The notes under the pieces: generated by a model
What the model was told of the DNA's origin: nothing
Seen by the model: the letters and a program-made list of their open reading frames with translations, nothing else
The model's database searches: none
Origin: Candidatus Wolfebacteria bacterium GW2011_GWE2_44_13
Lineage (GTDB): Bacteria; Patescibacteriota; Minisyncoccia; UBA6257; UBA9933
Reading direction: 5' to 3'
Assembly (NCBI GenBank): GCA_001000675.1
Contig: LCHW01000001.1
Location: 68,013-132,012, forward strand
Length of the DNA stretch: 64,000 nucleotides
In this document: in pieces, positions 1-64,000 of the stretch
Layout of the letters: each line of letters begins with the position of its first letter
Position numbering within the stretch: position 1 is the first letter of the stretch
Translations under genes and position numbers: made by a program

Positions 1-318
1 TTTTGGTGTTATGTGACAACCCAAAACTCCTTCTTGCAGCCTACATACTTTTCGCTTCTTGGCTTTATTAATATTCAGAAAAAGGGGACCCCTGTTGGAA
101 TGGAATATCTTCATTTCAGCGTCCAGATGGAGAATTTAATAGGGTCGATGGTGTTTTACGAGGACTATCACCACTTCTCTAAAGGGACTAACTTCTGTAT
201 TGATGGAGGAAAGCTGAAGATACTGGATTATGGCAGTTCTTGCACGGGAGGCATCGTCTTGAAGAGCGGGGCTTCAATCCAAAAGAACTTCAACCCACAG
301 TATCGGTGCGACGAATAA
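1..318 (+). CDS. C-terminal fragment of a protein-kinase-like fold protein (RIO/Kdo-kinase-like); the frame is open from the window start
   Basis: The frame is open from nt 1 and the GTG at 13 is probably internal. Motifs ...HHFSKGTNFCIDGG and KLKILDYG resemble a kinase catalytic loop and a DFG-like DYG. Confidence 0.3.
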   Translation, partial: FWCYVTTQNSFLQPTYFSLLGFINIQKKGTPVGMEYLHFSVQMENLIGSMVFYEDYHHFSKGTNFCIDGGKLKILDYGSSCTGGIVLKSGASIQKNFNPQYRCDE

Positions 319-324
319 CCACCC

Positions 325-352
325 ATGGCCCTGCGGGGCCATTTTTATACCC
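325..352 (+). terminator. Rho-independent terminator hairpin (atggccctgcggggccat + T-run)
   Basis: GC stem-loop followed by ttttta directly after the stop at 318. Confidence 0.5.
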
Positions 353-454
353 CATTTAGAAATACTTGACAAATGGTTTTGGGTATGATTGAGCTCGCTT
401 GACAGGGTTTGGAACCCCTGTTAGCCTTATATCAAGATCCTCGATAAGGGGATT

Positions 455-976
455 TTGTATTGCAACATGAGCAGTAGTAAACGATTTTTAATCGTATTCG
501 CCCTTCTGGGCGCCAATGCCCTCTTTGCAATGAAAGATCTTTCATTCGCTACCCAAGCGGCCAATCCTATCGGATTTAATCCGGTACAAGACATTTTGGC
601 ACTTGAAGGAGCGGTTGTCGCGCAGGCAGCAATGCCTCAACGAGAACCGATCGTTTATTCGAATGACACAAGCACGAGCGAACAGAAGTTCCGCAGTGTG
701 ACTGCCACCGGATATTCAAGTAGTGAGAATGAAACCGATAGCACCCCGTTTCTTACGGCCTCTGGTTCGTATGTACGGGACGGAGTTGCTGCTAGCAACT
801 TCATGCCATTCGGTACCAAATTCAAGTTGCCGAAACTTTTCGGTGACAAGGTATTCACCGTCGAAGACCGGATGAATGCCCGATATAACGGAACCAACTA
901 TGTAGATATTTGGTTTGCGGAGAAGTCGGATGCGATCCGTTTTGGAACGCTCCCGGCGCAAATGGAGATCTTGTAA
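455..976 (+). CDS. Secreted 3D-domain protein (MltA/YuiC-like cell-wall-binding fold)
   Basis: N-terminal signal peptide. The C-terminal segment GTKFKLPKLFGDKVFTVEDRMNARYNGTNYVDIWF matches the 3D (three-Asp) domain pattern. Confidence 0.55.
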   Translation: MYCNMSSSKRFLIVFALLGANALFAMKDLSFATQAANPIGFNPVQDILALEGAVVAQAAMPQREPIVYSNDTSTSEQKFRSVTATGYSSSENETDSTPFLTASGSYVRDGVAASNFMPFGTKFKLPKLFGDKVFTVEDRMNARYNGTNYVDIWFAEKSDAIRFGTLPAQMEIL

Positions 977-1015
977 GGAGGTAAAACATACCTAGTCATT
1001 AATTAGTTTGAGAAT

Positions 1016-1052
1016 AAAAAGAGTCGTGCGCCTAGGGCGTACGGCTCTTTTT
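1016..1052 (+). terminator. Rho-independent terminator
   Basis: Hairpin agagtcgtgcgcc-tagg-gcgtacggctct followed by tttttg. Confidence 0.55.
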
Positions 1053-1126
1053 GTTTGCAATTTTAAAAGGGTGGGTGTATGTTTGGGGTAGAATTTTAAT
1101 AGAGGCATTTCAAAGGAGATATTGCC

Positions 1127-1648
1127 ATGAAACAACCGTTTCGTTTATTTCAGCAACAGATTGATTTTGAGTTTGCTGCACGTGGGTGGCTGTACTGGTC
1201 GCCACTTTCGATTGGCGGACGTCTCATTGAGGAGAAAGGGGAATTGGCCCGGGAGGTTAATCACTGTTATGGCGATAAAAAGAAACGAACCGATGAAGCG
1301 GTGGGTAGTATCGAACTTGAAATCGGAGATGTCGCATATACGCTCTTCTGTCTTGCAAATTCGATGAATTATGTTATTTGCGCAAGCGGTGTGAGAACAA
1401 GCGGATACGGCAACGATCGAAATGACCCGATGTCCTTGCTTAATAGGCTGGATGGGCATGCGGGCAAGTTGAACCATTCACTAGATGAAGAACATACTCG
1501 CGCGACAATTTGTTCGAGGATTTCTATCACGATGAAGGTGCTTCGGGAACTGGCTGAATCGATGGGAGTTAATTTTGAGGATGCTATTAGTAAAAGCATC
1601 ACAAAATCTTTTTCTCGCGACAAAGAGCGGTTTCCTGCTGGGGTTTAA
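1127..1648 (+). CDS. MazG-like nucleotide pyrophosphohydrolase
   Basis: EEKGELAREV...ELEIGDVAYTLFCLA resembles the MazG EExxE/ExxD helical motifs. An SD (aaggagat) precedes the ATG. Confidence 0.5.
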   Translation: MKQPFRLFQQQIDFEFAARGWLYWSPLSIGGRLIEEKGELAREVNHCYGDKKKRTDEAVGSIELEIGDVAYTLFCLANSMNYVICASGVRTSGYGNDRNDPMSLLNRLDGHAGKLNHSLDEEHTRATICSRISITMKVLRELAESMGVNFEDAISKSITKSFSRDKERFPAGV

Positions 1649-1653
1649 AACCA

Positions 1654-1686
1654 AAGACCGTGCGCCTAGGCACACGGTCTTTTTTG
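1654..1686 (+). terminator. Rho-independent terminator
   Basis: Hairpin agaccgtgcgcctaggcacacggtct followed by ttttttg. Confidence 0.6.
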
Positions 1687-1693
1687 CATATAG

Positions 1694-2194
1694 TTATGCA
1701 GTATGGTTAAACGATACAGTGCGTGGATCTTCTCCTTTTAGTATTTTATCTACCATTTCGATTTCCCCGAGAATGCCATCAACAAGATCGTATTCCCTTG
1801 CTTCTTCGTACGTAACCCAAGCAAATTCAACGGCATCGGCGTCAAGTACTACTTCCCCTGAAGCATATGGGCAGTAATAGCTGAGAATGATAGCAGGTGT
1901 GCCATCAGGACGAATAAACGCCATGTCGAGTAGATAATCAACTTTACCAACTTCAAGGTTTACTTCTTCGCGTATTTCGCGGCGGAGAGAATTTTCAATC
2001 GCGAAGTACCAATGATCGGCAGTTGTCTTCGGTGTTTTTGTGTAGTCGTCTGTTTCGAGGCCGCCTCCTGGAACGGTCCACTTATTCGGAAATGCTTTTT
2101 TATGCGGGCTGCGTTTTGTGATTAAAAACTTACCATCTTTATGAATAATGGCAGTAGAAGTGATGCGATGATCTTCTCGGTTTTGTGGTTCCAT
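1694..2194 (-). CDS. NUDIX hydrolase
   Basis: Nudix box GGGLETDD...ENSLRREIREEVNLEVG (REx2EExGU). The likely start is MEPQNRED, 12 codons inside the track ORF. Confidence 0.75.
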   Translation of the reverse strand: MEPQNREDHRITSTAIIHKDGKFLITKRSPHKKAFPNKWTVPGGGLETDDYTKTPKTTADHWYFAIENSLRREIREEVNLEVGKVDYLLDMAFIRPDGTPAIILSYYCPYASGEVVLDADAVEFAWVTYEEAREYDLVDGILGEIEMVDKILKGEDPRTVSFNHTA

Positions 2195-2248
2195 GGATAT
2201 AGTATATAGGAAAAGCAAAAAACAGGTCAAAGGACCTGTTTTTGTTTG

Positions 2249-2322
2249 CGCACTCGGCCGGGCTCGAACCGGTAACCTCCCGCGTGACAGGCGGGTGCTC
2301 TAACCAATTGAGCTACGAGTGC
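2249..2322 (-). tRNA. tRNA-Asp (anticodon GTC)
   Basis: Reverse complement is GCACTCG TA GCTC AATTGGTTA GAGC A CCCGC CTGTCAC GCGGG AGGTT ACCGG TTCGAGC CCGGC CGAGTGC G. It folds as a cloverleaf with a 7-bp acceptor stem, anticodon loop CUGUCAC and a TTCGAGC T-loop. Confidence 0.85.
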
Positions 2323-2476
2323 ACTCTGTTTACACAGTGACACTATTGTATAGTAGAGTATGGCCTTTAGTCAATCGTGAAAGCTCGTAAGCTCGTAAGA
2401 AAAGAAGCTCATAAGGGAATGCAAAATTCGCATATATACTTGGCTATTAGGCTTGTTTGAGGGAATAATTATGGGG

Positions 2477-2511
2477 TTGACATACCCCCACGGGGTATGT
2501 AATATAGTGCT
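2477..2511 (+). promoter_or_regulatory. Sigma70-type promoter (TTGACA-17-TAATAT) with an embedded CsoR-type operator palindrome ATACCCC-CAC-GGGGTAT; the transcript is probably leaderless
   Basis: -35 at 2477-2482, -10 at 2500-2505, and the ATG at 2512 is only 6 nt downstream. A perfect 7-bp inverted repeat fills the spacer. Confidence 0.6.
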
Positions 2512-2754
2512 ATGGTACAGCAAAAAGGGGCGACAAATAAAAAAGATATTCTTGATCGGATTGCCCGTATCGAAGGGCAATTGCGTGGTGTTCGCAGTAT
2601 GATTGAGGAGGAGCGAGGATGCGTGGACGTTATTACGCAAATATCAGCCATTCGTCAGTCATTGTCGAGTACGGGAATAGAATTGCTAAAAGAAGATGCG
2701 CAGTGTAAAAATTTAGATGCAGAATACTTAAAAGCATTATTTAAAATAAGTTAA
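2512..2754 (+). CDS. csoR: CsoR/RcnR/FrmR-family metal-sensing transcriptional repressor
   Basis: LDRIARIEGQLRGVRSMIEEERGCVDVITQISAIRQSL matches the DUF156/CsoR signature RIEGQxRGxxRMIEEDRYCxDIL. Conserved Cys and a C-terminal Cys are present. Confidence 0.7.
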   Translation: MVQQKGATNKKDILDRIARIEGQLRGVRSMIEEERGCVDVITQISAIRQSLSSTGIELLKEDAQCKNLDAEYLKALFKIS

Positions 2755-2884
2755 CCTACCTATTTAACGAATTACTTTGTTGCGGGCCCCTGTTACCTCG
2801 GTCGTCGTACAATCAGCACGCCTTCCTCAGTAACCTTCCCGCGCCTCGTACTTCATTAAATATGTGAGTTAACTAAATATCGTT

Positions 2885-3226
2885 ATGAAAAAACCAATTG
2901 AAGTTACATTTGAAAATTTTAAGGAAGAAGTGCTTGAGTCAGATATGCCAGTGCTGGTAGATTTTTGGGCACCGTGGTGTGGGCCGTGTGTTATGATGAT
3001 CCCTGTGCTCGATGCGCTTTCCGCTGAGATGGGTGATCAGGTAAAAATCGCAAAGCTGAATGTGGATGATGCGACTGCGCATGAGATTGCATCAGAGTAC
3101 CATATTCAAAGCATTCCCAATATGCATTTGTTTAAGGGTGGAAAGTCGGTAAAAAGTTTTGTGGGATATCGACCAAAGGAAGTGCTTGCAGAAGAGCTGC
3201 GAGAGGCGCTCGCTAGCGACAGGTAA
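2885..3226 (+). CDS. trxA: Thioredoxin
   Basis: WAPWCGPC active site; about 110 aa. Confidence 0.9.
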   Translation: MKKPIEVTFENFKEEVLESDMPVLVDFWAPWCGPCVMMIPVLDALSAEMGDQVKIAKLNVDDATAHEIASEYHIQSIPNMHLFKGGKSVKSFVGYRPKEVLAEELREALASDR

Positions 3227-3250
3227 TAGGGAATGATGTAAAATCACTAT

Positions 3251-4189
3251 ATGGAAATTACGAAACAAGAACCACAGATATTTGATACGGCTATTGTTGG
3301 CGCTGGTCCTGCTGGGCTTTCTGCCGCAGTGTACCTTTCTCGCTACGCGTTAAAGCCAATTGTTATTGGTGAGCTATTTGGCGGTACTGCCACGAAATCA
3401 CATGAAATAGGAAACTGGCTGGGGGATGAAAAAATAGCTGGATTTGATTTTGCAAAAAAGGCTATTGAACATGCAAAGAGCTACGGTGTTCCGTTTGAAG
3501 TCGCTCGTGTGCGCGGAGTTGAGAAAGAGGATCTTTTATTCGCACTCGAGTTAGATAATGGAACAATGGTGCATGCTCGATCTGTTTTGCTTGCTACTGG
3601 CACAGAGCATAGACATTTGAATATTCCAGGAGAGCAAGAATTTTCAGGGAAAGGCGTTTCTTTTTGTGCAACATGTGACGGGTTTTTCTTTGGAGATAAA
3701 ACAGTTGTGGTTGTTGGAGGAAGTGACAGCGCTGCTATCTCTGCGTTGTATCTCGCCGATATTGCTAAAAAAGTGTACGTAATTTATCGCGGAGAAGAAC
3801 TGCGGGCGGAACCGTTTTGGAAAAAGCGCATAGCAGAAAATGAAAAAATAGAAGTTGTCTATAATACAAATATTACTGAAATAAAAGGGGAGGCAACTGT
3901 CAGTGAAATTGTGCTTGATCGGGAGTATGATGGAGCTCAGTCAATTGCAGTGGATGGTGTATTTGTTGAGATAGGAGCTGACCCGAAGATTGATTTTGCC
4001 GAGGCACTACAACTACAGATTGATAATGAAGGATATGTCGTTGTTGATAAGGGCTGTATGACTTCGGCTGATGGCGTTTGGGCTGCGGGCGATATTACGA
4101 CAGGGTCTAATAAGTTTAAGCAAATTGTCACTGCCGCTTCTGAGGGAGCGATCGCCGCAAATGGAATACAGATGTGGTTGAAAAGATAA
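3251..4189 (+). CDS. trxB: Thioredoxin-disulfide reductase
   Basis: FAD-binding GAGPAGLSAA, redox-active CATCDG, and NADPH-binding GGSDSA motifs. Confidence 0.85.
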   Translation: MEITKQEPQIFDTAIVGAGPAGLSAAVYLSRYALKPIVIGELFGGTATKSHEIGNWLGDEKIAGFDFAKKAIEHAKSYGVPFEVARVRGVEKEDLLFALELDNGTMVHARSVLLATGTEHRHLNIPGEQEFSGKGVSFCATCDGFFFGDKTVVVVGGSDSAAISALYLADIAKKVYVIYRGEELRAEPFWKKRIAENEKIEVVYNTNITEIKGEATVSEIVLDREYDGAQSIAVDGVFVEIGADPKIDFAEALQLQIDNEGYVVVDKGCMTSADGVWAAGDITTGSNKFKQIVTAASEGAIAANGIQMWLKR

Positions 4190-4239
4190 TGGGTAAGAGA
4201 CAAGAGATGAGAGGTGAGAGATAGGGGGGGAAAAGAAAA

Positions 4240-4265
4240 GGCCGGCGTAAGCGCCGGCTTTTTGT
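4240..4265 (+). terminator. Rho-independent terminator
   Basis: gccggcg-taa-gcgccggc followed by tttttg. Confidence 0.7.
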
Positions 4266-4272
4266 TGAGGGA

Positions 4273-4581
4273 TTATTTACGTTCCCCGATTTGGTAGGAG
4301 ATGGCACCGTCATGGCAGTTAACGCTAATGACCGGCATTCCCGTAATTAGTCCGATGAATTCAGCGACTTCGAGCGCAATGTGTTGCATGTCATCGACAC
4401 TCATTGTGCCAGGGTTTGTAAAGATGTATTTACGACAACCCTCGAGTGTTTCGAGGTAGCTGTCTCCTGGTCTCCGGATGTACACGCCGTCGATGTCGTG
4501 CTTAACGACATCGCCTGTACGAATAGCCGTTTTCCCGAGGAGTGCTGTTTTAAACGCCGCCCTTGTCCGAATTGGCTTCAT
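4273..4581 (-). CDS. Hypothetical protein
   Basis: 102-aa ORF with a 4-nt start/stop overlap with the downstream zinc-ribbon gene (operon-like). No family recognised. Confidence 0.4.
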   Translation of the reverse strand: MKPIRTRAAFKTALLGKTAIRTGDVVKHDIDGVYIRRPGDSYLETLEGCRKYIFTNPGTMSVDDMQHIALEVAEFIGLITGMPVISVNCHDGAISYQIGERK

Positions 4582-4775
4582 AGGTGTACGCTTTCCGGTA
4601 AGAGGTTTTTAAGCGGTTCTCCGCAGATAGGGCATTTGCCATCCGCGGGTGTGCATTGGACGCAAAAGCGATGTCCGTTTATGCATACCGTGCCAGTTCC
4701 CCGAGGTGACTCAGGGCAGAGCGCACATTGCAGAAGTACGGAAGAGTGGAACTCCTTTTCTTTACACTTTGCCAT
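4578..4775 (-). CDS. Small zinc-ribbon protein (three CxxC pairs)
   Basis: Likely start is MAKCKEKE, with a GGAGG SD 6 nt upstream (reverse complement of 4782-4786). CALC...CING...CVQC...CPIC Cys pairs. Confidence 0.5.
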   Translation of the reverse strand: MAKCKEKEFHSSVLLQCALCPESPRGTGTVCINGHRFCVQCTPADGKCPICGEPLKNLLPESVHL

Positions 4776-4854
4776 GTTGGCCTCCTCGATTGTAGAATAA
4801 TGATACTGATTATTGTATAGCAACTTCATTGACGGGTGTCAATAAAAAATGAAA

Positions 4855-4883
4855 TTGACATTGTTTGCCAATAGTTCTATATA
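4855..4883 (+). promoter_or_regulatory. Sigma70-like promoter TTGACA-17-TATATA, with an overlapping inverted repeat tgtcaat-N10-attgaca
   Basis: Consensus hexamers about 50 nt upstream of the 4935 start. Confidence 0.45.
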
Positions 4884-4934
4884 TGTATCAGTAACTACGT
4901 ATTTTAACCCACATAACGATTATGGGAGGCAGGT

Positions 4935-5339
4935 ATGCGACAGCGTTGGGTTTGGATTGCGGTAAAAGCTTTTTTGTTTAAACTAGTACTCGCTGAGCTG
5001 TTTGTTATTATTGCGGCGTTTGTGTCTACATGGGCGGTACTTCTCATAATCGCATGTATGCCGGCGCAAATTAATGTTCCCTATGGCATCCTGTACTTTG
5101 AGCTATGGCTTGTGCTAACAGTCTGCGCGCCCTTTTCAATTGGGTATGCCCTTTGGGATAAAGTCCTCCTGATTAAGCGGCTCGCTCAGGATTGGGATGT
5201 TCCCCGCGAAGACGTGGCGTATGCCATCTGTACGAAGTCGTTACACAAGGAAGAGGGCTTCGACGAATGGGATCGGGGCACATTTCTGCAGTGTTTGCAG
5301 AACGAGCGTGATAGGGACAAGCGGCGAAAAAAATGCTAG
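4935..5339 (+). CDS. Hypothetical membrane protein (2 TM)
   Basis: GGGAGG SD. Hydrophobic N-terminal half and basic C-terminus. Confidence 0.45.
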   Translation: MRQRWVWIAVKAFLFKLVLAELFVIIAAFVSTWAVLLIIACMPAQINVPYGILYFELWLVLTVCAPFSIGYALWDKVLLIKRLAQDWDVPREDVAYAICTKSLHKEEGFDEWDRGTFLQCLQNERDRDKRRKKC

Positions 5340-5356
5340 CGTCCTCTCTCTGGATT

Positions 5357-5384
5357 ACGGCCCCGCAACGCGGGGCTTTTTTTG
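5357..5384 (+). terminator. Rho-independent terminator
   Basis: cggccccgc-aa-cgcggggc followed by ttttttt. Confidence 0.7.
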
Positions 5385-5426
5385 CTGCTTTATTAATGCC
5401 GCCACTCAGTTTATAATGAAACAACT

Positions 5427-7259
5427 ATGATGAAATTTTTAACCAAGAATATACTATGGGCTGTGGGAATCTTTTTTGTAATTGCGATGTTATTTTCGCT
5501 TGCATACAAAGAAACAAAAGAGCCGATACAGATGACGCTCGATCAGGTTGCAACGAAAATTAATGCAAGTGAAGTTTCACAACTTGTGGTTAGTGGAGAC
5601 GCGCTTGAAATTGAATTAAAAAATGGCGATAAGGGAGTCTCGAAAAAAGAAGCAGAAGCAGGACTTACAGAAACGCTCACAAATTACGGCGTTACTCCTG
5701 AAGCGCTGCAACAAATTAGCTTCTCGGTAAAAGATGAATCTGGATTTAAATTTTGGATGGCTGCATTGCTTCCAATCTTACTCCCCATCCTTATTATTGG
5801 CGTAATCTTCTTCTTTGTATTTCGCCAAGCAAAAGGTGGTGCGAACCAAGCGTTTATGTTTGGAAAGGCAAAGCTGAAAATGTTCACACCGTTTAAGGGG
5901 ACGGTTTCGTTTGAAGATGTTGCCGGATTGAAAGAAGCAAAACAGGAGTTGATGGAAGTTGTGGATTTCTTAAAAAATCCAAAAAAATATCTTGCAATGG
6001 GGGCGAAGATTCCTCGAGGAGTTTTGTTGCTCGGTGCACCAGGATGTGGAAAAACATTATTAGCACGAGCAGTTGCTGGACAAGCGGGCGTACCATTTTT
6101 CCATATATCTGCTTCTGAGTTTGTTGAAATGTTTGTTGGTGTTGGAGCTTCGCGTACACGTGATGCTTTTGAAACCGCTAAAAAGGCAGCTCCTTCTATT
6201 TTGTTTATTGATGAAATTGATGCGATAGGGCGAGAGCGTGGTTCGGGCATGGGCGGAGGACATGATGAGCGAGAACAGACACTCAACCAGATTCTTGTAG
6301 AAATGGATGGGTTTGAAAAGGACACCAATGTTATAGTGCTTGCGGCCACTAACCGACCAGATATTCTTGATGCAGCATTACTCCGCGCTGGGCGATTCGA
6401 TCGACGTGTTGTTGTAGACCTTCCGACGATTGAAGATCGGGAAGCCATCTTGGCAATTCATGGGCGAGGAAAGCCACTCGCAAAAGATGTTGATCTAAAA
6501 CAAATCGCTACGAGAACACCAGGATTCTCTGGAGCAGACTTAGAAAATATCATGAATGAAGCTGCTATTCTTGCGGCACGAAAAGGAGAGAAGACAATTA
6601 TTCAACTTGATTTGTATGAGGCAGTTGAAAAAGTTTTGCTTGGACCTGAACGAAAGAGCAAAGTTATTTCACAGCGAGAAAAAGAAATTACTGCATATCA
6701 TGAAGCAGGACATGCGCTTGTGGGGTCTTCGTTGAAGCATGCAGATCCGGTACATAAAATATCAATTATTGCTCGTGGACATGCGGGGGGGTATACATTG
6801 AAGTTGCCTACCGAGGAGATGTTCTTAAAAACGCGACAGCAATTCTTAGCGGAAATCGCAACGTTGTTCGGCGGCTATGTTGCTGAACAAGTTATGTTTG
6901 GTGACAACTCAACAGGTGCGTCAAACGATTTGCAGCGTGCATCAGATATGGCGCGCCGATTGGTTACGAAATACGGTATGAGTGATAAGCTTGGTCCGCA
7001 AACATTCGGGAAAACGCACGAGTTGATGTATCTCGGAAAAGAAGTTGGCAATGAAAAGAATTATTCCGAAAAGACCGCAACTGATATCGATGCAGAAGTA
7101 AAAGGTTTTATCGATCGTTCATATTTGGTTGCAAAAAAGATTGTCGCTTCACGAAAAGATGCACTTGAAGCAATCGCAAAACGCCTTATTGAAAAAGAGA
7201 CACTTGAGAAAGAAGAATTCGATGTTATGTTAAAGGAGCTGAAGGTGAAGAAGGCATAA
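5427..7259 (+). CDS. ftsH: ATP-dependent zinc metalloprotease FtsH
   Basis: N-terminal TM, Walker [12 protein letters not shown] region, and the HEAGHAL zinc motif. Confidence 0.95.
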
Positions 7260-7299
7260 ATGCGAGATGCGAGATGAGAGGTAAGAGATGAGGAATTAA

Positions 7300-7330
7300 A
7301 AAGCGGTTCGCCTTGGCGAACCGCTTTTTG
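7300..7330 (+). terminator. Rho-independent terminator
   Basis: gcggttcgcc-ttg-gcgaaccgc followed by tttttg. Confidence 0.7.
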
Positions 7331-7352
7331 AGTATCCCCAAGTTTTTAGTAT

Positions 7353-7576
7353 TGTCATTCCGGCCTATGCCTGCCTGCCGGTAGGCAGGAGCCGGAATCT
7401 AGTATTCCGCATTGTCATCCTGAGCTTGTCGAAGGATCTGTAGTATGTAAATCATATTCCTCGATAAACTCGGGATGACAGCGCTTCCGGATTGTCATCC
7501 CGTACACAGTTTACGCTGGGTTTATCGAAGTGATACGGGATCCAGGACCCTGTCATTCCCGCGGAGGCGGGAATCC
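7353..7576. repeat. Tandem array of four different hairpin repeats, each led by TGTCAT (7353-7400, 7413-7438, 7493-7543, 7551-7576)
   Basis: Each unit is TGTCAT + stem + loop + complementary stem + C, with unrelated stem sequences. The last unit is the canonical tgtcattcccgcggaggcgggaatc. Confidence 0.7.
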
Positions 7577-7875
7577 ATCTTTTCGTACTTTTTCAAAAAA
7601 GTACGTCAAAAACTTCGAGCGCCGAAAATGGCGGAATAGGCTCGAAAATTTCTAACAAAACTACGAACTCGCTCCTGCGCACCGCTCAGACACCGCAGTT
7701 TTTGAGGAAATTTTTGTCGCCCATTTTGTCCGCCATTTTTACGGATGCTCGGGGGATGTGGGTAAAGAAGGTGGTTTTTGATCCGAAATATTCCCATGTT
7801 CGTAAAAGAGGGGACGCTCTTTCGGAGGGCGTTTTTACAGGCTCATGCGTAAAATACAAAAGAAGGGCACTTGAA
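7577..7875. repeat. Composite roughly 300-bp intergenic repeat element (variant b); related copies at 49267-49590 and elsewhere
   Basis: Shares long identical blocks with 49330-49590 (cgccgaaaatggcggaataggct...ctaacaaaactacgaactcgctcctgcgcaccgctcagaca) and the 3' end atccgaaatattcccatgttcgta with copies at 47.8, 51.2 and 54.3 kb. Confidence 0.7.
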
Positions 7876-7907
7876 GATTATTTTCAAGTAAAGTATAAAT
7901 AAGAGGC

Positions 7908-7980
7908 GCGCCTATAGCTCAGTTGGTAGAGCATCTCGCTTATACCGAGACGGTCCTAGGTTCGAGTCCTAGTGGGCGCA
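7908..7980 (+). tRNA. tRNA-Ile (anticodon TAT)
   Basis: GCGCCTA TA GCTC AGTTGGTA GAGC A TCTCG CTTATAC CGAGA CGGTC CTAGG TTCGAGT CCTAG TGGGCGC A folds as a clean cloverleaf with anticodon loop CUUAUAC. Confidence 0.8.
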
Positions 7981-7984
7981 CAGT

Positions 7985-8335
7985 ATGCAATTATATCTTG
8001 CAATTTTGGCAAAATTTCCTGTGGGCGTGCTTTTAACGCTAGCCGCTGGTTCGGTTATTGTGGGGGATTATTTTGGGAAATTATGGTCCACGCAGCAAAG
8101 GCCGTTATTTTTAGTAATTGCTTTTCTGGGTTATTTTGGATCGGGATTTTTTTATCTCCCTACGCTTTTGCGCGAAGGACTTTTAGTTACTTCAATTATT
8201 TGGAGCCTTCTATCTATTGTTGGGTTTATGGTTATCGGGTTGCTTATTTTTAAGGAAACATTAACCGGTATACAAGCCGTTGGAGTTGGATTTGGAGTAA
8301 TCTCTTTGGTTATTCTTGCTTTTGCATCTCACTGA
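7985..8335 (+). CDS. Small 4-TM membrane protein, SMR/DMT-like
   Basis: 116 aa with four hydrophobic helices; size and topology typical of the SMR/EamA half-transporter family. Confidence 0.4.
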   Translation: MQLYLAILAKFPVGVLLTLAAGSVIVGDYFGKLWSTQQRPLFLVIAFLGYFGSGFFYLPTLLREGLLVTSIIWSLLSIVGFMVIGLLIFKETLTGIQAVGVGFGVISLVILAFASH

Positions 8336-8355
8336 TGTGCGACGTACAATAGAAG

Positions 8356-8391
8356 CATATGGATATATTTTCCCATGGGCTTTGGGCGGGG
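8356..8391 (+). repeat. 36-bp direct repeat (copy 1), identical to 9339-9374; it is a truncated duplicate of the 5' end of the 9341 gene
   Basis: catatggatatattttcccatgggctttgggcgggg occurs twice. Copy 1 encodes MDIFSHGLWAG and hits a stop after 7 further codons. Confidence 0.8.
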
Positions 8392-8561
8392 ACGAATACA
8401 CAAATTTGTTTTAATTTATAAACTTTTTATAACAATGAAATTGCCACTCTGGGGTTTAAGGAGCTTCTAAGGCAAGCGATAAATTTCCATTGACATTCTT
8501 TGTAAGAAATGGTTACATCACATCAGTACTACATATAAAAAATATCTTAGTGGAGGTTGTC

Positions 8562-9260
8562 ATGGCGCTTATTCTGTGGTTCGTGTTCCTGATCGTTGTT
8601 GGCGTAGCCTGTATCAATTTGTATCCGTCTGCGTGTGATTCCGGCAAGATTGGGAATTTCTGGAAGAGAAGACATGCGAAGGTTGTGGCTATCGGTAAAA
8701 GCGCTTTATGGACTCTGTGGGGGATCGCCGTCCTTTCGCCGGTGTACTACGAATTTCCAGCCCACAATTCGGTGGTAGTGACGTTCGATAGGGACCATGT
8801 TGTCGAACATCGGCTTGGTAAGTTCTGTTGGGAGTGGGGGGAATTTTCCAATCTTCCTACTGGCGATATGGCGATTTCAAGTGGCGTGACGTTCCTTACG
8901 GAAAATCCAAAGGTCAGGCATTTGCGGTATTCGCTTAATGCCGGCATCTCGAACCCGGAAGCCTTTTATTCGGTCCCGCTTCGACGTATTAATGCGTCAG
9001 ACGTGGATAGTGAACATGGCGCGGATGCGGCAAGCTTCACGTATTCCCCTGGACGTTCAGTGAAGGAGGAGGTTGAAGCGCTGGTCATCACACAACTATT
9101 CGAATTCAATAACCGGTTTTCGAAGCAGCTCGTCGGGTTCTATAACCCGCTCGATAGTAAGCAGCAACAGGATTTTCGGGCTCTTATCGAACCGTGGCTC
9201 AATGACCAGCTTGCAAAGGATGGCGTCACGGTTGTTGCCAAAAACTTTAAGATCGATTAG
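8562..9260 (+). CDS. Hypothetical membrane-anchored protein, on a segment that looks inserted
   Basis: GGAGG SD before the ATG at 8562 (MALILWFVFLIVVG...). Single N-terminal TM. Higher GC than its neighbours. Confidence 0.45.
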   Translation: MALILWFVFLIVVGVACINLYPSACDSGKIGNFWKRRHAKVVAIGKSALWTLWGIAVLSPVYYEFPAHNSVVVTFDRDHVVEHRLGKFCWEWGEFSNLPTGDMAISSGVTFLTENPKVRHLRYSLNAGISNPEAFYSVPLRRINASDVDSEHGADAASFTYSPGRSVKEEVEALVITQLFEFNNRFSKQLVGFYNPLDSKQQQDFRALIEPWLNDQLAKDGVTVVAKNFKID

Positions 9261-9277
9261 TTCTACCATACAGTATC

Positions 9278-9307
9278 AAGCCGGCTCTCATAGCCGGCCT
9301 TTTTTTG
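9278..9307 (+). terminator. Rho-independent terminator
   Basis: gccggct-ctcat-agccggc followed by ctttttttg. Confidence 0.65.
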
Positions 9308-9340
9308 TTTGGAATTTACGGAACTGCTATACTTATCCAT

Positions 9341-9859
9341 ATGGATATATTTTCCCATGGGCTTTGGGCGGGGGCTGCGGCTCACGCGGTGAATCTTAAA
9401 ACAAAAACAAAAGTTTCTGTTTTAAAAACATTTGGATGGGGTATGTTCCCCGATCTTTTTTCATTTACTATCGCATTTGTTTGGATGTTTGCTACAGGGG
9501 TACAATTCGACGCGAAAAATGCGGAGCCGTTTGGAGGGAATGGACATTTTATTTCGCAGTTAACAAGCACACTCTATAATGTGAGTCATAGCCTGGTTAT
9601 ATTCGCAATTGTTTTTGGATTAGTTTGGGTTTTGTTTAAGCGCCCTGTTTGGGAAATGGGTGGGTGGCTGTTGCATATGCTTATCGACGTGCCAACGCAT
9701 TCGTATGCGTTTTATCCGACACCAATTTTATGGCCAATATCAGGATGGAAGTTTAATGGATTTTCGTGGGACCAGCCATGGTTTATGGTTTTGGATATCG
9801 CAGCGCTTTCTATCGTGTATTTAATTATTTGGTATACATATCAGCAAAAGAAAAAATAA
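9341..9859 (+). CDS. Membrane-bound metal-dependent hydrolase, YdjM/DUF457-like
   Basis: Start MDIFSHGLWAGAAAH (His-rich N-terminus), several TM helices, and conserved His residues (HMLIDVPTHSYAF). Confidence 0.45.
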   Translation: MDIFSHGLWAGAAAHAVNLKTKTKVSVLKTFGWGMFPDLFSFTIAFVWMFATGVQFDAKNAEPFGGNGHFISQLTSTLYNVSHSLVIFAIVFGLVWVLFKRPVWEMGGWLLHMLIDVPTHSYAFYPTPILWPISGWKFNGFSWDQPWFMVLDIAALSIVYLIIWYTYQQKKK

Positions 9860-9861
9860 TC

Positions 9862-10134
9862 ATGGCAATTATCAAAAAGAAAGCTTGGCCGGATTATTAC
9901 GAGCAGGTAGTGAGGGGAGAAAAGAAGTTTGATATGCGCGTTGCTGATTTCCCTGTTGTTGCGGGGGATACTCTTGTGCTAGAAGAATGGAATCCAGAAA
10001 TAAAGGAATATACTGGGCGTAGTATTAGTAAAAAAGTCGGATATGTAGGGACATTTCCGCTTGATGCGTTCGGGCAGCGGGAGGCCCTAGAGAAACATGG
10101 TCTGCATGTGATACAGTTTGAGGATGACGAGTAA
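9862..10134 (+). CDS. DUF3850 / ASCH-like PUA-fold protein
   Basis: MAIIKKKAWPDYYEQVVRGEKKFDMR...GDTLVLEEWNPEIKEYTGR matches the DUF3850 consensus (KIWPEYFEAVxSGKKTFEIR...EW...YTGR). Confidence 0.65.
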   Translation: MAIIKKKAWPDYYEQVVRGEKKFDMRVADFPVVAGDTLVLEEWNPEIKEYTGRSISKKVGYVGTFPLDAFGQREALEKHGLHVIQFEDDE

Positions 10135-10939
10135 GAAGCAACTGGAACAATTCAAGAAAATGGTTTGGGATTATTATCACGCTAATCGGCGTGATTTTCC
10201 GTGGAGGAAAAATATTAATCCGTATCGGGTCCTGGTTTCCGAAATCATGCTGCAGCAGACGCAGGTTTCGCGTGGCATCATTAAGTACAAAGAATTTTTA
10301 AAAGCATTTCCGACGTTTCCCGCACTTGCAAAAGCGTCTAATGCGGATGTGCTTACGGTGTGGCAGGGGCTGGGCTATAACCGACGCGCGCTGTATTTGA
10401 AAAAAGCTGCCGAGGTCGTGGTGAGCGAATACAAAGGAAAGCTTCCGGATACACCGGAGCTCCTTGTGAAATTGCCGGGGATTGGTATCTATACTGCCGG
10501 CGCTGTGTGCGCTTTCGCATTTAACAAACCCGTCGTTTTTATTGATACGAATGTACGACGCATCTACATCCACCATTTTTTTAACGATAAGGAGGGAATT
10601 ACTGATGCAGAACTTATTCCCTATATTGAGGCGACATTAGATAAAGAGAATGCACGAGAATGGTATTCGGCGCTTATGGATTATGGATCTATACTGGGTC
10701 TTAAAGAAGATAATGCGAATAAGAGAAGTGCGCATTATGTAAAGCAATCAAAATTTGAGGGTTCATTGCGACAAATTAGGGGGAAAATTCTTAAGCTTGT
10801 AACGAATAATAAACAGGTCACAAGAAAAGAATTGCAGAAAGTTTTAAACGAAACACCAGAGCGGATTGAAGAAGCTATTAAGGGGTTGGAGAAAGACGGA
10901 ATGCTAATTGTTAAAAAGAATACCATTGCAATTGCGTAA
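10118..10939 (+). CDS. HhH-GPD DNA glycosylase, MutY-like (no 4Fe-4S cluster loop)
   Basis: WRKNINPYRVLVSEIMLQQTQV matches the MutY N-terminus. HhH-GPD with LPGIGIYTAGAV and a catalytic Asp in VFIDTNV. No Cys-x6-Cys-x2-Cys-x5-Cys. Confidence 0.7.
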   Translation: MRMTSKKQLEQFKKMVWDYYHANRRDFPWRKNINPYRVLVSEIMLQQTQVSRGIIKYKEFLKAFPTFPALAKASNADVLTVWQGLGYNRRALYLKKAAEVVVSEYKGKLPDTPELLVKLPGIGIYTAGAVCAFAFNKPVVFIDTNVRRIYIHHFFNDKEGITDAELIPYIEATLDKENAREWYSALMDYGSILGLKEDNANKRSAHYVKQSKFEGSLRQIRGKILKLVTNNKQVTRKELQKVLNETPERIEEAIKGLEKDGMLIVKKNTIAIA

Positions 10940-10946
10940 TGGTATA

Positions 10947-11531
10947 ATGACGAATATGCGTATTGGAATAGATATAGATGATGTGTTGGCTGATACAGTA
11001 AATGCCGTCTGCACATTTCATAATGAAACGTATGGAACAAGCCTGAAGAGAGACGATTTTTTAAGTCGTCAGCTTTGGAAAGTATTAGGAGAATCAAAAG
11101 AGGATGCTTCCCAGAAGATGCAGCTGTTTTCCAAGACAGGACACGCCCTATCAAGGAGTGTTATTGATGGTGCATTTTTTGCACTTAGTGCATTTAAAAA
11201 ATCCGGGCATGAGTTATTTGGTGTGACTGCACGACCCCACTATATGGTTGATCAGACGGAAGTGTGGGTTGCTACTTATTTTCCAAATATATTTTCCGAA
11301 ATTCTATTTTGTGATACGGGGAAGGAGGGGGTCATAAAAGAGAAGAAATCAGACATTTGTAAAAGATTAGGTATTGGTATGATGATTGAGGACGATATTG
11401 ATCATGCGCTCGACTGTGCTGAGAATGGAATAGAAGTTATTTTATTGGATTGTCCCTGGAATCAAGGAGAATTACCGGAAAATGTCCATCGAGTTTCTTC
11501 ATGGACTGAGGCACTTCGATTAGTTCCGTGA
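10947..11531 (+). CDS. HAD-superfamily 5'(3')-deoxyribonucleotidase-like (NT5C family)
   Basis: MRIGIDIDDVLAD is the HAD motif I (DxDxV) typical of NT5C. TATAAT at 10944. Confidence 0.55.
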   Translation: MTNMRIGIDIDDVLADTVNAVCTFHNETYGTSLKRDDFLSRQLWKVLGESKEDASQKMQLFSKTGHALSRSVIDGAFFALSAFKKSGHELFGVTARPHYMVDQTEVWVATYFPNIFSEILFCDTGKEGVIKEKKSDICKRLGIGMMIEDDIDHALDCAENGIEVILLDCPWNQGELPENVHRVSSWTEALRLVP

Positions 11532-11606
11532 ATGCAACGATGTTTAACACCGTTACGCATCACGCTTTAGGAATAGTTTTATGCTGGCGTGTGATATACT
11601 TATGCT

Positions 11607-11840
11607 ATGAAATTAATTCCTATTGGGCTTGTTGAGGGAGATATGATGGGTGAAATTATTAAAGGGCGCCTTATTGCCGAAGGTATAGAATGTGAAATTA
11701 CATCACCGAGCAGAGCACATGCTTCTTCGGGAGCTGCGACCAAGGATCCGTATAGTTCTGAAATCTATGTTGCGGAAGACAAGAAGGATGAAGCTGCACA
11801 ACTTATAAAAGAAATCGATTCGACTGCAGTAATTTATTAA
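11607..11840 (+). CDS. DUF2007-like small protein
   Basis: MKLIPIGLVEGDMMGEIIKGRLIAEGIECEI... fits the DUF2007 pattern (MKLVxV...EAxxxKxxLExEGI). Confidence 0.4.
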   Translation: MKLIPIGLVEGDMMGEIIKGRLIAEGIECEITSPSRAHASSGAATKDPYSSEIYVAEDKKDEAAQLIKEIDSTAVIY

Positions 11841-11852
11841 TATCCAGTATTT

Positions 11853-14399
11853 ATGGGCCCTAAATTACTTGATAAACGGAAAAAGAAAGCTCTTAAGATT
11901 ATTAAAAAGCTGAAAGAGCTTTTTCCGGTTTCAAAAATTGCACTAAACTATTCCAATAATTGGGAGCTGCTCGTTGCGGTTGAACTGTCGGCACAATGCA
12001 CTGACAAAAAAGTGAATGAAGTAACGGAGATATTGTTTAAAAAATATAAAACATTGAATGATTACGTGCATGCTGATCCGCGTGCATTTGAAAAAGATAT
12101 TCATGCGACGGGGTTTTATCATAATAAAACGAAAAATATTCTTGCTGCGGCGAAGATGGTGCAAGGCCAATTTGGAGGAGTTGTGCCAAAGACGATGCAG
12201 GAAATGTTAGAGATTCCCGGGGTAGCGCGCAAGACGGCTAATGTTGTACTGGGAAGCGCGTATGGAGTTGTAGAAGGAATCGCGGTTGATACACATGTGA
12301 TACGACTCACGCGATTGTTAGGGCTTACAAGCGAATCGAACCCCGTAAAAATAGAGCGCGATTTAATGGAGATTTTACCGAAAGAAGAGTGGCTCGAATT
12401 CACGTATCGGTTGATCGATTACGGAAGGGCCTATTGCCCTGCTCGAGCACAAAAACTCTCTATAATCATCCCCCTCTTTCTCTTTTTATTACTACCGAAT
12501 AGTTCTTTTGCGCAGCAGCAGGTGTATTCGTATGATGCAATCAATACGACAATTACTGTTAACGGCGATGCAACGTTTACGGTTGAAGAGCAGCAATTGT
12601 TTAATTACGAGGCAGGAACGTTTCATCAAGGGTGGCGCGCTATTTCGCTTGATAAAATAAGCCGCATTACGGATGTGCAGGTTATTGATGGTGCAACAGG
12701 ACAACCATTACAACACAGTAGCCAACGGCTTAATAAAACCGATCCTGATAGCTGGGGAAAATATACAGGGTATACACAGGATGGGAATGTAAACATCGAA
12801 TGGTATTACGACCTTGCTAATACAAAGCACTTGTGGGTATTGCGGTATGTGGTGCACGGCGGGTTCTCGTTCTACAAAGAAAACGATCGATTATATTGGA
12901 ACGCATTAACTGACTATAGCAGTCCTATTGGACTCGCTTCTGTAAAAGTCTTATTCCCTGAGAATGCAGATCTATCTTCTATGCAGTTTGATGCGTATCG
13001 AGAAGATAGTTATGCGATAAATAAAATAGTACAGGGGAATAATAGTATCTATTTTGAAACTCCGTTTATTCAGCCATACGAAGCGTTTACCATAGACATC
13101 GCTTTTCCAAAAGGAATCATAAGTGAATCTGCATTTTGGAAAGAATGGCTTACTGCGTATTGGGGATACGTAGGCTCTGGTATTGCCGCTGTGCTTGGGG
13201 TATTGTTTTCATTATTGTATTGGTATCGCACGGAGCGCTATGGAAAAGGACGTGGCGTTATTATTGCGCAGTACGAGCCGCCGCAGCAATTGCGCCCAGC
13301 GATGGCCGAAGTTTTAGTTAAGGAAAAGATTACGGAAAAAACATGGCCGGCAACAATTATTGACCTTGCGGTTAGAGGGTATATTGCAATCAAAGAAGAG
13401 CCTGAAGATAAACTCGTTGTATTTATACGCCTTTCTCTTGCTGTGATTTTAGTGGGTATCTTAGGAGCTATTAGCGTCCTGGTGCTTTTTGTCGACGTTC
13501 CGTTTGAAGGGAGAATGCCGTTGGTTCTATTTATAGCGGCCCCAATCCTTGTCCTTATTATTGCTTATCGGAAGGAGGGCAGTATTAAAAAATCATTTGC
13601 ACCGAAGAGTTACATTTTAGAAAAAGTAAAGGAATACGAAAACGATCCTAGCCTTGAAGAGTATGAAGTTAAATTCCTGCGGATTATTTTTTCTGGCATC
13701 GACCTAGTAACTAAAGAAAAGAAAAACCATTTTTCGTTAAAAGAGATAAAAAAGAGCTCCTCGTCTCAGAGAGAGCTTGCGCGATTACTTAACCTTCTAA
13801 AGGATGATTTGTATAAGGAGACTGATAAAGACACAAAGGCATTCGAAAAAGCGATACATAAGGAAAAATATTTTATGTTTGTGCTGTTCGGCCTCACCTT
13901 TTTCTTCGCAATGCTTAATAAGATACAAATCATTGATTTGGAAAATCAGCTGCATTTCCTCGTGTTTGTGTGCGCCATTGTTGTAGCTGTTGTGATTGCA
14001 TTTATAAAATTTGAATCGCGGCTTTCGCATGAAGGATATCTCTTAAAAGAAGATTGGCTTGGGTTTAAGCTGTATTTAGAAACGGCAGAAAAATATCGTA
14101 TGCAGAATCTTACGCCTGATATTTTTGAAAAATATCTTCCGTACGCAATGATATTTGGTATTGAAAAAAAATGGGCAAAATCGTTTGAAGGTATACATAT
14201 GCAACCTCCGAGTTGGTACGGATCTTCTTCTGTCGGTATGGCTGCGGGGATTTCTTCTGGCACATCTTTTTCCCCAGTTGGTTTTAGCTCAAGTTTCTCG
14301 TCTTCTTTTTCAAGTGCCTTTGCGTCGGCAGGGGGAGGCGGGGGAGGAGGTGGATCTGCGGGCGGAGGAGGTGGAGGCGGAGGAGGTGGTGCGAGCTAG
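11853..14399 (+). CDS. Apparent in-frame fusion: endonuclease III-like HhH-GPD domain (aa 1-215, no FeS loop) + DUF2207 membrane protein with a C-terminal poly-Gly/Ser tail
   Basis: N-terminus is Nth-like (LLVAVELSAQCTDKKVN, GVARKTANVVL, AVDTHV). After ...DYGRAYCPARAQK it runs straight into a signal-peptide-like LSIIIPLFLFLLLPNSSFAQQ. TM helices follow, then WLGFKLYLETAEKYRMQ...FEKYLPYAMIFG and a SSSFSSSFSSAFASAGGGGGGGGSAGGGGGGGGGGAS tail typical of DUF2207. Confidence 0.6.
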   Translation: MGPKLLDKRKKKALKIIKKLKELFPVSKIALNYSNNWELLVAVELSAQCTDKKVNEVTEILFKKYKTLNDYVHADPRAFEKDIHATGFYHNKTKNILAAAKMVQGQFGGVVPKTMQEMLEIPGVARKTANVVLGSAYGVVEGIAVDTHVIRLTRLLGLTSESNPVKIERDLMEILPKEEWLEFTYRLIDYGRAYCPARAQKLSIIIPLFLFLLLPNSSFAQQQVYSYDAINTTITVNGDATFTVEEQQLFNYEAGTFHQGWRAISLDKISRITDVQVIDGATGQPLQHSSQRLNKTDPDSWGKYTGYTQDGNVNIEWYYDLANTKHLWVLRYVVHGGFSFYKENDRLYWNALTDYSSPIGLASVKVLFPENADLSSMQFDAYREDSYAINKIVQGNNSIYFETPFIQPYEAFTIDIAFPKGIISESAFWKEWLTAYWGYVGSGIAAVLGVLFSLLYWYRTERYGKGRGVIIAQYEPPQQLRPAMAEVLVKEKITEKTWPATIIDLAVRGYIAIKEEPEDKLVVFIRLSLAVILVGILGAISVLVLFVDVPFEGRMPLVLFIAAPILVLIIAYRKEGSIKKSFAPKSYILEKVKEYENDPSLEEYEVKFLRIIFSGIDLVTKEKKNHFSLKEIKKSSSSQRELARLLNLLKDDLYKETDKDTKAFEKAIHKEKYFMFVLFGLTFFFAMLNKIQIIDLENQLHFLVFVCAIVVAVVIAFIKFESRLSHEGYLLKEDWLGFKLYLETAEKYRMQNLTPDIFEKYLPYAMIFGIEKKWAKSFEGIHMQPPSWYGSSSVGMAAGISSGTSFSPVGFSSSFSSSFSSAFASAGGGGGGGGSAGGGGGGGGGGAS

Positions 14400-14471
14400 C
14401 CTATCTTTCTTTGGTTGTGCATCAGGCGTATACTTAAAGAAATATTCATTGTAAATAATTAATTATTAATT

Positions 14472-14915
14472 ATGAAAGAAAAGTATACATTGATGGGCGT
14501 CATCCTCATTGCAATGCTTGTGGTTGGCGCTGTTGCGTATCGAACTGCATATCAGGAAAACGCATATCCTGAACGAGGAGAAGATGGGTGTTTCGGAGGA
14601 TGCCCAACGGGAGCGACTGTGGACGTGGAAGGTGGCGTAGCGCAATCAACTGTGACTTATACCGCTACCGGATTTTCTCCTGCACCACTTACGGTAAAAA
14701 TCGGAGAAACAGTTATGTTTAAAAATGAAAGCGTAAATCCAATGTGGGTTGCATCCGCACCACATCCAGCGCACACTGACTATCCGGAATTTGATGCAAT
14801 GAAAGCGATCATGCCAGGGGAATCTTACTCGTTCACCTTTAATAAGATTGGCACATGGAAATATCATAACCATATGAATGCCACCCAATACGGATCGATC
14901 ATGGTTACTGAATAA
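14472..14915 (+). CDS. Secreted cupredoxin-like domain protein (no canonical Cys ligand)
   Basis: Signal anchor and a single beta-sandwich-sized domain. TVKIGETVMFKNES...PGESYSFTF.KIGTWKYHNHM resembles the plastocyanin/EfeO cupredoxin fold. Confidence 0.45.
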   Translation: MKEKYTLMGVILIAMLVVGAVAYRTAYQENAYPERGEDGCFGGCPTGATVDVEGGVAQSTVTYTATGFSPAPLTVKIGETVMFKNESVNPMWVASAPHPAHTDYPEFDAMKAIMPGESYSFTFNKIGTWKYHNHMNATQYGSIMVTE

Positions 14916-14927
14916 TATAAAGATACA

Positions 14928-14956
14928 ACGGCTTGCCAACTGGCAAGCCGTTTTGG
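14928..14956 (+). terminator. Rho-independent terminator
   Basis: cggcttgcca-ac-tggcaagccg followed by ttttgg. Confidence 0.7.
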
Positions 14957-14976
14957 TGTATACTTAAGAGAGATAT

Positions 14977-15465
14977 ATGTATATGAAAATGAAGAAGGGG
15001 ATTATTTTATCAATATTGTTCTTGGGCTCGATGGTACTGTCTGTGGTTATTTTTCTATTACACCCGAGCTTCTTTTTAAGTCGCAAACAGATTGGCAATA
15101 GCGTTTCTTTCCCTGAGAAAAATATTACTGTTTCAGTTGAGCTTGCCGTAACGCCCTATCAATGGAGTAAGGGGCTTATGTTTCGCGAAGAACTTGCTTC
15201 GGGAGCGGGGATGCTCTTTGTATTTCCGAATGAAGAAATACGCTCGTTTTGGATGAAAAATACACTCATACCGCTTGATATCCTATTTATCAATGCAGAT
15301 AAAAAAATAGTGACTATGCATAAAGATGTGCAGCCATGCACAACGCTGCTTTGCCCACAGTATGCTTCGACGGTGAAGGCTATGTATGCGCTTGAGGTGA
15401 ATGCTGGGTTCGTTGATGCGCATGTTATACATGAAGGGGATACACTAGTGATCGCAAAGAAGTGA
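14977..15465 (+). CDS. DUF192 family protein (COG1430)
   Basis: VELAVTPYQWSKGLMFREEL..GMLFVFP.....FWMKNTLIPLDILFI..D.KIV matches the conserved DUF192 core. Confidence 0.75.
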   Translation: MYMKMKKGIILSILFLGSMVLSVVIFLLHPSFFLSRKQIGNSVSFPEKNITVSVELAVTPYQWSKGLMFREELASGAGMLFVFPNEEIRSFWMKNTLIPLDILFINADKKIVTMHKDVQPCTTLLCPQYASTVKAMYALEVNAGFVDAHVIHEGDTLVIAKK

Positions 15466-15505
15466 CAATCGACTTATTTTTAGATATGCTGCTACATACA
15501 AATAT

Positions 15506-16834
15506 ATGAAGATGCAAAAGAATAAAGTATTAATACAGGGAATGCATTGTGAATCCTGCGCAATTCGAATCGAGCAGGCGCTTAATGCTATTGAGGGGAT
15601 TGAGCAGGTTTCGGTCAATCGTGAGAAGGGCGAGGCAATTATCGGTTTTAACGGACCCGCTCCTACATACGAGCAAATAGAAAAGGCTATTTGCGACGTT
15701 GGCTATTCTATAGGAAGCGCAGAAGATGTGCCATGGATATCAAAAAGAGCTAAAGATTACACACACCTTCTTATTGGAGGGGTTATTTTAGGGGCCCTTT
15801 ATTTGATTGCGCGAATGACTGGACTGCTTGATTTACGCTTAGATACTACCGGAGAGAATATTTGGGTTGCGCTTCTCGTCGGACTTACTGCTGGAGTTTC
15901 TTCTTGTATGGCACTCATCGGAGGACTTACGCTTGGTTTTTCCGCTCGACATGCTGAGCTGCATCCGGAAGCAACTCCTTTGCAGAATTTTAGGCCACAT
16001 TTATTTTTTAATGCGGGGAGGCTTTTGGGATATGCCTTGTTAGGAGGTTTTATTGGGTTGATCGGTTCGGTTATTAGTATTTCGACAACGATACTTAATC
16101 TTATGGCATTTGCCGTGGGAATTGTTATGGTTTTCCTCGGATTAAAATTGATTGATATTTTTCCTATATTAAAAAATAAAACAATAACACTCCCAAAGGC
16201 ACTCTCAAATGTTTTGGGTCTGCGCGATAGTGATAAAGAATATAGTCATTCGGGCGCGTTTATCGCGGGGTCGTTAACATTCTTTTTACCGTGCGGCTTT
16301 ACACAAGCAATGCAGTTGTATGCTGTGAGCACGGGTGATTTTGGTAAAGGAGCTTTGGTGATGTTTTTGTTTGCTGTTGGTACGACGCCGGGGCTATTGG
16401 GTATCGGTTGGCTCTCTTCTGTGTTTAAGGGCTTGCGGGCGCGTATATTTTTTGCAACCGCTGGGCTTGTTGTTATTGTGATGGGGAGTATTACCATCGC
16501 GAATGCGCTTCCTCCGCTGCCATCGCTTACTCAGCAGCATCCTGCGGTCACTGAAAGTATTTTAAATGGAGGAGCGCAAGAAGTGCGTATGACGCAAGGA
16601 CCTAATGGATATAGCCCTAATCAATTTATACTCAAAAAAGGAGTTCCCGTACGATGGATTGTTGATTCGACCAGTCAGTATTCATGCGCTAATTATCTTG
16701 TCATGTCTGACTATGATGTAAGACAAACATTAAAGCCTGGAGAAAATGTAATCGAATTTACTCCGACAGAGGATGGCAAGATACCGTTTGCGTGCTCTAT
16801 GGGTATGTATCGAGGTACGTTCATCGTGCAGTAA
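15506..16834 (+). CDS. Heavy-metal-associated (HMA) domain + polytopic DsbD_2/CcdA-like membrane domain + C-terminal cupredoxin-like domain protein
   Basis: N-terminal GMHCESCAIRIEQAL is the MxCxxC HMA motif. The 6-8 TM region has Cys in TM segments (GVSSCMALIGG, FFLPCGFTQ). The C-terminal roughly 90 aa are beta-rich and end ...ACSMGMYRGTFIVQ. Confidence 0.55.
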   Translation: MKMQKNKVLIQGMHCESCAIRIEQALNAIEGIEQVSVNREKGEAIIGFNGPAPTYEQIEKAICDVGYSIGSAEDVPWISKRAKDYTHLLIGGVILGALYLIARMTGLLDLRLDTTGENIWVALLVGLTAGVSSCMALIGGLTLGFSARHAELHPEATPLQNFRPHLFFNAGRLLGYALLGGFIGLIGSVISISTTILNLMAFAVGIVMVFLGLKLIDIFPILKNKTITLPKALSNVLGLRDSDKEYSHSGAFIAGSLTFFLPCGFTQAMQLYAVSTGDFGKGALVMFLFAVGTTPGLLGIGWLSSVFKGLRARIFFATAGLVVIVMGSITIANALPPLPSLTQQHPAVTESILNGGAQEVRMTQGPNGYSPNQFILKKGVPVRWIVDSTSQYSCANYLVMSDYDVRQTLKPGENVIEFTPTEDGKIPFACSMGMYRGTFIVQ

Positions 16835-16908
16835 GGGGAATTTATTGACCCTCGATAGATTCCTCGCTAGTATGTACGTATACGGTACTCACTATAACGA
16901 ACAATAGT

Positions 16909-17454
16909 ATGGCAGGACATTCCCACGCAGCAAACGTAAAACATAAAAAGGCAGCAAACGATAAAAAACGGGCAAAAGTATTTTCCAAGCTTATTAAGGC
17001 TATCTCTATAGCTGCCCGTGACGAGGCAAATCCTCAGTTTAATCCAAGGCTTCGTACTGCTATTGATACTGCTGTCGAAAGCCAAGTACCAAAAGAAAAT
17101 ATCGATCGTGCAATTAAGAAAGCATCTGAGCCGGGGGAAGAACTTGAAGAACTTACAATGGAAGCCTATGGGCCAGAAGGTTCTGCGCTTATTATTACTG
17201 CGATTACCGATAATAAAAACAGAACAGTAAGTGAGGTGAAGTTGATTCTTAAAAAACAGGATGCTAAATGGGCTGACCCAGGGAGTGTGCTTTGGGCGTT
17301 TGAAAAAGATGGGGATGGATGGAACGCAAAGTTTCCGCAAGCTATTTCTGCAGAAGGAATGGAAAAATTAGAAACACTTATCGAGGCACTTGATGATCAT
17401 GATGATGTTGATGATATTTACGTGAATTGTAATATGTCAGAAGGGGAGGAGTGA
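16909..17454 (+). CDS. yebC: YebC/PmpR-family transcriptional regulator (short form)
   Basis: MAGHSHAANVKHKKAANDKKRAKVFSKLIKAI matches the YebC N-terminus [32 protein letters not shown]. 181 aa, shorter than canonical. Confidence 0.8.
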   Translation: MAGHSHAANVKHKKAANDKKRAKVFSKLIKAISIAARDEANPQFNPRLRTAIDTAVESQVPKENIDRAIKKASEPGEELEELTMEAYGPEGSALIITAITDNKNRTVSEVKLILKKQDAKWADPGSVLWAFEKDGDGWNAKFPQAISAEGMEKLETLIEALDDHDDVDDIYVNCNMSEGEE

Positions 17455-17504
17455 GAGATGGGGTATAAGAAATGACAATTCTTTAATAGAAGAAATATAT
17501 ATGT

Positions 17505-17981
17505 ATGAAAATATTAGGAATTGATCCAGGAACAACGCGTGCAGGGTATGGCGTTATAGAATCGCAAGGCAATTCTATAACATTGCTCGATAGTGGTCTA
17601 TTATCGGTAACTGCAAAAGAAACAGCGCAGCGCCTTGTTGAGCTTGCGAATTCATATCGTGAGCTACTTCGAAAAACAAATCCCGAACTCGTTGCTTTTG
17701 AAAAGTTATTTTTTGCGAAAAATGTAAAGACGGGCATGGACGTCGCCCAGGCGCGTGGAGTGCTGCTGCTCATCACTGCTGAAGCGGGAATACCATTTCT
17801 CGAATTGTCTCCTTCAGAAATTAAATTGCATATAGCGGGCAACGGCTCCGCTGACAAGCAAGCGGTAGCAACAATGGTAAAGCGTATTACGGGGCTTAAA
17901 ATTATCACTGGGCCTGACGACGTAACAGATGCCATCGCTATTGCTATTGTAGGGGCAAATTATTGGAAGTTCTCTGTTTAA
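17505..17981 (+). CDS. ruvC: Crossover junction endodeoxyribonuclease RuvC
   Basis: MKILGIDPGTTRAGYGVIE. Conserved yebC-ruvC synteny. Confidence 0.85.
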   Translation: MKILGIDPGTTRAGYGVIESQGNSITLLDSGLLSVTAKETAQRLVELANSYRELLRKTNPELVAFEKLFFAKNVKTGMDVAQARGVLLLITAEAGIPFLELSPSEIKLHIAGNGSADKQAVATMVKRITGLKIITGPDDVTDAIAIAIVGANYWKFSV

Positions 17982-18049
17982 TTTTGGGTGGTATATTTTA
18001 GTTGCAGCGAAGGCATATGCAGTTTTTTATTTATAGCAATAGTGTGATA

Positions 18050-18142
18050 AAATAAATGTGGTAAAATAAGTATCCTTACTCTAGTAGTCGCTTTTCTAAC
18101 GACACAGTAAATAGCCTCCTCGATTCGATGAGTGCCTAGTAA
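18050..18142 (+). pseudogene. Decayed remnant of a 19411-like small gene (3' end and intergenic leader), left by a tandem segmental duplication
   Basis: 18097-18176 aligns with 19696-19780, including ...aatagcctcctcgattcgatgagtgcctagtaa, which encodes NSLLDSMSA-stop, the C-terminus of the 19411 protein. The atgtggtaaaataa leader at 18054 matches 19392. Confidence 0.5.
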
Positions 18143-18154
18143 TTACTACACCCT

Positions 18155-19237
18155 ATGAAATCATCAAAATCACTCTCAATACTCCTATCCGTTATTGTTA
18201 CTACACTTACTGTTGTCTTTATTGTATCTGCGGACAATTGGACTCCACCTGCTGGAGAGCCTACGGCAAATAACACACCTGCGCCTATTCATGTTGGAGG
18301 GAATGCCCAATCTAAGTCAGGAGGGCTTATTGTGGGGGCTGGACTTTCTGCTTCGCAAAATGCATTGATTGTTCCTACGGGGAATGTGCTTGTGGGGACT
18401 ATTAATGGGCAAACGGCTCCTAATGGAGGGGGTGGAAATGTGGTTGCAAATGATTTCTATATTACAAGTATCGGTAAATGGGTGAGTCAGCTCTCTACTA
18501 ATGCACCTTTTTCGCAGGGAACACAGGTGTTTAATGAGACTGGAACATTCACTGTTCCTGAAGGCGTATACTCAGTTGAGGTAACCGCTTGGGGTGGAGG
18601 GGGAGGAGGGTTAGCTGCCTGCTTCGAAGCAGACCGGAATTCGCGTGACACGGGTGGGTCTGGAGGAGGTGGCGGGGCGTGGGCAAAAAAGGTTATCGCT
18701 GTTACGCCTACGGTTACCTATGATGTGGTAGTTGGCGGAGGAGGGGCAGGAGGAATAAGAGGAGGAAGTCGTGGTTGTGCCACAGGGGGGTCTGGGGGAA
18801 AAAGTTCATTCGGCGCTGATTTGCTCGTCGTAAAAGGAGGGGGTGCTGCGTCTTATGATGGGGGTCCAAACAATGACATCCTGAGGGGTGGAGCGGGAGG
18901 GGCTGCTACTGCCGGGGACGGCGAATCTTTGGCTGGAGAAAATGGAGGAGATGCAGATGGATTACCAGAGGGTGCGAGAGGCGGATCTTCTCCAAATGGA
19001 GGGGCTAAAACATCAAGGTCAACTGGCGTGGGGTCTTCAGGCTTTACTCCAGGAGGTGGCGGAGGTGGCGGAGCACTAACTGTTTTGACAGCCGGCTATT
19101 ATAATTCTGTAGAGAATGCCGATGTCCCTGGGTACTACAACCAAGAATGGGTTGCTCCTACATATACTTATCATGTAGGAGGCGCCGGTGCAAAAGGTAA
19201 GGTGATCGTTACTTGGGGCGGTGCAGTAGCACCGTAG
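18155..19237 (+). CDS. Secreted Gly-rich protein, paralog A of the NWTPP/NNTPAPINVG N-terminal-domain family
   Basis: Signal peptide with AxA cleavage (VSA/DNW). The mature N-terminus DNWTPPAGEPTANNTPAPIHVGGNAQSKSGGLIVGAGL...ALIVPTGNV is shared with 19760 and 24430. The rest is Gly-rich (GGGGG runs). Confidence 0.55.
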   Translation: MKSSKSLSILLSVIVTTLTVVFIVSADNWTPPAGEPTANNTPAPIHVGGNAQSKSGGLIVGAGLSASQNALIVPTGNVLVGTINGQTAPNGGGGNVVANDFYITSIGKWVSQLSTNAPFSQGTQVFNETGTFTVPEGVYSVEVTAWGGGGGGLAACFEADRNSRDTGGSGGGGGAWAKKVIAVTPTVTYDVVVGGGGAGGIRGGSRGCATGGSGGKSSFGADLLVVKGGGAASYDGGPNNDILRGGAGGAATAGDGESLAGENGGDADGLPEGARGGSSPNGGAKTSRSTGVGSSGFTPGGGGGGGALTVLTAGYYNSVENADVPGYYNQEWVAPTYTYHVGGAGAKGKVIVTWGGAVAP

Positions 19238-19351
19238 GAAACGGTGTTTCTAATGAAGCCGGTGGCTTTAAAAAAGGAATCGGCGGAAAAGTTGCAAATG
19301 GAAAAGTTATTTTGCAATGGTAACTAGCTAGAAGCGTTTTACTGCAAAACA

Positions 19352-19382
19352 AAAACACCAGCGCTCGCTGGTGTTTTTGTTT
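19352..19382 (+). terminator. Rho-independent terminator (family aacaccagcgc-N-cgctggtgtt, repeated three times in the island)
   Basis: Hairpin followed by tttttgttt. Near-identical copies at 20719 and 23390. Confidence 0.7.
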
Positions 19383-19410
19383 ATGCTCTCAATGTGGTAA
19401 AATAATTGCA

Positions 19411-19746
19411 ATGAGTTTTAAGGAAATAATAATAAAATATCGTATTGCTATCGTGATTGTAATAGTCGCGGTTACGCTTGCCATTTTTGGTATATATGTG
19501 ATGACGGGACGTAACGTTGCGCCGCCTATAGAAGAGCCCCCTCAATCTTCTGAACCCATTATTCTTACTCCTGAATTAACAAAAGTATTAATCAAGGAGA
19601 TGAGTGTTCCTACGACAACAGAGGTTCAAATGCCTAAAAATAAAATAGAGGAAGTTAAAAAAGAAATGTCAGTTGATCCTAAGAAAACTCCGCCAGTTTC
19701 TAGCGACACAATAAATAGCTTGCTCGATTCGATGAGTGCAAAGTAA
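19411..19746 (+). CDS. Small membrane-anchored hypothetical protein
   Basis: 111 aa with an N-terminal TM and a Pro/Glu-rich tail. A remnant paralog lies upstream at about 18.05-18.14 kb. Confidence 0.45.
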   Translation: MSFKEIIIKYRIAIVIVIVAVTLAIFGIYVMTGRNVAPPIEEPPQSSEPIILTPELTKVLIKEMSVPTTTEVQMPKNKIEEVKKEMSVDPKKTPPVSSDTINSLLDSMSAK

Positions 19747-19759
19747 TTATCACATCCTT

Positions 19760-20704
19760 ATGAAATCACCAAAACTACTTTCTCTTATATTATCAATTAT
19801 CATCACTACACTTGTAGTGTTTCTCGGTGTTTCTGCTGATTGGGCAGGTCCTGTAAGTGAACCACCAGATGGAAACGTAGCGGCTCCGATTAATATTGGA
19901 GGCAATGCACAATCAAAGTCTGGAGGTCTTATTGTTGGAGCAGGACTTACTGCTGCACAGACTGCACTTATTGTTCCTGCGGGGAATGTAGTCATCGGAA
20001 CGCTTACCCCAATAAATTCTGCTCCTAATGGAGCGGGAGGTAATGCGAGCGTAAACGATCTCTATATCCGCAGTATCGGTAAATGGGCTTCGCAGCTTTC
20101 TGTGGGTCCAGTTGCAGGGCCAGCTGCCTATTGCGGAGGAGTTGCATATGATGCGGAAAATGCGTATTGTCAAAACGACATTATTTATAACGTAGGGGAT
20201 TGGATTCCGCTCGACAACGACTCGAGCAACCAAACAGATCCAGCTGGAAATTGGTCAACACTTATAACAAAACAAGTAACATTTCCTGTTAAAACCTGTA
20301 AGCTAAAAGCACAGGCCGGCTTTAATGATGGAGGATTCGTTGCTGTTTTTGATGGCGCAGCTCGACTTGCCCTTTGGGAAAAGAATTTTACGATTGAAAA
20401 TATGGAAGCAGGTATCGGGCGGTTTTCTGTAAAAGATCAAAATAACCAAGCTTGCGGAGTTTCCGGTTTTGTTGACGGAGGGGACTATACACAGACTTTC
20501 TATACTTCCACTGCGCCCTATGTTGAGGGAGGGGTTTTGAAATGGTGCGGTTATGTTGCTTGGAGGAGTTCGGGAAGCGCTAATACGAATGAGTATACTG
20601 TTAGCAAAGCAAAGGGGACGACGGCAACTGTGTATTCGACGCATGCATTGGGGGATAGTGGAGATAATCATTCATACACGCTTTACGGCAAATATTGCAA
20701 TTAA
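19760..20704 (+). CDS. Secreted protein, paralog B of the conserved N-terminal-domain family
   Basis: Start MKSPKLLSLILSII by homology to MKSSKSLSILLSVI of paralog A. Mature N-terminus DWAGPVSEPPDGNVAAPINIGGNAQSKSGGLIVGAGLTAAQTALIVPAGNV. Unrelated Cys-containing C-terminal domain. Confidence 0.55.
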   Translation: MKSPKLLSLILSIIITTLVVFLGVSADWAGPVSEPPDGNVAAPINIGGNAQSKSGGLIVGAGLTAAQTALIVPAGNVVIGTLTPINSAPNGAGGNASVNDLYIRSIGKWASQLSVGPVAGPAAYCGGVAYDAENAYCQNDIIYNVGDWIPLDNDSSNQTDPAGNWSTLITKQVTFPVKTCKLKAQAGFNDGGFVAVFDGAARLALWEKNFTIENMEAGIGRFSVKDQNNQACGVSGFVDGGDYTQTFYTSTAPYVEGGVLKWCGYVAWRSSGSANTNEYTVSKAKGTTATVYSTHALGDSGDNHSYTLYGKYCN

Positions 20705-20718
20705 AGCGAGCTATAGCA

Positions 20719-20746
20719 AAACACCAGCGCGCGCTGGTGTTTTTTA
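20719..20746 (+). terminator. Rho-independent terminator (same family)
   Basis: aacaccagcgcgcgctggtgtt followed by ttttttat. Confidence 0.7.
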
Positions 20747-20948
20747 TCCGATTCGATTGCCATTACTATTGTAGGGGCAAATGGTGCAAAACTACGTGCG
20801 GTTCCATAAAAAGAGCCTAGAGCTCTTTTTATGAGGGGCGATTGTATATTCTACTCGGAAGATTTAAAATTAACAGTATTAACTAAAACATATAGCATCC
20901 TGTCGATTTAGCCACTAATTATAGGCTAAGTGCTCGATACCTCAAAAA

Positions 20949-21398
20949 ATGAAAAAAAATATAATCTTATCTATAGTAGGAGTACTCGTTGTAATCGGTA
21001 GCTTTCTTTTGGGAGCGTATATGATGACTCGATCGGCAGAAAATGCCCCAGCTGCTTCCGAGGAGACTGTAAATCAGAAATTTTCTGAAGAACAAATAAG
21101 TTCAATTACGGCGTTGACTCCGGGTAATATTGTATCCGGTCAGGTGATTACGATAGGAAGTAATGAATTAGATATTTCTGTCGCGATAGAAAATGTGTTT
21201 GATGAGTTAGCAGACCCACAGATGACCACGGTAAAAGTGCCTGTTAATAAACAGGATGTGATTAGTAGGCTCGTGAATGATCCAGAAGCCTTCATTTTTA
21301 AGCAAACCATCATGCCGCTTAGCGAAATAAAAATCGGGGACTATGCAACGGTGAAGGTACTTGATGACAAAAAAGTAATTTTTGTAACCTCACAATAA
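20949..21398 (+). CDS. Membrane-anchored hypothetical protein
   Basis: 149 aa, N-terminal TM. The stop overlaps the next start (ATGA). Confidence 0.4.
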   Translation: MKKNIILSIVGVLVVIGSFLLGAYMMTRSAENAPAASEETVNQKFSEEQISSITALTPGNIVSGQVITIGSNELDISVAIENVFDELADPQMTTVKVPVNKQDVISRLVNDPEAFIFKQTIMPLSEIKIGDYATVKVLDDKKVIFVTSQ

Positions 21399-23281
21399 TG
21401 AAAAAATATACTATATCATTTCTATTAGTAGCTCTGACGGTTACGATGATACCCGTAACGTCTTTTGCTGCTATTGATTGGTTCCAGAGTCCTTCTCTTG
21501 TGTACCCGACCAGGCCCGGCCATTTTATTAATAGCGATTTATTAAAAGATAAGGCGAGCTTGCCGTTAGACACACCGCTAACAACTACGCGCGTGGTTAA
21601 TTTACTGAATAGTATACCGAGTACGAATGGAGTTGATGGGGTAACTCCTATTATATCGAAGATGGTAGGTGTTTCCTCTGCAACTCCTGATGCGGTATCG
21701 TTTTTTCGAAAAACATATGGATTTAAAAATAACCAAGCGGCGTATTTGCCTATAGAGGCTACGGATACAGAGGGAATTGCTTATTTATACCAACCACCTT
21801 TGCCAGCTCCAAAGGCTGATACTACGGAGCTTATTACGGCAACCTCATCTATTAGGGTTAACGGGAAGGACAAAGTTGTTACAAAGTATTATCTTAAGCA
21901 GACGTTTATTAAAAACGATTTAACTAAAATAGTTAAAAAGGAAAAGAATCTTTTTATTAAATATAAGGACGAAAATAATGTAGATATTATTGATTATCGC
22001 AATATCTTACAAGAAATAACCTCGTTTACCTATACACGGTATACGCCTGTTACGGAGATACTTAAAGGAGATAAAACCCCCACTCCAACATGCGTAGTGA
22101 CGGGGTATGATGATAGTGGGGAGATCACGGAATGTACTAGCCCTGATGTAGTGGCATACGTCGATGGGAAAACATATGCCGGTTATGCAGTGACTGGTTT
22201 GGTGTGGAAGCGTAATGCGGATAAAAAAGCGCTTGACCCGTTGCTTCCTTTTGGAATCCCCTTTGGGATTACGGAAGCATTTTCCCCTACGTACTCCACG
22301 GTTGCCTCTCCGCAGGCTCCTGAAATGACCGCATCAATTACGAGACCGCTTAATAGTGATATCATATGGCGGGGAAATCCTAATTGCGTTACAGATACAG
22401 ATAAAGATTGGAATAAAACAACTGTTACTATCGCCTGCACTATGCGTGCAATAGCTGCCGATGGGCGTATTGGGTCTGGTAATTTCTATCAGAGAGAAAG
22501 CAGTGGGGGCTTTCTGGGTGGATGGATGGGGGATATATTCTCTCTCTCGTTTACGGCAGGGCTAGCAGAAATCGCAGGGCTGCCTCCATTTGGTGGATTT
22601 GTGACTGGGGACTTCTTTTCTAACGACCCCTTTATACAACTAGCAGGTATCCCAAGGGCACTGGGGACAGTCCAATCCTTGTATAATGTTGGAGGGGTGC
22701 CTTGGACATGGACGTGGACTAGCCGGTTTAATGTGCAGGAGGATAAGGATATTCCACAAGTCACACTTCGAGCTAGGGGACAATTGTCAGATCTTGATGT
22801 TTGGGTGCCAAATAATGCGGTTGTGTTAGATTGGACATCGCAGAATGTTAAACCAACGTGTAACGTTTCCGGAAATTGGTCTGGAACGAGAGCGAATAAG
22901 GGTACGCAGTTATTAGGAAAATTGCCGAGAACAGGTGCTAAGCCAAATGAGGCAAAGCAGTATACCTATACAATAAGTTGTGTAGATATAAATTCAACCG
23001 CAACCGTTTCGTCGAGTGTTTCGGTCAATGTTTGGCCGGCTACCCTCAAGCTTCCTATACCAACTAATGGTTCTTGTGGGGATTCGCATAAAAAAGTTAT
23101 TGCTTCTACTCCCGTTTCTGGTCTTTGTGTGGTTGGGTCTGCCTCGTCTGTAACTGGTACTGACCCGTGGACTTGGACTTGTTATGGGGCAGATGGAGGC
23201 TCGGACGCTTCTTGTGAGGCTTCATCATCTAATTCGACTTCTACTAAAGTGCGTATTATCGAGACAAACCCTGGAGAATAA
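21398..23281 (+). CDS. Large secreted hypothetical protein with a C-terminal 4-Cys domain ending ...KVRIIETNPGE
   Basis: 627 aa with a signal peptide (SFA/AIDW). The C-terminal tail motif is shared with the 23479 protein. Confidence 0.45.
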   Translation: MKKYTISFLLVALTVTMIPVTSFAAIDWFQSPSLVYPTRPGHFINSDLLKDKASLPLDTPLTTTRVVNLLNSIPSTNGVDGVTPIISKMVGVSSATPDAVSFFRKTYGFKNNQAAYLPIEATDTEGIAYLYQPPLPAPKADTTELITATSSIRVNGKDKVVTKYYLKQTFIKNDLTKIVKKEKNLFIKYKDENNVDIIDYRNILQEITSFTYTRYTPVTEILKGDKTPTPTCVVTGYDDSGEITECTSPDVVAYVDGKTYAGYAVTGLVWKRNADKKALDPLLPFGIPFGITEAFSPTYSTVASPQAPEMTASITRPLNSDIIWRGNPNCVTDTDKDWNKTTVTIACTMRAIAADGRIGSGNFYQRESSGGFLGGWMGDIFSLSFTAGLAEIAGLPPFGGFVTGDFFSNDPFIQLAGIPRALGTVQSLYNVGGVPWTWTWTSRFNVQEDKDIPQVTLRARGQLSDLDVWVPNNAVVLDWTSQNVKPTCNVSGNWSGTRANKGTQLLGKLPRTGAKPNEAKQYTYTISCVDINSTATVSSSVSVNVWPATLKLPIPTNGSCGDSHKKVIASTPVSGLCVVGSASSVTGTDPWTWTCYGADGGSDASCEASSSNSTSTKVRIIETNPGE

Positions 23282-23389
23282 AAATAATTAATCTTGTGTT
23301 CCGTAAGGTGGGGTAGTCATAGATATTTTGTTCCTATGTAGTGTGTTGTATCTAGTTTGGTCGATAGAAGTCATAAAATTAAAAACAAA

Positions 23390-23423
23390 CCTTAAAACAC
23401 CGGCGCATGCTGGTGTTTTAAGG
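23390..23423 (+). terminator. Rho-independent terminator (same family)
   Basis: ccttaaaacaccggcgcatgctggtgttttaagg. Confidence 0.65.
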
Positions 23424-23478
23424 TTGAGGGGTTTTATGGTAGAATAAATGTAGTAATCATATATAGTATTTAATCATT

Positions 23479-24387
23479 ATGAAAAAAATTGATATCCGAA
23501 AAAACAGTTATCTTTTGTTCGGATTTGCTTGTGGTGTCACGCTTTTTGCGGCATACATAATAGCATTTGGTGGTTTTGAAGCACGTAACGATGGGCCTCT
23601 TGCTTCTGCACAAGAAGCCCCGTTTGTAGTTCCTCCAACCGACCCCTCTGTGCGTGGATGGATGTGGTCTTCAAATATCGGATGGATTAGCTTTGATTGT
23701 CGAGATGGAGGACGGTGCGGTACCGGAGCTGGTCAGGCTAATTATGCGTCGCCTATCAATCTGACTACGGGGGTAGTGTCGGGATATGCATGGTCTTCGA
23801 ATATTGGATGGATTAAAATGAACCCAACGGGAGCGTATCCTTCTGCGCCTAACCATGGATTGCAGGCGGACATAAATACGGGGGTTTTATCTGGTTGGAT
23901 GCGTGCCTGTAGCGGCGCGGCAAATGCTAACTGTACTGGAGGAGCTGTCGATGGATGGGACGGGTGGATTAAAGTGTATGATGCAAAAATTTCTAGTGGA
24001 GGGTACATTACGAACACCGTAGGTACTAGTGGGGGATGGATGTGGGGCGGCGATGTTGTCGGTTGGGTAAAAACCTCTGACATTATTGGAACTATTGGGA
24101 CTTCGTTCCCTGTTGCAGATTGTGCATTTAGAGCAACGCCTCCTTCAATCATGCCCCCACAATCAGTTAAATTGGAGTGGATTTGTAATGATGCTACGCA
24201 GCAAAATTCGTGCAGCATCGATAATGGTGGTGGATCTAATTTACCAACATCGGGAAACGTTGTTATGCGCCCAACTGAAACAACTCCTTACGTATTAACA
24301 TGCCAAGGATTTGGTGGTCCAGTGATAAAGAATTTGCCAGTTACTATAACAAAAACAAAGATTATTGAAGTGCGTCCTGGGCAGTAA
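23479..24387 (+). CDS. Membrane-anchored protein with SSNIGWI / GW-containing repeats and a C-terminal Cys domain ending ...KIIEVRPGQ
   Basis: Repeats GWMWSSNIGWISFDC / GYAWSSNIGWIKMNP / GWDGWIKVYD / GWMWGGDVVGWVKTSD. C-terminal tail similar to the 21398 protein. Confidence 0.45.
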   Translation: MKKIDIRKNSYLLFGFACGVTLFAAYIIAFGGFEARNDGPLASAQEAPFVVPPTDPSVRGWMWSSNIGWISFDCRDGGRCGTGAGQANYASPINLTTGVVSGYAWSSNIGWIKMNPTGAYPSAPNHGLQADINTGVLSGWMRACSGAANANCTGGAVDGWDGWIKVYDAKISSGGYITNTVGTSGGWMWGGDVVGWVKTSDIIGTIGTSFPVADCAFRATPPSIMPPQSVKLEWICNDATQQNSCSIDNGGGSNLPTSGNVVMRPTETTPYVLTCQGFGGPVIKNLPVTITKTKIIEVRPGQ

Positions 24388-24429
24388 GATTCTTTTCGAA
24401 ACACAGCCGTAATCTAAAGTTACTAATAT

Positions 24430-25422
24430 ATGCATACATCAAAATTTATTACGTATTTCATAGCAGTGGTCCTTACGGTCGGTATCGGTGCTGCGCTTGC
24501 TACTGCAGCAAATTGGACGCCACCTACTCAAGAGCCTCCGGCAAATAATACTCCTGCGCCAATTAATGTTGGGCCTACTGCTCTACAAACAATAGACGGC
24601 GCACTTACGGTGAAGGGGCTTATCGAAACAACAACAGCCTTAGGAGGTATTAAATTTCCCGACGGAACGATTCAAAAAACAGCTGCTGTTACAACAAATG
24701 TGGGCGGAGAGGGTTGCTATCCGATGGCCGGGAATAACTGTCTCGTAGGATATTATATGAGTGGTATTGCTACGTGCTGTCCCCTTGATGCAAATAAAGC
24801 ATTCACTCCGGGGGTTTGGTTCCTTAATAAGCTTGCCGTTTCTTATCCACGTGAACAAACGTATAACAATGTATGGTCTCCTAAGAAAACTGATTCGTTT
24901 GTCGCACAATATGCGATTAATAAAATTCGTATAAAGGGTTCCGCTGATGACGGTGGCTATTGTTACGCGTATTGGGGCACTGGACATGCACAAACAAGTC
25001 GTAATACTGGCGCAAGCGGATTGTTTACGGTAGATGGTAAATGGTATGGAGCTCCAAATGCGGGGCAATGGTTCAGCAACACTGTGAATGGTGCCTGTCC
25101 GCAAAGTTTAAATCCATATCCGGGCAGCCCTCATTTTACGAAGATTCCTGTGTGTGATAATGTCGACTGGGAAGGCTATTGCACGGACCCTGAGCAAGCC
25201 TACGGTTGTGGATTTACTCGCTGTCCGTTTGGAGCAAATACATTTGACGATACAGGAAATGCGAAAATATGCGCAACAAACTATGATTCTGGTAATATGA
25301 CGACGATTGTCGAAGATGTTGTTATCCCTGCTGGGGCAACGGTTACTTTGCAAGGGCGACATGCAAACGGGTGGCGACATGGCTATCTTAGCTGCGCACT
25401 TGATTTCCAATACACTCCTTAA
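24430..25422 (+). CDS. Secreted protein, paralog C of the conserved N-terminal-domain family, with a Cys-rich C-terminal domain
   Basis: Mature N-terminus ANWTPPTQEPPANNTPAPINVG matches paralog A almost residue for residue. About 16 Cys downstream. Confidence 0.55.
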   Translation: MHTSKFITYFIAVVLTVGIGAALATAANWTPPTQEPPANNTPAPINVGPTALQTIDGALTVKGLIETTTALGGIKFPDGTIQKTAAVTTNVGGEGCYPMAGNNCLVGYYMSGIATCCPLDANKAFTPGVWFLNKLAVSYPREQTYNNVWSPKKTDSFVAQYAINKIRIKGSADDGGYCYAYWGTGHAQTSRNTGASGLFTVDGKWYGAPNAGQWFSNTVNGACPQSLNPYPGSPHFTKIPVCDNVDWEGYCTDPEQAYGCGFTRCPFGANTFDDTGNAKICATNYDSGNMTTIVEDVVIPAGATVTLQGRHANGWRHGYLSCALDFQYTP

Positions 25423-25448
25423 TAATTAGTATTTTACTATATAACGAT

Positions 25449-25964
25449 ATGGAACAAAAATTAGTAAATAAAATTTTGATTGTCGGTGTTGTTTTGAGTT
25501 GCCTTGTTTCGATAGGATTAATTATATTTGTGCTGAGGGCATATCAAAAAGAGGCGACAGTGGTGGAAACAAAAGAAGATACTACGCCAATAACCACTCA
25601 AATTGTTGATTCGGGCCCAGTATCATTCGTTGGTTTTGTTGGCAAGCCTGTATCGACTACGGTGGGGCTGGATAACGGAAACAAGATAATCGAATTACGA
25701 GGACATACTACGCAAAATACAAATAAGGCGTATGAATCTGTTTTAGATACAGATATGATGACGCGTAGAATTATTATTAATCCAGATACGCAAGTACGCC
25801 GCATTACTCAAAAGAACCAAATACCAGAGGTTAATGGTATTGAATTTAATGAGCTTACTTCTGCCGTGACTACAGATGTGTACATCGCTTCATATGAGGC
25901 AAAAGAAGGGGAGGAAATAACGGAAACAACCCCAGCCCATTCTATTGTCATCTTTGCCAAGTAA
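25449..25964 (+). CDS. Membrane-anchored hypothetical protein
   Basis: 171 aa with an N-terminal TM helix. Confidence 0.4.
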   Translation: MEQKLVNKILIVGVVLSCLVSIGLIIFVLRAYQKEATVVETKEDTTPITTQIVDSGPVSFVGFVGKPVSTTVGLDNGNKIIELRGHTTQNTNKAYESVLDTDMMTRRIIINPDTQVRRITQKNQIPEVNGIEFNELTSAVTTDVYIASYEAKEGEEITETTPAHSIVIFAK

Positions 25965-25978
25965 GGACTTATAAAAGG

Positions 25979-26037
25979 TTGACTCTTCCACAGAGTGTGG
26001 TATAGTAGTTATAGAAATTCCGCACTTGTGCGGTTTT
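25979..26037 (+). promoter_or_regulatory. Promoter (TTGACT-16-TATAGT) followed by a leader hairpin-terminator (ccgcacttgtgcgg + TTTTT); possible attenuator upstream of nusA
   Basis: Hexamers at 25979-25984 and 26001-26006. Stem-loop 26020-26032 plus a U-run lies inside the predicted leader, before the nusA ATG at 26095. Confidence 0.4.
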
Positions 26038-26094
26038 TCTATTATACGGATAAAAGCGTATAATAAAGTAATAATTAAATAACAATTAAATAAC

Positions 26095-27339
26095 ATGTTA
26101 GATTTAAAATCATTAAATTACGCAATTAAACAGATCTCCGAAGAGAAATCTCTTCCGGAGGAACAGATTTTGTCGGCCGTAGAGTCGGCAATCGCAGCTG
26201 CTTATAAAAAGGAGTACTGCGAACGAGGAGAAATAGTGCATGCAAAGATCGATACCAATAGCGGTCAATTTACGTTCTGGAAAACAAAGACCGTCGTTGA
26301 TGAATCAACGGTGCGCATAATTGAAGAGGAAGAAATTGTTGAACCTGAGCCAGGAGCTCCTGTGAAAAAAGAAGAAGTTGTTATTGAGGAGGAAGACGAA
26401 GATTTGCTCCCTCGTTACAATCCAGACCGACACATTTTAATCGATGAAGCTCGTGCAATAAAAAAGAATGCGGAATTAGGCGAAGAGCTTTCATTCCCGC
26501 TTGAAGAGCGACAAGATTTCGGTCGCATTGCTGCGCAGACTGCAAAGCAAGTTGTATTACAAAAAATTCGCGAAGCAGAACGTGATTCTGTGCGAAAAGA
26601 ATATCAAGGAAAAGAAGGTGAAATCGTAAGCGGTATTATCCAGCGTGTTGAACGAGGTAATACCTTTATTGACCTTGGTCGCGCGATGGGTGTTATGTTA
26701 TATAACGAAGTCATTCGCGGAGAACACTACAACATCGGAGAGCGCATGCGCTTTTACGTTGTTGCCGTGCAAGACGAAGAAGGCAAACGCCCTGGAATTA
26801 TCTTGTCTCGCTCACACCCTAAGTTTGTAGCAAAGTTGTTTGAGATCGAAGTTCCTGAAATTTTAGAAGGACTTGTTGAAATAAAATCAATTGCTCGTGA
26901 ACCGGGGAGCCGCACAAAGATGGCCGTACATAGCACAGAAGAAGGTATTGACCCGATTGGTGCATGTGTCGGACAGCGCGGAACGCGTGTCATGACCGTT
27001 ACTACGGAATTGGGAAATGAAAAGATTGATATTATTCAGTGGTATGAAGATCCTGCTCAGTTTATCGCTGCAGCACTTTCGCCCGCAAAGGTAACCCATG
27101 TCGAAATTCGTGATCGTCGTGAAGCAAAGGTACTTGTGCCAGAAGATCAGTTGAGCCTTGCTATTGGTAAGGATGGACAGAATGCGCGCCTTGCAGCTCG
27201 TTTGACGGGTTGGAAGATCGATATACGATCACAGGCACAGCCAGACGCCCCACAGGCCGGCGGTGTGTTTGGAAAATCAGAAGACGAAGAAGGTGTTGAT
27301 TTTGGAGGTACTGAACCAACTGTTTCTACTGAAGAATAA
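26095..27339 (+). CDS. nusA: Transcription termination/antitermination factor NusA
   Basis: N-terminal domain, S1, and two KH domains (GxxGxNxRLAARLTGWKIDI). There is an acidic insertion in the N-terminal domain. Confidence 0.85.
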   Translation: MLDLKSLNYAIKQISEEKSLPEEQILSAVESAIAAAYKKEYCERGEIVHAKIDTNSGQFTFWKTKTVVDESTVRIIEEEEIVEPEPGAPVKKEEVVIEEEDEDLLPRYNPDRHILIDEARAIKKNAELGEELSFPLEERQDFGRIAAQTAKQVVLQKIREAERDSVRKEYQGKEGEIVSGIIQRVERGNTFIDLGRAMGVMLYNEVIRGEHYNIGERMRFYVVAVQDEEGKRPGIILSRSHPKFVAKLFEIEVPEILEGLVEIKSIAREPGSRTKMAVHSTEEGIDPIGACVGQRGTRVMTVTTELGNEKIDIIQWYEDPAQFIAAALSPAKVTHVEIRDRREAKVLVPEDQLSLAIGKDGQNARLAARLTGWKIDIRSQAQPDAPQAGGVFGKSEDEEGVDFGGTEPTVSTEE

Positions 27340-27417
27340 TTTAAAAATAATTTCTAATAACATATTTCTAATTACCAATGCACTGCATTAATAATTAGAA
27401 ATTAGTTATTTCACACT

Positions 27418-27939
27418 ATGAACTTTGAAGCACTAGGAGCGGGCGAAAAAGCCCCTGAAATCGTTACCGTTGTCGTTGAAATCCCAAAAGGAAGTCATAA
27501 TAAATATGAATACGACGAAGAGACAGGCGTATTTAAACTCGACCGCGTTTTGTATTCTCCAATGCACTATCCGCTCGACTACGGATTTATTCCGCAGACT
27601 CGATCTGAAGATGGAGACCACTTGGATGCATTAATTATCGGCAGCGACCCTGTATTTACCGGATGCGTTGTGAACATGCGACCAATCGCTGTATTTCATA
27701 TGGTGGATTCTGGAGAAGCTGACGCAAAAATTCTTGGGGTACAGGCAAACAATCCTCGCTTCGATTCTATTAAGGACTTAGCAGATGTGGAGTTGCATAG
27801 CCCTCACTTGCTGAAAGAAATTTCTCACTTCTTTAAGGTCTATAAGGATCTCCAAGGGAAAGAAGTGCACATTCAAGGATGGGAAAATAAGGCCGCAGCA
27901 ATTGCGGAAATTGAAAAGTCTCAAAAGGCTTATAAATAA
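27418..27939 (+). CDS. ppa: Inorganic pyrophosphatase (family I)
   Basis: [11 protein letters not shown] and DGDHLDALI motifs; 173 aa. Confidence 0.9.
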
Positions 27940-27965
27940 AAATAGCTAACAATAGTAAATACATA

Positions 27966-28553
27966 ATGAACTTAATTCCAACGGTAATTGAAAAAAGCAC
28001 GTATGGAGAGCGGGCATACGATATTTACTCTCGTTTGTTGCGTGATCGCATTATATTTCTTGGTGGTATTATCGATGATAATGTTGCTAATACGGTAATT
28101 GCGCAGCTCTTGTTTCTTGCACATGAAGACCCAAAGAAGGATATTCAAATATATTTGAATTCTCCAGGGGGATCAGTGACTGCAGGACTCGCCATCCTTG
28201 ATACAATGAACTACATTAAGCCCGATGTATCGACTATCTGTGTAGGTATTGCCGCTTCGATGGGTGCAGTACTGCTTGCGGGTGGGAAGAAGGGAAAGCG
28301 TTTTGCACTTCCTAACTCCGAAGTTATGTTGCATCAAGTTATGGGTGGATATGAAGGGCAGGCCTCGGACATTGAAATCAATGCGAAGCATATCCTTAAA
28401 ACAAAAGAAAAGTTGAACCAATTCCTTGCAAAAGCGACTGGACAACCAATGAACCGCGTTGAAAAAGACTCAGATAGAGATTTTTACTTGTCTGCTGCAG
28501 AGGCAAAAGAATATGGGTTGATTGATGAGGTAATGAAGACAGTGAAGAAATAA
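27966..28553 (+). CDS. clpP: ATP-dependent Clp protease proteolytic subunit ClpP
   Basis: [14 protein letters not shown], and the catalytic Ser in [13 protein letters not shown]. Confidence 0.9.
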
Positions 28554-28593
28554 AGAGTAATCGCGAATATACAAATCAGATAAATATACAAAT

Positions 28594-28622
28594 AAAACTG
28601 CGCCATATGGCGCAGTTTTTGG
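28594..28622 (+). terminator. Rho-independent terminator
   Basis: aaactgcgcc-atat-ggcgcagttt followed by ttt. Confidence 0.7.
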
Positions 28623-28635
28623 TATACTTAACAAA

Positions 28636-29040
28636 GTGAATAATAATCAAGTTATCTATCCAGAGGAAAGCTATGATATTGTCGGCGCTGCGTACGCTAT
28701 TTTTAACGAGCTTGGATATGGGTTTAAGGAAGTTGTTTATCAAAAAGCATTTGCACAAGAATTAAAAAAACGAAATTATAATTTTGAAAATGAGAAAGAA
28801 ATAGAAGTGAAGTACGATAATGTTATACTCGGAAAATATCGGCTTGATTTCATAGTGGATGAGAAAATCGTTGTGGAGTTAAAAGTGCGGCATGCTCTCG
28901 GGTACGCTCACATTAAACAGGTTATGGGGTATTTGAAGGCTGGAAATTATAAACTCGCAATATTGATCTATTTTACTGAAGAAGGGGTTAAGTTTAGAAG
29001 AGTTTTAAATTCTTATAAGGATGTTGGAGTGGGAATTTAA
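28636..29040 (+). CDS. GxxExxY family protein (GTG start)
   Basis: FNELGYGFKEVVYQKAFAQEL carries the GxxExxY signature (PF13366). Confidence 0.65.
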   Translation: MNNNQVIYPEESYDIVGAAYAIFNELGYGFKEVVYQKAFAQELKKRNYNFENEKEIEVKYDNVILGKYRLDFIVDEKIVVELKVRHALGYAHIKQVMGYLKAGNYKLAILIYFTEEGVKFRRVLNSYKDVGVGI

Positions 29041-29097
29041 CGAGTTTTTTGTTACCATGTTTGTATATTAGCTTAATTTGTATATTCGCGATTACTT

Positions 29098-30117
29098 ATG
29101 AAAATAGCATTCTTTCAAATAGAAGACTGGGAAATAGAACACATCAAAGAGCAGTTAGCGGGGCATGAATTATTTTTTACAAAAGATAAGTTGTCTGCAG
29201 AAGCCCTTCCTGCGGATCGTGATTTTGATATTGTGTCCGTGTTTGTCGGTTCAAAAATAGACCAGGCGGTTCTTGCGGCCTTGCCGAATCTTAAGCTCGT
29301 TACGACGCGTTCAACCGGGTTTGATCATATCGACCTTGCATTAGCGCAAAGCATGAATATTGCTACTGGCTATGTGCCAGGGTATGGTGAAAATACTGTT
29401 GCTGAATTTGCATTCGGCTTAATTCTCGCGCTTTCTCGTAAGATTTATGAGTCAGTCGATCGGCTAAAAGAAACTGGAGTGTACTCGTACGTCGGATTGC
29501 GTGGGTTTGACCTACAAGGGAAAACACTTGGCGTTGTGGGTACAGGACGTATTGGGCAGCACGTTATTCGTATTGCAAAAGGGTTTAGTATGAATGTTAT
29601 TGCATACGATGCATTCCCAAAGCCAGAGCTTGCAACAGAACTTGGATTCACCTACGCCACGTTTGATGAGTTGCTTGGCAAGTCAGATGTCATTACGCTG
29701 CATGTTCCGTATCTTCCATCAACACACCATCTTATCAATATGGAAAATATTGGGAAGATTAAGAAAGGGGCATTGTTGGTAAATACTGCTCGCGGAGCAG
29801 TTGTGGATACCGCTGCATTGGTAAAAGCGCTTGCAGATGGAATCTTGGGAGGCGCAGGGCTTGATGTATTGGAAGAAGAAGGCGTGCTTGCGGATGAAAA
29901 AACATTGGTATTGTATGGACATCCAGAAGAGCATAATCTAAAAACAGTTTTGGAAAATCATGTGCTGATTGATTTGCCGAATGTGTTGGTAACACCGCAT
30001 AACGCGTTCAATACACAAGAAGCATTACAACGTATTCTTGATACAGATATCTGTAACATTCAGGAGTTTATTGGACAGGGAGTTGCGAAGTGTCCGATTC
30101 CAGTGGCGAAGGCATGA
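29098..30117 (+). CDS. D-isomer-specific 2-hydroxyacid dehydrogenase (D-lactate/glycerate dehydrogenase family)
   Basis: NAD-binding GVVGTGRIGQ; catalytic R...E...H region (TARGAVVD, VTPHNA). Confidence 0.8.
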   Translation: MKIAFFQIEDWEIEHIKEQLAGHELFFTKDKLSAEALPADRDFDIVSVFVGSKIDQAVLAALPNLKLVTTRSTGFDHIDLALAQSMNIATGYVPGYGENTVAEFAFGLILALSRKIYESVDRLKETGVYSYVGLRGFDLQGKTLGVVGTGRIGQHVIRIAKGFSMNVIAYDAFPKPELATELGFTYATFDELLGKSDVITLHVPYLPSTHHLINMENIGKIKKGALLVNTARGAVVDTAALVKALADGILGGAGLDVLEEEGVLADEKTLVLYGHPEEHNLKTVLENHVLIDLPNVLVTPHNAFNTQEALQRILDTDICNIQEFIGQGVAKCPIPVAKA

Positions 30118-30150
30118 GATATGAGATTAGAGATGTGAGATAAGGAAAAC

Positions 30151-30182
30151 AAACCCCGCTTCGAAAGAAGCGGGGTTTTATA
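30151..30182 (+). terminator. Rho-independent terminator
   Basis: aaaccccgcttcgaaagaagcggggttt followed by tat. Confidence 0.7.
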
Positions 30183-30200
30183 TTGCGTGGGTAGTTCGCA

Positions 30201-30578
30201 TTACTCGGCGGGTTTGGTGAGGACGAATTTGATCCACTCCTCGACACTCTCATTGAATATAGGCACGCTTGAGAAGAACTTATTGCTCGCGCGCAAGTCA
30301 GCGTGCCCTTCCCAGTGCACTGAGCCAAATAGAAGCATTGGGGTTACTTCCCCGACGAGGCCAGTTAATGTCCGGCGGAGCTCCTTTTGTGCGGGGTCTG
30401 AGGCTTCTGCAAAAATGACTGCCTCTGGCTGAAATACCGCGAGTACTCCCGCGAATTCTTCGGGAGAACCGGCTACTGGACGATGATGAACGATGAGCCC
30501 ACAGTTAAGTAGATATACCGCCAGCGAGGAACTCCCTGCTGAAATTCTGGGAATCCCAACAACAAGAATTCTTTTCAT
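30201..30578 (-). CDS. Hypothetical protein (receiver-like fold lacking the phospho-acceptor Asp pair?), GC-rich
   Basis: MKRILVVG... has a CheY-like start, but the DD pair is absent. Its GC content is clearly above that of flanking genes. Confidence 0.3.
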   Translation of the reverse strand: MKRILVVGIPRISAGSSSLAVYLLNCGLIVHHRPVAGSPEEFAGVLAVFQPEAVIFAEASDPAQKELRRTLTGLVGEVTPMLLFGSVHWEGHADLRASNKFFSSVPIFNESVEEWIKFVLTKPAE

Positions 30579-30736
30579 TTTTAAAATTCCTTTCTCTAGA
30601 GAGTGAGGGCGAGAATGCCCTGTATGGTTCTGATTAATGTATATACTAGGCGCTATGGAATGTCAATTTTCTGAAACATTTATTAAATTAATCAATTATT
30701 GCTATAATACCAGTATTCACTAGTTACTATATATTT

Positions 30737-31765
30737 ATGAAAAAAGTTGCCATCAATGGATTTGGTCGTATCGGACGACTCTTTCTTAGAAAAACATTAG
30801 GAAATCCGAATTTTGAAATAGTCGCTATTAACGACTTAGGAGATGTTGAGAATCTTGCCTATCTATTAAAGTACGACACGGTGTATGGGCGGTATGAAAA
30901 AGAAGTTTCCTTTATTAAGACAGAGGGAAAGAATGCTATCGTCGTGGACGGAAAGGAAATCGCATTTATTTCTGAAAAAGATCCAACCTTGTTGCCCTGG
31001 GGAACGATGGGAATTGATTTAGTTGTCGAGTCTACGGGAGTCTATGAATCATTTGAGAAAAATCAGGCACACATTACTGCGGGTGCGAAGCGCGTTGTTA
31101 TTTCTGCTCCTGCAAAAGATGCTGATGGTGCAATTGGGCAAACGGTGTTGATGGGGATTAACGAAGATAAGATGAGTGTATGCCCAATCACTTCAAACGC
31201 GTCGTGTACAACAAATGGCATTTCTCCGGTGGTGGCGGTGCTTTCTGAGAAGCTTGGTATTGTAAAGGCGATGATGACGACTGCGCATGCATATACGAAC
31301 ACACAGACAATGGTAGATAGCCCAGTAAAGGGAGCTGATTTTCGCCGAGGACGGGCAGGTGCGCAGAATATTGTTCCTTCTACAACGGGCGCAGCAATTG
31401 CAGTAACGCGAGCATTTAAGGAGCTAGAAGGGAAATTTGATGGCATTGCATTGCGTATTCCCGTGCCATCTGGATCGGTTGCTGATATTACGTTTCTCGC
31501 GGCACGTCCAACTACTGTTGAAGAAGTGAATGCTATTTTGACCGAAGCTGCGCAGACGGAGCAGTGGAAAGGAATTTTAACAGTGACTGACGAACAAATT
31601 GTTTCCAGCGATGTCTTGCGACAAGAAACGGGTGCGCTCGTTGACTTGCGTATGACAAAAGTGGTGGCTGGAGATCTTGTAAAAGTTCTTTCCTGGTATG
31701 ACAATGAATGGGGATATGTTGCTATGCTTGAAAAGCATGTCACAAAATCAATTTTACTTGCATAA
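30737..31765 (+). CDS. gap: Glyceraldehyde-3-phosphate dehydrogenase
   Basis: NGFGRIGR Rossmann motif; active-site SNASCTTN. Confidence 0.95.
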   Translation: MKKVAINGFGRIGRLFLRKTLGNPNFEIVAINDLGDVENLAYLLKYDTVYGRYEKEVSFIKTEGKNAIVVDGKEIAFISEKDPTLLPWGTMGIDLVVESTGVYESFEKNQAHITAGAKRVVISAPAKDADGAIGQTVLMGINEDKMSVCPITSNASCTTNGISPVVAVLSEKLGIVKAMMTTAHAYTNTQTMVDSPVKGADFRRGRAGAQNIVPSTTGAAIAVTRAFKELEGKFDGIALRIPVPSGSVADITFLAARPTTVEEVNAILTEAAQTEQWKGILTVTDEQIVSSDVLRQETGALVDLRMTKVVAGDLVKVLSWYDNEWGYVAMLEKHVTKSILLA

Positions 31766-31773
31766 TATAGTAT

Positions 31774-32289
31774 ATGATTATTTATATCGGAGCAGATCAT
31801 CGAGGATTTGCATTAAAAGAAGTACTAAAAGGGCATTTAATTGATGCCGGACAAGAGGTGGTTGATATGGGGAACGATATCTTAGAAGAGGGTGATGACT
31901 ACCCTGTATTTGCAACTGCCGTTGCAGATGCTGTTTCAGATAATCCTTTTGAAGATCGTGGGATTCTTATCTGCGGCTCGGGTGTTGGTGTTGATATTGT
32001 TGCGAATAAATTTATTGACTTGCGCTGCGCACTCACTGCGAGCGTTGAGCAAATAAAGGCGGCTCGCACAGATGATGATGTAAATGTGCTTGCGCTTGCT
32101 GCTGATTTTATCGAAGAAGAAACTGCAAAAAATATCGCAACTGCCTTCATTGAAACACCGTATGATGGAGCGGAAAATCATCAACGAAGAATCGACATGA
32201 TAACTGAGCTTGAGATTGGCTCTGTTGGAGAGGAAGCACCCGAGGAAGAAACTGAACCTGTAACTGAAGAAGACGAAAAAGTTGGATAA
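31774..32289 (+). CDS. rpiB: Ribose-5-phosphate isomerase B (RpiB/LacAB family)
   Basis: IYIGADHRGFALK, ICGSGVGV; acidic C-terminal tail. Confidence 0.8.
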   Translation: MIIYIGADHRGFALKEVLKGHLIDAGQEVVDMGNDILEEGDDYPVFATAVADAVSDNPFEDRGILICGSGVGVDIVANKFIDLRCALTASVEQIKAARTDDDVNVLALAADFIEEETAKNIATAFIETPYDGAENHQRRIDMITELEIGSVGEEAPEEETEPVTEEDEKVG

Positions 32290-32293
32290 TAAG

Positions 32294-32326
32294 AAATGCC
32301 TCGAGTAACTATCGAGGCATTTTTTG
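32294..32326 (+). terminator. Rho-independent terminator
   Basis: aaatgcctcga-gtaact-atcgaggcattt followed by tttg. Confidence 0.7.
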
Positions 32327-32436
32327 TAGAGAGATGAGGGTAGGACAGAGAGGTGCATTATTTGACATTATTTTATATATAGTATATAAAGTATCCAGCA
32401 CCATAAAATCTGTAGGAAAGAAGAGGAGTAGCAAGG

Positions 32437-33120
32437 ATGAAGAGATTTCTGGTTTTGGCGGCGCTGGCGTTGACGATTGGTTTGGCTGGTTGTGCCGGCG
32501 ATGTCTATATTGAGGCGCCGGCCGCGGCTATCCAGCCACCCACAGAAGAGCAGCCCCCGCCGATTGTGGCGGGAACGGCGTACGTTTCGATGGTCGGCGG
32601 TGGCAATTTGTCACAGGTCGTACCGTTCTGGTCGACGAAGGTGACGCTGCTTACTTTCATCGTCGCGATGGATGGTAAGGAGGATGGCATTCTGAAGATG
32701 GTTCTTCCAGAATTCTACGCCTACTCGTACCAAGAGTTACTTCCGACGGGGTTGTTGCAAAACATTACCCTTATCGCGGAAGATAACACTCAAGTCGGAA
32801 TTGTCGCGACGATGCTGATGCAACGGCCGGCGGCTCCTGAGAACGGCTGGAAGGACACGACGTACACCGCTATTCCTTCTGAGGCCGTTATTACTAAGGG
32901 TACGATGCGGACCTTCCGAATCGTTGCCGACACGGGCTGGTCCTGGAGTTACCAGCTTACGACCACGCTCCCCAATGCGGGAAGTGGAATGTTCGCTGGC
33001 GGCATCGGCGACCATATCATTATCCGTGGGGCTTCGAGCGGAGAGCTGCTCGAAGTTCGCGGGGAAGCCCTTGGCAGCCCCACTTTCTTTTATGACCCCT
33101 ACCTTGGGGGTAAGGGGTAA
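32437..33120 (+). CDS. Lipoprotein (lipobox LAGC), GC-rich hypothetical
   Basis: MKRFLVLAALALTIGLAGCAGD has a signal peptide and lipobox. Codon usage is GC-rich relative to the window. Confidence 0.55.
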   Translation: MKRFLVLAALALTIGLAGCAGDVYIEAPAAAIQPPTEEQPPPIVAGTAYVSMVGGGNLSQVVPFWSTKVTLLTFIVAMDGKEDGILKMVLPEFYAYSYQELLPTGLLQNITLIAEDNTQVGIVATMLMQRPAAPENGWKDTTYTAIPSEAVITKGTMRTFRIVADTGWSWSYQLTTTLPNAGSGMFAGGIGDHIIIRGASSGELLEVRGEALGSPTFFYDPYLGGKG

Positions 33121-33146
33121 ATTACGCACCCCCACTCAATGCGTAC

Positions 33147-33220
33147 GGCCCCTCGAGCGATCGAGGGGCCTTTTTTATATCAAATAAAATATCTCTCCTG
33201 GTGAGGAGAGATATTTTTGT
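33147..33220. terminator. Two convergent terminators (33147-33177 for the plus-strand gene; 33187-33220 bidirectional hairpin serving trpS on the minus strand)
   Basis: ggcccctcga-gcga-tcgaggggcc followed by tttttt; and atatctctcc-tggtg-aggagagatat flanked by A/T runs. Confidence 0.65.
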
Positions 33221-33222
33221 AA

Positions 33223-34236
33223 TTATTTTGGTAACTTTTTGGTAACTTTTTTTGAAAGTCCCATCGTTTCTTTTACCTGGTTCATTTTTTCAGTTGCCTT
33301 CTTCTGTGCTTTCTTACGACCCTTTTCTATAATGCGATCAATTTCTCCTGACTTTTTCATGAGCAATTTCTTGCGTACCTGAAACGGTCGCAAGCCCTCT
33401 ACAATCACCTCCGCGAGCTCTCGCTTAAATACGCCATAATTTGCATCTGCGTATTTTCGTTCGATTTCTTTTACGGAAAGATTAGTAAAGCCACGGTAGA
33501 TGCGAATAAGGTTTGCAACGCCTGGCTTCTTTGTTGGATTATATACCACCTTTGCTTCCGAATCGGTCACCGCGCGCTTTACCTTGTCGCGAATAATGTC
33601 TGGCGCGTCATCAAGGAATAAACATCCCTCGGGCATCGACTTGGACATTTTTCGTAGTGGATCGCTCAAACTCATGAGTCGAGGCACTTCGGTAAGTAGT
33701 GGCTCGGGCTCTTGCATGATCTTCTTAAACTGACTATTGAACTTTCGTGCAATCGTGCGGGTAAGCTCAAGATGTTGTAGCTGGTCGTCGCCTACGGGGA
33801 CAAAGCTTGTGTCGTAGAGTAATACATCGGCTGCCATAAGGACAGGATAATCGAACAAGCCAATGTTGATATTTTCTGATTGGCTGGCCGATTTATCTTT
33901 GAACTGTGTCATACGACGCAATTCTCCAAACGGTGTGATGCAGTTGAGTACCCATGCAAGTTCGCTATGCTCAGGTATTTGTGACTGTACAAAGATAACC
34001 GATTTCTCTGGACTGATACCTGCGGCAATATAATCCGCAACAACTTCAACGGTTTGCTTGTATTTTTGCGCTGGGTCAAACTCGGCGGTAATAGAATGCA
34101 AATCTGCTACAAAGAAATAACATTGATAACGGCCTGAATTTTGTAATTCAACCCAATTTTTCAACGCACCAAAATAATTTCCAATATGCAGTTTTCCGGT
34201 TGGCTGCATTCCGGAGAAGAGGACGGGTTTAGACAT
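33223..34236 (-). CDS. trpS: Tryptophan--tRNA ligase
   Basis: HIGN (TGKLHIGNYFG) and KMSKS motifs; 337 aa. Confidence 0.95.
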   Translation of the reverse strand: MSKPVLFSGMQPTGKLHIGNYFGALKNWVELQNSGRYQCYFFVADLHSITAEFDPAQKYKQTVEVVADYIAAGISPEKSVIFVQSQIPEHSELAWVLNCITPFGELRRMTQFKDKSASQSENINIGLFDYPVLMAADVLLYDTSFVPVGDDQLQHLELTRTIARKFNSQFKKIMQEPEPLLTEVPRLMSLSDPLRKMSKSMPEGCLFLDDAPDIIRDKVKRAVTDSEAKVVYNPTKKPGVANLIRIYRGFTNLSVKEIERKYADANYGVFKRELAEVIVEGLRPFQVRKKLLMKKSGEIDRIIEKGRKKAQKKATEKMNQVKETMGLSKKVTKKLPK

Positions 34237-34283
34237 AAATTACTAATTCTTAATTTCTGATGGGACTCAGTATCGTGCAAACA

Positions 34284-36437
34284 TCAGACGTAAATGATTA
34301 CAGGAAGGATCATCGGCCTTCTCTTTGTCTTAGTATATAGGAATTGTCCTATCTGGTCACGCATAAGGGATTTAAGATAATCCATATCCACTTCTTTATG
34401 TACTGGCATTTGGACCAATATCCCCTTTATCTTTTTGCGCATTTCTTCAACGATATTCGTATTCTCCTTGAGGTAAATAAATCCACGAGAAATAATATCT
34501 GGGTTCTTAATGATCGAACCAGTCTTTTTATCGATCGTTGCAACAATAACAACCATACCTTCTTCGGCAAGCATCTTACGATCGCGCATAACAATTTCTC
34601 CTACATCACCAACGCCCAATCCGTCAACCATAACGTAGTGTGCTGGAAGTTGGTGATCCATATCAACCTGATATCCCGTCTTTGAAAATTCAACAGGAAG
34701 TCCGTTGTCTAATACGATGGTATTTTCTTTCAACACGCCTGCTTCTTGTGCAAGGATTGCGTTCGTTGAGCGCATGAAATAATATCCATGAATCGGCATA
34801 AAGTATTTCGGCTTTACTGCTCGAATAATAGCCTTTAATTCATCTGATGTTGCGTGACCACTTGAATAAATATCAGAATTTTTAGAGTGATAAATGATAG
34901 CACCCTGTCGAGCAAGTGCATCCTTAACGGTTTGCACGGCGCGTTCGTTTCCAGGAATGATGGATGAGGAGAACATGATCGTATCTCCTGGGCGCACTTG
35001 GAACGAGCGGTTTTCACCCGTTGAGATCTTCATAAGGCTTGCATTCGATTCACCCTGTGCTCCTGTAGAGAGGACGATAATCTGATCGTCTTTGTACTTA
35101 TGAATATCGTCGAGTGGGATAACGGTGCCCTGCTTTATTTTTATGTAGCCCAAGTTCTGTGCAATTTGCACGTTTGTTTTCATGGATAAACCAGAGAAGG
35201 CAATTTTCTTGCCATGCTTTTCTGCGAGGGCAATTACTTCACCGACGCGGGTAAGCATGGATGCGAACATGGCAATAACCATACGCCCCTTTGTCTTGAG
35301 AAATATTTGTTCAATATTGTCCATGATGATTTCACCGGACAATGATTTTCCTTCTACCTCCGCGTTAGTACTTTCTAAGCAGAGCCCAAGGATACCTTGT
35401 TCAGAAATGCGCTTAAACTCATCGAGTCCATGTTCTACTCCTTTCGCATCGTACTCAACTTTTACGTCAGTTGCGTATACGAAATTTCCAACCGGAGTTT
35501 TTATAAGGATGCTTATGGAATCTGGAATACTATGGATGATGTTGAAGAACTCAAGCGTAAGGTTGTCGGATACTTTAATAACATCGCGATTCTTTACGAT
35601 TTCAAAATCAAGCTTCGGGGTGTTTGGATATTCGCTCTGACGCTTGCTAATAATTTCTTTTGCGAGCGGTGTTGTGTAAATAGTCGGATTGCCGAGCTTT
35701 TCCATGATATGTGGAATAGCCCCGATGTGATCGTAGTGTGCGTGGGTAACAACCATACCACGGATTTTGTGCTTGTTCTGTTCGAGGTAGGTTACGTTCG
35801 GGATGATATAATCAACTCCTGGGTTTTCTTCACCGGCAAATTCAAGGCCAGCATCAAAGATGACAATCTCATCTCCGTATTCAAAGAACGACATGTTTCT
35901 GCCGATTTCTTCAAGTCCACCGAGTCCGCAAAAACGAACGATTTCTTTGTTTGCTTCGCGGAAGCCTGCTTTCTTGCCATGCTCAGCTCGTCGAACGGTT
36001 CCCATTGGGCGTTCTGGCTTTAGTGGCTGATCAGTTGTCGTTGGAAGCATTGCGGGGTCGTGTTCGTGCTTCTCACGTCCTCTGCGTGGAACGTATTGTC
36101 CACCGATGCTTTGTGTGCGCGGTCGCTGTGGACGATCTGATCCATATTGTGGTCTATCTGTTCGTGGACCTTGCGTGGATCGCTGTGCTGGATGCGCTGA
36201 TGGGCGTTGTCCCGCGCCAAAAGGACGTGTAGGGCGCTGCGATGGTGTGCTCGGACGACTTACTGGACGTGAAGCAGGCCCTTCACTCGGCGATTTTGCT
36301 GGAGCTACTGGACGCGTAGGGCGTTGTCCGATGCTGTGTGTTTTTGGAACTCCGTTTTGCGGTGCTCCTTGTGGCCTAAAGGCCGGTCTTCGTTGTCCTC
36401 CTGGTTGGGAAGACGGTGTGTTGTTTTTATTTTCCAT
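34284..36437 (-). CDS. rnj: Ribonuclease J (metallo-beta-lactamase/beta-CASP) with a roughly 170-aa Pro/Arg/Gln-rich N-terminal low-complexity extension
   Basis: VVTHAHYDHIGAIPHI is the HxHxDH motif, with beta-CASP motifs downstream. The N-terminus is RPTRP/QRP repeats. Confidence 0.85.
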   Translation of the reverse strand: MENKNNTPSSQPGGQRRPAFRPQGAPQNGVPKTHSIGQRPTRPVAPAKSPSEGPASRPVSRPSTPSQRPTRPFGAGQRPSAHPAQRSTQGPRTDRPQYGSDRPQRPRTQSIGGQYVPRRGREKHEHDPAMLPTTTDQPLKPERPMGTVRRAEHGKKAGFREANKEIVRFCGLGGLEEIGRNMSFFEYGDEIVIFDAGLEFAGEENPGVDYIIPNVTYLEQNKHKIRGMVVTHAHYDHIGAIPHIMEKLGNPTIYTTPLAKEIISKRQSEYPNTPKLDFEIVKNRDVIKVSDNLTLEFFNIIHSIPDSISILIKTPVGNFVYATDVKVEYDAKGVEHGLDEFKRISEQGILGLCLESTNAEVEGKSLSGEIIMDNIEQIFLKTKGRMVIAMFASMLTRVGEVIALAEKHGKKIAFSGLSMKTNVQIAQNLGYIKIKQGTVIPLDDIHKYKDDQIIVLSTGAQGESNASLMKISTGENRSFQVRPGDTIMFSSSIIPGNERAVQTVKDALARQGAIIYHSKNSDIYSSGHATSDELKAIIRAVKPKYFMPIHGYYFMRSTNAILAQEAGVLKENTIVLDNGLPVEFSKTGYQVDMDHQLPAHYVMVDGLGVGDVGEIVMRDRKMLAEEGMVVIVATIDKKTGSIIKNPDIISRGFIYLKENTNIVEEMRKKIKGILVQMPVHKEVDMDYLKSLMRDQIGQFLYTKTKRRPMILPVIIYV

Positions 36438-36712
36438 AATTATATATATATAAATTATTTGATCAGTTATTTCGGCATACCATGTCGGGTCGGGGAATTA
36501 CTATGCGCATGTTGTACTTCATCCGGCCCGATACGGTATGCACTAAACAAAAAATGCCTTACGTTCCCCAAAAGGGATTTTAAAAAACATGTTTTGCCGA
36601 TACGCTGTTCGTATGGTTATTGTTCTATTGTGTTTTACCGACGGAATATCCCGTCGTTTGTTATGTTCTTCGACAGTATCACAACTCTCTTATGTAACAC
36701 TACTGAAAGATG

Positions 36713-36796
36713 TGCCGAGAAGAGGACTCGAACCTCCACACTGTTGCCAGCGCTAGAACCTGAATCTAGTGCGTCTACCAATTTCGCCATCTCGGC
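36713..36796 (-). tRNA. tRNA-Leu (anticodon CAG), type II with a long variable arm
   Basis: Reverse complement is GCCGAGA TG GCGAAATTGGTAGACGC ACTAGA TTCAGGT TCTAG CGCTGGCAACAGTGTG GAGGTTCGAGTCCTC TTCTCGGC A. Anticodon loop UUCAGGU. Confidence 0.85.
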
Positions 36797-36879
36797 TGAG
36801 ATATATCCCTCGCTACTGTGAGCGGGGGAGTTGAAGCAATGCCTCAACTAACTCCTGTATCCTACATACTTTCCTCTTA

Positions 36880-37683
36880 TTATGCAAGTTTTCCCTGCCA
36901 ATTCACCTCAAATAATGGAGTTTTCTTAACAATGCTTACTTCGTCCTTCTTTTTTGTGAGAAAGCTGAAGCGCTTTGGATCTTCTACAAAAAGCGTATAC
37001 AGCGGAGTGTTGAACGGAATATTAAGTGAAGATAATTCCGCAGGAACGCCAAAAGACGTTTCTCCGACATTTTTATACGCTGTGTTTTCTGCAAGTGTAA
37101 AGCCAGTTTGTTCCCACGCTGGAGGGAGAACCCAATACGCTACGCCACGGTTCTTCTTCGTATCAGAATAATCAGACTGTACGAAGTCTGCAAAAAGATC
37201 CGCAAGAATAAGAGGCTCACTTCCTATGTTAATAGTGATGTGCGTATATTGCGATGGGATCAACACTTTCTCCCCTTTATTTGCTGCGATATAGAAAACA
37301 TCGTTTGTTTTCTTTCCTGTTTGTTGTAATGCAAATAATGCATTTCCGCTTAAGACCTCATAGACTTCTGCTGCTGGATGCGTGTGCCCAATCGTTCGAA
37401 TATATTCCCCATCTTTCCCGCCAATTGTGCCAGGGAAAATTACTGTGATATCATACCGAATTTTATTGGTTCGAAAAATCTGCTCGTCCTTCTGCTGATG
37501 TACATCGCGGTACATGAGATAGAGGTTTTTTCTGCGGGATGTCGCCTTTTTGTCCATTAGGTATGGACGCGCGTCTTCCAATGAACGTGCATGCATGGGC
37601 TCGGACACAACACCCTTTCCAAGAGAAATAGTATCGGTGTCGAAGGTGATCCCTAAGCCGCTTTGTTTCTTAAGATTTTTCAT
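36880..37683 (-). CDS. Cupin-type glucose-6-phosphate isomerase (archaeal-type cPGI)-like
   Basis: TIGHTHPAAEVYEVLSGNALFALQ matches the cPGI metal-binding motif (TxGHxH...AEVYxxLxG). About 267 aa. Confidence 0.55.
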   Translation of the reverse strand: MKNLKKQSGLGITFDTDTISLGKGVVSEPMHARSLEDARPYLMDKKATSRRKNLYLMYRDVHQQKDEQIFRTNKIRYDITVIFPGTIGGKDGEYIRTIGHTHPAAEVYEVLSGNALFALQQTGKKTNDVFYIAANKGEKVLIPSQYTHITINIGSEPLILADLFADFVQSDYSDTKKNRGVAYWVLPPAWEQTGFTLAENTAYKNVGETSFGVPAELSSLNIPFNTPLYTLFVEDPKRFSFLTKKKDEVSIVKKTPLFEVNWQGKLA

Positions 37684-37685
37684 AG

Positions 37686-39323
37686 TTAGTCTTTAAATGT
37701 TCGCACAGTTTTTATGTACCATGTGTCGATTGCAGTAAAGCGATCGCTCGGAACAGAAAGTGATTGCGCAGTAAAGCCCTTTAACGATTTATTACTTACG
37801 TAGAGATAATACGGGGAGTAGAGAAATACTGCTGGCCTATCTTCTCGAATTATATCGCGTAATTGATTGAGGCCATTTTCACGACTCTCTGCATTGAAAT
37901 CGGTACGTACGTAATTGATGAGCTTATCAACGTCTTTGTTTTCGTAGAGAGAAAGGTTTAGCCCTGGGTCAAGTTTTTGGCTTGATTCCCAGAAAGAAAA
38001 CGGATCAAGATTTTTTCCGTAACTGTTGCCAAAAAGAAGCAATTCATAATCGCGTGGTTTGATAACTGTTTTGCTAAAGTCGCTTATTGAAGCAATATGA
38101 ATTCGAACGCCAATACCAGCGGCTTTCCACTGGGCTTCGAGCATCTTTGCGGTTTCTTGGAGAAACGGTGTTGGATATACCGTAAGAACAAATTCAAGTT
38201 TTTTGCCATCGCGCTCTCTAATACCGGAATCGGTCATCACCCAATCATTCTCTTCTAACCATGCGATTGCGCGCTCGAGAGAATATTCGGGTATGCCTTG
38301 TACTTCTGGAGTGAATGCAGGGATAGGGCTTGTGATTGCAACTGCATTATCACCAAAGATTGCCTTCGTTATTGCTGCGTTGTCTGTTGCTAAAGAAAGC
38401 GCCTTTTTCATACTGTCAGTCCGCAGGGTTTCATTCGCAAATGGATTTGAGAAAACAGCATAGTAGCGAGGCATTGTTATCTTGCGCACTTGATGGGGGA
38501 TTGAGATAGACTCGAGTACACTTGGTTCGACAATAGCCATGCCGTCAATATCTCCGTCATTCAGTGCTTCTACGGCATCTGACTCGTTCTGATAAAAGCG
38601 CACCATTAAGGTGTCGATATATGCCTTTGGTCCAAAATAGCGTTCATTTCGCTTTAATAAAATTTGCGTAACAAATCCGTCGCGGCGTTTTTCAAATGAT
38701 TCAAATATGTATGGGCCACTCCCGATAGGTTCTCGGTTGTAATCGGACAAACGAATGTTTGCCGTAGGAACGCTTGCAAACAAATGTTTTGGTACTGGCT
38801 GGAGTGATAATACTGCGTTTTCGAAGAACGAATACGTAACAGGGGTAATTATTTTTAGCTCGCGTTCGCTAATGCGCTCTACTTGAACGCCTTTCCATAG
38901 TGGTGCAAGCGGTGAAGCGATAGCCTGGTCTTGGATAAGCTGAATGGTAAAAATAATATCGTCTGTTGTAATAGGTTGATTATCTTGCCAAACGATATCG
39001 CCTTTAATGCGAATGTCGAATACCTTGCCGTCATCTGCGAGCGTTATTGTTTCTGCCATTGCGCGTATATTTGCAAATAAAAGTTGTGACAAATCATTGT
39101 CTGGGTTGTTACTTTCTGCAAAGAGCGGGTTGATAAAAATCGGTTGCCCTACGATACCCTCGACATATTCACCGCCTGCTACGGGGGAGAGGATTGTGTT
39201 TAACTGAATAATACTTATCAACAGGAGGAGTGATGTAATTACGAGAATAAAAAACGCCGCAATAAACGTAATACGTTCTTTGCGGGAAAATAGTGTAAAA
39301 AGATTGAAAATCGCTTTTAACAA
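37686..39323 (-). CDS. ABC transporter substrate-binding protein, family 5 (oligopeptide/dipeptide-binding-like), membrane-anchored
   Basis: N-terminal TM anchor. Size and sequence style match the SBP_bac_5 fold (545 aa). Confidence 0.55.
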   Translation of the reverse strand: MLKAIFNLFTLFSRKERITFIAAFFILVITSLLLLISIIQLNTILSPVAGGEYVEGIVGQPIFINPLFAESNNPDNDLSQLLFANIRAMAETITLADDGKVFDIRIKGDIVWQDNQPITTDDIIFTIQLIQDQAIASPLAPLWKGVQVERISERELKIITPVTYSFFENAVLSLQPVPKHLFASVPTANIRLSDYNREPIGSGPYIFESFEKRRDGFVTQILLKRNERYFGPKAYIDTLMVRFYQNESDAVEALNDGDIDGMAIVEPSVLESISIPHQVRKITMPRYYAVFSNPFANETLRTDSMKKALSLATDNAAITKAIFGDNAVAITSPIPAFTPEVQGIPEYSLERAIAWLEENDWVMTDSGIRERDGKKLEFVLTVYPTPFLQETAKMLEAQWKAAGIGVRIHIASISDFSKTVIKPRDYELLLFGNSYGKNLDPFSFWESSQKLDPGLNLSLYENKDVDKLINYVRTDFNAESRENGLNQLRDIIREDRPAVFLYSPYYLYVSNKSLKGFTAQSLSVPSDRFTAIDTWYIKTVRTFKD

Positions 39324-39463
39324 GGTAGTAAACCGTAAGTAATATACGGATTGTTATTCGAGCCTTTCGACAGGCTTGGAGAAGGACTTTGACTTGAATC
39401 CAGTGGGTATAAACATTTTTCCCCCTTGCTGGTGGGCAGAGGGGGAAAAGAATGAGGCGAAGC

Positions 39464-39682
39464 TTATTGAGATAGGCTGATGAGCGATAACACTGCAAAT
39501 GCTACTGCAATAACAACAGTTGCTCCGAAAATAATGCGTTCAAATCCACGACGAGTCTGGTATGTGCCACCGTCTGCTCCTCCACCAAATGCGCCTGAGA
39601 GGCCGGATGAGCGTTCCTGCAATAAGATGAGGACGATCAATACAATCGATAGAATGACTTGGGCTAGGGATAAATAGTTCAT
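39464..39682 (-). CDS. secG: Preprotein translocase subunit SecG
   Basis: 72 aa. Pattern LLILLQERSSGLSGAFGGG....RRGFE, with two TM helices, is typical of SecG. Confidence 0.75.
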   Translation of the reverse strand: MNYLSLAQVILSIVLIVLILLQERSSGLSGAFGGGADGGTYQTRRGFERIIFGATVVIAVAFAVLSLISLSQ

Positions 39683-39693
39683 AAAGGTAAAGG

Positions 39694-40059
39694 TTAATCC
39701 GCGTACGTTTTACGCGCTGTTACAGTAATAATAACGTTAACGGCACTTATAATGAGTGTCGCATAGGCGAGAGGCTCAAGTCCCTGTATCGTAACATTTT
39801 CCGAGAAATAATCAAGTAGATACAGCATTAATGCGTTTACAATCAGTAAACCGAGGCCCATCGTAAGGATGATGAAAGGGGTGAGAATGAGCTTCAAAAT
39901 AGGCCGAATAAGGGTGTTGATGGCTGTGAAAATCGCTACGACGATGAGTAATTCTTTAAGGTCGCCAGACACAAGGAAGCCAGTGATAAACTTTTCTGCA
40001 ACAATGAATGCAAGAAGGTTTGAAAATAGTGAAAAAATGATTCGGGATAGGAATTTCAT
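39694..40059 (-). CDS. 4-TM membrane protein, phage-holin-4/DUF360-like
   Basis: Start MKFLSRIIFS. GFLVSGDLKELLIVVAIFTAINTLIRPILKLILTPFIILTMGLGLLIVNA matches the PF04020 pattern. Confidence 0.5.
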   Translation of the reverse strand: MKFLSRIIFSLFSNLLAFIVAEKFITGFLVSGDLKELLIVVAIFTAINTLIRPILKLILTPFIILTMGLGLLIVNALMLYLLDYFSENVTIQGLEPLAYATLIISAVNVIITVTARKTYAD

Positions 40060-40094
40060 ATGGATATAGTATACCATAAAAGCGCGTAAGCGCG

Positions 40095-40240
40095 TAAACG
40101 AATGGGCTGTCATTCCCGCGGCCTGCTTCGTGTAAGAATAAATACTCCGCAGGCATTTCGGCACGTTGCACGCTCGCTCTACTCGCTAGCAACGCCAAGT
40201 CAAGGCGGGAGTCCATTTCCATTTTTAAAAATATCTTTTC
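40095..40240. repeat. Degenerate copy of the composite intergenic repeat (partial R1 hairpin + cggcacgttgcacgct...ctagcaacgccaag module)
   Basis: gctgtcattcccgcgg... and cggcacgttgcacgctcgctctactcgctagcaacgccaag match modules of the 51.0 and 54.1 kb copies. Confidence 0.6.
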
Positions 40241-40341
40241 GTTCCACTTTTTTACGTATTTTGCGAGAACGGCCCATTTTTGGTATACTGTTCCTAATTG
40301 AAAGGTCGAAAACATAATATGTCATTCACTGTTTTTGGATA

Positions 40342-41040
40342 GTGCATGGCAATAAAAAAATGTTTGTACAAAATTTAACTAGCACACTTTACGGTTCTCT
40401 GGCGAGTGTGTGGCTCGGAGTAATGGCATTCATGCCTAAATTTATTGGAGCACTTATCGTGTTGATTATTGGTTTGGTCATCGCTTCCGTTTTTGGATCG
40501 GTTATCGAACAGATCATCAAGTCTGTTAAGTTGGATGGATTGTTGAAGAAGATTGGCGTATCACAATACATCGATCGTTCTGGCGTACGTCTTGATTCAG
40601 GAAGATTCTTGGGTCGTATCGTATACTGGTTCTTTGCTATCGTTTCAATCTTGGCGGTATCTAATATCTTGGGATTGGACGTGTTCTCTGATTTCTTGAA
40701 GCAAGTACTATTGTATGTTCCGAATATCGTTGTTGCAGCATTGATCATGCTTGCTACTTTGGTAGTCGCACGATTTTCTAAGACATTGGTAGTAGCTTCT
40801 GTTGCAACTGCAAAATTGCACGCAGCAAATTTCCTCGGATCTTTTGTTTGGTGGATTATCGTTGTTTTCGGACTCATCACTTCGTTGATGCAGCTTGGAA
40901 TTAATGTATATGTCTTGCAGACAGTTATCACAGGTGTTGTTGCAATGCTTGCAATCGCAGGTGGCATCGCTTTCGGCCTTGGCGGAAAGGATTATGCCGC
41001 TTCTTTGATAGAAAAATTGCGAAAGGACACCGCAGAATAA
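40342..41040 (+). CDS. Membrane protein with conserved-TM-helix repeats (MscS-N-terminal-like TM_helix repeats)
   Basis: Two or three repeats of the hydrophobic-helix-plus-LGLD motif; 232 aa. Confidence 0.35.
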   Translation: MHGNKKMFVQNLTSTLYGSLASVWLGVMAFMPKFIGALIVLIIGLVIASVFGSVIEQIIKSVKLDGLLKKIGVSQYIDRSGVRLDSGRFLGRIVYWFFAIVSILAVSNILGLDVFSDFLKQVLLYVPNIVVAALIMLATLVVARFSKTLVVASVATAKLHAANFLGSFVWWIIVVFGLITSLMQLGINVYVLQTVITGVVAMLAIAGGIAFGLGGKDYAASLIEKLRKDTAE

Positions 41041-41059
41041 AAATCATTATTGATTTACA

Positions 41060-41090
41060 AAAAGCACCGCAAATGCGGTGCTTTTTGTTT
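41060..41090 (+). terminator. Rho-independent terminator
   Basis: aaagcaccgc-aaat-gcggtgcttt followed by ttgttt. Confidence 0.7.
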
Positions 41091-41169
41091 GGTGGACTGA
41101 AATACTATATACTGATTAGTATTAGGTATACGGTATACAGTATACGGTATACGAACTACCATTTTTCGT

Positions 41170-41547
41170 ATGGATATCTTCCTTATCTACCTCTTCGATC
41201 GTTTTATCTACCGCATCTCGCATTTCATGCGCCACTGGTATGTGGATAGTTTTGTGCATTACAGCCGATTTGTTATTGCGCGCTTGGAAGATATGGATCA
41301 AACAATTGCATTAAAAGTTACATGGCGAAATATATTCCAGCCATTGTACCAAGAGCGTAACGTTGCAGGGTATCTTCTCGGATTTATTTTTCGATCCATA
41401 CGATTGGTTATGGGGGGAGTTATTTATACGGTCGTGATTATTATAGCCGCCGCACTCTTCTTGGTATGGGCTGGTATTATCCCTTACATCTTGCTAAAAA
41501 TTGCTGGGCAGACACCCGCTGGGCTGATTTATAAATCAACACTATGA
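41170..41547 (+). CDS. Small membrane hypothetical protein; stop overlaps the ClpC-like start
   Basis: 125 aa with a TM helix near the C-terminus and an ATGA overlap at 41544. Confidence 0.35.
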   Translation: MDIFLIYLFDRFIYRISHFMRHWYVDSFVHYSRFVIARLEDMDQTIALKVTWRNIFQPLYQERNVAGYLLGFIFRSIRLVMGGVIYTVVIIIAAALFLVWAGIIPYILLKIAGQTPAGLIYKSTL

Positions 41548-44096
41548 CAGAGCGAATTGTTACTCCTATGGAATCAAACCTATCTGTAGAAAAATTGCTG
41601 TTTTCTGACCCACGACTTGAGTTTTCTGCCTCCCTTCGTTTTTTGTGGGGGTTGGTTACTTATTCGTTTTATAGCATTTTTACTATCGGCACTATTCTTG
41701 CTGTTATTTCTGATATTGAATGGCTACGTTGGTTCGGTATTTTGTGTACGTTCGTATTAATTGATCGCGCACTTCATATTAATACGCCATTGCATATGAT
41801 CACCTCGTTGAAACCGGAAGGAGTTGCTGGCGTCAATATTACCGAATTCCTACTTCCAAAAACATTTCGTTCTATTATTCGCGCGCTCGATAAGACAGGT
41901 ATCGCGGGAGGAAATTTTTATCTGCACCTTATGAAAACGTTGATTCGCGATGCGGGTATTCGTGGCGCACTCTATCGATTAGAGATATCTCCAGAAGAGT
42001 TTGAACATAAAATTGACGAAGAGATTGAAAAGTTTAAAAGTAATAGTCCCTATGCGCATGGAGAATTGCTTTCGCGCATTCACATGCTTGTAAAAACAGC
42101 ATTCCTTGATGCATATGCAAACGGTGATAAATATATTGCGCCAAATGACATATTTGCTGCATTGCGTACCGTTGATGATGCTGCAGTGCGACGAGTATTT
42201 TATTTGTTCTCACTCGATGCAAACGACTTGCAAAAAGCACTTATCTTTAGCCGTTATCGACAGAAGTTCTCTTGGATGAAGCTTATCCCGGAGACAATCG
42301 GAGGGTTTGCGCATAAAGGGCCGCGCCATCGTGTCATGAATCGTGCATGGACCGCACGACCAACGCCGACGCTTGATATGTATAGCGATGATTTAACCGA
42401 TCTTGCTCGCGAACAGCGGGTGGGGTTCCTTGTAGGACACCAACAAGAATATGGAACAATAGTAAATATCCTTTCCCGCGGTGCAAAGCAAAACGTGATG
42501 CTTATTGGCGAACCGGGGAGTGGAAAAGAAGCTATTATTAGCCACCTTGCACACAATATTGTAAAAGATAAAGTGCCGGATGCGTTGTTTGATAAACGGC
42601 TCGTGTCACTTTCAATCGGAGAACTGGTTTCTGGCGCAGGGCCAGAAGAAATTTCCACTCGCGTACGCGTGGTAACAAACGAGCTTATCGGAGCAAAGAA
42701 TATTATCCTGTACATTCCCGATATCCATAATTTGTTTAAAACAGCAGGCGAAGGATTTATGAATGTTGCGACGCTGATGTTGCCGGCTATTGCGGGCGAT
42801 GCGTTTCAAGTAATCGGCTCGACCTACCCTCGAGAAATGAAAACGGAAATAGAAACCCACTCCGATTTTTTGAGTGTTTTTGAAACGGTACGTGTTGAAG
42901 AAATATCCGAAGACGATGCAATTCGGTTACTTACGTACGCGGTTGTTATCTTGGAAAAACAATACAATATCGTAGTTAGTTTTGAGGCTATTAAAGCATC
43001 TGTTTCTATTGCGCATAAATATTTCAAACAAAAATTATTACCTTCAAGCGCAGAGGATTTATTAAAAGAAGCGCTTGCTGATGCAACGCAGCGAGGAGAA
43101 AAAATGCTAACTGATGAGTTGGTTATTGCTGTTGCAGAGCGTAAGGTAAATATTCCAATTCATAAAACAACAAAAGAAGAAGCGGATAAACTCCTTAATC
43201 TTGAAGACATCATTCATACAAACATGGTTGATCAAGAGCAAGCAGTGAGCGCGGTTGCGCGCGCGTTGCGTCAATATCGCAGTGGACTTGCGCGATCAAG
43301 CGGACCAATTGCCACGTTTTTGTTTGTTGGGCCAACGGGTGTTGGTAAAACAGAATTGGCAAAGATTTTAGCAACAACACAGTTTGGCTCTGAACAGATG
43401 TTATTGCGCTTTGATATGTCGGAATATCAAGATAAGCAAAGCATTTTTCGATTTATCGGGACGCCGGACGGGAAAATGAGCGGCACGCTTACGGAATCGG
43501 TTATTCAAAAACCGTATAGCCTTATTTTGTTGGATGAATTTGAAAAAGCGCATCCGGATGTGCTCAACCTATTCTTACAGGTGCTTGATGATGGACGCAT
43601 TACTGATAACGTGGGTCGCGTTGTTGATTTTCATAATACGATTGTCATCGCCACTTCGAATGCAAATTCGGAATTTATCAAAGATGCAATTGAATCGGGA
43701 CGTAGTATCGAGGACATCAAAGACGAATTTAAGAAAAAGTTGACCGCACATTTCCGTCCCGAATTGTTGAATCGATTCTCGGACGTTATCTTGTTTAAAA
43801 ATTTGTCCGTTGATGATACGATTGCAATTGCGCGCATGCAAATAAAGAAGTTGACAAAGACGCTCGGAGAAGACCAGGGGATTAATCTTGTGATTGATGA
43901 TGCCGTCGTGCAACATCTTGCACGCATAGGACATGACCCGGTATTCGGTGCCCGTCCATTGCGCACCGTCATCAATGATCGTATTAAGAGCCAACTTGCC
44001 GAAATGATTTTGCGAAGAGAGATTACGCAAGGAAGTCATCTACAATTGAGCATGGAAGGTGACGATGTGCGATTCGTAATAAAGGAAGAAGAATAA
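41544..44096 (+). CDS. Class I AAA+ Clp ATPase (ClpC/ClpA-like, two NBDs, short linker without a long M-domain) with an N-terminal membrane segment
   Basis: NBD2 has a canonical Walker A (GPTGVGKTELAK), and a sensor/ClpB_D2-small domain follows. NBD1 Walker A is atypical (GEPGSGKEA). Two predicted TM helices lie near the N-terminus (LWGLVTYSFYSIFTIGTILAVI, FGILCTFVLI). Confidence 0.75.
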   Translation: MTERIVTPMESNLSVEKLLFSDPRLEFSASLRFLWGLVTYSFYSIFTIGTILAVISDIEWLRWFGILCTFVLIDRALHINTPLHMITSLKPEGVAGVNITEFLLPKTFRSIIRALDKTGIAGGNFYLHLMKTLIRDAGIRGALYRLEISPEEFEHKIDEEIEKFKSNSPYAHGELLSRIHMLVKTAFLDAYANGDKYIAPNDIFAALRTVDDAAVRRVFYLFSLDANDLQKALIFSRYRQKFSWMKLIPETIGGFAHKGPRHRVMNRAWTARPTPTLDMYSDDLTDLAREQRVGFLVGHQQEYGTIVNILSRGAKQNVMLIGEPGSGKEAIISHLAHNIVKDKVPDALFDKRLVSLSIGELVSGAGPEEISTRVRVVTNELIGAKNIILYIPDIHNLFKTAGEGFMNVATLMLPAIAGDAFQVIGSTYPREMKTEIETHSDFLSVFETVRVEEISEDDAIRLLTYAVVILEKQYNIVVSFEAIKASVSIAHKYFKQKLLPSSAEDLLKEALADATQRGEKMLTDELVIAVAERKVNIPIHKTTKEEADKLLNLEDIIHTNMVDQEQAVSAVARALRQYRSGLARSSGPIATFLFVGPTGVGKTELAKILATTQFGSEQMLLRFDMSEYQDKQSIFRFIGTPDGKMSGTLTESVIQKPYSLILLDEFEKAHPDVLNLFLQVLDDGRITDNVGRVVDFHNTIVIATSNANSEFIKDAIESGRSIEDIKDEFKKKLTAHFRPELLNRFSDVILFKNLSVDDTIAIARMQIKKLTKTLGEDQGINLVIDDAVVQHLARIGHDPVFGARPLRTVINDRIKSQLAEMILRREITQGSHLQLSMEGDDVRFVIKEEE

Positions 44097-44111
44097 CATT
44101 AAAAAAATATT

Positions 44112-44801
44112 ATGCGCATTAACGTAAACATTGATACAACAGGGCTTAAAATAAATCGAATTATAAAGTTTTTTGTTATCTCTGATTTGATGCTGTGGGG
44201 TGGATGGGGTCTTATTGGACCAATTTTTTCCATCTTTCTAGTTAGTACAATTGAAGGCGCAACTGTCGCAACGGTTGGCGGTGTTGTTGCAACTTACTGG
44301 ATCACAAAGTCACTAATACAACTTCCTGTCGCTGTTGCATTAGATAGGCATGAAGGTGAGCGTGACGATTTTTATACCCTTATTCTCGCATTACTCCTTG
44401 CTGGTTTTACTGCCCTTTCCTATCTTCTTGTGGAGGATATTGCAACACTATATCTCGTTGCGTTCTTACAGGGACTTTCGTTTGGTTTGTATGCGCCGTC
44501 ATGGGCTGGCATTTTTTCGCGCCATTTGGATAAAGAGCATTACGCGTTTGATTGGTCGTTGGATAGTACTACTATCGGAATGGCTTCTGGTGTTGCAGCA
44601 TTTGCGGGAGGCGCATTAGCGAATGCATTTGGATTTGACGTTGTGTTTATTCTTGCGAGTGTATTCTCATTCTTTAGTGCAATATTATTGCTTATGGTCC
44701 CAGATTTAGTAATGCCAAAAGCAACGATTACAATTCCCTTTCGTTTCCCTGGGTTTATGAAAATGAAAACTCCGATTGAGGTGGAGAAGAAGGGACAATA
44801 A
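44112..44801 (+). CDS. 6-TM membrane protein, MFS-half-like
   Basis: 229 aa with six hydrophobic segments. Confidence 0.35.
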   Translation: MRINVNIDTTGLKINRIIKFFVISDLMLWGGWGLIGPIFSIFLVSTIEGATVATVGGVVATYWITKSLIQLPVAVALDRHEGERDDFYTLILALLLAGFTALSYLLVEDIATLYLVAFLQGLSFGLYAPSWAGIFSRHLDKEHYAFDWSLDSTTIGMASGVAAFAGGALANAFGFDVVFILASVFSFFSAILLLMVPDLVMPKATITIPFRFPGFMKMKTPIEVEKKGQ

Positions 44802-44872
44802 TACAAGCTCGACAGCTCGTTAGAAGGGAAGCTTGTTAGCAAATATGAGATATAAAAAAAGGAATCACTCGT

Positions 44873-45802
44873 GTGGTCCTTTTTTATAGCATTCCCAGTA
44901 CCTCTTATCTCAAGCCTCCCTTTTTGCTATACTTAATGCATATGGAGCAATTGCACGCACGGAAGTTAAAAGTTTTGGAAGAGACGGCGAATTTGATTCG
45001 ACAAGATATTGTTGAAATGCTTGAGCATGCTGGTTCAGGGCATAGCGCGGGGCCACTTGGTATGGCGGATATTTTTACAACATTATATTTTCATTTATTG
45101 AACCACGACCCAAAGAATCCCAATTGGGCTGATCGCGACCGCGTCGTACTTTCTAACGGACACATTTGCCCTGTTTTATATGCAACGCTTGCACGCGCAG
45201 GCTATTTCCCTGTTGAAGAATTAAAAACATTACGCAAACTTGGCTCTCGATTGCAAGGGCATCCGCATCGTGGTCCATTGCCTGGCGTTGAAACAACGTC
45301 TGGACCACTTGGATCTGGCTTGTCGCAAGCTATTGGTATGGCGCAAGCAGCAAAGCTTGATGGGAAAAAACATCGCATCTATTGTTTGATGTCAGATGGA
45401 GAACACAACGAAGGCAATACATGGGAAGCTATTTTGTATGCAGGGAAAAATAAGATGAGTAACGTCACTGCTATTATCGATCGAAATAATATTCAGATTG
45501 ATGGATTTACAGAAGATACGATGCCACTTGAACCGTTGCGCGATAAATATGAAGCATTTAATTGGCATGTTATTGATGTGAGTGGGCATAATTATATGGC
45601 GATCGCTGGAGCGGTTATGGAAGCGCAGGCAATTCATGAGCGACCGACGGTTATCATTGCCCATACGATCCCAGGGAAGGGAGTGAGCTTTATGGAAAAC
45701 AATTATGTTTGGCATGGCATGCCGCCCAATAAAGAGCAGGCTACGGCTGCTATTCGAGAGTTGCGAACACTGTGGGGGAAGATACGTGCCGAACATGATT
45801 AA
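44873..45802 (+). CDS. Transketolase, N-terminal (TPP-binding) subunit of a split transketolase
   Basis: GHSAGPLGMADIFTTLY...DRDRVVLSNGH and GSLGQGL-like SGPLGSGLSQAIGMA motifs. The probable start is at the internal MHMEQL (about 44936-44942). No C-terminal subunit gene is adjacent. Confidence 0.8.
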   Translation: MVLFYSIPSTSYLKPPFLLYLMHMEQLHARKLKVLEETANLIRQDIVEMLEHAGSGHSAGPLGMADIFTTLYFHLLNHDPKNPNWADRDRVVLSNGHICPVLYATLARAGYFPVEELKTLRKLGSRLQGHPHRGPLPGVETTSGPLGSGLSQAIGMAQAAKLDGKKHRIYCLMSDGEHNEGNTWEAILYAGKNKMSNVTAIIDRNNIQIDGFTEDTMPLEPLRDKYEAFNWHVIDVSGHNYMAIAGAVMEAQAIHERPTVIIAHTIPGKGVSFMENNYVWHGMPPNKEQATAAIRELRTLWGKIRAEHD

Positions 45803-45820
45803 TTTTTAAACTGCAATTAT

Positions 45821-46330
45821 ATGGAAGCAATCCCAACGAACAACAAAGAACAAGAACTTTCTACTACTAAGGAAGCTCCGCGCAATCCCAATAGTATCGG
45901 TGAGGTGCTGAGTATTGGAAAGGATTTGCCGACACATCCTGATAAAGTGTATCGCAGTGTTCGTGAGGAGGCAGCGGTAGAAGATTTATTTACGAGCGGC
46001 ATTGTGCGCAATGCACAAGCTGCTGGAGTAAAAGAAAAAAGCAGATGGGATGATAGAGTTTTCTGGAGCAGGGGCGCAGATGGAAAATTTCATAATGTAC
46101 AGCAAGGAGGATTTGTTATTGAAGCTCCCTACGCCGTTGCTACCGAACGCGTTGTTACAAAAGATGATGTATCTGCAATTTATAAAAAAGAAACGGATGG
46201 AGTTGTCGATATCCTTCCAATCAAACGAGACGGCGTTGATGCGCACCATACTATTGAGCAAGAGCAAAGCGAAGCGCATAAAGAAGATCGTCTCGCAGAA
46301 TTAAGAAAAGAATTAGGAATATCAAAATAA
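45821..46330 (+). CDS. Hypothetical protein
   Basis: 169-aa ORF with typical composition; no recognisable family. Confidence 0.35.
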   Translation: MEAIPTNNKEQELSTTKEAPRNPNSIGEVLSIGKDLPTHPDKVYRSVREEAAVEDLFTSGIVRNAQAAGVKEKSRWDDRVFWSRGADGKFHNVQQGGFVIEAPYAVATERVVTKDDVSAIYKKETDGVVDILPIKRDGVDAHHTIEQEQSEAHKEDRLAELRKELGISK

Positions 46331-46354
46331 TATAACCACTATTCACACCTAATC

Positions 46355-47572
46355 ATGTTTAATCTATTCAAAAAAAATCCCGAAACCATATCGCGCACTA
46401 CTCCTGGATTCGAAGAAGCAGAGCGACGCACGCCAACGGTAGGTATTATCCTACTCATCCTTATGTTTATCGCAGGTATTTATTTTGGCTTGTTTGCAAT
46501 GAGCGATATTGCAAATATTCCTGATAGACCAGCGTCGCTATCGAGCTGTTCGTATAAATATCAAACGGACACAACCGGGCGCACAATATATGACGCAAAA
46601 TATCCAACATATTACGAAGAGGATGTTATTAATTCGCTGGCATATGAAAATTCAAAAAATTGTGCAGTTCAATTGAGCCCACTTGAAGATACTGCGGGTG
46701 TCAGTGCGCTCTTCACTAAGCGTATTGCAATCGAAGCAAAAATCGACCCGATTGCATCTGAATATGTTGATCTACAACAGCAAGTAAACAAGATTCAAAG
46801 TCAGATTCAACGTGCAACAGGAGAGTATGGCGTTGGGTTGCAGGAAAAAGAAGCGGGAATTACAGAGCCAGTATTCCCGACAGCTCCATCACAGCAGTCA
46901 ATTGTTGAGCTGCGAAAACAAGAAGCGCCGATGCTTGCGCGCATGAGTGTGTTGAAGGGGCAGGTGGATGCGCTAAAGCCTTCGCTTGATGCAGTTGATG
47001 CTGAATTAGTTACCGCATACAAACCAGTATTCAAAGCATTTGAACGCGCAATGCGATGGTATGAATTTAAAGTATTCTTGCTACAGTTCTTATTGCTCAT
47101 CCCATTCTTCTTCCTTGCGCTTCGTAAATATCTCGAATTACATCGCAAGAACAGTCCGTATACTGTTATTCTTACCACGATTGTTGCGGTGCTAGGATTG
47201 CTTCTTTTAAAAACGATTCTCTTCTGGTTCTGGGGATTGTTCCTTGAAGAAATATTGCGTGTCCTTGTTGTGTGGTTTGGGAAATACAACATTTTCCGAT
47301 CACTACTATTCTACTTTGGCATGTTCTTCTCCTTTGCGATTTTCGGTGGCGCTGTGTATTTCTTGCAAAAGAAAATATTTGACCCTCGTCGTGTGACGAT
47401 TCGTCGATTCCGTTCTAAGGAATGTCCACAGTGTCAGACAAATCTTGATTTGTCTGCTGAATACTGTCCGAATTGTGGAGCCCATATTCGCACCACCTGT
47501 GCACATTGCAGTAAAGATCGCTATATTGGATTGCCGTTTTGTCCGCATTGTGGGGATAAGAGTGAGGTGTGA
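46355..47572 (+). CDS. Membrane protein with coiled-coil region and a C-terminal double zinc ribbon
   Basis: TM near the N-terminus, a coiled coil (QQQVNKIQSQIQRATG), four TM helices, then CPQC...CPNC...CAHC...CPHC. Confidence 0.45.
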   Translation: MFNLFKKNPETISRTTPGFEEAERRTPTVGIILLILMFIAGIYFGLFAMSDIANIPDRPASLSSCSYKYQTDTTGRTIYDAKYPTYYEEDVINSLAYENSKNCAVQLSPLEDTAGVSALFTKRIAIEAKIDPIASEYVDLQQQVNKIQSQIQRATGEYGVGLQEKEAGITEPVFPTAPSQQSIVELRKQEAPMLARMSVLKGQVDALKPSLDAVDAELVTAYKPVFKAFERAMRWYEFKVFLLQFLLLIPFFFLALRKYLELHRKNSPYTVILTTIVAVLGLLLLKTILFWFWGLFLEEILRVLVVWFGKYNIFRSLLFYFGMFFSFAIFGGAVYFLQKKIFDPRRVTIRRFRSKECPQCQTNLDLSAEYCPNCGAHIRTTCAHCSKDRYIGLPFCPHCGDKSEV

Positions 47573-47589
47573 AAATGAAATAGAAAACA

Positions 47590-47618
47590 AAAGGGACGCA
47601 TATGCGTCCCTTTTGTTA
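47590..47618 (+). terminator. Rho-independent terminator
   Basis: aaagggacgcatatgcgtccctt followed by ttgttatttt. Confidence 0.65.
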
Positions 47619-47639
47619 TTTTCGTGAATACGGGGATCT

Positions 47640-47865
47640 ATTTCCTTGTTCTTTTTTAAAAAAGAACCAAAAATCACGAACCGAAAATATTTTGGGGTCG
47701 CCTCCAAAACGGCTGAAGCTCGGAACTCGCACGCCAAGAGTAGGCTCGCTCAAACACCGAGCTTCTTTCGATATTTTTCCAGCGCCCTTGATCCGAAATA
47801 TTTCCATGTTCGTACGAAGGGGGAAGTCCCTATCTTTGTCATTCCCGCGGAGGCGGGAATCTATT
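47640..47865. repeat. Composite intergenic repeat element (variant a) ending in the R1 hairpin tgtcattcccgcggaggcgggaatc (47837-47861)
   Basis: Shares ccgaaaatatttcgg...gaagctcggaactcgcacgccaag...caccgagcttctttcgatatttttccagcgccct.gatccgaaatatttccatgttcgta with 51.05-51.19 kb and 54.19-54.33 kb. Confidence 0.7.
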
Positions 47866-47927
47866 TAATAAAATCAATATAGGTGATATTTGGCCAACTG
47901 AGGCTATCTACTGTATAATGAATTATT

Positions 47928-49184
47928 ATGAAATCATACGAAAAGATAGCAAAAATATTGCGCACCGATCAGGACACAATCCGCGTCGTGGAAGAGCGCC
48001 TCTCCGCTTTAACGGGGAAGGTTGGTGTGCTTGATAAAGTCATGGAAGAAAACTGGACTGCAATCCAGGGAAGGTTGAATATTCTTGGACTCACGCGCGA
48101 GTCTTCTGCAAAAGAAATTTATGATGCGCTTATTAGTAAGATAGAAGCCGATGACGCGAGCTTTTATAATGCGCTTGGCAAGCCGCAAGTAACTGAGCCA
48201 GATGATTGGCAGCGTGTTTTGAATATTATCGTCGAGGCCATCAAACCGCCTAAGGGATTTTTCTTAAAAAAAGAAAAAGCGATAGAGTTTTTGCGTGCCG
48301 AGCCTCCGACGAAGGTTATTGAGGCACTCGGGTATGATACCGTAGATCAATTGATTGAGCAGGAGGATCTTATGGAAATATATTGTGCGTTGCGATTCTT
48401 ACAGGGAGGAGAGTGGCTCAATACTGTATTCTTCAAACAATACGAGAAAGTAACCCCTGAGGACTTCGAAGAGCGTGATATTACGCCTATTGCATTGCAA
48501 AAGAAATGGGGAGTGCTTGCGGAGGGCTTCATGAAAAAGAAGTACCATAACATCAGCCACTTAAAGGAAATGGGAATTATTTATGTTATCCCATTGCCGC
48601 TTGAAATCTCTGGGGAAACATTGCGCAACCTCGCGTTGCTATTGCACTACTTTAACGAAATTCCTTTCTATACAAGTATTATCAAGAAGTTTTCAGGCAA
48701 TCCGGAAACGTTTGTAGAAAACTTAAAATCGCTCTTGCGTGGAGATGTGCTTGACGTGCAACCAGTAGCAGAAGGGGATAAAATGCCGTGGATGGTTGTG
48801 CAACGATACCTTGCAAAAGATGATGAATTTGACTGGCGCTTGTTTGCCCCTCATATCAATCCAGAAGCTTTGCATTGGGAGAAGGCCGAACATCAGCTTA
48901 TGGCAGTTGCCCGTTCAATTGATGGATTTTCTACCGACCTCGCATTTTGGAAGAATTTAAACTGGGTTGGTGATTACTTCAAGAGTGATGCCGGCATTGA
49001 TGTGTTGGTAAGTTTTAACCTTGTTGATACTGCTATGGCATTGGTACAGCAGAAAGAGATGGTTAAATACCTGTATCACCACCAAGAATCCATGTGGAAC
49101 AAAATATTTTTGGAATATTTCGGACAAGAAGAAATGGAAGAAATGATGAAGGAATATATTGTGAAGGGGTATATGGAGATATAA
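47928..49184 (+). CDS. Hypothetical cytoplasmic protein
   Basis: 418-aa ORF; no motif recognised. Confidence 0.4.
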   Translation: MKSYEKIAKILRTDQDTIRVVEERLSALTGKVGVLDKVMEENWTAIQGRLNILGLTRESSAKEIYDALISKIEADDASFYNALGKPQVTEPDDWQRVLNIIVEAIKPPKGFFLKKEKAIEFLRAEPPTKVIEALGYDTVDQLIEQEDLMEIYCALRFLQGGEWLNTVFFKQYEKVTPEDFEERDITPIALQKKWGVLAEGFMKKKYHNISHLKEMGIIYVIPLPLEISGETLRNLALLLHYFNEIPFYTSIIKKFSGNPETFVENLKSLLRGDVLDVQPVAEGDKMPWMVVQRYLAKDDEFDWRLFAPHINPEALHWEKAEHQLMAVARSIDGFSTDLAFWKNLNWVGDYFKSDAGIDVLVSFNLVDTAMALVQQKEMVKYLYHHQESMWNKIFLEYFGQEEMEEMMKEYIVKGYMEI

Positions 49185-49215
49185 GAGAGAGCTCGCTAGC
49201 TCGTAAGGAAAGCAC

Positions 49216-49665
49216 AAAGGAGCGCGTACGCGCTCCTTTGTCATTCCCGTGAAAACGGGAATCCATCTCCTCTGCACTTTTTCAAAAAAGTGTATCCGTC
49301 GGATTCGGAATGGAATAAGCGAATCCGACAGCCCGGCACGTTGCACGCTTGCTTCGCTCGCTAGCAACGCCAAGGGCAAAACTTCGAGCGCCGAAAATGG
49401 CGGAATAGGCTCTAAAATTTCTAACAAAACTACGAACTCGCTCCTGCGCACCGCTCAGACAACGTAGTTTTTGACCTGCCTGCCGGTAGGCAGGGGAAAT
49501 TTTTATCGCCTATTTTGTCCGCCATTTTTCGGATGCTCGGGGGATACAGATTAATACAGTTTATTAATCCGAAATATTTCCATGTTTGTACATAGAATGC
49601 GCTACCGTTGTCATTCCCGTGCATTGCCTTGTCGTAGCTTTACGCGAAGACAGGAAAACGGGAAT
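49216..49665. repeat. Composite intergenic repeat: hairpin, R1 (49239-49266), variant-b module (49267-49590), and a long-loop R1 (49603-49665)
   Basis: Near-identical to 7577-7875 over more than 150 bp, and to the 50.94-51.05 / 54.10-54.19 kb modules (gtcggattcgg...cgaatccgacagcccggcacgttgcacgctt). Confidence 0.7.
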
Positions 49666-49706
49666 CCATATATCGCAATATATGCTAATTTTGGTATACT
49701 AAACGC

Positions 49707-50381
49707 ATGAACTTTCTGGTACTTCTTCTCGGGTTAATTCCTAGCTTTATTTGGCTTAGTTTTTTCTTGCAAGAAGATATTCATCCTGAGCCACGAAAGA
49801 TGATTTTTGCCGTTTTTATTACCGGAGCGCTTGCAGCGTTGGGTGCATATTTTATTCAGTTATGGCTAAGTGGTTATTTCCCTGCGGGCAGCGAGTTTAC
49901 GCATTCCTTACTCTATATTGCTGCATTTGCAGGAGTGGAAGAGTTTGTTAAATTTCTAGCCACATATACCGTTATTTGGCGAAGTGCCTATTTTGATGAG
50001 CCAATCGATGCAATGGTGTATATGATGACGGCTGCAATGGGCCTTGCTGCTGTTGAAAATATTGCAATCGCATTTGATACAGGCATTGCGGCGATTACGG
50101 TTGGTTCGCTTATGTTTCGTTTTCTTGGAGCAACGCTTTTACATGCATTAAGTTCACTCGTGATGGGATATTATTGGGGCAGAGGTATTATTAAAAAGCA
50201 TACTGCCATCTATCTTATGTGGGGTTTTATTATGGCAACGTTATTACATACCATCTTCAATTATCTTATTGTTGTATTTGACGCTGGTATTTTATATGCC
50301 ATTGGCGTGTTAATTCTTGCCGCATTCTTTGTATTTTATGATTTTGAAAAGCTTAAGAAAAATGATACTATTACCGTATGA
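49707..50381 (+). CDS. PrsW-family intramembrane metalloprotease
   Basis: EEFVKF, FDEPIDAMVY, AAMGLAAVEN and a conserved His (LHALSS) match PrsW (PF13367) motifs. Confidence 0.7.
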   Translation: MNFLVLLLGLIPSFIWLSFFLQEDIHPEPRKMIFAVFITGALAALGAYFIQLWLSGYFPAGSEFTHSLLYIAAFAGVEEFVKFLATYTVIWRSAYFDEPIDAMVYMMTAAMGLAAVENIAIAFDTGIAAITVGSLMFRFLGATLLHALSSLVMGYYWGRGIIKKHTAIYLMWGFIMATLLHTIFNYLIVVFDAGILYAIGVLILAAFFVFYDFEKLKKNDTITV

Positions 50382-50866
50382 ACAATGATACTAAAAAATT
50401 CTTTGAGAAACTGGCGGGAGTATCCGAACAGGAGGAATTTGAACCTCGATTGGCAAAGGTTGCTGCGGTAACCCCAACACAAGAAGAGGATGAGGAAATG
50501 GAAGATGAAGAGCAAGAAGGGGATTTCGAAGAAGGAGAAGGACAGCTTGCAATCGACGTGTACCAAATGGGAAATGATATTATCATTGAAGCCCCTGTTG
50601 CAGGAGTTGGTATGGACGACCTCGACCTTGAAATATCGCCCGAGTCTGTTGCAATTCGTGGAAAACGAGATCAACGCGAAAAAATAGCAGATAACGATTA
50701 TCTCTATCAGGAATGTTATTGGGGTAAGTTTTCTCGATCAATTATTCTTCCACAAGAAATTAATCCTGATCATGCAACCGCAACATTCAAAAATGGCGTT
50801 TTGCGCATTACCTTGCCTAAGGTGAATAAACAAAAGATGAAGAAGGTGAAGGTGAGATTTGAATAA
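50378..50866 (+). CDS. Hsp20/alpha-crystallin family small heat-shock protein
   Basis: C-terminal ATFKNGVLRITLPK (AxxxxGVLxxxxPK) plus an ACD beta-sandwich region. Start overlaps the PrsW stop. Confidence 0.8.
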   Translation: MNNDTKKFFEKLAGVSEQEEFEPRLAKVAAVTPTQEEDEEMEDEEQEGDFEEGEGQLAIDVYQMGNDIIIEAPVAGVGMDDLDLEISPESVAIRGKRDQREKIADNDYLYQECYWGKFSRSIILPQEINPDHATATFKNGVLRITLPKVNKQKMKKVKVRFE

Positions 50867-50873
50867 GAACGAT

Positions 50874-50900
50874 TAAAAAACCGACGTACGTCGGTTTTTT
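50874..50900 (+). terminator. Rho-independent terminator
   Basis: aaaaaaccgacgtacgtcggttttttt. Confidence 0.75.
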
Positions 50901-50907
50901 TGTAGTG

Positions 50908-51195
50908 TTATCCCCGTGAAAACGGGAACCCAGGTTTTCGCACTTTTTCAAAAAAGTACCTCCGTCGGATTCGGAATGGAATAATCGAATCCGACAGCCC
51001 GGCACGTTGCACGCTTACTTCGCTCGCTAGCAACGCCAAGGGCAAAACTTCGAACCGAAAATATTTCGGGGTCGCCTCCAAAACGGCAGAAACTCGGAAC
51101 TCGCACGCCAAGAATAAGCGTGCTCAAACACCGAGCTTCTTCCGATATTTTTCCAGCGCCCTTTATCCGAAATATTCCCATGTTCGTAAATAAAG
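50908..51195. repeat. Composite intergenic repeat (degenerate R1, palindrome gtactttttcaaaaaagtac, hairpin gtcggattcgg..cgaatccgac, variant-a 3' module)
   Basis: Collinear with 54070-54330 at high identity. Confidence 0.7.
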
Positions 51196-51275
51196 AATAT
51201 TATTTTTTGCTTGTGCGAGGATAACGTACTGTGCAGTATAAAAAACGATTCACTGAGTGAATCGCTTTTTCTTGT

Positions 51276-51357
51276 GTGCCCAGGAGAGGAATCGAACCTC
51301 CACTGATTTCTCAACACGATTTTGAGTCGTGCGCGTCTACCAATTCCGCCACCCGGG
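51276..51357 (-). tRNA. tRNA-Leu (anticodon CAA), type II
   Basis: Reverse complement is GCCCGGG TG GCGGAATTGGTAGACGC GCACGA CTCAAAA TCGTG TTGAGAAATCAGTG GAGGTTCGATTCCTC TCCTGGGC A. Confidence 0.85.
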
Positions 51358-51440
51358 CTTCATAAAACTATACGTATAGTATAGGGGAATTTATTTTTTT
51401 GTCAAAAACGCCCCGTATCGTGTGATACGGGGCTGTAGAT

Positions 51441-52274
51441 CTATCCTTCGAGCGCGTCCGGGGGGTGCGTAATCGGAGTGATTGAGAGAAATTGCTCAAA
51501 GCCCAAGGCTTCAAAGTAGTTCTGGATTTCCGTTCCGGCCGCTGACAGACACATCTGATGTGCATATGGCATATATGCGTCGATGGTAAGTATATTGCCG
51601 GCGGCAAAGTTTCTGTTGACCGCCGCCGCAACCATTCGGCTTAATGATGGAATCGATAGCGACTTAAAACTGAACTGCAAGTTTCGATCGTCGTCGAGAA
51701 GGAGGTATTGCGGTAATCCGTGTTGCTCCGCAATGATCGCTCCGAGCCGGTGATGGTGGAGACTAATGAAACGGCTCCGTAGCTTGGTATCTGCCTTGTG
51801 CTGATAGAGTGCTCCGACGAGGCGCCCGATGGGCAGGAATAATCCGCTAACCTCTGCTTTCCAGACATCTTCCGGCGGTAACTGCATCTGACGAGCCATG
51901 ATGCGTGAGATAACAGCCATGGCACAGCATTTTGCGCCAAGGATTTTCGTATTTGGATACTCGTGTGATGCACACAGGATGCTGATACCAACAAGCAGCG
52001 CTTTGCACTCATCGATTCCCATCGCATTCGCGATGTCCTGCAGCTCCTGCGGGCCTACAGATTTTTTCATGGGGAGCGCCGTTCGCATGATCCCCAAGAG
52101 GCGATCCGAGGTATTAAGGCAAACAATCTTCTTTAGCTCGACCAGCCACATTGCTCGTTCGCGTGCCTGCTTAAGGGCATTTACCGCGTGTTGTGCGCAT
52201 TCTGGATGCGCCTGCGTTACAATCTCGCGCAATTGCTTGTCGATTTGAGGCGTAGGGGCACTTATCTTCTTCAT
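51441..52274 (-). CDS. HDOD-like (HD-related output domain) signalling protein
   Basis: Start MKKISAPT with an SD (aggaaagga) upstream. Helical HD-like region with HHHRLGAIIAEQHGLP. Confidence 0.4.
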   Translation of the reverse strand: MKKISAPTPQIDKQLREIVTQAHPECAQHAVNALKQARERAMWLVELKKIVCLNTSDRLLGIMRTALPMKKSVGPQELQDIANAMGIDECKALLVGISILCASHEYPNTKILGAKCCAMAVISRIMARQMQLPPEDVWKAEVSGLFLPIGRLVGALYQHKADTKLRSRFISLHHHRLGAIIAEQHGLPQYLLLDDDRNLQFSFKSLSIPSLSRMVAAAVNRNFAAGNILTIDAYMPYAHQMCLSAAGTEIQNYFEALGFEQFLSITPITHPPDALEG

Positions 52275-52740
52275 AACTAGTTCCTTTCCTTTGCATAATT
52301 GTGGGGTACTAATTTCATATATACTCCTGTCGGAGGTATTTTTCAATACCCTAATGTGGAACAAATTGTCAAATATATCGTTATATCTAGTATTAGCACT
52401 ATATTCGCTATGAAACACATGCAATCACAACAATCTTATGTGCTCGGCAATAACCAGCCTATTACCTTCTTTGCAAAAGGTAATACTTTTTGCTTACTGG
52501 TTGGCCAAGGCTGTGTTTCTCGATATTGTGCACACTATCTTCCTATATAGTACGTGCGTGTATTGTGCGAAGACGATCTCGGCCAAATAGAAAGCCGAGA
52601 TTTTTTGTACGCAATCTATTTGGGGATAGCACATTGATAACTATATATAGGAAGGCTTGTTTGAGAAGGGGAGTGTTTCACATATTGCTTGGCGGATAAG
52701 ATTTATTAACCAGCAGCATAACCAAGAAAGAGGTGCAACC

Positions 52741-53958
52741 ATGAAAGGAAGTGAACTGAAGAAGCGGGTTTGTCGATTGATGTGGCTGTATTTTTTCATC
52801 ACGTTTACGTTTGGGTTTGGCCACGCATTTTTCTTCTCCACCTACTCCATCTACCTTATGAGTAAGGGGTTGGACCTGTTACAGATCAACGTCGTTAACT
52901 GCGTATTCATGGCCTCGGTATTCTTGTTGGAAATTCCAACGGGAGCATACGCCGACTTGTTTGGTCGCAAGCGTTCGTTTGTGACAAGCTGCTTCGTGTA
53001 TGGGCTTGCTATGATTATCTATTGGCAGGCTGATTCATTCTGGATCTGTATTGTTGCAGAATTGTTTGCTGCTCTTGGGGCGGCGCTACACTCGGGGGCT
53101 ATGGAAGCTTGGATCGTCGATTCAATGCGCATCGCAGGGCATCGCGGAGGATTGCGAACCCTTTTTCGCAGAGAGCATTACGTATCGCAAGTCGGTATTG
53201 TGGGAGGAAGTCTACTGGGTGCATATATTGCCCAATATGATCTCTCGCTTCCATGGCTTGTTGCGGGGGTATCGATGATTTTAGTTGGCATCTTTGCATC
53301 GTATGCTATGCAAGAAACTCCCATAACTGCACGAAAGACTCTGTCTGGTTTTGCATCTATAGGGCTCATTACTCGGGATAGCATTACCTACGGTGTGCGA
53401 CACAAAGGCGTCTTGTACATTATTTTATTTGGTAGTGTTTGCGCACTCTGTGTTCAGACAATGAACATGCAATGGCAAATACGCTTCATGCAGGATTTTT
53501 CTTTTAACCCGCGTCACCTTGGATGGACCTTTGTTGGCATCTCCCTCTTCATCATGATTGGCAATCGGCTTTCGACGAAACTCTCCTCACGATTTGGAAA
53601 GGGTCGGCGAGCGATTGTGCTATCACAATGCTTTACCGCAGGAGGCATTATTGCCGCCGGTTGGTTTACCTCAGTCGCTCCTGTCTTGATTGCATTTTAT
53701 GTGCACGAGATGGGGCGGGGTATGTTCGCACCACTCAAACGTGCGTACATGAACGAACGTATTCCGAGTGCGACACGCGCAACCATTTTATCGTTCGATT
53801 CGATGGTTGCGCATAGCGGAGCTTTTCTCGGATTACTCGGTAGTGGGCTTATTGCGAAACATTGGTCCATTGCCACTTCTTGGATGACTTCCGGCCTTTT
53901 GTTGATCGTTGCCATTCCCGTTTTCCTTTTCTTGAAGAATGGAGATGGAAACAAGTGA
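52741..53958 (+). CDS. MFS transporter (12 TM)
   Basis: Start MKGSELKK. Motif A-like GRKRSF (LFGRKRSFV) between TM2 and TM3. Twelve hydrophobic segments. Confidence 0.75.
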   Translation: MKGSELKKRVCRLMWLYFFITFTFGFGHAFFFSTYSIYLMSKGLDLLQINVVNCVFMASVFLLEIPTGAYADLFGRKRSFVTSCFVYGLAMIIYWQADSFWICIVAELFAALGAALHSGAMEAWIVDSMRIAGHRGGLRTLFRREHYVSQVGIVGGSLLGAYIAQYDLSLPWLVAGVSMILVGIFASYAMQETPITARKTLSGFASIGLITRDSITYGVRHKGVLYIILFGSVCALCVQTMNMQWQIRFMQDFSFNPRHLGWTFVGISLFIMIGNRLSTKLSSRFGKGRRAIVLSQCFTAGGIIAAGWFTSVAPVLIAFYVHEMGRGMFAPLKRAYMNERIPSATRATILSFDSMVAHSGAFLGLLGSGLIAKHWSIATSWMTSGLLLIVAIPVFLFLKNGDGNK

Positions 53959-53999
53959 GTACATAATGGCACCCAATACGGGTGCCATTTTTTTACATT

Positions 54000-54410
54000 G
54001 GCATTCCTGCCCGTTCGACAGGTTTAGGGTAAACTGCGGCGGGAATCCATTACCACTTCTAAGACAATATTCTTTCATACTTTTTAAAAAAGTACTTCCG
54101 TCGGATTCGTGTCGGAGTAATCGAATCCGACAGCCCGGCACGTTGCACGCTTACTTCGCTCGCTAGCAACGCCAAGGGCAAACCTTCGAACCGAAAATAT
54201 TTCGGGGTCACTTCCAAAACGGCTGAAGCTCGGAACTCGCACGCCAGGGGTAGGCGTACTCAGACACCGAGCTTCTTTCGATATTTTTCCAGCGCTCTTA
54301 ATCCGAAATATTTCCATGTTCGTAGATACAAGAGAGTAATTCTGTCATTCCCGCGGAGGCGGGAATCTATTTAATTCTGGATTCCCGCCTCCGCGGGAAT
54401 GACAGAAAGC
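54000..54410. repeat. Composite intergenic repeat, plus a 68-bp perfect palindrome formed by two inverted R1 hairpins (54343-54410)
   Basis: tgtcattcccgcggaggcgggaatctatttaattctggattcccgcctccgcgggaatgaca is self-complementary. The module at 54070-54330 matches the 47.6 and 51.0 kb copies. Confidence 0.75.
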
Positions 54411-54490
54411 ATTCGCCCTTTACTTTTGTGTGGGCTCGTAGGTATAGTAGAGACAGCAGTTACACAACGAGGAGGGGAGTGGAGGTGCGT

Positions 54491-54892
54491 ATGAATAAAA
54501 GGATGTTGTTTTTCGTTGCATTCGCAATGGAGGATCAAAATCGACGGGCTGTATATGCTGTCGAGGATATCGGCGGGTGCATAACCCTGAGCGAAAAGAT
54601 GGCGAAGGGAAGAAATCCGGCTGGTCTCTTGGGAACAAAGGTTCCGCTTAGCCTGGTCGCATTTGATCGGGGGCGGGTATTTTTTCACCTGAGTAGCGAA
54701 ATCGTTGAAAGTCCTGTTGCAGGCATCTTTGCCTCACTTGAACAGGCAATCCCGTGCTTTGATGCCGAACAGCTCGAAGTGCTCGATATGCGGTGGCTCG
54801 AGGAGACGATGCGCTGCGTTGTAACGATGCAGAAGCCTTTTCCGCAAGCGGGGCAATGCCGCGGAAATTGTGGACAGGCTGGTTGTTTGTAA
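54491..54892 (+). CDS. Hypothetical protein, GC-rich
   Basis: Start MNKRMLFFVAF. Composition unlike its neighbours. Low confidence that it is a real gene. Confidence 0.3.
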   Translation: MNKRMLFFVAFAMEDQNRRAVYAVEDIGGCITLSEKMAKGRNPAGLLGTKVPLSLVAFDRGRVFFHLSSEIVESPVAGIFASLEQAIPCFDAEQLEVLDMRWLEETMRCVVTMQKPFPQAGQCRGNCGQAGCL

Positions 54893-54989
54893 AGCAGGAT
54901 ACGGGGCGCTTATTGCGCCCCTTTTTAATTCGGCAATCTAGTATTCATGCGGTATTATCCTATTCGGCAATAATACTATTGCCTAATAT

Positions 54990-55100
54990 GTTTTATCTAT
55001 TGCCGAATAAAAAGACTCTGGGTTCCTGTTTTCACGGAAATGACAATACAAAAGAATATAGCGAAAAATTCTGACATTCCCGCGCAGGCGGGAATCTAGC
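54990..55100. repeat. Two R1 hairpin copies (one inverted: ttcctgttttcacggaaatgaca; one direct: tgacattcccgcgcaggcgggaatc)
   Basis: Sequence match to the R1 consensus. Confidence 0.6.
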
Positions 55101-55171
55101 GCAACACACACTTCCCCCCCCTGCCGAACCCATGGTTGACACCTTGCCGAATTACCCTGTATCATACCCCC

Positions 55172-56173
55172 ATGATTAGTAACTACGAGTTTATCAAGAC
55201 GCAGGCATTCGAAGTTTCGTCTGCACTATTTCGGTGCACCGAATTATTTTCTCAAGACAAATTGCGCGCAGAAATTGAAGCTGCTGCAGTTGATATGGTC
55301 GCAGATTATGAAACAATACACAGCACAATAGGGGATGAATTTCCTCGTATTGAGAAGTTGATTGCACTTATCCGATTAGCGGAATCTACCGGACAAATTG
55401 CATCCATTAATGCGAACGTACTGTATCGAGAACTTGATAACCTTACTAAGGCGATTCGGTTAGAAGTTGTTGACCGCCGCGAACGGAAAAACATCACGGC
55501 ATCTTTGGAAAAGATGTTCACAAATTCCGAATATGCAAAGAAGCTCGCCACTACTGCAACGGTACTAAGTGAGCCAGTTAATTCGGCAACTACACCTTCT
55601 CCTACTCCTGTCATTCCCGTGAATATGGCAATCCAGAGCCCTGATAATTCGGCAAAACAAAAATTAAGCGATACTCAGTTCGGCAATATTGAATCCCTGC
55701 TTTCTGCAGCGGTCCAATCGAGTCAGGCAATGGAAGCCTTAGCAGCTCCTGTTAATCCGGCAACAGTTCCTGTACACGAAACGCTTAACGCGTTTTTGCG
55801 ACAAGACGTTCCGGCAAACGCGACACAGGGGGCTTCGGCAACTACCGAACCCACTCTTGCTAAACAGGGAAATGCAATCCAGCAGGCAACGGCGACCACG
55901 GCCGTTCGTCCGGCAATTGCTCCTGTGCAAGCTACTTCGGCAAACCCAGCGCAAGTCGGTTCGGCGAGCTCACCACAAGTAGGTTCATGGCAGCATGTCA
56001 TTTTACAAAAAGTGAAGGAGCTCGGCCAAACAACAACAAAAGAGTTAACTGCCAGCTTCCCAGAAATCAGCGAACGAACTATTCGTTTCTATCTGCAAAA
56101 GCTTGTTGATAACCAGGCAATAGATCGTATTGGTTCAACTGGTCCAGGAGCAGCATATCGAGCTAAAATATAA
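55172..56173 (+). CDS. Hypothetical protein with a C-terminal winged-helix DNA-binding domain and a central Ala/Pro/Thr/Gln low-complexity region
   Basis: C-terminal ...LGQTTTKELTASFPEISERTIRFYLQKLVDNQAIDRIGS resembles DeoR/MarR-type wHTH. The start is probably MISNYEF. Confidence 0.4.
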   Translation: MISNYEFIKTQAFEVSSALFRCTELFSQDKLRAEIEAAAVDMVADYETIHSTIGDEFPRIEKLIALIRLAESTGQIASINANVLYRELDNLTKAIRLEVVDRRERKNITASLEKMFTNSEYAKKLATTATVLSEPVNSATTPSPTPVIPVNMAIQSPDNSAKQKLSDTQFGNIESLLSAAVQSSQAMEALAAPVNPATVPVHETLNAFLRQDVPANATQGASATTEPTLAKQGNAIQQATATTAVRPAIAPVQATSANPAQVGSASSPQVGSWQHVILQKVKELGQTTTKELTASFPEISERTIRFYLQKLVDNQAIDRIGSTGPGAAYRAKI

Positions 56174-56214
56174 CCATCAAAAATCCGCCAAAAGGCGGAT
56201 TTTTGATACCATGA

Positions 56215-56245
56215 CATTGTCATTCCCGCGGAGGCGGGAATCCAG
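56215..56245. repeat. R1 hairpin repeat
   Basis: ttgtcattcccgcggaggcgggaatccag. Confidence 0.7.
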
Positions 56246-56374
56246 TATTCCCTAGTATATTACAGGGTATCCTCGCCTTCGGGAGGATAACGCCTTCTTG
56301 CTGTGAAACAATCCGCAAATACCCACGTTATCTTGTAGTATGGATGCATACTAGTCACAAACTGGTCTCAGTTG

Positions 56375-56402
56375 TTGACAAAGTGCATACATACTTTACA
56401 AT
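56375..56402 (+). promoter_or_regulatory. Strong sigma70-type promoter TTGACA-16-TACAAT
   Basis: Consensus -35, and a near-consensus -10 at 56397-56402. It lies roughly 400 nt upstream of the large surface-protein gene. Confidence 0.5.
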
Positions 56403-56409
56403 AAGTATA

Positions 56410-56700
56410 ACTGGTTTGGAGTGAGGCTAAACCAAGATTCTAACACCCTGCCTATCGCAGGCAGACACAAGGTCATTTTTTGCCCTTGTGTCTCTTCTTT
56501 GGAATTTTGTTTAGCCTCGCTCCGGCGAGGCTTTCGCGTACTTACTAGATGAACTTCTAGTAGATGCGAGGAAAGATCAGAGTCGTCCTTTAATCAAACC
56601 GCCACCTTACCTCACACCGGTTCGGCTGTTGGTCGATTGATGGAGCCGATGACTTTCTGAGACCGAACAAACAAAAATTGAAATTAACTATTCAGAATTA
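56410..56700 (+). ncRNA. Candidate structured RNA: long structured 5' leader of the surface-protein mRNA, or an independent sRNA
   Basis: A 10-bp long-range helix (gaggctaaac 56427-36 / gtttagcctc 56509-18) encloses hairpins ctgcc-tatcgca-ggcag and gacacaagg-N11-ccttgtgtc. Further hairpins follow: agcctcgc-tccg-gcgaggct, ctag-atgaactt-ctag, ggttcggct...agccga...ccgaac. Confidence 0.35.
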
Positions 56701-56740
56701 CTGAAAAAACGAAAAGCGAACAATGAATGATTGGATTGGT

Positions 56741-56775
56741 ATTCCCGTGAAAGCGGGGATTCATCCCCATGAATC
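56741..56775. repeat. R1-like hairpin variant (attcccgtgaaagcgggga-ttcatccccatgaatc)
   Basis: Match to the R1 family, with a second small hairpin. Confidence 0.5.
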
Positions 56776-56805
56776 TCGTTGCCGCTGAAAACGAAAAAAA
56801 TTAAA

Positions 56806-59800
56806 ATGAGCATAGTATTTAAAAAGCTTTCTATCGTTGCTCTCTCGCTCGCCCTTTTGGCAGGCGTTGTTTCAACTCCGGTTGCAAACGGCGCTACGAA
56901 CGAGGAATTACAGGCACAGATCTCTGCTATGACAGCGCAGATCAATGCCCTCCTCGCTCAGCTTGCTGGAACTCCGGCGACAGTAGCAACAACCCCAGCA
57001 ATGTCTTCATACACGTTTACCCGCAACCTCACTGTTGGGTCAACTGGTGCAGATGTTATGGAACTCCAGAAGTTCCTCGTTTCCTCAGGGCACTTGGTCC
57101 TTGCAAATCCAACCAACTATTTTGGTAACATGACCAAGGCAGCGTTGGCAAAGTTCCAGGCAGCTAATGGCATTTCGCCAGCAGTTGGATACTTCGGACC
57201 ACTCACCCGTACTTCAGTGAACGGAATGATGACCCCAGTAACTCCAGTAACTCCAGTTACTCCAGTAACTCCAGTAACTCCAGTAACTCCAGTTGTAACG
57301 TCTGGCGCAGTATCTCTTGCTTCTACTAACCCAGCAGCAGGATACATCGTAGCAGGACAGGCAGGAGCACGTTTGGCAGCTATCCAGTTCTCAGGAGCAG
57401 GATCAGTAACCAGCCTTGTTCTTAAGCGCACTGGTCTTTCGACCAATGACGTATTGACCAATGTCTACTTGTATGATGGAAATACTCGCATCACCGATGC
57501 AGCTTCTATCAATGCAGAAGGCGTAATCACTTTCAACAATCCTTCAGGGCTGTTCACAGCTCCTAAGACCGTTGAAGTTCGTGCAGATGTAACCTCGACC
57601 GCTACTGGACAGACCACAGTTGCAATTGAAGTTTCTTCATACACTATGTCAGGTGGAACTGCGACTGCAGTTACCGGCATAGTTGGAAACACGATGCAGA
57701 TGTCAACCGCAGCTTTGGCCACGGTTACTATGCAGACCAATAACCAAAATCCGAACAACACTACTTCCTTGAGCGTTAATGCTGGTACAGTTAACCAGAA
57801 CGTTTGGGATGTAACCTTGAACGTCGGAACTCGTGCAGTATCGTTGAAGGGACTTACATTTAAATATGTAGGATCAGCTTCATCTGATGCAGTAGGAAAC
57901 CTTGGCGTTTACGTTGACGGAGTAAAGGTTGGTTCAACTGCAACCGTAAATGCCATGGGCCTTGTTGCCTTTGACTTTACTGCAGCCCCAGTAACTCTTA
58001 CGACAGGAGCACGCACTATTCAGTTGCGCGGTGACTTCGTAAAGGGTTCGAACCGATCTGCTCAGTTCTACGTACAGAACTTGGCTGACTACATGATTGA
58101 AGATACGCAGGTTATGGGAGCATTTATTTCCCCAACCAGCGGAGCAAACGTCTATGGTTACAACTTTAACATCCAGTCAGGATCTATCGTTGTAAATCAG
58201 GATCAAACCTACTCAGCTACTCAGGTAGTTGGTGGATCTTCAAACGTTAACCTTGGTAAGTTTACCTTCAAGGCATATGGTGAAGATGTAAAAATCGAAA
58301 CCTTGGTCTTGACCCCGTCAGGAACTTTCACTGGATGGACTTCTGGTGCAAATATCCAGAATGTAACCTTGTATGTAAATGGTGCAGCTGTTGGTTCTTC
58401 ACAGAACTGGAGCCCAACCACTTCAGCAACACTTACTTTCAATCCAGGTGCAAACATGATCATTCCAGCTGCAGGAGTTTCTACTCTTGAAGTACGTGGA
58501 GATCTCCGCGATGGAGCTGGTGTGAACTACACTGGAGGAACCGTACAGGTTGACGTAACTTCCTTTGTTGGACGAGGACAGCAGTCACAGGCAACTGTTA
58601 CAAGCGCCTCTGCAACAGGACGAAACTTGACCATTGGTTCAGCCACAGTTAGCTTCTCAAAGACTGGTGGATTCTTGGGTTCAACTGTTACTCCAAATGC
58701 AAACGCAAAGATTGGTTCATTTACACTTTCAAACTCAAACTATGAGGATGTACGCGTAACGAACTTGTCTGTTGGCTTGCTCTTTGGTGCAGGTATGACC
58801 ATCACCAACGTTTCAAACCTTCGCGTATCTGACTCAGCAACTATCGTTGCTCAGCCAACCGCAGACAGCAACTTCTCTATGGATGTTGTTGTTCCTATGA
58901 ACTCAACTAAGGTATTCGAGATCACTGCTGACCTCGGTTCAACTGCCTCTACAACGGCAACTGTTACCGCAAATGCAACCTCTTCATACCGTGGCGTAAG
59001 TTCAGGAGTTTCTACAACTGCAGGTGCAGCTGGTGTAGCTATGACAGCTAACACCGCTACTCTTGTAGCAGCAGATGTTACCAAGTTGTCTTCATCAGCT
59101 CCTTCTCAACTTGTTGTTGGAGGAACTGTTATGCCAACCGTTATTTATAACGTAAAGTCATCAACTGCTCCAGTAACAATCACGGAATTGACCTTTGACG
59201 CCGCTACTTCAACCGATGCAATCACTGCTATTAAGGTTGGTGGTGTTACAAAGACAATCACTGCTTTGACTGGAAACGTTGTCACTGGTTTGAACATTGC
59301 TGTTCCAGCTGGTGCGTCAGGATTGAACATTCCAGTTGATGTTACTTTTGGAACTGTAAACACAAATGGTGGAATCGCTTCGCAGCCTACTGCGGTCGAC
59401 ACTATTACGCTTACTGCCGTTAAGTACACCAGTGGAAACACTACTGATACCGTGACCACAGCTTCTACTACGCTTGTTTCTAACGCTATGCAGCTTGTTG
59501 CTTCTAAGCCAAGCTTGACCGTTAATGGAACACAGCAGGGTGGATTGTTGCTTGGTTCTGAGAATAAGATTGGTGAAGTTACCGTTATTGCAGATGCAAA
59601 GGGTGACATCAAGTTGAATCTCTTGACATTCAATATTGGATACTCAGGATTCTCAACTGGTCCAGCTCTTTCAGGTGTTCGCATCGCAGATGGTTCAACA
59701 ACTATCAGCGGAACAACTGCTACGACAACAACGTCAACGACCTCACCAGTTATTACTGTTGACTTCGGTGATGCCGCAACCAGCAGCGATGGATACTCTA

Positions 59801-60003
59801 TCCCAGCTGGAACCTCGAAGACCTTTAGCCTCTTCGCAACCAACACTGGTGGCGTAGTATCTTCAGGTGCAACTGCTGCAGTTTCTGCACAGGTGCAAGG
59901 TGCTGCATTGTTTAAGTGGGATGATGTAAACGGAGGTGGGCTCGGTTTGACCGCTGCTAACATCTACAACTTCCCAACACAGAGCTACTCAGTACGACAA
60001 TAA
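56806..60003 (+). CDS. Giant cell-surface protein: signal peptide, coiled coil, peptidoglycan-binding domain (PG_binding_1-like), (TPV)x7 linker, and roughly 850 aa of Thr/Ser/Gly/Val/Ala-rich beta-rich repeats (S-layer/adhesin-like)
   Basis: Probable start at the ATG at 56806 (MSIVFKKLSIVALSLALLAG, a signal peptide); the track ORF begins at the TTG at 56779. FTRNLTVGSTGADVMELQKFL....MTKAALAKFQAANGISPAVGYFGPLT matches the PG-binding domain. Nine-bp tandem repeats actccagta x7 sit at 57235-57297. Confidence 0.6.
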   Translation: MSIVFKKLSIVALSLALLAGVVSTPVANGATNEELQAQISAMTAQINALLAQLAGTPATVATTPAMSSYTFTRNLTVGSTGADVMELQKFLVSSGHLVLANPTNYFGNMTKAALAKFQAANGISPAVGYFGPLTRTSVNGMMTPVTPVTPVTPVTPVTPVTPVVTSGAVSLASTNPAAGYIVAGQAGARLAAIQFSGAGSVTSLVLKRTGLSTNDVLTNVYLYDGNTRITDAASINAEGVITFNNPSGLFTAPKTVEVRADVTSTATGQTTVAIEVSSYTMSGGTATAVTGIVGNTMQMSTAALATVTMQTNNQNPNNTTSLSVNAGTVNQNVWDVTLNVGTRAVSLKGLTFKYVGSASSDAVGNLGVYVDGVKVGSTATVNAMGLVAFDFTAAPVTLTTGARTIQLRGDFVKGSNRSAQFYVQNLADYMIEDTQVMGAFISPTSGANVYGYNFNIQSGSIVVNQDQTYSATQVVGGSSNVNLGKFTFKAYGEDVKIETLVLTPSGTFTGWTSGANIQNVTLYVNGAAVGSSQNWSPTTSATLTFNPGANMIIPAAGVSTLEVRGDLRDGAGVNYTGGTVQVDVTSFVGRGQQSQATVTSASATGRNLTIGSATVSFSKTGGFLGSTVTPNANAKIGSFTLSNSNYEDVRVTNLSVGLLFGAGMTITNVSNLRVSDSATIVAQPTADSNFSMDVVVPMNSTKVFEITADLGSTASTTATVTANATSSYRGVSSGVSTTAGAAGVAMTANTATLVAADVTKLSSSAPSQLVVGGTVMPTVIYNVKSSTAPVTITELTFDAATSTDAITAIKVGGVTKTITALTGNVVTGLNIAVPAGASGLNIPVDVTFGTVNTNGGIASQPTAVDTITLTAVKYTSGNTTDTVTTASTTLVSNAMQLVASKPSLTVNGTQQGGLLLGSENKIGEVTVIADAKGDIKLNLLTFNIGYSGFSTGPALSGVRIADGSTTISGTTATTTTSTTSPVITVDFGDAATSSDGYSIPAGTSKTFSLFATNTGGVVSSGATAAVSAQVQGAALFKWDDVNGGGLGLTAANIYNFPTQSYSVRQ

Positions 60004-60275
60004 GCTAACGCTTACTGTTTGATTGAATTCTCTACCCTTGAGACACTTCGGTGGCTCAAGGGAAAACATAAAATTTTTGTATCGGTCTCACTACTCCTGT
60101 AATAGGTGTGTGTGACTCGGCTAGCCTCCTCTTGTCTTTCCGCCCAAGGCGGACAGGTAGGGGAGGGTGGTCCGAGAAAAGCTGATGCAATAACAAAAAC
60201 ATTGAATCTTTTATCGAAAAGGATAAAAGAATAAAAATTATTGGTCCGTTGATTCACGCAAGCCTTCGAGACCTG

Positions 60276-60300
60276 CCATTCCCGTGAAAACGGGAATCCA
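60276..60300. repeat. R1 hairpin (ccattcccgtgaaaacgggaatcca)
   Basis: Match to the R1 consensus with a GAAA loop. Confidence 0.7.
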
Positions 60301-60460
60301 GAGCCCTTAAAGGGAATCGCGATAAACCAATCAAATCCCATGTATTACATTCACCAGGTGTGAATGGAAAACGAAAAAATTTCATGGTCGACGCAAGACA
60401 TTTTCATGACTGCGTAGGCAGGCTCATGTGAATGATGACCATGATCAATAAAATACTTTC

Positions 60461-60490
60461 AAAAGCCCCGCACTTAGTGCGGGGCTTTTG
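60461..60490. terminator. Bidirectional rho-independent terminator
   Basis: aaaagccccgcac-tta-gtgcggggctttt, with an A-run and a T-run on either side. Confidence 0.6.
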
Positions 60491-60535
60491 TTTCACCAGT
60501 CCGTAGCTTTATGCGTAGGATGGTTTGTGTTTTTT

Positions 60536-60600
60536 GGGGGTGCCCGCCGTACGGCGGGCACCCCCCTCATGTATTGTCATTCCCGCGCAGGCGGGAATCC
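60536..60600. repeat. GC-rich 14-bp-stem hairpin (gggggtgcccgccg-tac-ggcgggcaccccc) followed by R1 hairpin 60575-60600
   Basis: Perfect inverted repeat, then ttgtcattcccgcgcaggcgggaatcc immediately upstream of the GIY-YIG gene. Confidence 0.65.
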
Positions 60601-60616
60601 AGTACAATAAAATAAT

Positions 60617-60902
60617 GGACCGATACTACTATGTGTATTTATTGGCGAGCAGGAAAAATGGAACTCTTTACGTAGGGGTTACTAATAATTTAAAAAGAAG
60701 AATAGCTGAACATAAGGATGGATGGGTTGGAGGATTTACAAATGATTACGGCGTAAATAGATTGGTATATTTTGAGCAAACAACAGACGTACGAAGTGCT
60801 ATAGCGCGTGAGAAGGCTATAAAGAAATGGAATAGACGATGGAAGATAGATTTAATTGAACAAGAGAATAAAGAATGGAATGATTTGTTTGAAATAATAT
60901 GA
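60617..60902 (+). CDS. GIY-YIG nuclease family protein (small URI-domain endonuclease, COG2827-like)
   Basis: YYVYLLASRKNGTLYVGVTNNLKRRIAEHK has the GIY-YIG core (YxYxL...GxxYxGxT.NL.RR...H). 95 aa. Confidence 0.85.
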
Positions 60903-60917
60903 AATGAATTCTAGCGC

Positions 60918-60948
60918 ATTGTCATTCCCGTGAAAACGGGAATCCAGA
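60918..60948. repeat. R1 hairpin (ttgtcattcccgtgaaaacgggaatccagag) immediately downstream of the GIY-YIG gene
   Basis: Match to the R1 consensus. Confidence 0.7.
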
Positions 60949-61000
60949 GTGCGAGTTCTTTGTATTGTACGGCATCTTTTTGCAGTATCGTCTTTACATT

Positions 61001-61038
61001 TTGTTACAATATTTCGCGACCGCGAAATATTGTAACAA
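61001..61038. repeat. 38-bp near-perfect palindrome ttgttacaatatttcgcg-ac-cgcgaaatattgtaacaa (copy 1)
   Basis: The 18-bp arms are exact reverse complements. An identical copy lies at 61788-61825. An extra half-site gattgttacaaaaatc is at about 61074. Confidence 0.85.
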
Positions 61039-61163
61039 TCGTTTATTTATAATTGTGTAATTAGATAATAACGAAAAGATTGTTACAAAAATCTTTCTGA
61101 ATTAGTATGCAATACGGGGTAGTTATGTGATATACTTTTAACAGTTTTTATCACACGCATTTT

Positions 61164-61748
61164 ATGTATACCGACGACATATTAGGCATGATAGAAGAGT
61201 TTGATGATATCACCACGGGTGGCCTCTTTTCTTTGTTATTTTCGTCTTATTCCGATCTTCGTAAAAGAGGTAATGATTGGTTGCCTCCAGATGAGTTTAA
61301 AGCCGCGCAGGAGCGCTCAGAGCGCGATATACGGCGCAAGCGCTACCAACGGATGGTAAATTTAGTCTGCTATTTAAAGCGACAAGGCCTTGTTGAGCAA
61401 AAGGAAAATAGTATTTTAAAGTTAACGGAAAAGGGGCTTTTGCGATTACAGAAAAACGCGACTGTTTCAAGATACGTTCCCCTTTCTAAGGGATATAAAA
61501 CAGAAGACGATCATCTAAAGGTTGTTATTTTTGATGTGCCTGAGAAGCGGAGAAAGCATAGGGAATGGCTTCGCTTCAGTTTGCAGAATCTTGGTTTCAA
61601 GTTGCTTCAAAAGAGTGTTTGGATTGGAAAAACAAAATTACCACAAGAGTTTTTTGATCAATTACATGGGTGGGAATTATTACCGCATGTACATATTTTT
61701 GCGGTGCAAGAAACTGGATCAATTGGATTTGAAGATAGGGAGCATTAA
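61164..61748 (+). CDS. PaaX-like transcriptional regulator (N-terminal winged helix + C-terminal Cas2/VapD-like fold)
   Basis: wHTH-like VNLVCYLKRQGLVEQKENSILKLTEKGLLRL. C-terminal LKVVIFDVPEKRRKHREWLRFSLQNLGFKLLQKSVWIGK resembles the PaaX C-domain / Cas2-like beta-alpha-beta-beta pattern. Confidence 0.45.
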   Translation: MYTDDILGMIEEFDDITTGGLFSLLFSSYSDLRKRGNDWLPPDEFKAAQERSERDIRRKRYQRMVNLVCYLKRQGLVEQKENSILKLTEKGLLRLQKNATVSRYVPLSKGYKTEDDHLKVVIFDVPEKRRKHREWLRFSLQNLGFKLLQKSVWIGKTKLPQEFFDQLHGWELLPHVHIFAVQETGSIGFEDREH

Positions 61749-61787
61749 TGATACCCGAGTATTTTTTGAAAGAATGCTATTATTTAT

Positions 61788-61825
61788 TTGTTACAATATT
61801 TCGCGACCGCGAAATATTGTAACAA
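61788..61825. repeat. 38-bp palindrome, copy 2 (identical to 61001-61038)
   Basis: Exact sequence identity with copy 1. Together they bracket the PaaX-like gene. Confidence 0.85.
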
Positions 61826-62071
61826 AATGATAAATAGATGTGATATTTTAAAAATAGAAAAAGCGATATTTGTATACTGCTAATAAGGTTATGTATAAAA
61901 AGTTGCAGAATATTTTCTGTGTGTTAAAATGAATTCACTTGCGTCGCGTTATGTTCACTTTGTTTCGATATGATCGATGAATATGATCGACAATAATTAC
62001 ATAGCATAATATACATCATATTCTTACGAGCGGGGTCTTTGACACCCGTTTTTATTTTTATAAAAACTGAT

Positions 62072-62692
62072 ATGGAAGAATTAGAAAAAAACGATATTGC
62101 TCAACAATATTTTGAGAAAGATGCGGAGATTTTAGGAGATAACGGCGTACACCCGAAGGATGTTAGTGAGCAGGGAGGTGGAGTGATAAAGAGCAGCTAC
62201 TGGAAATTTATCGGTGGTTTTTTTGCGCTATTACTTGTTGGGTTTATCGGCATACCGTTTATTGGAAATTATGTGCAGGAGCAAGAAGATAAGGCACAAG
62301 AAGAAAAGTTTGCCGCTGGTGTGCAGTATATGCAAGAAATGCAGGAACGTTTGAAAAACGATACTGATGGTGGCGCAACCGCACAGGAAACGTTGGCGTT
62401 ATTTACAGCTGCGCTTAAAAAAGGAGATATTGAGCAAGCAAACAAATATTTTGTTATTGAGCCAAAAGATCGACAGGAGGGCTTGATTGATGTTTTAAAA
62501 AATATACAGGAATCCGGAAGGTTTGAAGAGTTTGTGGGGTATGTGGAAGACGTAGATTTTATGTCCAACAGCTCTAGCGGATCCGTTGCTATTTTTAGGA
62601 ACATAAATAAAGAAGGCATAGCTGATGTGTCTCTAGAAATAACCAAAGATAATTATTCTACTGTATGGAAAATAGAAGGACTTATGTTTTAA
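62072..62692 (+). CDS. Membrane-anchored hypothetical protein
   Basis: Start MEELEKND. One TM (FIGGFFALLLVGFIGIPFIG). The C-terminal soluble domain is unassigned. Confidence 0.4.
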   Translation: MEELEKNDIAQQYFEKDAEILGDNGVHPKDVSEQGGGVIKSSYWKFIGGFFALLLVGFIGIPFIGNYVQEQEDKAQEEKFAAGVQYMQEMQERLKNDTDGGATAQETLALFTAALKKGDIEQANKYFVIEPKDRQEGLIDVLKNIQESGRFEEFVGYVEDVDFMSNSSSGSVAIFRNINKEGIADVSLEITKDNYSTVWKIEGLMF

Positions 62693-64000
62693 GCGCTGCA
62701 TTTGTTGCAGCGTTTCTTTTTAGTGCGTTGCCTACATATGCATATCAAGTAAATACACATGCCTATTTAACGAGCGAGGCTATTGAATTTTATAACAAGA
62801 CCGCCAAAGAAAATACAATTTCCAGTAACTGGAAGCGCTTTATGATTGACGGGGCTATTAATGAAGATAATGACCCGCGTTACTTGAATCATTTCTATGA
62901 TCCTATTAATAACGAAGGGCTTGATGACGGGTGGTTTGGTGGGCAATCGGTAAAAGAGTGGGCAAATGATAGCGAACATCAAGGGAAGCTGGGATATACG
63001 CTACTCTCTGATTCATTGCTTGCGTCGGTTGATAAGCAAAAGATTGAACAGTTTTATCCGACGTCGGACTTTACGTGGGATGCGGGTATTCGCTACTGGC
63101 TTAATGGGGATAAAGAAATGGCTATGGTGGTGCTGGGACACATATTGCATTTAGTGGAAGATATGGGTGTACCGGAGCACACGCGCAACAATAGCCATTC
63201 GGACGGGAGTGAGTATGAGGAGTACGCTTCTCGGTACAACGCGAACACTCCGGATGAGCAGTTGCGAACACGAACAGGCGATAAGCCCTTTTTTATTGAA
63301 GGCTCACTCGGCGATTATTTTGACGGGTTGGCTAAATATTCGAATAAATATTTTTATAGTCCGGGGTCAATTAGTACATATGGATATCCTGAATTGGATT
63401 ATCGCACTGCGGAGGTAAAAGATCGTGTTTATTTTATTTCTAATAAGGATGACGAGGGAAATAAATATTATGTTGCTGCAAAAAAGAACATCGCTAATAT
63501 TGCAATAGGCAATTTTGATGTTTCTGTTGCTGATGATGCGATTAAGGAATCCTATTGGAACCTCCTCTCCGTGCGCACGGTGCGCTATAGTGCAGGAGTG
63601 ATTGATTTGTTTTTTAGAGATGTGGAGCGAAGAAGTGGCGACGCGAGCTTCTTAAAGGAAAAGCAAACAAACGCGACTATTTTAGGAAGTGTATCAACGC
63701 TGACGAGCTCACTATGGAGTGGTATGAAAAGTGTTGCTGTAAAAACAGGAACGTTTTTCGGAAATGTGTTTAGTGCTATTGGAGATGGGCTTGTTTCTGC
63801 GGGAAGTTTTGTAGGTGGGCTATTTACTAACGATAGTGGCTTAACCGAAGTGGACGGTGTTGATGTAAATGATTCCGCAAGTTTTGACGTAAATACTGGC
63901 GATGCTGCATCTGCACCTGCAGCACCAACTGCAGAGGCAATCAAGAAAGATGCGCTCGCAAAAAAGAATGCAGAAATTGCTGCACTGGAAATGCAACTCG
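62665..64000 (+). CDS. Secreted zinc-dependent phospholipase C / S1-P1 nuclease superfamily protein (5' part; the ORF runs off the window end)
   Basis: Not in the ORF track because there is no in-window stop. ATG at 62665 (MENRRTYVLSAAFVAAFLFSALPTYA signal peptide) overlaps the upstream gene end by 28 nt in another frame. HLVEDMGVPEHTRN fits the zinc-PLC signature H-Y-x-[GT]-D-[LIVM]-[DNS]-x-P-x-H-[PA]-x-N closely. NTHAYLTSEAI resembles the N-terminal zinc-ligand region. More than 440 codons are open. Confidence 0.5.
   Translation, partial: MENRRTYVLSAAFVAAFLFSALPTYAYQVNTHAYLTSEAIEFYNKTAKENTISSNWKRFMIDGAINEDNDPRYLNHFYDPINNEGLDDGWFGGQSVKEWANDSEHQGKLGYTLLSDSLLASVDKQKIEQFYPTSDFTWDAGIRYWLNGDKEMAMVVLGHILHLVEDMGVPEHTRNNSHSDGSEYEEYASRYNANTPDEQLRTRTGDKPFFIEGSLGDYFDGLAKYSNKYFYSPGSISTYGYPELDYRTAEVKDRVYFISNKDDEGNKYYVAAKKNIANIAIGNFDVSVADDAIKESYWNLLSVRTVRYSAGVIDLFFRDVERRSGDASFLKEKQTNATILGSVSTLTSSLWSGMKSVAVKTGTFFGNVFSAIGDGLVSAGSFVGGLFTNDSGLTEVDGVDVNDSASFDVNTGDAASAPAAPTAEAIKKDALAKKNAEIAALEMQL

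Follow-up and report, generated by a model that had tools for sequence, protein, structure and literature searches.

A tandem pair of genes for secreted, fibre-like proteins in Candidatus Wolfebacteria GW2011_GWE2_44_13, an uncultured groundwater bacterium, is probably the product of a genuine but old duplication of a two-gene cassette, running from promoter to terminator, inside a hypervariable island between ruvC and nusA. A sequence-only reading of the same DNA had proposed the recent tandem duplication of a unit made of a small membrane gene, a paralog with a common N-terminal domain and a hairpin terminator. The duplication itself is borne out by collinear similarity of coding and flanking DNA. 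The recent date is refuted, as the pair is shared with a sister species and its synonymous divergence is saturated.

Two collinear units between ruvC and nusA

The locus lies on a 64-kb window, which is the whole stretch of DNA analysed. The A-B pair is situated in a hypervariable island that reaches from the ruvC stop codon to the nusA promoter and covers about 8 kb of a genome of about 0.6 Mb. The order yebC-ruvC is kept in all relatives compared, and on the other side a genome whose site is empty (L091) has the nusA promoter with its leader hairpin (25979-26033) in conserved form. The same arrangement occurs in several independent assemblies of GW2011_GWE2_44_13 and in three assemblies of the sister species, so the tandem pair is no assembly artefact. 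The features of the region are the following.

17505-17981, + strand: ruvC, left border of the island (Pfam RuvC, E 7e-43)
18041-18069, + strand: pair of directly adjoining promoter-like motifs of the extended -10 type (TGTGATAAAAT, TGTGGTAAAAT), preceding paralog A
18070-18139, + strand: small-gene remnant, 85% identical to 19697-19758
18155-19237, + strand: paralog A (360 aa), with signal peptide, N-module (aa 28-114) and Gly_rich_2 head (aa 129-354)
19347-19382, no strand: T1, palindrome with 17-bp arms, 100% complementary, then a T-run
19391-19405, + strand: promoter-like motif of unit 2, 15/15 identical to 18055-18069
19411-19746, + strand: small membrane-anchored protein (111 aa) of unit 2
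19760-20704, + strand: paralog B (314 aa), with signal peptide, N-module (aa 27-114) and cysteine-containing beta-sandwich head (aa 120-314)
20718-20744, no strand: T2, palindrome that doubles as the left edge of a lineage-specific indel
20745-20833, + strand: ruvC 3' relic (20 codons, SDSIAITIVGANGAKLRAVP-stop; blastn E 0.003) with its own hairpin at 20805-20833
20949-23425, + strand: block absent from the sister species, with a small membrane protein, a secreted protein and T3
20949-21398, + strand: 149-aa small membrane protein of this block
21398-23281, + strand: 627-aa secreted protein of this block
23388-23425: T3, putative palindromic terminator closing the block
23479-25964, + strand: rest of the island, with a 302-aa SNIGWI-repeat protein, paralog C (330 aa) and a 171-aa small membrane protein
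26095-27339, + strand: nusA, right border of the island

The order within a unit is promoter-like motif, small membrane protein, secreted fibre-like protein and palindromic terminator. Self-BLASTN aligns 18093-18482 with 19697-20087 over 404 nt, with 71.8% identity and E 2e-50, so that the short match between 18097-18176 and 19696-19780 noticed earlier is real and extends far past 80 nt, and collinear similarity is present beyond the short motifs. A repeat search splits this match, giving 85% identity for 18093-18154/19697-19758, 76% for 18272-18404/19874-20006 and 75% for 18416-18496/20021-20101. The similarity spans the whole N-terminal domain and ends just past the S-I-G-K-W codons. Collinearity between the two units thus starts at the promoter motif, runs on through the leader up to where an N-terminal module of about 88 aa closes, and reappears at the terminator.

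In the leader, two exact copies of the 15-nt motif AATGTGGTAAAATAA stand at 18055-18069 and 19391-19405, in agreement with the leader match first seen at 18054 and 19392, and a third near-copy lies at 18041-18055. The sequence TGTGRTAAAATAA has three sites in 64 kb, all of them at these motifs, against 0.42 expected by chance. The motif upstream of paralog A is conserved in the sister species, and similar promoter-like motifs stand upstream of a g302-type gene in both L006 (the sister species) and L094. These motifs are putative promoters. In unit 2 about 6 nt separate the end of the motif from the ATG of the small gene, whose mRNA may for this reason be leaderless. An RNA element in the leader was considered and set aside. 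The consensus fold of four leaders is an invariant 8-bp hairpin; as this shows no covariation and the same codons differ at third positions in L094, no such element is claimed, and the conservation of the leader is ascribed to probable gene conversion or coding constraint. Rfam finds four tRNAs only in the whole window and no RNA family in the A-B locus.

The palindromes T1, T2 and T3, compared at 19352, 20718 and 23394, are 85-96% alike, in keeping with the near-identical hairpins reported at 19352, 20719 and 23390. The pattern AACACCRGCGC-N-GCTGGTGTT occurs at 19354, 20720 and 23396 only in 64 kb (0.00 expected). Perfectly palindromic and equipped with A/T tracts, the hairpins have the typical form of bidirectional terminators, and they would presumably act as such. 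T3 does not close a third copy of the unit but lies at the edge of an indel of its own. At this indel, the L006 alignment jumps from window position 20744 to 23392 across one shared terminator. The 2.65-kb block missing in the sister species opens with the ruvC relic and has terminator repeats at both ends; gain or loss of whole cassettes occurs at these repeats. The 627-aa protein of the block had no homologs in a JGI metagenome scan.

The relic codons cover 20745-20808, and within them 20745-20782 matches ruvC 17923-17960 at 31/38 nt with a 17-nt exact core, so that a direct repeat of the 3' end of the target gene (ruvC, 38 nt) flanks the insert. It resembles the RuvC tails of relatives and is the best non-self match of the RuvC HMM, at C-terminal HMM positions, with an E of only 0.24. 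A 38-nt repeat with a 17-nt identical core, together with cassette-sized units that each close with a similar palindrome and an indel bounded exactly by two palindromes, would also fit integron-like or integrase-driven cassettes, in which recombination would take place at the hairpins and the ruvC repeat would stem from duplication of an attachment site. This explanation is hardly credible, as Pfam, NCBIfam and PHROGs find no integrase or recombinase domain in the eight island proteins, and the perfect A-tract/stem/T-tract palindromes are unlike imperfect attC sites. Furthermore, the palindromes are not kept in the L094 island, which has other hairpins, and homologous recombination between 27-nt repeats suffices for the indel.

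Age of the duplication and origin of its parts

The sister species, Candidatus Wolfebacteria GW2011_GWC2_39_22 (L006), has both units together with the truncated small gene. The A-B pair therefore predates the split of the two species. Between the N-domains of A and B, dS is 1.1-1.4 (saturated) and dN 0.26. Between the window and L006, dS amounts to 0.06-0.12 in yebC, ruvC and nusA, as compared to 0.16-2.2 inside the island. The island is a mosaic in this comparison: divergence is about 1% in the A N-domain and 11-35% in the small gene and B, and it rises further rightward, with a dS above 2 for paralog C.

On these grounds it is exceedingly improbable that a recent duplication has been caught in progress, with unit 2 freshly copied from unit 1 and one small-gene copy only now in decay. 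What speaks for youth is the likeness of the bookends. The motif is 15/15 identical, the terminators 96% and the leader 85%, and collinear homology that includes such non-coding flanks is what a tandem duplication leaves. Against youth stand the N-domain dS of 1.1-1.4, the unrelated heads, the identical architecture with a truncated small gene in L006 and the lack of island polymorphisms among the assemblies, in which no within-population variation of the island was seen. Across its copies the leader is 85-95% alike and less diverged than the synonymous sites of the adjoining coding region. This close likeness of the non-coding bookends is attributed to probable functional constraint or gene conversion, not to youth. 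The duplication event is in itself ordinary, being old, fixed and typical of its family.

Related genomes show other states of the ruvC-nusA site. In L091 the site is empty and ruvC abuts the nusA promoter, while L093 and L094 hold other contents. L094, whose RuvC is 77% identical, has the single-copy state that was looked for: one small gene (114 aa, ending LFDSMSVQ) and then one A/B-type fibre gene. A RuvC scan of species-representative genomes was dominated by matches to a generic peptide pattern at the N-terminus; it returned distant RuvCs only (identity at most 53%) and no information on the island. In a neighbour-joining tree of the N-module, A and B are sisters and L094 and P0007 lie outside; the sister relation is weak, as the P0004 module is 67% identical to B and A and B share 65%.

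It may also be considered that no duplication took place in situ and that cassettes of two lineages (alleles or xenologs) were joined by homologous or illegitimate recombination at an integration hot spot. The mosaic of divergences from L006, from about 1% in the A N-domain to 11-35% and beyond, would agree with such an assembly, as would the foreign ruvC 3' relic at the unit-2 boundary, the P0004 module that is as near to B as A is, and the exchange of heads between unrelated N-termini. It is nevertheless an unlikely origin. Both units share the small-gene 3' end directly before the fibre gene, the promoter motif and the terminator; on the tree A and B pair as sisters and leave the L094 single-copy gene outside; and the donor lineage was not found.

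Under an old tandem duplication, the repeated promoter and terminator bookends would give homology for unequal crossing-over. The heads of A and B belong to unrelated folds or families, which argues that heads were swapped and that the copy did not diverge gradually. One head may have been replaced after the duplication, by recombination just downstream of the S-I-G-K-W codons.

Fibre-like proteins and their putative small membrane partner

Paralogs A and B share an N-module at 65% identity, and their C-terminal heads are unrelated. The head of A matches Pfam PF21722 Gly_rich_2 (54.5 bits against a gathering cut-off of 24.3, model positions 3-225 of 226) and the PHROG tail-fibre families 863 and 6202. 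Gly_rich_2 may be related to the polyglycine sandwich of phage gp38. The AlphaFold model of A has a mean pLDDT of 55, too low for a fold search. A programmed -1 frameshift at the end of A was rejected, the Pfam domain being complete by residue 354 and the downstream frame degraded in L006. The head of B is a confidently predicted beta-sandwich, for which the best matches, all weak, include TNF/C1q folds, the Bdellovibrio Bd2133 fibre tip and phage fibres. It recurs behind a different N-terminus in P0005. Paralog C shares with A and B only the first 45 or so module residues after its signal peptide. No Pfam or NCBIfam family was found for B, C or the shared N-module, and the Peptidase_S74 chaperone domain (PF13884) had no match in A, B or C. 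The paralogs do carry signal peptides, are presumably at the surface and have diversified, as had been supposed; that their diversification is still in progress finds no support.

The N-module HMM matches paralog A with an E of 5e-48 and recovers 976 protein clusters. In the matches that cover the module start, this start lies at about residue 25-40, with the hydrophobic leader immediately before it. We propose for it, right after signal-peptide cleavage, the pattern W-x-x-P...PP..N..AP(I/L)N.G...Q.K.G.L. Its AlphaFold pLDDT is about 30. Among 150 members, the partner domains are Peptidase_S74 (6), Gly_rich_2 (5), Gp53-like_C (2), dockerin, collagen, YadA_head and T4 gp36. A metagenome scan with the N-module profile gave 4 loci, and tandem arrays of 2-3 N-module genes occur on other contigs. 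Arrays of this kind are nothing unusual in the family.

Some of these matches would suit a degraded prophage or phage tail-fibre module, that is, phage receptor-binding proteins and not cellular surface proteins. The A head matches tail-fibre families, members of the family carry Peptidase_S74, Gp53-like_C and T4 gp36 domains, and there are weak fold matches to phage fibres. A phage origin is nonetheless very improbable. In family members that include its start, the N-module stands directly after a hydrophobic leader, a feature that virion proteins do not have. Pfam and PHROGs find no capsid, terminase, portal or integrase in the eight island proteins, and a scan of 2.9 million viral contigs with the N-module found no relative. 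In addition, the island is flanked by housekeeping genes and has remained stable from species to species. The proteins are better regarded as candidate cellular fibres. In a trimeric fibre, the N-module would serve as stalk or for docking, and the heads would be interchangeable binding tips; the feature pointing to surface display is a Sec-type hydrophobic leader only. The roles in promotion, termination, secretion, trimerisation and adhesion assigned to elements of the locus are putative and drawn from sequence.

The 111-aa protein consists of one N-terminal hydrophobic helix, a low-complexity stretch rich in Pro, Glu and Lys, and a conserved C-terminal motif, LLDSMSAK. Among 5.8e9 clusters, its homologs are the identical GW2011_GWE2_44_13 copy and one ortholog only. 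In L094, the single fibre gene is preceded by a gene for a weak homolog (E 1e-4), which has the C-terminal motif as well. In unit 1, one copy of this gene has indeed decayed: the start codon is absent, about 290 nt are missing in comparison with unit 2, and the last 15-24 codons are left. The final 15 codons (18095-18139) read SNDTVNSLLDSMSA-stop, as against the SSDTINSLLDSMSAK-stop that ends the 19411 gene, so the shared last codons described earlier are confirmed. Pfam gave no matches for the two short relic peptides, which are too short for this. Conserved in its membrane helix and C-terminal LLDSMS, the small protein might anchor or assemble the fibres. Because the N-modules of A and B have stayed alike, one small protein may be enough to serve both paralogs, and the second small-gene copy would then be dispensable. 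Other tandem N-module arrays found in metagenome contigs are without the small gene.

Comparison with known systems

In architecture the paralogs are like the mosaic adhesive trimer (MAT) fibre family of Bdellovibrio bacteriovorus (Caulton et al. 2024, PMC10769870), in that a conserved N-terminal domain is joined to C-terminal tips that are exchanged among paralogs. No sequence relationship is demonstrated, and the proteins here have 314-360 aa, as compared to about 1000 in MAT (PMC10769870). The MAT proteins belong to a proteobacterial predator, whereas the putative trimeric surface fibres here belong to an uncultured CPR bacterium. The putative small membrane-protein partner is a further point of difference in the present locus. 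We know of no MAT counterpart of it.

Phage tail-fibre and receptor-binding proteins, including glycine-rich tip adhesins, likewise join a conserved N-terminal attachment part to horizontally exchanged C-terminal binding domains, and a small accessory gene adjoins the fibre gene, as it does here. Phage fibre chaperones are usually encoded downstream and are soluble. In contrast, the accessory gene here is upstream and its product membrane-anchored, and the locus has signal peptides, a chromosomal housekeeping context and no phage genes. Pfam PF21722 (Gly_rich_2) covers the A head only, not B, C or the N-module.

A life attached to other cells is generally assumed for CPR bacteria, and few of the molecules by which they pick a host are known. 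The locus is a compact candidate for such molecules of host choice, as it encodes signal-peptide-bearing, tail-fibre-like proteins with swappable heads, whose genes cluster in a small, replaceable island with a core gene on either side. These proteins may mediate the attachment of a probable episymbiont to host cells. A conceivable but doubtful extension is that they represent an undescribed fibre-adhesin system of Wolfebacteria and many other CPR bacteria, in which the post-cleavage module docks on the LLDSMS of the small protein and heads shuffled as ruvC-nusA cassettes set the host range. A literature search on Wolfebacteria or CPR surface fibres, Gly_rich_2 and hypervariable islands of Patescibacteria found nothing specific.

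Replacement-type flexible genomic islands include O-antigen, capsule and pilin loci as well as the flexible islands of marine bacteria. The ruvC-nusA island resembles flexible surface-gene islands in its fixed site between core genes and in contents that vary among close relatives. It also shares with them a synonymous divergence far above that of the core, one empty site and relics of flanking genes at block junctions. It differs in being very small (8 kb), in carrying fibre-type cargo in place of glycosylation genes and in having no mobility genes. Among the genomes compared, the site is found empty, with one unit, with the unit duplicated, and with an extra block besides; against this series, both the sequence of events and the joints of recombination can be tested.

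Cassette units between ruvC and nusA

A small hypervariable, replaceable island between ruvC and nusA of GW2011_GWE2_44_13, a Parcubacteria/CPR organism of groundwater metagenome origin, houses a tandem duplicate. The cassette consists of a small membrane gene and a fibre-like protein gene, with a promoter-like motif and leader at the 5' side and a palindromic terminator at the 3' side. It has been duplicated, the C-terminal domains (heads) of its fibre proteins have been replaced, and cassettes have been gained or lost at the repeated terminators. Unit 1 comprises paralog A and a small-gene remnant; unit 2 comprises the small gene at 19411 and paralog B.

Gene order in and around the island
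16909-17454, yebC
17505-17981, ruvC
18155-19237, paralog A, 360 aa
19411-19746, small membrane gene, 111 aa
19760-20704, paralog B, 314 aa
20949-21398, membrane protein, 149 aa
21398-23281, 627-aa protein
23479-24387, 302-aa protein with SNIGWI repeats
24430-25422, paralog C, 330 aa
25449-25964, membrane protein, 171 aa
from 26095 onward, nusA

The sequence-only reading described a recent tandem duplication with diversification in progress. The observation is confirmed and all its sequence statements are correct, while the interpretation is partly supported. Collinear similarity extends well beyond the short motifs first noticed, as 18093-18482 aligns with 19697-20087 (self-BLASTN, 71.8% over 404 nt, E 2e-50), and the stretches 5' of the start codons (18093-18154 and 19697-19758) are 85% identical. 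The leader motif AATGTGGTAAAATAA is identical at 18055 and 19391, has a third near-copy at 18041, and is absent elsewhere in the 64 kb. The palindromes AAAACACCAGCGC..GCGCTGGTGTTTT at 19352, 20718, and 23394 are 85-96% alike and confined to this locus. One small-gene copy is indeed decayed: 18095-18139 reads SNDTVNSLLDSMSA-stop in the small-gene frame, which is open only from 18065, with no ATG, GTG, or TTG ahead of the motif, and the copy lacks ~290 nt of the gene. In the same organism, UW32_C0001G0079 is identical to the 111-aa product of the 19411 gene. An assembly artefact is ruled out by several independent assemblies with the identical arrangement.

Between the two units of the window, the leader and small-gene tail share 85% identity; in L006, the locus of the sister species GW2011_GWC2_39_22, their first 31 nt are 94% identical, whereas 59% of the adjoining synonymous sites differ between units. 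A conserved RNA element in the leader is disfavoured, since no covarying structure was found in the four leaders compared and the corresponding motif codons of a relative's locus, L094, differ at third positions. The likeness would be better explained by gene conversion between the 5' ends of the tandem units, by coding constraint up to a late deletion, or by the two combined. With its sequence TGnTAAAAT, the promoter-like motif makes a good extended -10 and presumably acts as a promoter; the SNIGWI gene of L006 and of L094 has a related motif ahead of it. The 3' end of the unit-2 copy lies about 6 nt ahead of the small-gene ATG, which suggests a leaderless message.

Age and ancestry of the duplicate

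The duplicate is real, old, and fixed, with head swapping, and the duplication as such is ordinary. Both units are present in L006, where a 360-aa gene without a small gene ahead is followed by a 111-aa gene and a 318-aa gene, and the ruvC-to-A spacer is almost identical to that of the window. By Nei-Gojobori estimates, yebC, ruvC, and nusA show a dS of 0.06-0.12 between the two genomes, whereas the A and B N-terminal domains, within either genome or across, show a dS of 1.1-1.4 and a dN of about 0.26. Duplication and small-gene loss therefore long predate the species split, and neither "recent" nor "in progress" is borne out. Between the window and L001, an ENA assembly of the same organism, no island polymorphism was seen.

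Relatives were chosen as RuvC homologues, and their contigs were inspected at the same site. L091 (RuvC 72% identical) is an empty site, with the nusA promoter and conserved leader hairpin CCGCACTTGTGCGG ~25 nt past ruvC. This promoter (TTGAC-N16/17-TATAGT, with TG) and hairpin are conserved at 25979-26033 in the window and 10503-10560 in L091, so that the right edge of the island is fixed. L093 (RuvC 74% identical) has an 8-kb island of different genes. The island of L094 (RuvC 77%) starts with an SNIGWI protein, a 114-aa small membrane protein, and one 401-aa protein with an A/B-type N-module (the common N-terminal part), followed by a 166-aa membrane protein, a spermine-synthase-like gene, a second fibre-type gene, and a 177-aa membrane protein. 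The expected single-copy state is thus found in L094, with one small gene and one A/B-type fibre gene. Its 114-aa protein (11625-11969) is weakly similar to the 111-aa protein of the window (E 1e-4) and has the same build and C-terminal motif (LFDSMSVQ and LLDSMSAK, codons differing at third positions). From these sequences, "small gene plus fibre gene" appears to be the ancestral unit, doubled in the window/L006 lineage. In a neighbour-joining tree of N-modules, A and B are sisters with L094 outside, which favours duplication in situ over two cassettes brought together by recombination; this pairing is only thinly separated from P0004, a protein of an unrelated contig, and recombination is accordingly kept as a live rival.

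The 111-aa type of small membrane protein is fast-evolving and has almost no detectable homologs, yet its C-terminal motif is kept across lineages. A second pair also recurs, in which the gene after a C-type-head fibre gene encodes a membrane protein of 166-177 aa that belongs to the 171-aa family (blastp E 1e-9 to 1e-18).

Pairs of C-type-head fibre gene and 171-aa-family membrane protein
24430-25964, window
12003-13743, L094
15497-17083, L094
6026-7605, L093

Mosaic structure of the island

Identity to L006 is 96-100% from yebC through the A N-module, 84-93% in the A head, 78-89% in the small gene and B N-module, and 65-78% in the B head. Gene-wise dS is 0.16 for A, 0.39 for the small gene, and 0.89 for B, and further right 0.50 for the 302-aa gene, 2.15 for C, and 1.1 for the 171-aa gene. 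Because this synonymous divergence is far above that of the core, the island is a mosaic shaped by allele or segment replacement, not by positive selection alone.

The clearest joint is 20744/20745, where the L006 alignment stops, to restart at 23392. Both window ends map to the single terminator of L006, which lacks the intervening block; the extra 2.65 kb thus has a terminator copy at either end. Right after the unit-2 terminator, the block begins with what is left of a ruvC 3' end, a relic of 20 codons, SDSIAITIVGANGAKLRAVP-stop (within 20745-20833), with its own hairpin at 20805-20833. The relic matches 17923-17960 at 31/38 nt with a 17-nt exact core (blastn E 0.003), and its peptide resembles RuvC tails of relatives (e.g., ...GANHARLGVR, ...GASFAKLHAC). 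When all six-frame fragments of the window were scored with a RuvC profile, the relic ranked first after RuvC itself, matching the last 17 profile positions at an E of 0.24 that alone is not significant. We read the relic as a putative mark of where two island versions were joined, either of which may be the incoming one; in one version the 149-aa gene directly followed ruvC. A metagenome scan with the 627-aa protein found no genome with this order. No recombinase is encoded in the island (Pfam, NCBIfam, PHROGs), and it is therefore not filed as an integrative element or integron.

Outside the island, 15400-16800 (HMA/DsbD_2/cupredoxin gene) is another replaced block, 61-80% identical to the sister species between flanks mostly 87-100% identical. 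HhH-GPD and DUF2207 form a single 848-aa reading frame at 11853-14399 and two genes (211 and 663 aa) in L001; all 49 differences between window and L001 fall within 12000-12500, which marks this as a difference between strains or assemblies.

Fibre-like proteins and their presumed role

The N-termini of A, B, and C are positively charged hydrophobic leaders with a signal-peptidase-like site at the end (VSA|D, ATA|A). In A and B an ~88-aa N-module follows, W..P...PP..N..AP(I/L)N.GG.AQSKSGGLIVG...GN...G....APNG.GGN...ND.YI.SIGKW.SQL, of which C has just the first ~45 residues. No model of it exists in Pfam or NCBIfam. Its profile matched 976 clusters at E <= 1e-3 among 1.84 billion cluster representatives, and in matches covering its start the module begins at about residue 25-40, directly behind the hydrophobic leader. 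Recognisable partner domains among 150 N-module proteins are of fibre or adhesin types: Peptidase_S74 (6), Gly_rich_2 (5), Gp53-like_C (2), dockerin (2), and once each collagen, type-IV collagen C4, YadA_head, and T4 gp36. N-module genes also stand in tandem on unrelated metagenome contigs, three on L096 (1468-4366) and two on L097 (54-1964); their cysteine-rich heads all differ and small genes are absent between them, so that the window pattern is characteristic of the family. N-module proteins are a widespread but uncurated CPR protein family, of which the window duplicate is typical.

A/B homology stops just past the common codons AGTATCGGTAAATGGG (S-I-G-K-W), which likely mark the joint of head exchange. 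A, B, and C have different heads. That of A is a complete Gly_rich_2 domain (Pfam, 54.5 bits), with further matches to the phage tail-fibre PHROGs 863 and 6202. The B head has only four detectable relatives besides itself, one of which, P0005, carries it behind an entirely different N-terminus. AlphaFold2 confidently models the B head as a beta-sandwich (pLDDT 85-95) and gives the N-module a pLDDT of about 30, which would be expected if it folds only in an oligomer or may simply reflect a lack of information.

A/B-type proteins would be fibre-like adhesins that are secreted: the N-module would form the stalk or dock, the heads would be the binding tips, and anchoring or assembly would fall to the small membrane protein. 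A single small gene may serve both A and B: as their N-modules stayed similar, one copy would suffice and the other could decay. By architecture, the closest described analogue appears to be the Bdellovibrio family of mosaic adhesive trimers, which resemble phage fibres, sit on the cell surface, combine an N-terminal domain that does not vary with tips that are swapped, and fall into S74 and non-S74 subfamilies (PMC10769870). The value of the locus is that it gives compact access to candidate proteins for host recognition in CPR bacteria.

Between the A stop and its terminator, 19240-19323 reads GNGVSNEAGGFKKGIGGKVANGKVILQW-stop in the -1 frame. The peptide is similar to the very C-terminal ends of Gly_rich_2 proteins (blastp-short E only 0.4-0.8) and is degraded in L006; an older head domain, since replaced, may have left its 3' end here.

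Genes with a PG(Q/E)-type tail
23479-24387, window
21398-23281, window
10610-11536, L094
3469-4299, L093

The SNIGWI-repeat proteins and the 627-aa protein have a similar C-terminal tail, ...K(I/V)(I/R)I(I/R)E(V/T)xPG(Q/E)-stop (e.g., TKIIEVRPGQ, KVRIIETNPGE, KVRIIEVPAGQ), which may act in sorting or anchoring as a C-terminal signal of an undescribed kind.

Follow-up and report, generated by a model that had tools for sequence, protein, structure and literature searches.

Background

Most of the intergenic DNA between 47.6 and 54.4 kb of a 64,000-nucleotide stretch (the window) of the genome of Candidatus Wolfebacteria, a CPR bacterium from Rifle groundwater, consists of modular ~300-bp repeats, which raises the question of what kind of element they are. 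The original prediction described six such copies and offered two alternatives, a family of structured ncRNAs or a non-autonomous element. The analysis reported here covers ~82 kb out of a ~0.55-0.6 Mb genome. We consider it probable (roughly 0.6) that the repeats are NIME-like, SRM-bounded, non-autonomous, non-coding stacks of DNA hairpins, whose driver we infer to be the nuclease Ssn acting on single-stranded DNA.

Results

Architecture of the units

All six predicted copies exist and align with each other, and nhmmer profiles recovered these six and nothing further in the window; a seventh copy (C0, L063) was found 5.9 kb to the left of it. All seven are on the + strand and have in common a set of ordered modules (Table 1): a bracketing hairpin (SRM), an AT-rich palindrome (P), optional S-M hairpins, a long imperfect hairpin of ~140-165 nt, which is interchangeably of type A or B (type C in a relative), and motif E, after which the next SRM usually comes at a distance of 17-25 variable bases. 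The units are situated in a permissive gap, between the intrinsic terminator of the upstream gene and the downstream promoter. The palindrome, the gtcggattcg hairpin, the agcccggcacg...caaaacttcgaa block and the two 3' variants with their common atccgaaatatt(y)ccatgttcgta end are as originally described, and the four 47.6-54.4 kb units, counted together with the hairpins that flank them, account for ~1380 of the ~2450 intergenic bases (56%). The observation is confirmed and its interpretation partly supported. Two corrections concern the copy boundaries. True starts lie ~25-70 nt further left than claimed, because each unit opens with an SRM hairpin that had not been mentioned, and the 40.1-kb copy (C2), said to be degenerate, is not simply so, being an S'-M unit inside a split hairpin, an arrangement found also in L006 at 10250-10381. 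Two large-scale DNA scans gave chance matches only.

Table 1. Positions of repeat units, bracketing hairpins and associated genes in the window
Feature	Position	Strand	Components and remarks
Hairpin array upstream of C1	7351-7547	+	four SRM-type variants; sequence read directly
Array variant 1	7351-7403		gtcattccggc..cctgcctgccggtaggcagg..gccggaatc
Array variant 2	7411-7445		gtcatcctgagc..gaaggatc
Array variant 3	7455-7482		reversed SRM variant
Array variant 4	7491-7547		split gtcatcccgta..tacgggatcc
Unit C1	7550-7804	+	SRM 7550-7582; P 7585-7604; B-type hairpin 7614-7757; E 7781-7804; no S-M; followed by terminator-like hairpin and tRNA-Ile(UAU)
Unit C2	40108-40215	+	split SRM gtcattcccgcg...cgggagtccat around S'-M two-hairpin insert; M ~40156-40200
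Unit C3	47613-47868	+	degenerate SRM 47613-47645; P' 47648-47667; A-type hairpin 47677-47814, with E inside it at 47791-47814; canonical 3' SRM 47836-47868
Unit C4	49238-49668	+	SRM 49238-49270; P 49274-49293; S 49298-49329; M 49330-49384; B-type hairpin 49383-49545, with nested mini-hairpin 49475-49494; E 49567-49590; split 3' SRM 49609-49668
Unit C5	50905-51188	+	degenerate SRM 50905-50937; P 50940-50959; S 50964-50995; M 50996-51050; A-type hairpin 51051-51188; E is its 3' arm
tRNA-Leu(CAA)	51276-51358	-	downstream of C5
Unit C6	54002-54410	+	split SRM ~54002-54049; long linker; P ~54076-54096; S 54100-54131; M 54132-54186; A-type hairpin 54187-54324; 3' SRM 54342-54374
Inverted SRM closing C6	54378-54410	-
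A bodies	47677-47814, 51051-51188, 54187-54324		nhmmer profiles
B bodies	7614-7757, 49383-49545		nhmmer profiles
S-M units	49297-49384, 50963-51050, 54099-54185		partial S-M 40130-40200
Solitary SRM	~55020-55050	-
Solitary SRM	55071-55103	+
Solitary SRM	55608-55640	+	within 333-aa ORF
Solitary SRM	56217-56249	+
Solitary SRM	56736-56768	+	degenerate
Solitary SRM	60273-60305	+
SRM	60574-60606	+	directly upstream of nuclease gene; published SRM regex match
Candidate ssnA	60615-60902	+	95-aa single-domain GIY-YIG nuclease (Ssn family); Pfam GIY-YIG E=6.8e-17
SRM	60919-60951	+	directly downstream of nuclease gene; published SRM regex match
SRM-ssnA-SRM	60574-60951

The bracketing hairpin and its candidate nuclease

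The bracketing hairpin, TGTCATTCCCGYG-N4-CRCGGGAATCCA, opens nearly every unit and trails most of them. It fits the definition of the Neisseria dRS3 exactly and is near-identical to NTS, CGTCATTCCCGCGMAVGCGGGAATCYRG; NTS/SRM is the target of Ssn single-strand nucleases (Chenal 2025, PMC11893778). ATTCCC-N8-GGGAAT occurs 10 times against 0.00 expected, and the 24-nt SRM core has 8 perfect occurrences against ~0.1 expected; the published strict SRM regex matches 3 sites, many local hairpins with a GGAG loop failing it. Five of the six window units start with an SRM, which is compact in C1, C3, C4 and C5 and split in C6 by an insert carrying cgttcgacagg, while C2 is placed within a split SRM. Another SRM follows E after 17-25 nt in C3, C4, C6, C0 and L059; in C3 this SRM runs on into the first part of a long H-to-P linker, and the two together resemble a truncated next unit. 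The 3' SRM is lacking in C1, C5 and L006b and the 5' SRM in C0 and L006b, and these four units, without an SRM at one or both ends, count against the SRM-bounded reading. The mini-hairpin cctgcctgccggtaggcagg of the array upstream of C1 is found again inside C4. The dRS3/NTS-type hairpin, which the original prediction missed, is the main clue to the identity of the element.

Also missed was a gene 6 kb from the repeats, a candidate ssnA with SRMs on both flanks. Its predicted product has >1796 single-domain homologues of ~95 aa, 60-72% identical, across phyla. Y8, Y19 and E66 are invariant (Y6, Y17 and E64 in the homologue numbering), and the matching Tyr/Tyr/Glu positions are the residues mutated in SsnA (PMC11893778). 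As judged from its sequence, the candidate Ssn nuclease gene is present and intact, with the predicted catalytic residues conserved. A distant homologue, P0085 (67% identical, encoded on a 2.4-3.5 Mb chromosome), has the same SRM on its flanks, including split forms, which carry the same GTTCGAC insert motif.

Gain, loss and replacement among relatives

A search for empty sites in related genomes revealed insertion polymorphism. The C3 block is missing at the syntenic sites of L055, L054 and L051, and the C2 block at the orthologous L051 site. The C4 site exists in four states: type B in the window, type A in L002 (a same-species 2012 assembly), type C in L055, and empty in L051, where it is a 36-bp spacer. 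The units are therefore insertions that come and go and replace one another among close relatives, and these empty sites and replaced versions fit the non-autonomous element that had been offered as an alternative. Neither a target-site duplication nor an exact excision junction could be made out by comparison with relatives, whose flanks are too diverged. Gene contexts of the copies are unrelated across four genomes. Copies are 89.3% identical within and 88.9% between genomes, while orthologous genes of the closest relatives show only 67-77% nucleotide identity; the high between-genome identity could come from sequence-level function instead of transfer.

Folding of the hairpins

The ends of the A body are inverted (CGAAC-N3-AAATATTTCGG ... 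CCGAAATATTYCC-N3-GTTCG), and motif E supplies the 3' side of the stem they form; the claim that terminal inverted repeats are lacking does not hold for this body, and its companion, that there is no transposase ORF, agrees with the lack of a transposase domain in the ~82 kb. Folded as single-stranded DNA, types A, B and C yield z-scores of -6.0, -8.6 and -8.7, respectively. Variable columns are rarer in stems (14/86) than in loops (24/62, p=0.004); the hairpin architecture is conserved, the arm sequence is not. The top strand is the G-rich one in 10 of 11 copies from four genomes, which fits a strand-specific process on single strands.

Discussion

Alternative explanations

The units might be miniature inverted-repeat elements whose movement depends on a conventional transposase that acts in trans from another place in the genome (e.g. 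an IS200/IS605-type Y1 enzyme or RAYT), with the closeness to SRMs coming from shared permissive spots behind terminators, where solitary SRMs too are common. The inverted ends of the A, B and C hairpins (CGAAC..GTTCG or CGAGC..GCTCG with arms of 10-25 nt), the insertion polymorphism and the copies without an SRM on one side agree with this. Nevertheless, the ~82 kb contained no transposase domain, no target-site duplication was seen, and a simple MITE does not suffice to explain why SRM, P and S-M precede the inverted-repeat body in fixed order and spacing. Besides, two genomes have S-M units within SRM loops, which links the modules directly to the SRM. We regard this explanation as unlikely.

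A somewhat smaller chance is given to the hairpins working as RNA, either as multicopy structured ncRNAs or as cis-acting 3'-UTR or leader structures cotranscribed with neighbours. The predicted RNA folds are very stable on both strands (z=-3.9 on the + strand, -6.5 on the - strand), one architecture is kept by three sequence-divergent long-hairpin types, copies in the window share the orientation of the flanking genes, and sequence conservation between genomes is good. On the other hand, the units match no Rfam family even at E<=1, promoter-like sites in them are not above chance and absent from unit starts, and the units come after intrinsic terminators. The compensatory differences between copies that had been predicted are weak: changes are two-sided in 2 of 42 stem pairs among 8 A copies and not in the remainder, and the covariation term of the A copies is +0.83. 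G.T and A.C mismatches (6 and 8 in one count, 12 and 6 in another, rated as balanced) indicate no strand preference. Units are missing at syntenic sites of close relatives, modules are shuffled among copies, and Ssn does not bind RNA (PMC11893778).

It is more doubtful still that the host keeps the arrays for some service at the DNA or mRNA level, as stacks of terminators or insulators, as REP/BIME-like stabilisers of mRNA 3' ends, or as signposts for recombination or transformation restriction, as proposed for NTS in Neisseria (PMC11893778). Apart from this model, their constant placement from terminator to promoter speaks for it, SRMs followed by a T-rich tract score as terminator-like, groups of SRMs surround hypothetical and cell-surface-type genes at 54-61 kb, and nearby DprA and pilin-like genes are consistent with natural competence. 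But the same genes in syntenic relatives manage without units, one site holds different body types, and no gene class is consistently linked to the few copies seen. A host service overlaps with the Ssn-driven explanation and does not exclude it.

Finally, the minus-strand ORF (MEIFRIKGAGKIS...), although annotated by gene callers in several assemblies, is almost certainly no small-protein gene but the by-product of DNA identity that it had been taken for, with substitutions in similar numbers at the three codon positions (14/11/10, p=0.69), frameshifts in two of seven copies (L006b, L007), the ATG lost in one (L007), a C-terminus set by the neighbouring module, and only 5 relatives in 5.8 billion proteins, all in the same element in Wolfebacteria.

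Comparison with known systems

The closest parallel is provided by NIMEs, in which dRS3 flank RS blocks and whose arrays vary between strains (PMC1797815). Both systems share a 20-bp inverted repeat ATTCCC-N8-GGGAAT with GTC...C(C/T)AG flanks, a hairpin that brackets repeated blocks which are non-coding and belong to several sequence families, intergenic arrays with strain-dependent content, and a co-occurring ssnA gene (Parkhill 2000; Bentley 2007; PMC1797815). They differ in that the host here is a CPR bacterium with a ~0.6 Mb genome, and its blocks are longer (~190-330 bp vs 19-214 bp), contain hairpins in a set order, whereas NIME blocks are simply whatever lies between dRS3s, and fall so far into few families, as opposed to >100 RS families in Neisseria. 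NIMEs have been stated to be absent outside the genus Neisseria (PMC1797815).

With the Ssn/SRM (NTS) system (PMC11893778) the locus shares a ~95-aa single-domain GIY-YIG protein with the catalytic Tyr/Tyr/Glu, the motif on both flanks of its gene, and a strong over-representation of an oriented, mostly intergenic motif. That work covers hairpin and enzyme, without ordered multi-hairpin cargo between hairpins, while the Wolfebacteria homologue is a candidate known from sequence, with many GGAG-loop hairpins outside the strict regex. Its authors pointed out the likeness of NTS-ssnA-NTS to an insertion sequence and made a comparison with REP/BIME (PMC11893778).

REP/BIME elements with RAYT in E. 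coli and Pseudomonas likewise put short hairpin repeats together with further motifs to form intergenic mosaics behind genes, tied to a single-copy nuclease/transposase that recognises single-stranded hairpins; yet RAYT is an HUH Y1 transposase and the enzyme here a GIY-YIG nuclease, its target hairpin has a sequence unrelated to that of REP, and the 82 kb covered here contained no RAYT. Non-autonomous elements derived from IS200/IS605 (PATEs) are also hairpin-rich and strand-specific, and the orientation of IS608 is linked to the lagging-strand template; unlike PATEs, the units have different end structures, no TnpA or TnpB in ~82 kb, and no Rfam omega-RNA or HEARO-type match. BOX of Streptococcus pneumoniae (boxA-boxB-boxC) and ERIC/IRU of enterobacteria are modular or long imperfect-palindrome intergenic repeats of ~100-300 bp, non-coding, with strong predicted secondary structure and variably present modules. 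To our knowledge, they have no sequence similarity to the Wolfebacteria units, and no nuclease-recognition hairpin brackets them.

A possible mechanism and its implications

Four Ssn homologues nick a few bases 5' of the SRM in vitro (PMC11893778). In Wolfebacteria, the SRM may fold on single-stranded DNA, either the lagging-strand template or incoming transforming DNA, where it would be bound by Ssn and nicked at that position. Such nicks, together with homology between modules, could lead to copying, exchange and deletion of SRM-delimited units, which would explain why the units are mosaic and why they turn over at strain level; the inner hairpins may be structures that serve this process in cis, or spacer DNA that hitch-hikes. 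The joining step is not accounted for by Ssn, since GIY-YIG nucleases cut and do not ligate. With their hairpin borders and their turnover between close relatives, the units are a counterpart of the "mosaic elements" of Neisseria in a groundwater bacterium with a tiny genome, probably mobilised or recombined through Ssn acting on single-stranded DNA.

Results and discussion

Composite repeat units and their anatomy

Repeat finding, multiple alignment and profile searches bore out the original prediction of six copies of a modular intergenic element (C1-C6) and revealed no others in the window. The modules it had named are present in the order it stated, and the gene map agrees with its description of the region between 47.6 and 54.4 kb, where four units take up ~56% of the intergenic DNA. 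A seventh copy, C0, is located on the same contig to the left of the window, in the segment designated L063 (see table). The host is a member of the candidate phyla radiation (CPR; Parcubacteria), the contig is 541 kb long and comes from groundwater of the Rifle aquifer, and the portion of the genome examined amounts to ~82 kb. All seven copies are found on the + strand, and every unit is placed directly behind the upstream gene's intrinsic terminator and ahead of the promoter of the next gene. Two tRNA genes are neighbors of units: tRNA-Ile with the unusual anticodon UAU (window 7908-7981) follows C1, and tRNA-Leu(CAA) (window 51276-51358) adjoins C5 on the opposite strand.

Positions of the repeat units and of the nuclease gene with its flanking hairpins (SRM, Ssn-related motif; window coordinates unless indicated)
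Feature	Position	Strand	Basis or remarks
C0	L063 3021-3232	+	5.9 kb left of window start, same contig
C1	7550-7804	+	repeat finding, alignment, profiles
C2	40108-40215	+	repeat finding, alignment, profiles
C3	47613-47868	+	repeat finding, alignment, profiles
C4	49238-49668	+	repeat finding, alignment, profiles
C5	50905-51188	+	repeat finding, alignment, profiles
C6	54002-54410	+	repeat finding, alignment, profiles
SRM upstream of nuclease ORF	60574-60606	+	gap 9 nt
Candidate ssnA ORF	60615-60902	+	95 aa, sole domain GIY-YIG (Pfam, E=6.8e-17)
SRM downstream of nuclease ORF	60919-60951	+	gap 17 nt

In the predicted fold, each unit in the form of single-stranded DNA is a row of independent hairpins, which comprises the SRM, the palindrome P (GTACTTTTTCAAAAAAGTAC and its variants), the optional modules S (GTCGGATTCG-N12-CGAATCCGAC) and M (GGCACGTTGCACGC...GCTAGCAACGCC), and a long imperfect hairpin of 136-163 nt. 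The long hairpin exists in three body families. Type A has the basal stem CGAAC...GTTCG, the 3' arm of which is the E motif, type B has the base CGAGC...GCTCG, with the E motif outside the hairpin, and type C, which occupies the C4 site in the syntenic relative L055, combines a B-type base with almost wholly different arms. The fold z-scores with respect to dinucleotide shuffles are -6.0 for C5, -8.6 for C4 and -8.7 for the type C unit. Since B bodies are only weakly detected by the A profile (E=0.002) and the arms of type C differ, one architecture has been kept across three strongly diverged sequences. Stem columns are also less variable than loop columns (14/86 vs 24/62, p=0.004). The bodies of the long hairpins possess inverted ends; taken as a whole, the conserved unit SRM-P-S-M-body-E is not symmetric. 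An identical mini-hairpin of 20 nt, CCTGCCTGCCGGTAGGCAGG, occurs within an SRM variant (7370-7389) and within the B body of C4 (49475-49494), is missing from the other B copy, C1, and has the appearance of one more module that inserts independently.

A dRS3-type hairpin at the boundaries of the units

The hairpin that opens nearly all units, TGTCATTCCCGYG-N4-CRCGGGAATCCA, is ~30 nt long, was not mentioned in the original prediction, and occurs at least 13 times in the window. Judged by its sequence, it fits the definition of the neisserial dRS3, a 20-bp inverted repeat ATTCCC-N8-GGGAAT (PMC1797815, PMC11893778), and is near-identical to the 28-nt Neisseria Transformation Sequence (NTS) CGTCATTCCCGCGMAVGCGGGAATCYRG (PMC11893778). 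The dRS3 definition has 10 exact matches in the 64 kb vs 0.00 expected, the perfect 24-nt core of the hairpin is present in 8 copies vs ~0.1 expected in the window (core scan allowing ≤4 mismatches), and the published SRM regular expression yields 3 matches vs 0.2 expected. NTS-like SRMs have been reported to be bound solely as single-stranded DNA and in one orientation only by SsnA, a GIY-YIG nuclease of 94 aa with a single domain, whose cut falls a few bases to the 5' side of the hairpin, and ssnA genes across phyla typically carry SRMs on both flanks (PMC11893778).

Of the SRMs in the window, about 19 have + and 3 have - orientation. An SRM forms the start of five of the six window units, while C2 is enclosed by a split SRM, and C0 has none at its 5' end. 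A second SRM, 17-25 variable bases past the E motif, completes an SRM-block-SRM arrangement in C3, C4, C6, C0 and the copy from another Wolfebacteria assembly, L059. Five SRM-like hairpins of slightly differing flavors are arrayed ahead of C1. Three hairpins are split by inserted DNA, and the S-M module pair is the insert of the split hairpin in C2, as it is in another genome, L006.

In 10 of 11 copies from four genomes the top strand of the unit is the G-rich strand, the eleventh having near-zero skew, and it is this strand that bears the SRM in the orientation cut by SsnA. If the G-rich strand is the leading one, the hairpins would fall on the template of the lagging strand, where DNA is transiently single-stranded. 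The same strand bias is exhibited by IS200/IS605 elements, which transpose through single-stranded hairpins.

Convergent pairs, in which an SRM is followed after ~10 nt by an inverted one, were observed three times in the genome (window 54330-54427, L063 1028-1087, and 16392-16451 of L062, a further segment just outside the window). The pair in the window gives a sub-threshold Rfam match to the Francisella sRNA FtrB (33 bits vs a gathering threshold of 66, E=0.015), a hint that FtrB and a repeat of SRM type may overlap.

A candidate ssnA gene

The window also contains an ORF for a GIY-YIG nuclease with an SRM on either side, and from sequence comparison this arrangement is exactly the SRM-ssnA-SRM described for the Ssn system, making the ORF a candidate ssnA. 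Single-domain homologs of the encoded protein number more than 1796 across phyla (60-72% identity), and its invariant residues include Y8, Y19 and E66, equivalent to Y6, Y17 and E64 in the numbering of the distant homolog P0085. Mutation of Y6, Y17 or E64 has been found to abolish cleavage by SsnA (PMC11893778). P0085 itself, 67% identical and encoded on a 2.4-3.5 Mb chromosome (contig L060), has the same GTCATTCCCGCGAAAGCGGGAATCCA hairpins on both flanks, and the hairpins of L060 include split forms with a GTTCGAC insert motif, as in the left hairpin of C6. NCBIfam and PDB searches with the window nuclease returned generic GIY-YIG/UPF0213 matches and no finer name. The window shares with the Ssn/SRM system an oriented NTS/SRM-like motif in excess of shuffled expectation and a single-domain GIY-YIG protein (95 aa vs ~94 aa) in which the catalytic Tyr/Tyr/Glu are kept. 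The authors who described Ssn compare the IS-like SRM-ssnA-SRM form with REP/BIME systems (PMC11893778).

DprA, involved in DNA processing in natural transformation, and two N-methyl pilin-like genes are encoded just outside the window (L063 5345-6211; L062 14760-17735); these neighbors bear on the idea of Ssn acting on incoming single-stranded DNA.

Turnover of units between relatives

The original prediction suggested a search for empty sites in related genomes, and such sites were found: those of C2 and C3 occur without a unit, and that of C4 exists in four states. We compared orthologs of the 418-aa gene located between C3 and C4 at graded distances. Three syntenic relatives (L051-L053) with 86% amino-acid identity and the same gene order have no composite unit, and their spacer between the 417-aa gene and PrsW measures 36 bp vs 522 bp in the window. 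The C3 block is missing from L055 (88%), L054 (82%) and L051; in L055 the terminator abuts a conserved TTGGCC...TATAAT promoter, and L054 and L051 likewise have no extra block. L051 lacks C2 and keeps the adjoining leader sequence. The C4 site is occupied by a B type in the window, by a C type in L055 and by an A type in L002, a 2012 assembly of the same species, and is empty in L051. In L002, where the flanking protein is identical, the A-type unit has a different SRM loop and a different P variant. We considered an assembly chimera as the source of this difference and rejected it, since the L002 version matches none of the window copies. At these sites, cargo other than ssnA has clear filled, empty and replaced alleles. 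In alignments of filled with empty sites, the divergence of the flanks prevents junctions or a target-site duplication from being defined.

Copies in three other Wolfebacteria assemblies reside in unrelated gene contexts. The identity of A bodies is 88.9% between genomes vs 89.3% within one genome, and the DNA of orthologous genes is only 67-77% identical even in the closest relatives.

Integron attC-like sites had been considered, given the presence of hairpins behind co-oriented genes, and were rejected on two grounds: the genes at the flanks belong to the syntenic core and it is the hairpin blocks that come and go, and the stem bases do not fit RYYYAAC/GTTRRRY. In the GTDB representative genomes, the TCCGAAATATTYCCATGTTYGT pattern had one chance match, in a coding region of Flavobacterium. 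Among metagenome contigs, the ATCCGAAATATTYYCAYGYTYG pattern was found at 42 loci, none with another module; 41 of these correspond to the beginning of a signal peptide from gut bacteria, and the remaining one, L032 (43% GC), looks like a chance match. Plasmid and phage collections contained nothing similar to either element type.

Nature and spread of the units

We propose, with a probability of roughly 0.6, that the units are NIME-like, SRM-bounded, non-autonomous hairpin repeats of Wolfebacteria that may have spread via Ssn. NIMEs consist of dRS3 flanking families of repeated non-coding RS blocks in strain-variable arrays, and are said to be absent outside Neisseria (PMC1797815). Common to NIMEs and the window units are the dRS3 inverted repeat, repeated non-coding blocks of several families flanked by it (body types A, B and C here) and the differences in content between strains at a given site. 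RS blocks are ~50-150 bp long; the window blocks are longer (~190-330 bp) and form an ordered multi-hairpin series bracketed by a dRS3-type hairpin. A cognate nuclease gene is present as well. The restriction to Neisseria is not shared either, the host being Candidatus Wolfebacteria GW2011_GWE2_44_13, and therefore we file the units as NIME-like rather than as NIMEs. Ssn would nick single-stranded DNA on the 5' side of SRMs, whether at the replication fork or in incoming transforming DNA, and such nicks, together with the homology of shared modules, would favor the copying, exchange and loss of segments delimited by SRMs. An SRM at the start of nearly all units and a variable spacer before the next SRM are what cutting 5' of SRMs would delimit; the units without an SRM on one side are a counterpoint, and GIY-YIG enzymes are not known to ligate.

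A stronger version, which we consider doubtful, holds that SRM-to-SRM segments are truly mobile, Ssn/SRM being an active mobile-element system that is guided by hairpins and uses a GIY-YIG enzyme. Ssn would then cut 5' of each SRM, and the freed strand of "SRM + cargo" would be re-inserted or copied elsewhere, at another SRM or a terminator-proximal site; the ssnA cassette would be the autonomous member, the P-(S-M)-long-hairpin-E units the non-autonomous ones, and the conserved long hairpin a required cis-acting structure. The turnover of cargo is in line with such behavior, which it supports without proving.

Less probable still is a conventional MITE moved by an unseen transposase, as it would explain neither the fixed SRM-P-S-M order nor the S-M units within SRM loops, and no transposase partner was found in the ~82 kb. 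A structured RNA family, one of the possibilities raised in the original prediction, ranks below the MITE and is contradicted by the position of the units, by their polymorphism and by the absence of RNA signatures. A search of Rfam 15, both at gathering thresholds and at E≤1, retrieved tRNAs only, besides the FtrB match, and nothing for the units. Promoter-like sites are at chance level (14 vs 12.6 expected), with 0 at a unit start. The covariation term is +0.83 with two-sided changes in 2/42 pairs among eight A bodies from four genomes, which are too alike for a telling test. G.T and A.C mismatches number 6 vs 8 in one count and 12 vs 6 in another, a balance that leaves an RNA-type wobble signature on neither strand. 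A role beneficial to the host, as terminator or insulator or in control of transformation as in Neisseria, would be compatible with our preferred reading of NIME-like repeats, but relatives manage without the units, and we rate it as slightly less probable than an RNA family. Finally, a small-protein gene family encoded by the recurrent minus-strand ORF, which had been suspected to be a by-product of DNA identity, is effectively refuted by coding tests: substitutions are even by codon position (14/11/10, p=0.69), two of seven copies are frameshifted and one has no start codon, the C-terminus varies with the adjoining module, and a set of 5.8 billion proteins holds just 5 relatives, each of them a Wolfebacteria copy of this DNA element.

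Spurious hypothetical proteins of 60-100 aa have been annotated within units (window 47602-47868, 49249-49467, 50948-51181 and 54084-54317; examples are UW32_C0001G0111/0115 and UT41_C0001G0167/0456), and assemblies tend to break at units, L002, L003 and L004 terminating within one. The practical consequence is that the units disrupt assemblies and yield false "hypothetical proteins" in CPR annotations.

Other repeats and atypical genes in the vicinity

Several further features were observed. Two exact copies of a perfect 39-nt palindrome, TTTGTTACAATATTTCGCGACCGCGAAATATTGTAACAA (window 61000-61038 and 61787-61825), flank a 194-aa ORF (61164-61748) with a PaaX central (Cas2-like) domain, and may be the operators of this regulator or else delimit a small cassette. 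The window has 15 occurrences of the octamer TTCGGCAA vs 3.8 expected, nine of them within 1 kb (54929-55943) around and inside a 333-aa HTH-containing ORF (55172-56173); similar motifs exist at the orthologous place in L051, and the octamer may serve as a reiterated binding site or reflect repetition at the codon level. A 9-bp tandem repeat, ACTCCAGTA, in ~7 copies (window 57232-57294) encodes a Thr-Pro-Val repeat in a 1065-aa protein with a peptidoglycan-binding domain. Window positions 17923-20782 comprise two neighboring paralogous segments with blocks of 75-85% identity ~1.6 kb apart (18093/19697, 18416/20021), and one gene of the pair has a glycine-rich domain. A purine-rich GAGA(T/C)NNGAGATGAGAGGTNAGAGAT is found directly past three stop codons (window 4197-4222, 7264-7289, 30116-30141), and "gaaat/gagat"-type tracts are similarly located behind genes in L051 and L054.

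On L063, tRNA-like genes are clustered at 1200-1840, which is about 7-7.7 kb to the left of where the window begins, and one of them has an apparent long insertion, ggggtgtagctcagt...(about 60 nt)...ggttcgaatccc. ARAGORN reports a tRNA-??? with an undetermined two-base anticodon beside tRNA-Gly(ACC); these CPR tRNAs may contain introns or be atypical in some other way.

Conclusions

Already known are the hairpin (as dRS3 since 2000 and as NTS/SRM since 2025), the family of nucleases and the idea of such arrays. What is new is the host, the P-(S-M)-A/B/C-E element family and the existence of filled, empty and replaced alleles for cargo other than ssnA; our literature search found no description of SRM/Ssn/NIME-type arrays in CPR bacteria, nor of SRM-bounded cargo. 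To our knowledge, NIME arrays, a hallmark of pathogenic Neisseria, have gone without explanation for 25 years and were regarded as confined to the genus. The presence of the recognition hairpin, the nuclease and the array logic together in a CPR genome of ~0.6 Mb makes the phenomenon general, and provides a small system in which SRM-bounded cargo other than ssnA is gained, lost and swapped between near-identical strains. If the segments should prove truly mobile, the origin and spread of dRS3/NTS/NIME arrays would become testable in a minimal genome.

What the first reader, a model, noticed from the sequence alone, without database searches (positions are those of the whole stretch)
60999..61830. 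PaaX-like regulator gene exactly bracketed by two identical 38-bp palindromes (cassette-like)
ttgttacaatatttcgcgaccgcgaaatattgtaacaa occurs at 61001-61038 and 61788-61825, with an extra half-site at about 61074. These flank a 194-aa wHTH + Cas2/VapD-like-fold protein. The palindromes may be this regulator's operators (autoregulation plus a second site) or recombination sites delimiting a mobile cassette. Half-site TTGTTACAAT fits a dimeric wHTH operator.
Basis: seen in the sequence. Interest (0 to 1): 0.6.

Follow-up and report, generated by a model that had tools for sequence, protein, structure and literature searches.

The report
Paired operators bracketing a mini-PaaX regulator
A small DNA-binding protein gene of a groundwater Wolfebacteria (candidate phyla radiation) genome sits between two identical 38-bp palindromes, and the same arrangement around related genes in eleven other lineages marks these as most likely the protein's own binding sites, not a mobile cassette or a common repeat.

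Summary
Identical 38-bp palindromes (18 + AC + 18) lie at 61001-61038 and 61788-61825, with none expected by chance. They flank a 194-aa gene (61164-61748) whose product has a winged-helix domain plus a Cas2-like domain (Pfam PaaX_M).

In all 12 lineages examined (33-100% identity) the gene has a dyad-symmetric site before its start and another after its stop. The sites share a central CG-RY-CG and outer inverted half-sites about 32 bp apart. This is close to the published E. coli PaaX operator, TGATTC-N27-GAATCA. Half-sites differ between lineages. In distant lineages the stretch between centre and half-sites is not palindromic and folds poorly, which favours a double-stranded protein site over a hairpin.

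In five Wolfebacteria-type loci the gene keeps the same neighbours, so no mobility is seen. An 893-kb contig holds only five pattern-matching sites, so this is not a REP.

Best reading: paired cognate operators of a mini-PaaX autoregulator, plus a few orphan sites. Three things remain unexplained: the strict concerted, mirror-symmetric evolution of the sites, the universal downstream copy, and the invariant Cas2-type polar residues. Binding itself is untested.

The parts
61001..61038 (.). Upstream 38-bp dyad-symmetric site: TTGTTA half-site, T-rich stretch, CGCG-AC-CGCG centre and mirror image. Its dyad is 144 bp before the start codon.
   Evidence: Exact match with 0 expected by chance. Orthologous loci have a site of the same architecture but different sequence at the same place.
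61080..61088 (+). Extra single half-site TTGTTACAA, 43-51 nt upstream of the -10-like box. It may be an auxiliary half-site; the evidence is weak.
   Evidence: An extra tandem half-site also precedes the upstream site in L037. It is not clearly conserved in L005.
61126..61136 (+). Extended -10-like box (TG-A-TATACT within TGTGATATACT), the likely promoter of the regulator gene. This is inferred.
   Evidence: The box is conserved in the four aligned orthologous upstream regions. The simple two-hexamer scan did not call it.
61164..61748 (+). Gene for a 194-aa winged-helix plus Cas2-like protein (a 'mini-PaaX' without the PaaX C-terminal domain).
   Evidence: Pfam PaaX_M 52.4 bits against a cut-off of 24. 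AlphaFold2 model with mean pLDDT 80: helices 2-12 and 18-26, long helix 42-73, wing 77-87, then a beta-alpha-beta-beta-alpha-beta domain at 114-181. Fold hits are PaaX, Lrp, Cas2 and MarR. The family has 5579 clusters at E<=1e-3.
61788..61825 (.). Downstream 38-bp dyad-symmetric site, identical to the upstream one. Its dyad is 58 bp after the stop codon and about 120 bp before the -10 box of the next transcription unit.
   Evidence: A downstream site is present in 11 of 11 lineages whose 3' flank is available.
61920..62059 (+). Neighbouring conserved unit: extended -10 box (TG-T-TAAAAT), about 115 nt starting CACTTGCGTCG, then an intrinsic terminator. It may be controlled from the downstream site, but that link is not shown.
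   Evidence: Conserved in L005, L013 and L036. No Rfam family matched.

Best explanation
The two palindromes are most likely the binding sites (operators) of the protein encoded between them. This protein is a winged-helix plus Cas2-like 'mini-PaaX'.

Inferred mechanism: a symmetric dimer places its two winged helices on the outer TTGTTA / TAACAA hexamers, about 32 bp (three helical turns) apart. The Cas2-like dimer core would then lie over the conserved central CG-RY-CG. One site sits at or just upstream of the gene's promoter and the other just past its stop codon. Occupied sites would therefore bracket the gene and give negative autoregulation. This would most plausibly work through cooperative binding with a DNA loop of about 0.75 kb, and in some lineages through control of the next promoter as well. 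A few further identical sites elsewhere in the genome would form a small regulon.

Shown: the sites, their architecture, their universal pairing with the gene family, the DNA-binding fold, the low copy number and the conserved synteny. Inferred: binding itself, its stoichiometry, looping and the sign of regulation.
For: 1. Pairing. In 12 of 12 lineages (33-100% identity) a CG-RY-CG-centred dyad site lies 31-144 bp before the start. In all 11 lineages whose 3' flank is available, a second one lies 22-115 bp after the stop. Among 136 long ORFs in the same loci, only family genes (plus one antisense ORF overlapping a family gene) have such sites on both sides.

2. Geometry. TTGTTA-N26-TAACAA puts the hexamer centres 32 bp apart. 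The published E. coli PaaX site TGATTC-N27-GAATCA gives 33 bp (PMC9493321). The K-12 paaZ-paaA spacer holds TGATTC-N27-GAATCG.

3. Duplex site rather than hairpin. In L019, L023 and L039 only the outer half-sites and the centre are symmetric, and those sites fold weakly: -5.7 to -14.6 kcal/mol with z from -0.3 to -5.9, against -22.5 kcal/mol and z -9.5 for the window site. In several lineages the symmetry runs through the centre with no loop at all (CGATCG).

4. Half-sites track the protein. Lineages with TTACTAA-type half-sites share the helix motif (K/R/Q)FYS(L/T)L(N/S), while TTGTT-type lineages share YQR..(N/S)L. This correlation is confounded by phylogeny.

6. In short-spacer lineages the upstream site abuts or overlaps -10-like boxes read by eye in the printed sequences (L019, L039, L021).

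7. Low copy number. There are 4 + 1 pattern-matching sites on an 893-kb contig. One orphan site lies in the same intergenic neighbourhood (3' of a pyrEF-like gene) in two genomes, each with that genome's own sequence variant, although the local order of repeat modules differs.
Against: No binding data exist.

In the window the upstream site ends 92 nt before the -10-like box, so it cannot simply occlude RNA polymerase.

The downstream site has no promoter to control in L021, where it is convergent with the RNase J gene. The same holds for the orphan sites in convergent spacers.

A downstream copy in every lineage is unusual for an autoregulator.

All copies within a genome are identical at all 36 arm positions. 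Differences between sites of one genome are mirror-symmetric (L030, L037, and variants A and B). Recognition by one dimer does not explain this.

The Cas2-type polar residues D124, E127, R133, R137, Q149, S151 and W153 are 97-100% invariant in 169 family representatives. This hints at a function beyond dimerisation.
Confidence: 0.6

Rival explanations
1. REP/RAYT-like or homing-like selfish module. The Cas2-like domain would be an active nuclease or strand-transferase. It would recognise the palindromes, possibly as hairpins or cruciforms, cut at the CG-RY-CG centre, and so copy or homogenise the sites and occasionally move the gene together with its two flanking sites.
For: The gene is flanked by its own lineage-specific palindromes and there are dispersed orphan copies. 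This is the layout described for RAYT genes and REPs (PMC2817692). Evolution of all copies within a genome is concerted, and the arms show strict compensatory change: 13 of 18 positions, 99.4% complementary. A Cas2-type Asp and other polar residues are invariant. Gene neighbourhoods differ completely between distant lineages. In L030 two sites bracket a different small gene next to a transposase gene.
Against: Only five sites were found on an 893-kb contig, whereas REPs usually exceed 100 copies (PMC2817692). The protein gave no Pfam hit to a Y1/HUH transposase family. Synteny is conserved in five Wolfebacteria-type loci with no empty site. No target-site duplication was seen by eye. Sites in distant lineages do not form good hairpins. 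No family member was found in viral contigs. A chromosomal double-strand nuclease acting on its own flanks would be hazardous.
Confidence: 0.12
2. The sites act as nucleic-acid structures, not protein sites. They would be RNA hairpins that terminate, stabilise or mark the mRNA for processing on both sides of the gene, or DNA cruciforms.
For: The window site folds at -22.5 kcal/mol, z -9.5. The upstream copy is followed by a T-rich stretch and was called terminator-like. Arm changes are compensatory. Orphan copies lie after the 3' ends of genes such as smc, tsaD and a pyrEF-like gene.
Against: The window's real terminators belong to another class, with an A-run, a GC-rich stem and a T-run. The downstream copy has no T-tail. 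The symmetry extends into a 0-2 nt centre that cannot pair in a hairpin, yet the centre is the most conserved part (CG-RY-CG). Distant family sites have unpaired internal stretches and weak folds. The upstream copy lies upstream of the conserved -10-like box, so it is probably not in the mRNA. A structural role also does not explain why the sites accompany this gene family.
Confidence: 0.08
3. Site-specific chromosome-organising protein. The few dispersed sites would be bridging or loading sites (parS- or matS-like) rather than promoters' operators, and the flanking pair would simply be the strongest local cluster.
For: The sites are few, dispersed and identical (at 422, 570, 639 and 826 kb of the 893-kb contig). 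Several lie in convergent spacers that lack promoters. Orphan sites sit next to smc and near parB, and one family gene lies directly upstream of parA-parB.
Against: Neighbour associations are few and could be chance. No known partition or condensin-loader domain was found apart from one weak MksE hit in 1 of 22 members. The upstream site position relative to the promoter in most lineages fits ordinary repression.
Confidence: 0.08
4. Recombination sites for an unlinked recombinase, giving inversion or excision of the gene segment. The asymmetric AC/GT central dinucleotide would set the orientation, as in serine-recombinase crossover sites.
For: There is a 2-bp asymmetric core between long inverted arms. 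The relative orientation of the core differs between genomes: AC/AC in the window, GT/AC in L005 and L013, AC/GT in L036.
Against: The gene has the same orientation relative to its neighbours in every Wolfebacteria-type locus. No recombinase gene lies within 10 kb. Other lineages have fully symmetric cores (CGATCG, CGGCCG), which could not set a direction. Orphan single sites exist.
Confidence: 0.03

Closest known systems
E. coli / Pseudomonas PaaX repressor and its operators (TGATTC-N27-GAATCA)
   Same: Both have an N-terminal winged helix followed by a Cas2-like central domain. E. coli PaaX is the best Foldseek hit. In both, the operator consists of two inverted hexamers about three helical turns apart: 32 bp here and 33 bp in E. 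coli (PMC9493321). PaaX represses its own promoter (PMC9493321).
   Different: This protein has no PaaX_C domain (194 aa against 316 aa), and no PaaX N-domain or PaaX_C Pfam hit was found. TIGR02277 scores 18 bits against a cut-off of 264. There are no paa genes nearby, so the effector is unlikely to be phenylacetyl-CoA. The site has a conserved CG-RY-CG centre and is often a perfect palindrome. A second site after the stop codon is always present. The Cas2-like domain keeps Cas2-type motifs (FD.PE ... R ... R ... Q.SVW) that E. coli PaaX appears to lack by inspection.
RAYT transposases and REP/REPIN sequences
   Same: The gene is flanked by palindromes of the same class as dispersed copies in the genome, the palindrome sequence is specific to the lineage, and the arms show compensatory change (PMC2817692, PMC3116915).
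   Different: There are five copies instead of more than 100. The protein is not a Y1/HUH enzyme by Pfam. No GTAG or CGTC end tags were seen. Positions are conserved between genomes. Distant family sites are not hairpins.
Repressors that loop DNA between operators on either side of a gene or promoter (lambda CI OL-OR, DeoR, GalR, LacI)
   Same: Two or more identical or similar operators lie a few hundred bp apart, so bound oligomers can be bridged. This comparison comes from general knowledge and was not tested here.
   Different: Here the loop would enclose exactly the regulator's own coding sequence, and this arrangement is conserved across a whole family. Oligomerisation beyond a dimer is not shown.
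Lrp/AsnC (feast/famine) regulators
   Same: They share the architecture of a winged helix plus a ferredoxin-like beta-alpha-beta-beta-alpha-beta domain, and Lrp/AsnC structures are among the top fold matches.
   Different: No AsnC-type Pfam hit was found. The C-terminal domain is Cas2-like by sequence. The site geometry is also different.
CRISPR Cas2
   Same: The C-terminal domain matches Cas2 models just under threshold (TIGR01573 22.5 bits against 24.5; 14 of 22 members hit PF09827 at E<=0.01). An invariant Asp sits at the end of the first strand. Some database entries are even named Cas2.
   Different: The domain is fused to a winged helix. No cas1 gene appears among the called genes within 10 kb, and no repeat array was seen in 58000-64000. 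The two 'repeats' flank a gene, not spacers.

Membership tests
PaaX (phenylacetate-pathway repressor, TIGR02277) | Full-length match to the equivalog model above its cut-off | tested here: not met
   18.3 bits against a cut-off of 264.55. The family profile aligns only the H3-wing segment to E. coli PaaX.
PaaX (phenylacetate-pathway repressor, TIGR02277) | Central Cas2-like domain (PF20803 PaaX_M) | tested here: met
   52.4 bits against a cut-off of 24. All 22 aligned family members hit this model.
PaaX (phenylacetate-pathway repressor, TIGR02277) | PaaX N-terminal and C-terminal (PaaX_C) Pfam domains | tested here: not met
   No such hits at E<=1 or among the 22 members. The protein ends about 10 residues after the Cas2-like domain.
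PaaX (phenylacetate-pathway repressor, TIGR02277) | Operator made of inverted hexamers about 33 bp apart | tested here: met
   TTGTTA-N26-TAACAA in the window. Outer half-sites lie 13-20 bp from the dyad in most lineages. The comparison values are from PMC9493321. Binding itself is not tested.
PaaX (phenylacetate-pathway repressor, TIGR02277) | Linked paa catabolic genes and a phenylacetyl-CoA effector | tested here: not met
   No paa genes within +/-10 kb; the neighbours are surface-protein, pilin-like and LTD genes. The effector cannot be tested with these tools.
REP / RAYT system | High copy number of the palindrome (usually more than 100 per genome) | tested here: not met
   5 pattern-matching sites on an 893-kb contig and 2 in the 64-kb window. 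Imperfect copies outside the search pattern would be missed.
REP / RAYT system | The associated gene encodes a Y1 (IS200/IS605-type, HUH) transposase | tested here: not met
   Pfam, NCBIfam and PADLOC give only PaaX_M, Cas2 and winged-helix hits.
REP / RAYT system | The gene is flanked by palindromes of the class that is dispersed in the genome | tested here: met
Intrinsic (Rho-independent) terminator | GC-rich stem followed by a U-tract | tested here: inconclusive
   The upstream copy passes the loose scan. The downstream copy has no T-run. The stems are AT-rich with only a CGCG top. The genome's clear terminators are of another class.
Integron gene cassette (attC) | An integron integrase nearby; imperfect attC sites with extrahelical bases; variable cassette content | tested here: not met
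   No integrase within +/-10 kb. The palindromes are perfect. Content and position are conserved in orthologous loci.
CRISPR-Cas adaptation module (Cas2) | Cas2 model above cut-off, with an adjacent cas1 gene and CRISPR array | tested here: not met
   TIGR01573 scores 22.5 bits against 24.5. No cas1 among the called genes. No repeat array in 58000-64000.

The most novel reading that the evidence does not exclude
The winged-helix plus Cas2-like proteins of Patescibacteria may not be plain repressors. They could be site-specific DNA-processing (or RNA-processing) enzymes. The winged helices would dock on the outer half-sites, and the invariant Cas2-type acidic/basic site would act on the CG-RY-CG centre. 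This activity would drive the observed concerted evolution and perfect symmetry of all copies, making gene plus flanking sites a low-copy, domesticated selfish module. That would be a Cas2-based analogue of the RAYT/REP relationship.
Probability: 0.1. Interest if true: 0.85.

Novelty: new variant of a known kind. Interest (0 to 1): 0.5.

Why it matters
Patescibacteria (the candidate phyla radiation) have tiny genomes, few recognisable regulators and almost no experimentally defined regulatory sites. This analysis gives a concrete, testable protein-site pair for a large family: 5579 clusters at E<=1e-3 and 789 at E<=1e-30. It also gives a defined site architecture (half-site, CG-RY-CG, half-site) and a rule that the gene is bracketed by two sites. 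The family links PaaX-type repressors to Cas2 by sequence motifs, so it is a good place to ask what the Cas2 fold does when fused to a DNA-binding domain. The strict concerted, mirror-symmetric evolution of a handful of dispersed sites is an unusual pattern, and its mechanism is open.

Tried and rejected
- Rfam at E<=1 over 59900-62300 gave only chance hits (miRNA precursors on the palindrome, leader families on a terminator).
- A PDB sequence search with the C-terminal domain alone returned only spurious hits. The family profile against PDB gave only weak winged-helix and Cas2 hits.
- Literature searches for PaaX with candidate phyla radiation, for Cas2-like with PaaX, and for Patescibacteria with winged helix and palindrome found no description of this family or its sites.
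- A scan of viral contigs found no family member.
- A search for a paralogue near the orphan sites found none in any fetched locus. A profile search showed no second family member on the 608-kb or 893-kb contigs among the 120 best hits listed. A second regulator for the 'variant B' site is therefore neither shown nor excluded.
- I tested whether the roughly 200-aa gene next to the LTD gene in L023 is homologous to the window's 206-aa neighbour. There is no BLASTP similarity, so the apparent shared link to an LTD operon is weak.
- Orthologues of the orphan-site neighbours (smc, rpsP, the pyrEF-like gene, parB, tsaD, ftsW) are not in the window, so conservation of orphan sites in this genome could not be tested.
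- I considered an inversion centred on the orphan palindrome between L015 and L018. The repeat modules are reordered but not inverted, so this was rejected.
- I considered whether the TTGTTACAAT half-site is itself an extended -10 promoter. This applies only to the window's variant and not to the orthologues, so it is treated as coincidence.

Full report
OBSERVATION. The 38-mer TTGTTACAATATTTCGCGACCGCGAAATATTGTAACAA occurs at 61001-61038 and 61788-61825, with no match in 100 dinucleotide-preserving shuffles. Each copy is an 18 + 2 + 18 palindrome with an asymmetric AC centre. Between the copies lies one ORF, 61164-61748 (+), of 194 aa. The extra half-site is at 61080-61088. No other member of this palindrome class is in the 64-kb window. 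The window's other long palindromes are ordinary bidirectional terminators with an A-run, a GC-rich stem and a T-run. The same protein sequence is found on Rifle groundwater contigs and is named by NCBI 'Transcriptional regulator, PaaX family [Candidatus Wolfebacteria bacterium GW2011_GWE2_44...]'.

THE PROTEIN. Pfam gives PaaX_M, the 'PaaX central Cas2-like domain', at 52 bits over residues 119-185. Hits to Cas2 and to winged-helix families fall below threshold. NCBIfam gives cas2 at 22.5 bits against a cut-off of 24.5. The PaaX equivalog scores only 18 bits against a cut-off of 264.

The family is large. A profile search finds 5579 clusters (at 50% identity) with E<=1e-3 and 789 with E<=1e-30, almost all of them 180-205 aa. 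Named members are from Wolfebacteria, Sungbacteria, Minisyncoccia and 'Patescibacteria group'. In 169 representatives G91, D124, R133 and S151 are 100% invariant, and E127, R137, Q149, W153 and L140 are at least 97% conserved. The recognition-helix positions are variable.

E. coli PaaX aligns to the family profile only over the H3-wing segment. By inspection, at the place of the FD.PE ... Q.SVW motifs it reads LLLLSEGLD ... ALAPSLMAS. The protein is therefore PaaX-like in architecture and closer to Cas2 in motifs. It is not a true PaaX: it has no PaaX_C domain and no paa genes nearby.

COMPARATIVE ANATOMY OF THE SITES. Orthologues at 71-73% identity (P0004, P0003, P0002) sit in the same gene order. 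That order is a roughly 1100-aa surface protein gene, a repeat-rich spacer, this gene, a spacer, a roughly 200-aa gene and a giant LTD-domain gene. P0007 (47% identity) lies on a 1.1-kb contig and shares only the downstream RNA-like unit.

Each orthologous locus has a 38-bp palindrome at the same two places, but with a different sequence:
- TTGTTGTTATCTTTTGCG|GT in L005
- TTGTTATACCTTTTCGCG|GT in L013
- TTGTTGTAGTTTTTCGCG|GT in L011 (the contig ends where the second copy should start)
- AATTACAACGGTTGGACG|GT in L036
.

Seven more distant lineages (33-40% identity) have unrelated neighbours but also carry one dyad site before the start and one after the stop. A uniform centre-out analysis shows the common plan. 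There is a central CG-RY-CG: CGATCG in most lineages, and CGACCG, CGGTCG or CGGCCG in Wolfebacteria. In most lineages the outer inverted half-sites lie about 13-20 bp from the dyad; in L021 they lie closer, at 5-14 bp.

As a control, among 136 long ORFs of the same loci, only family genes (plus one antisense ORF overlapping a family gene) have such a site on both sides.

DUPLEX SITE OR HAIRPIN. In L019, L023 and L039 the stretch between centre and half-sites is not symmetric. Those sites fold weakly, at -5.7 to -14.6 kcal/mol and z -0.3 to -5.9, against -22.5 kcal/mol and z -9.5 for the window site. In several lineages the symmetry runs straight through the centre with a 0-nt 'loop'. The centre cannot pair in a hairpin, yet it is the most conserved element. 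These features point to recognition of duplex DNA by a symmetric protein.

The hexamer centres are 32 bp apart in the window. The published E. coli PaaX operator, TGATTC-N27-GAATCA, gives 33 bp (PMC9493321). I found TGATTC-N27-GAATCG in the K-12 paaZ-paaA spacer. Lineages with TTACTAA-type half-sites (P0009, P0010, P0011, P0012) share the H3 motif (K/R/Q)FYS(L/T)L(N/S). The TTGTT lineages share YQR..(N/S)L. This fits direct read-out but is confounded by relatedness.

In short-spacer lineages the upstream site abuts or overlaps -10-like boxes, as read by eye in the printed sequences. In Wolfebacteria it lies 32-92 nt upstream of a conserved extended -10-like box.

REP OR CASSETTE. A degenerate pattern, TTGTT-N6-TTTYGCG-RY-CGCRAAA-N6-AACAA, was scanned over 185,579 species genomes and hit only Wolfebacteria. 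A scan of JGI metagenomes added little.

One 893-kb contig, the genome of P0004, holds exactly five matches. Two flank the gene. One lies between the smc 3' end and rpsP. One lies in a convergent spacer 3' of a pyrEF-like gene. One, a second variant (TTGTTATGATTTTT..), lies 10 nt after the tsaD stop codon. No family paralogue lies near these orphan sites.

The site 3' of the pyrEF-like gene is also present in another genome (RIFOXYB1_FULL_54_12). There it has exactly the window's sequence, although the local repeat modules are ordered differently.

So orphan sites exist, but the copy number is about 5. REPs usually exceed 100 (PMC2817692). No recombinase, integrase or transposase lies within 10 kb of the window gene. 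No target duplication was seen by eye and no empty site was found. The mobile-cassette reading therefore has no support in this clade. The completely different neighbourhoods in distant lineages do not exclude ancient movement.

WHAT REMAINS ODD.
1. The downstream copy is universal. In L021 it faces a convergent gene, so it has no promoter to control there.
2. All copies within a genome are identical, while orthologous positions in other genomes carry that genome's own variant. This is concerted evolution.
3. Across 10 distinct Wolfebacteria-type sites, 13 of 18 arm positions changed on both sides, 99.4% of cells remain complementary, and 0 of 500 shuffles reach these values.
4. Differences between two sites of one genome are also mirror-symmetric. 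This holds for L030 sites a and b, and for variants A and B in the P0004 genome. In L037 the upstream and downstream sites share the half-site and centre but differ at all nine intermediate positions, and each is still perfect.
5. The Cas2-type polar constellation is invariant.

A single symmetric dimer does not explain point 4. Three explanations are open: quasi-palindrome template-switch correction (a known mutational process, named here from general knowledge), a cruciform or hairpin requirement, or paralogous regulators.

MECHANISM PROPOSED. The two palindromes are cognate operators of a mini-PaaX dimer. The winged helices sit on the outer hexamers and the Cas2-like core lies over the CG-RY-CG centre. 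The pair brackets the gene and gives negative autoregulation, probably cooperative through a loop of about 0.75 kb, with a handful of further sites elsewhere. Confidence is about 0.6, and somewhat higher for the narrower claim that these are the protein's own binding sites.

The rivals are a REP/RAYT-like or nuclease-driven selfish module (0.12), RNA or DNA structural elements (0.08), chromosome-organising sites (0.08) and recombination sites (0.03).

NOVELTY. The Pfam domain and the 'PaaX family' label exist. I found no description of this family's sites or of the bracketing rule. It is a new variant of a known kind, namely a repressor with its operators. It carries a residual chance of about 0.1 of being something more unusual.

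Noticed in passing
window 60080-60495 (+); also L005 4300-4770, L013 1430-1895, L011 3890-4395: A conserved non-coding element of about 420 nt lies between the surface-protein gene and the regulator cassette and ends in an intrinsic terminator (60460-60490). RNAalifold on 4 sequences predicts 101 pairs, 25 of them with compensatory changes. No Rfam family matched apart from chance leader hits on the terminator. It is a candidate new structured RNA of Wolfebacteria, and it carries variable insertions of small hairpin repeats.
   Followed up: partly
window 61920-62059 (+); L005 5784, L013 3052, L036 926: A conserved unit of about 115 nt has an extended -10 box, a 5' end CACTTGCGTCG and a strong terminator. 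It lies between the downstream palindrome and the next gene. There is no Rfam hit and only one covarying pair. Its 5' CTTGCGTCG is complementary to CGACGCAAG in the upstream non-coding element, which may be chance.
   Followed up: partly
window 60575-60949: A 95-aa GIY-YIG nuclease gene (60615-60902; Pfam E 6.8e-17) is present only in this genome at this position and is absent from L005, L013 and L011. It is itself flanked by copies of the hairpin repeat TGTCATTCCCG...CGGGAATCC (60575-60604 and 60920-60949, with a third copy at 60274-60303). This looks like a separate insertion associated with that repeat family.
   Followed up: no
L030 41-78 and 452-489: In another metagenomic contig, two Wolfebacteria-type palindromes differ by one mirror-symmetric substitution. 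They bracket a 61-aa Cys-rich ORF rather than a PaaX_M gene, and lie next to a 438-aa transposase-like gene. Bracketing by paired sites is therefore not exclusive to the regulator gene.
   Followed up: no
L017 2613-2650, L018 5912-5949, L016 1092-1129, L038 392-2968: Orphan palindromes in the P0004 genome lie just after smc, two genes from a parB-like gene, and between tsaD and ftsW. The Sungbacteria family member (P0023) sits directly upstream of parA-parB, with its downstream site in the 100-nt spacer. A link to chromosome segregation or division genes is possible, or this may be coincidence.
   Followed up: no
L015 6760-7260 versus L018 5630-6145: The spacer 3' of the pyrEF-like gene contains the same set of small modules in two genomes, but in a different order. 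The modules are an ATGTACG-type hairpin, a poly-C tract, a TGTCATT...GGAATCC hairpin and the palindrome. These intergenic repeat modules seem to be shuffled over time.
   Followed up: partly
window 7298, 19347, 20718, 28594, 41057, 47586, 49214, 50875, 56176: Many perfect 26-36-bp palindromes have an A-run, a GC-rich stem and a T-run. They look like bidirectional intrinsic terminators and form a class distinct from the finding.
   Followed up: no
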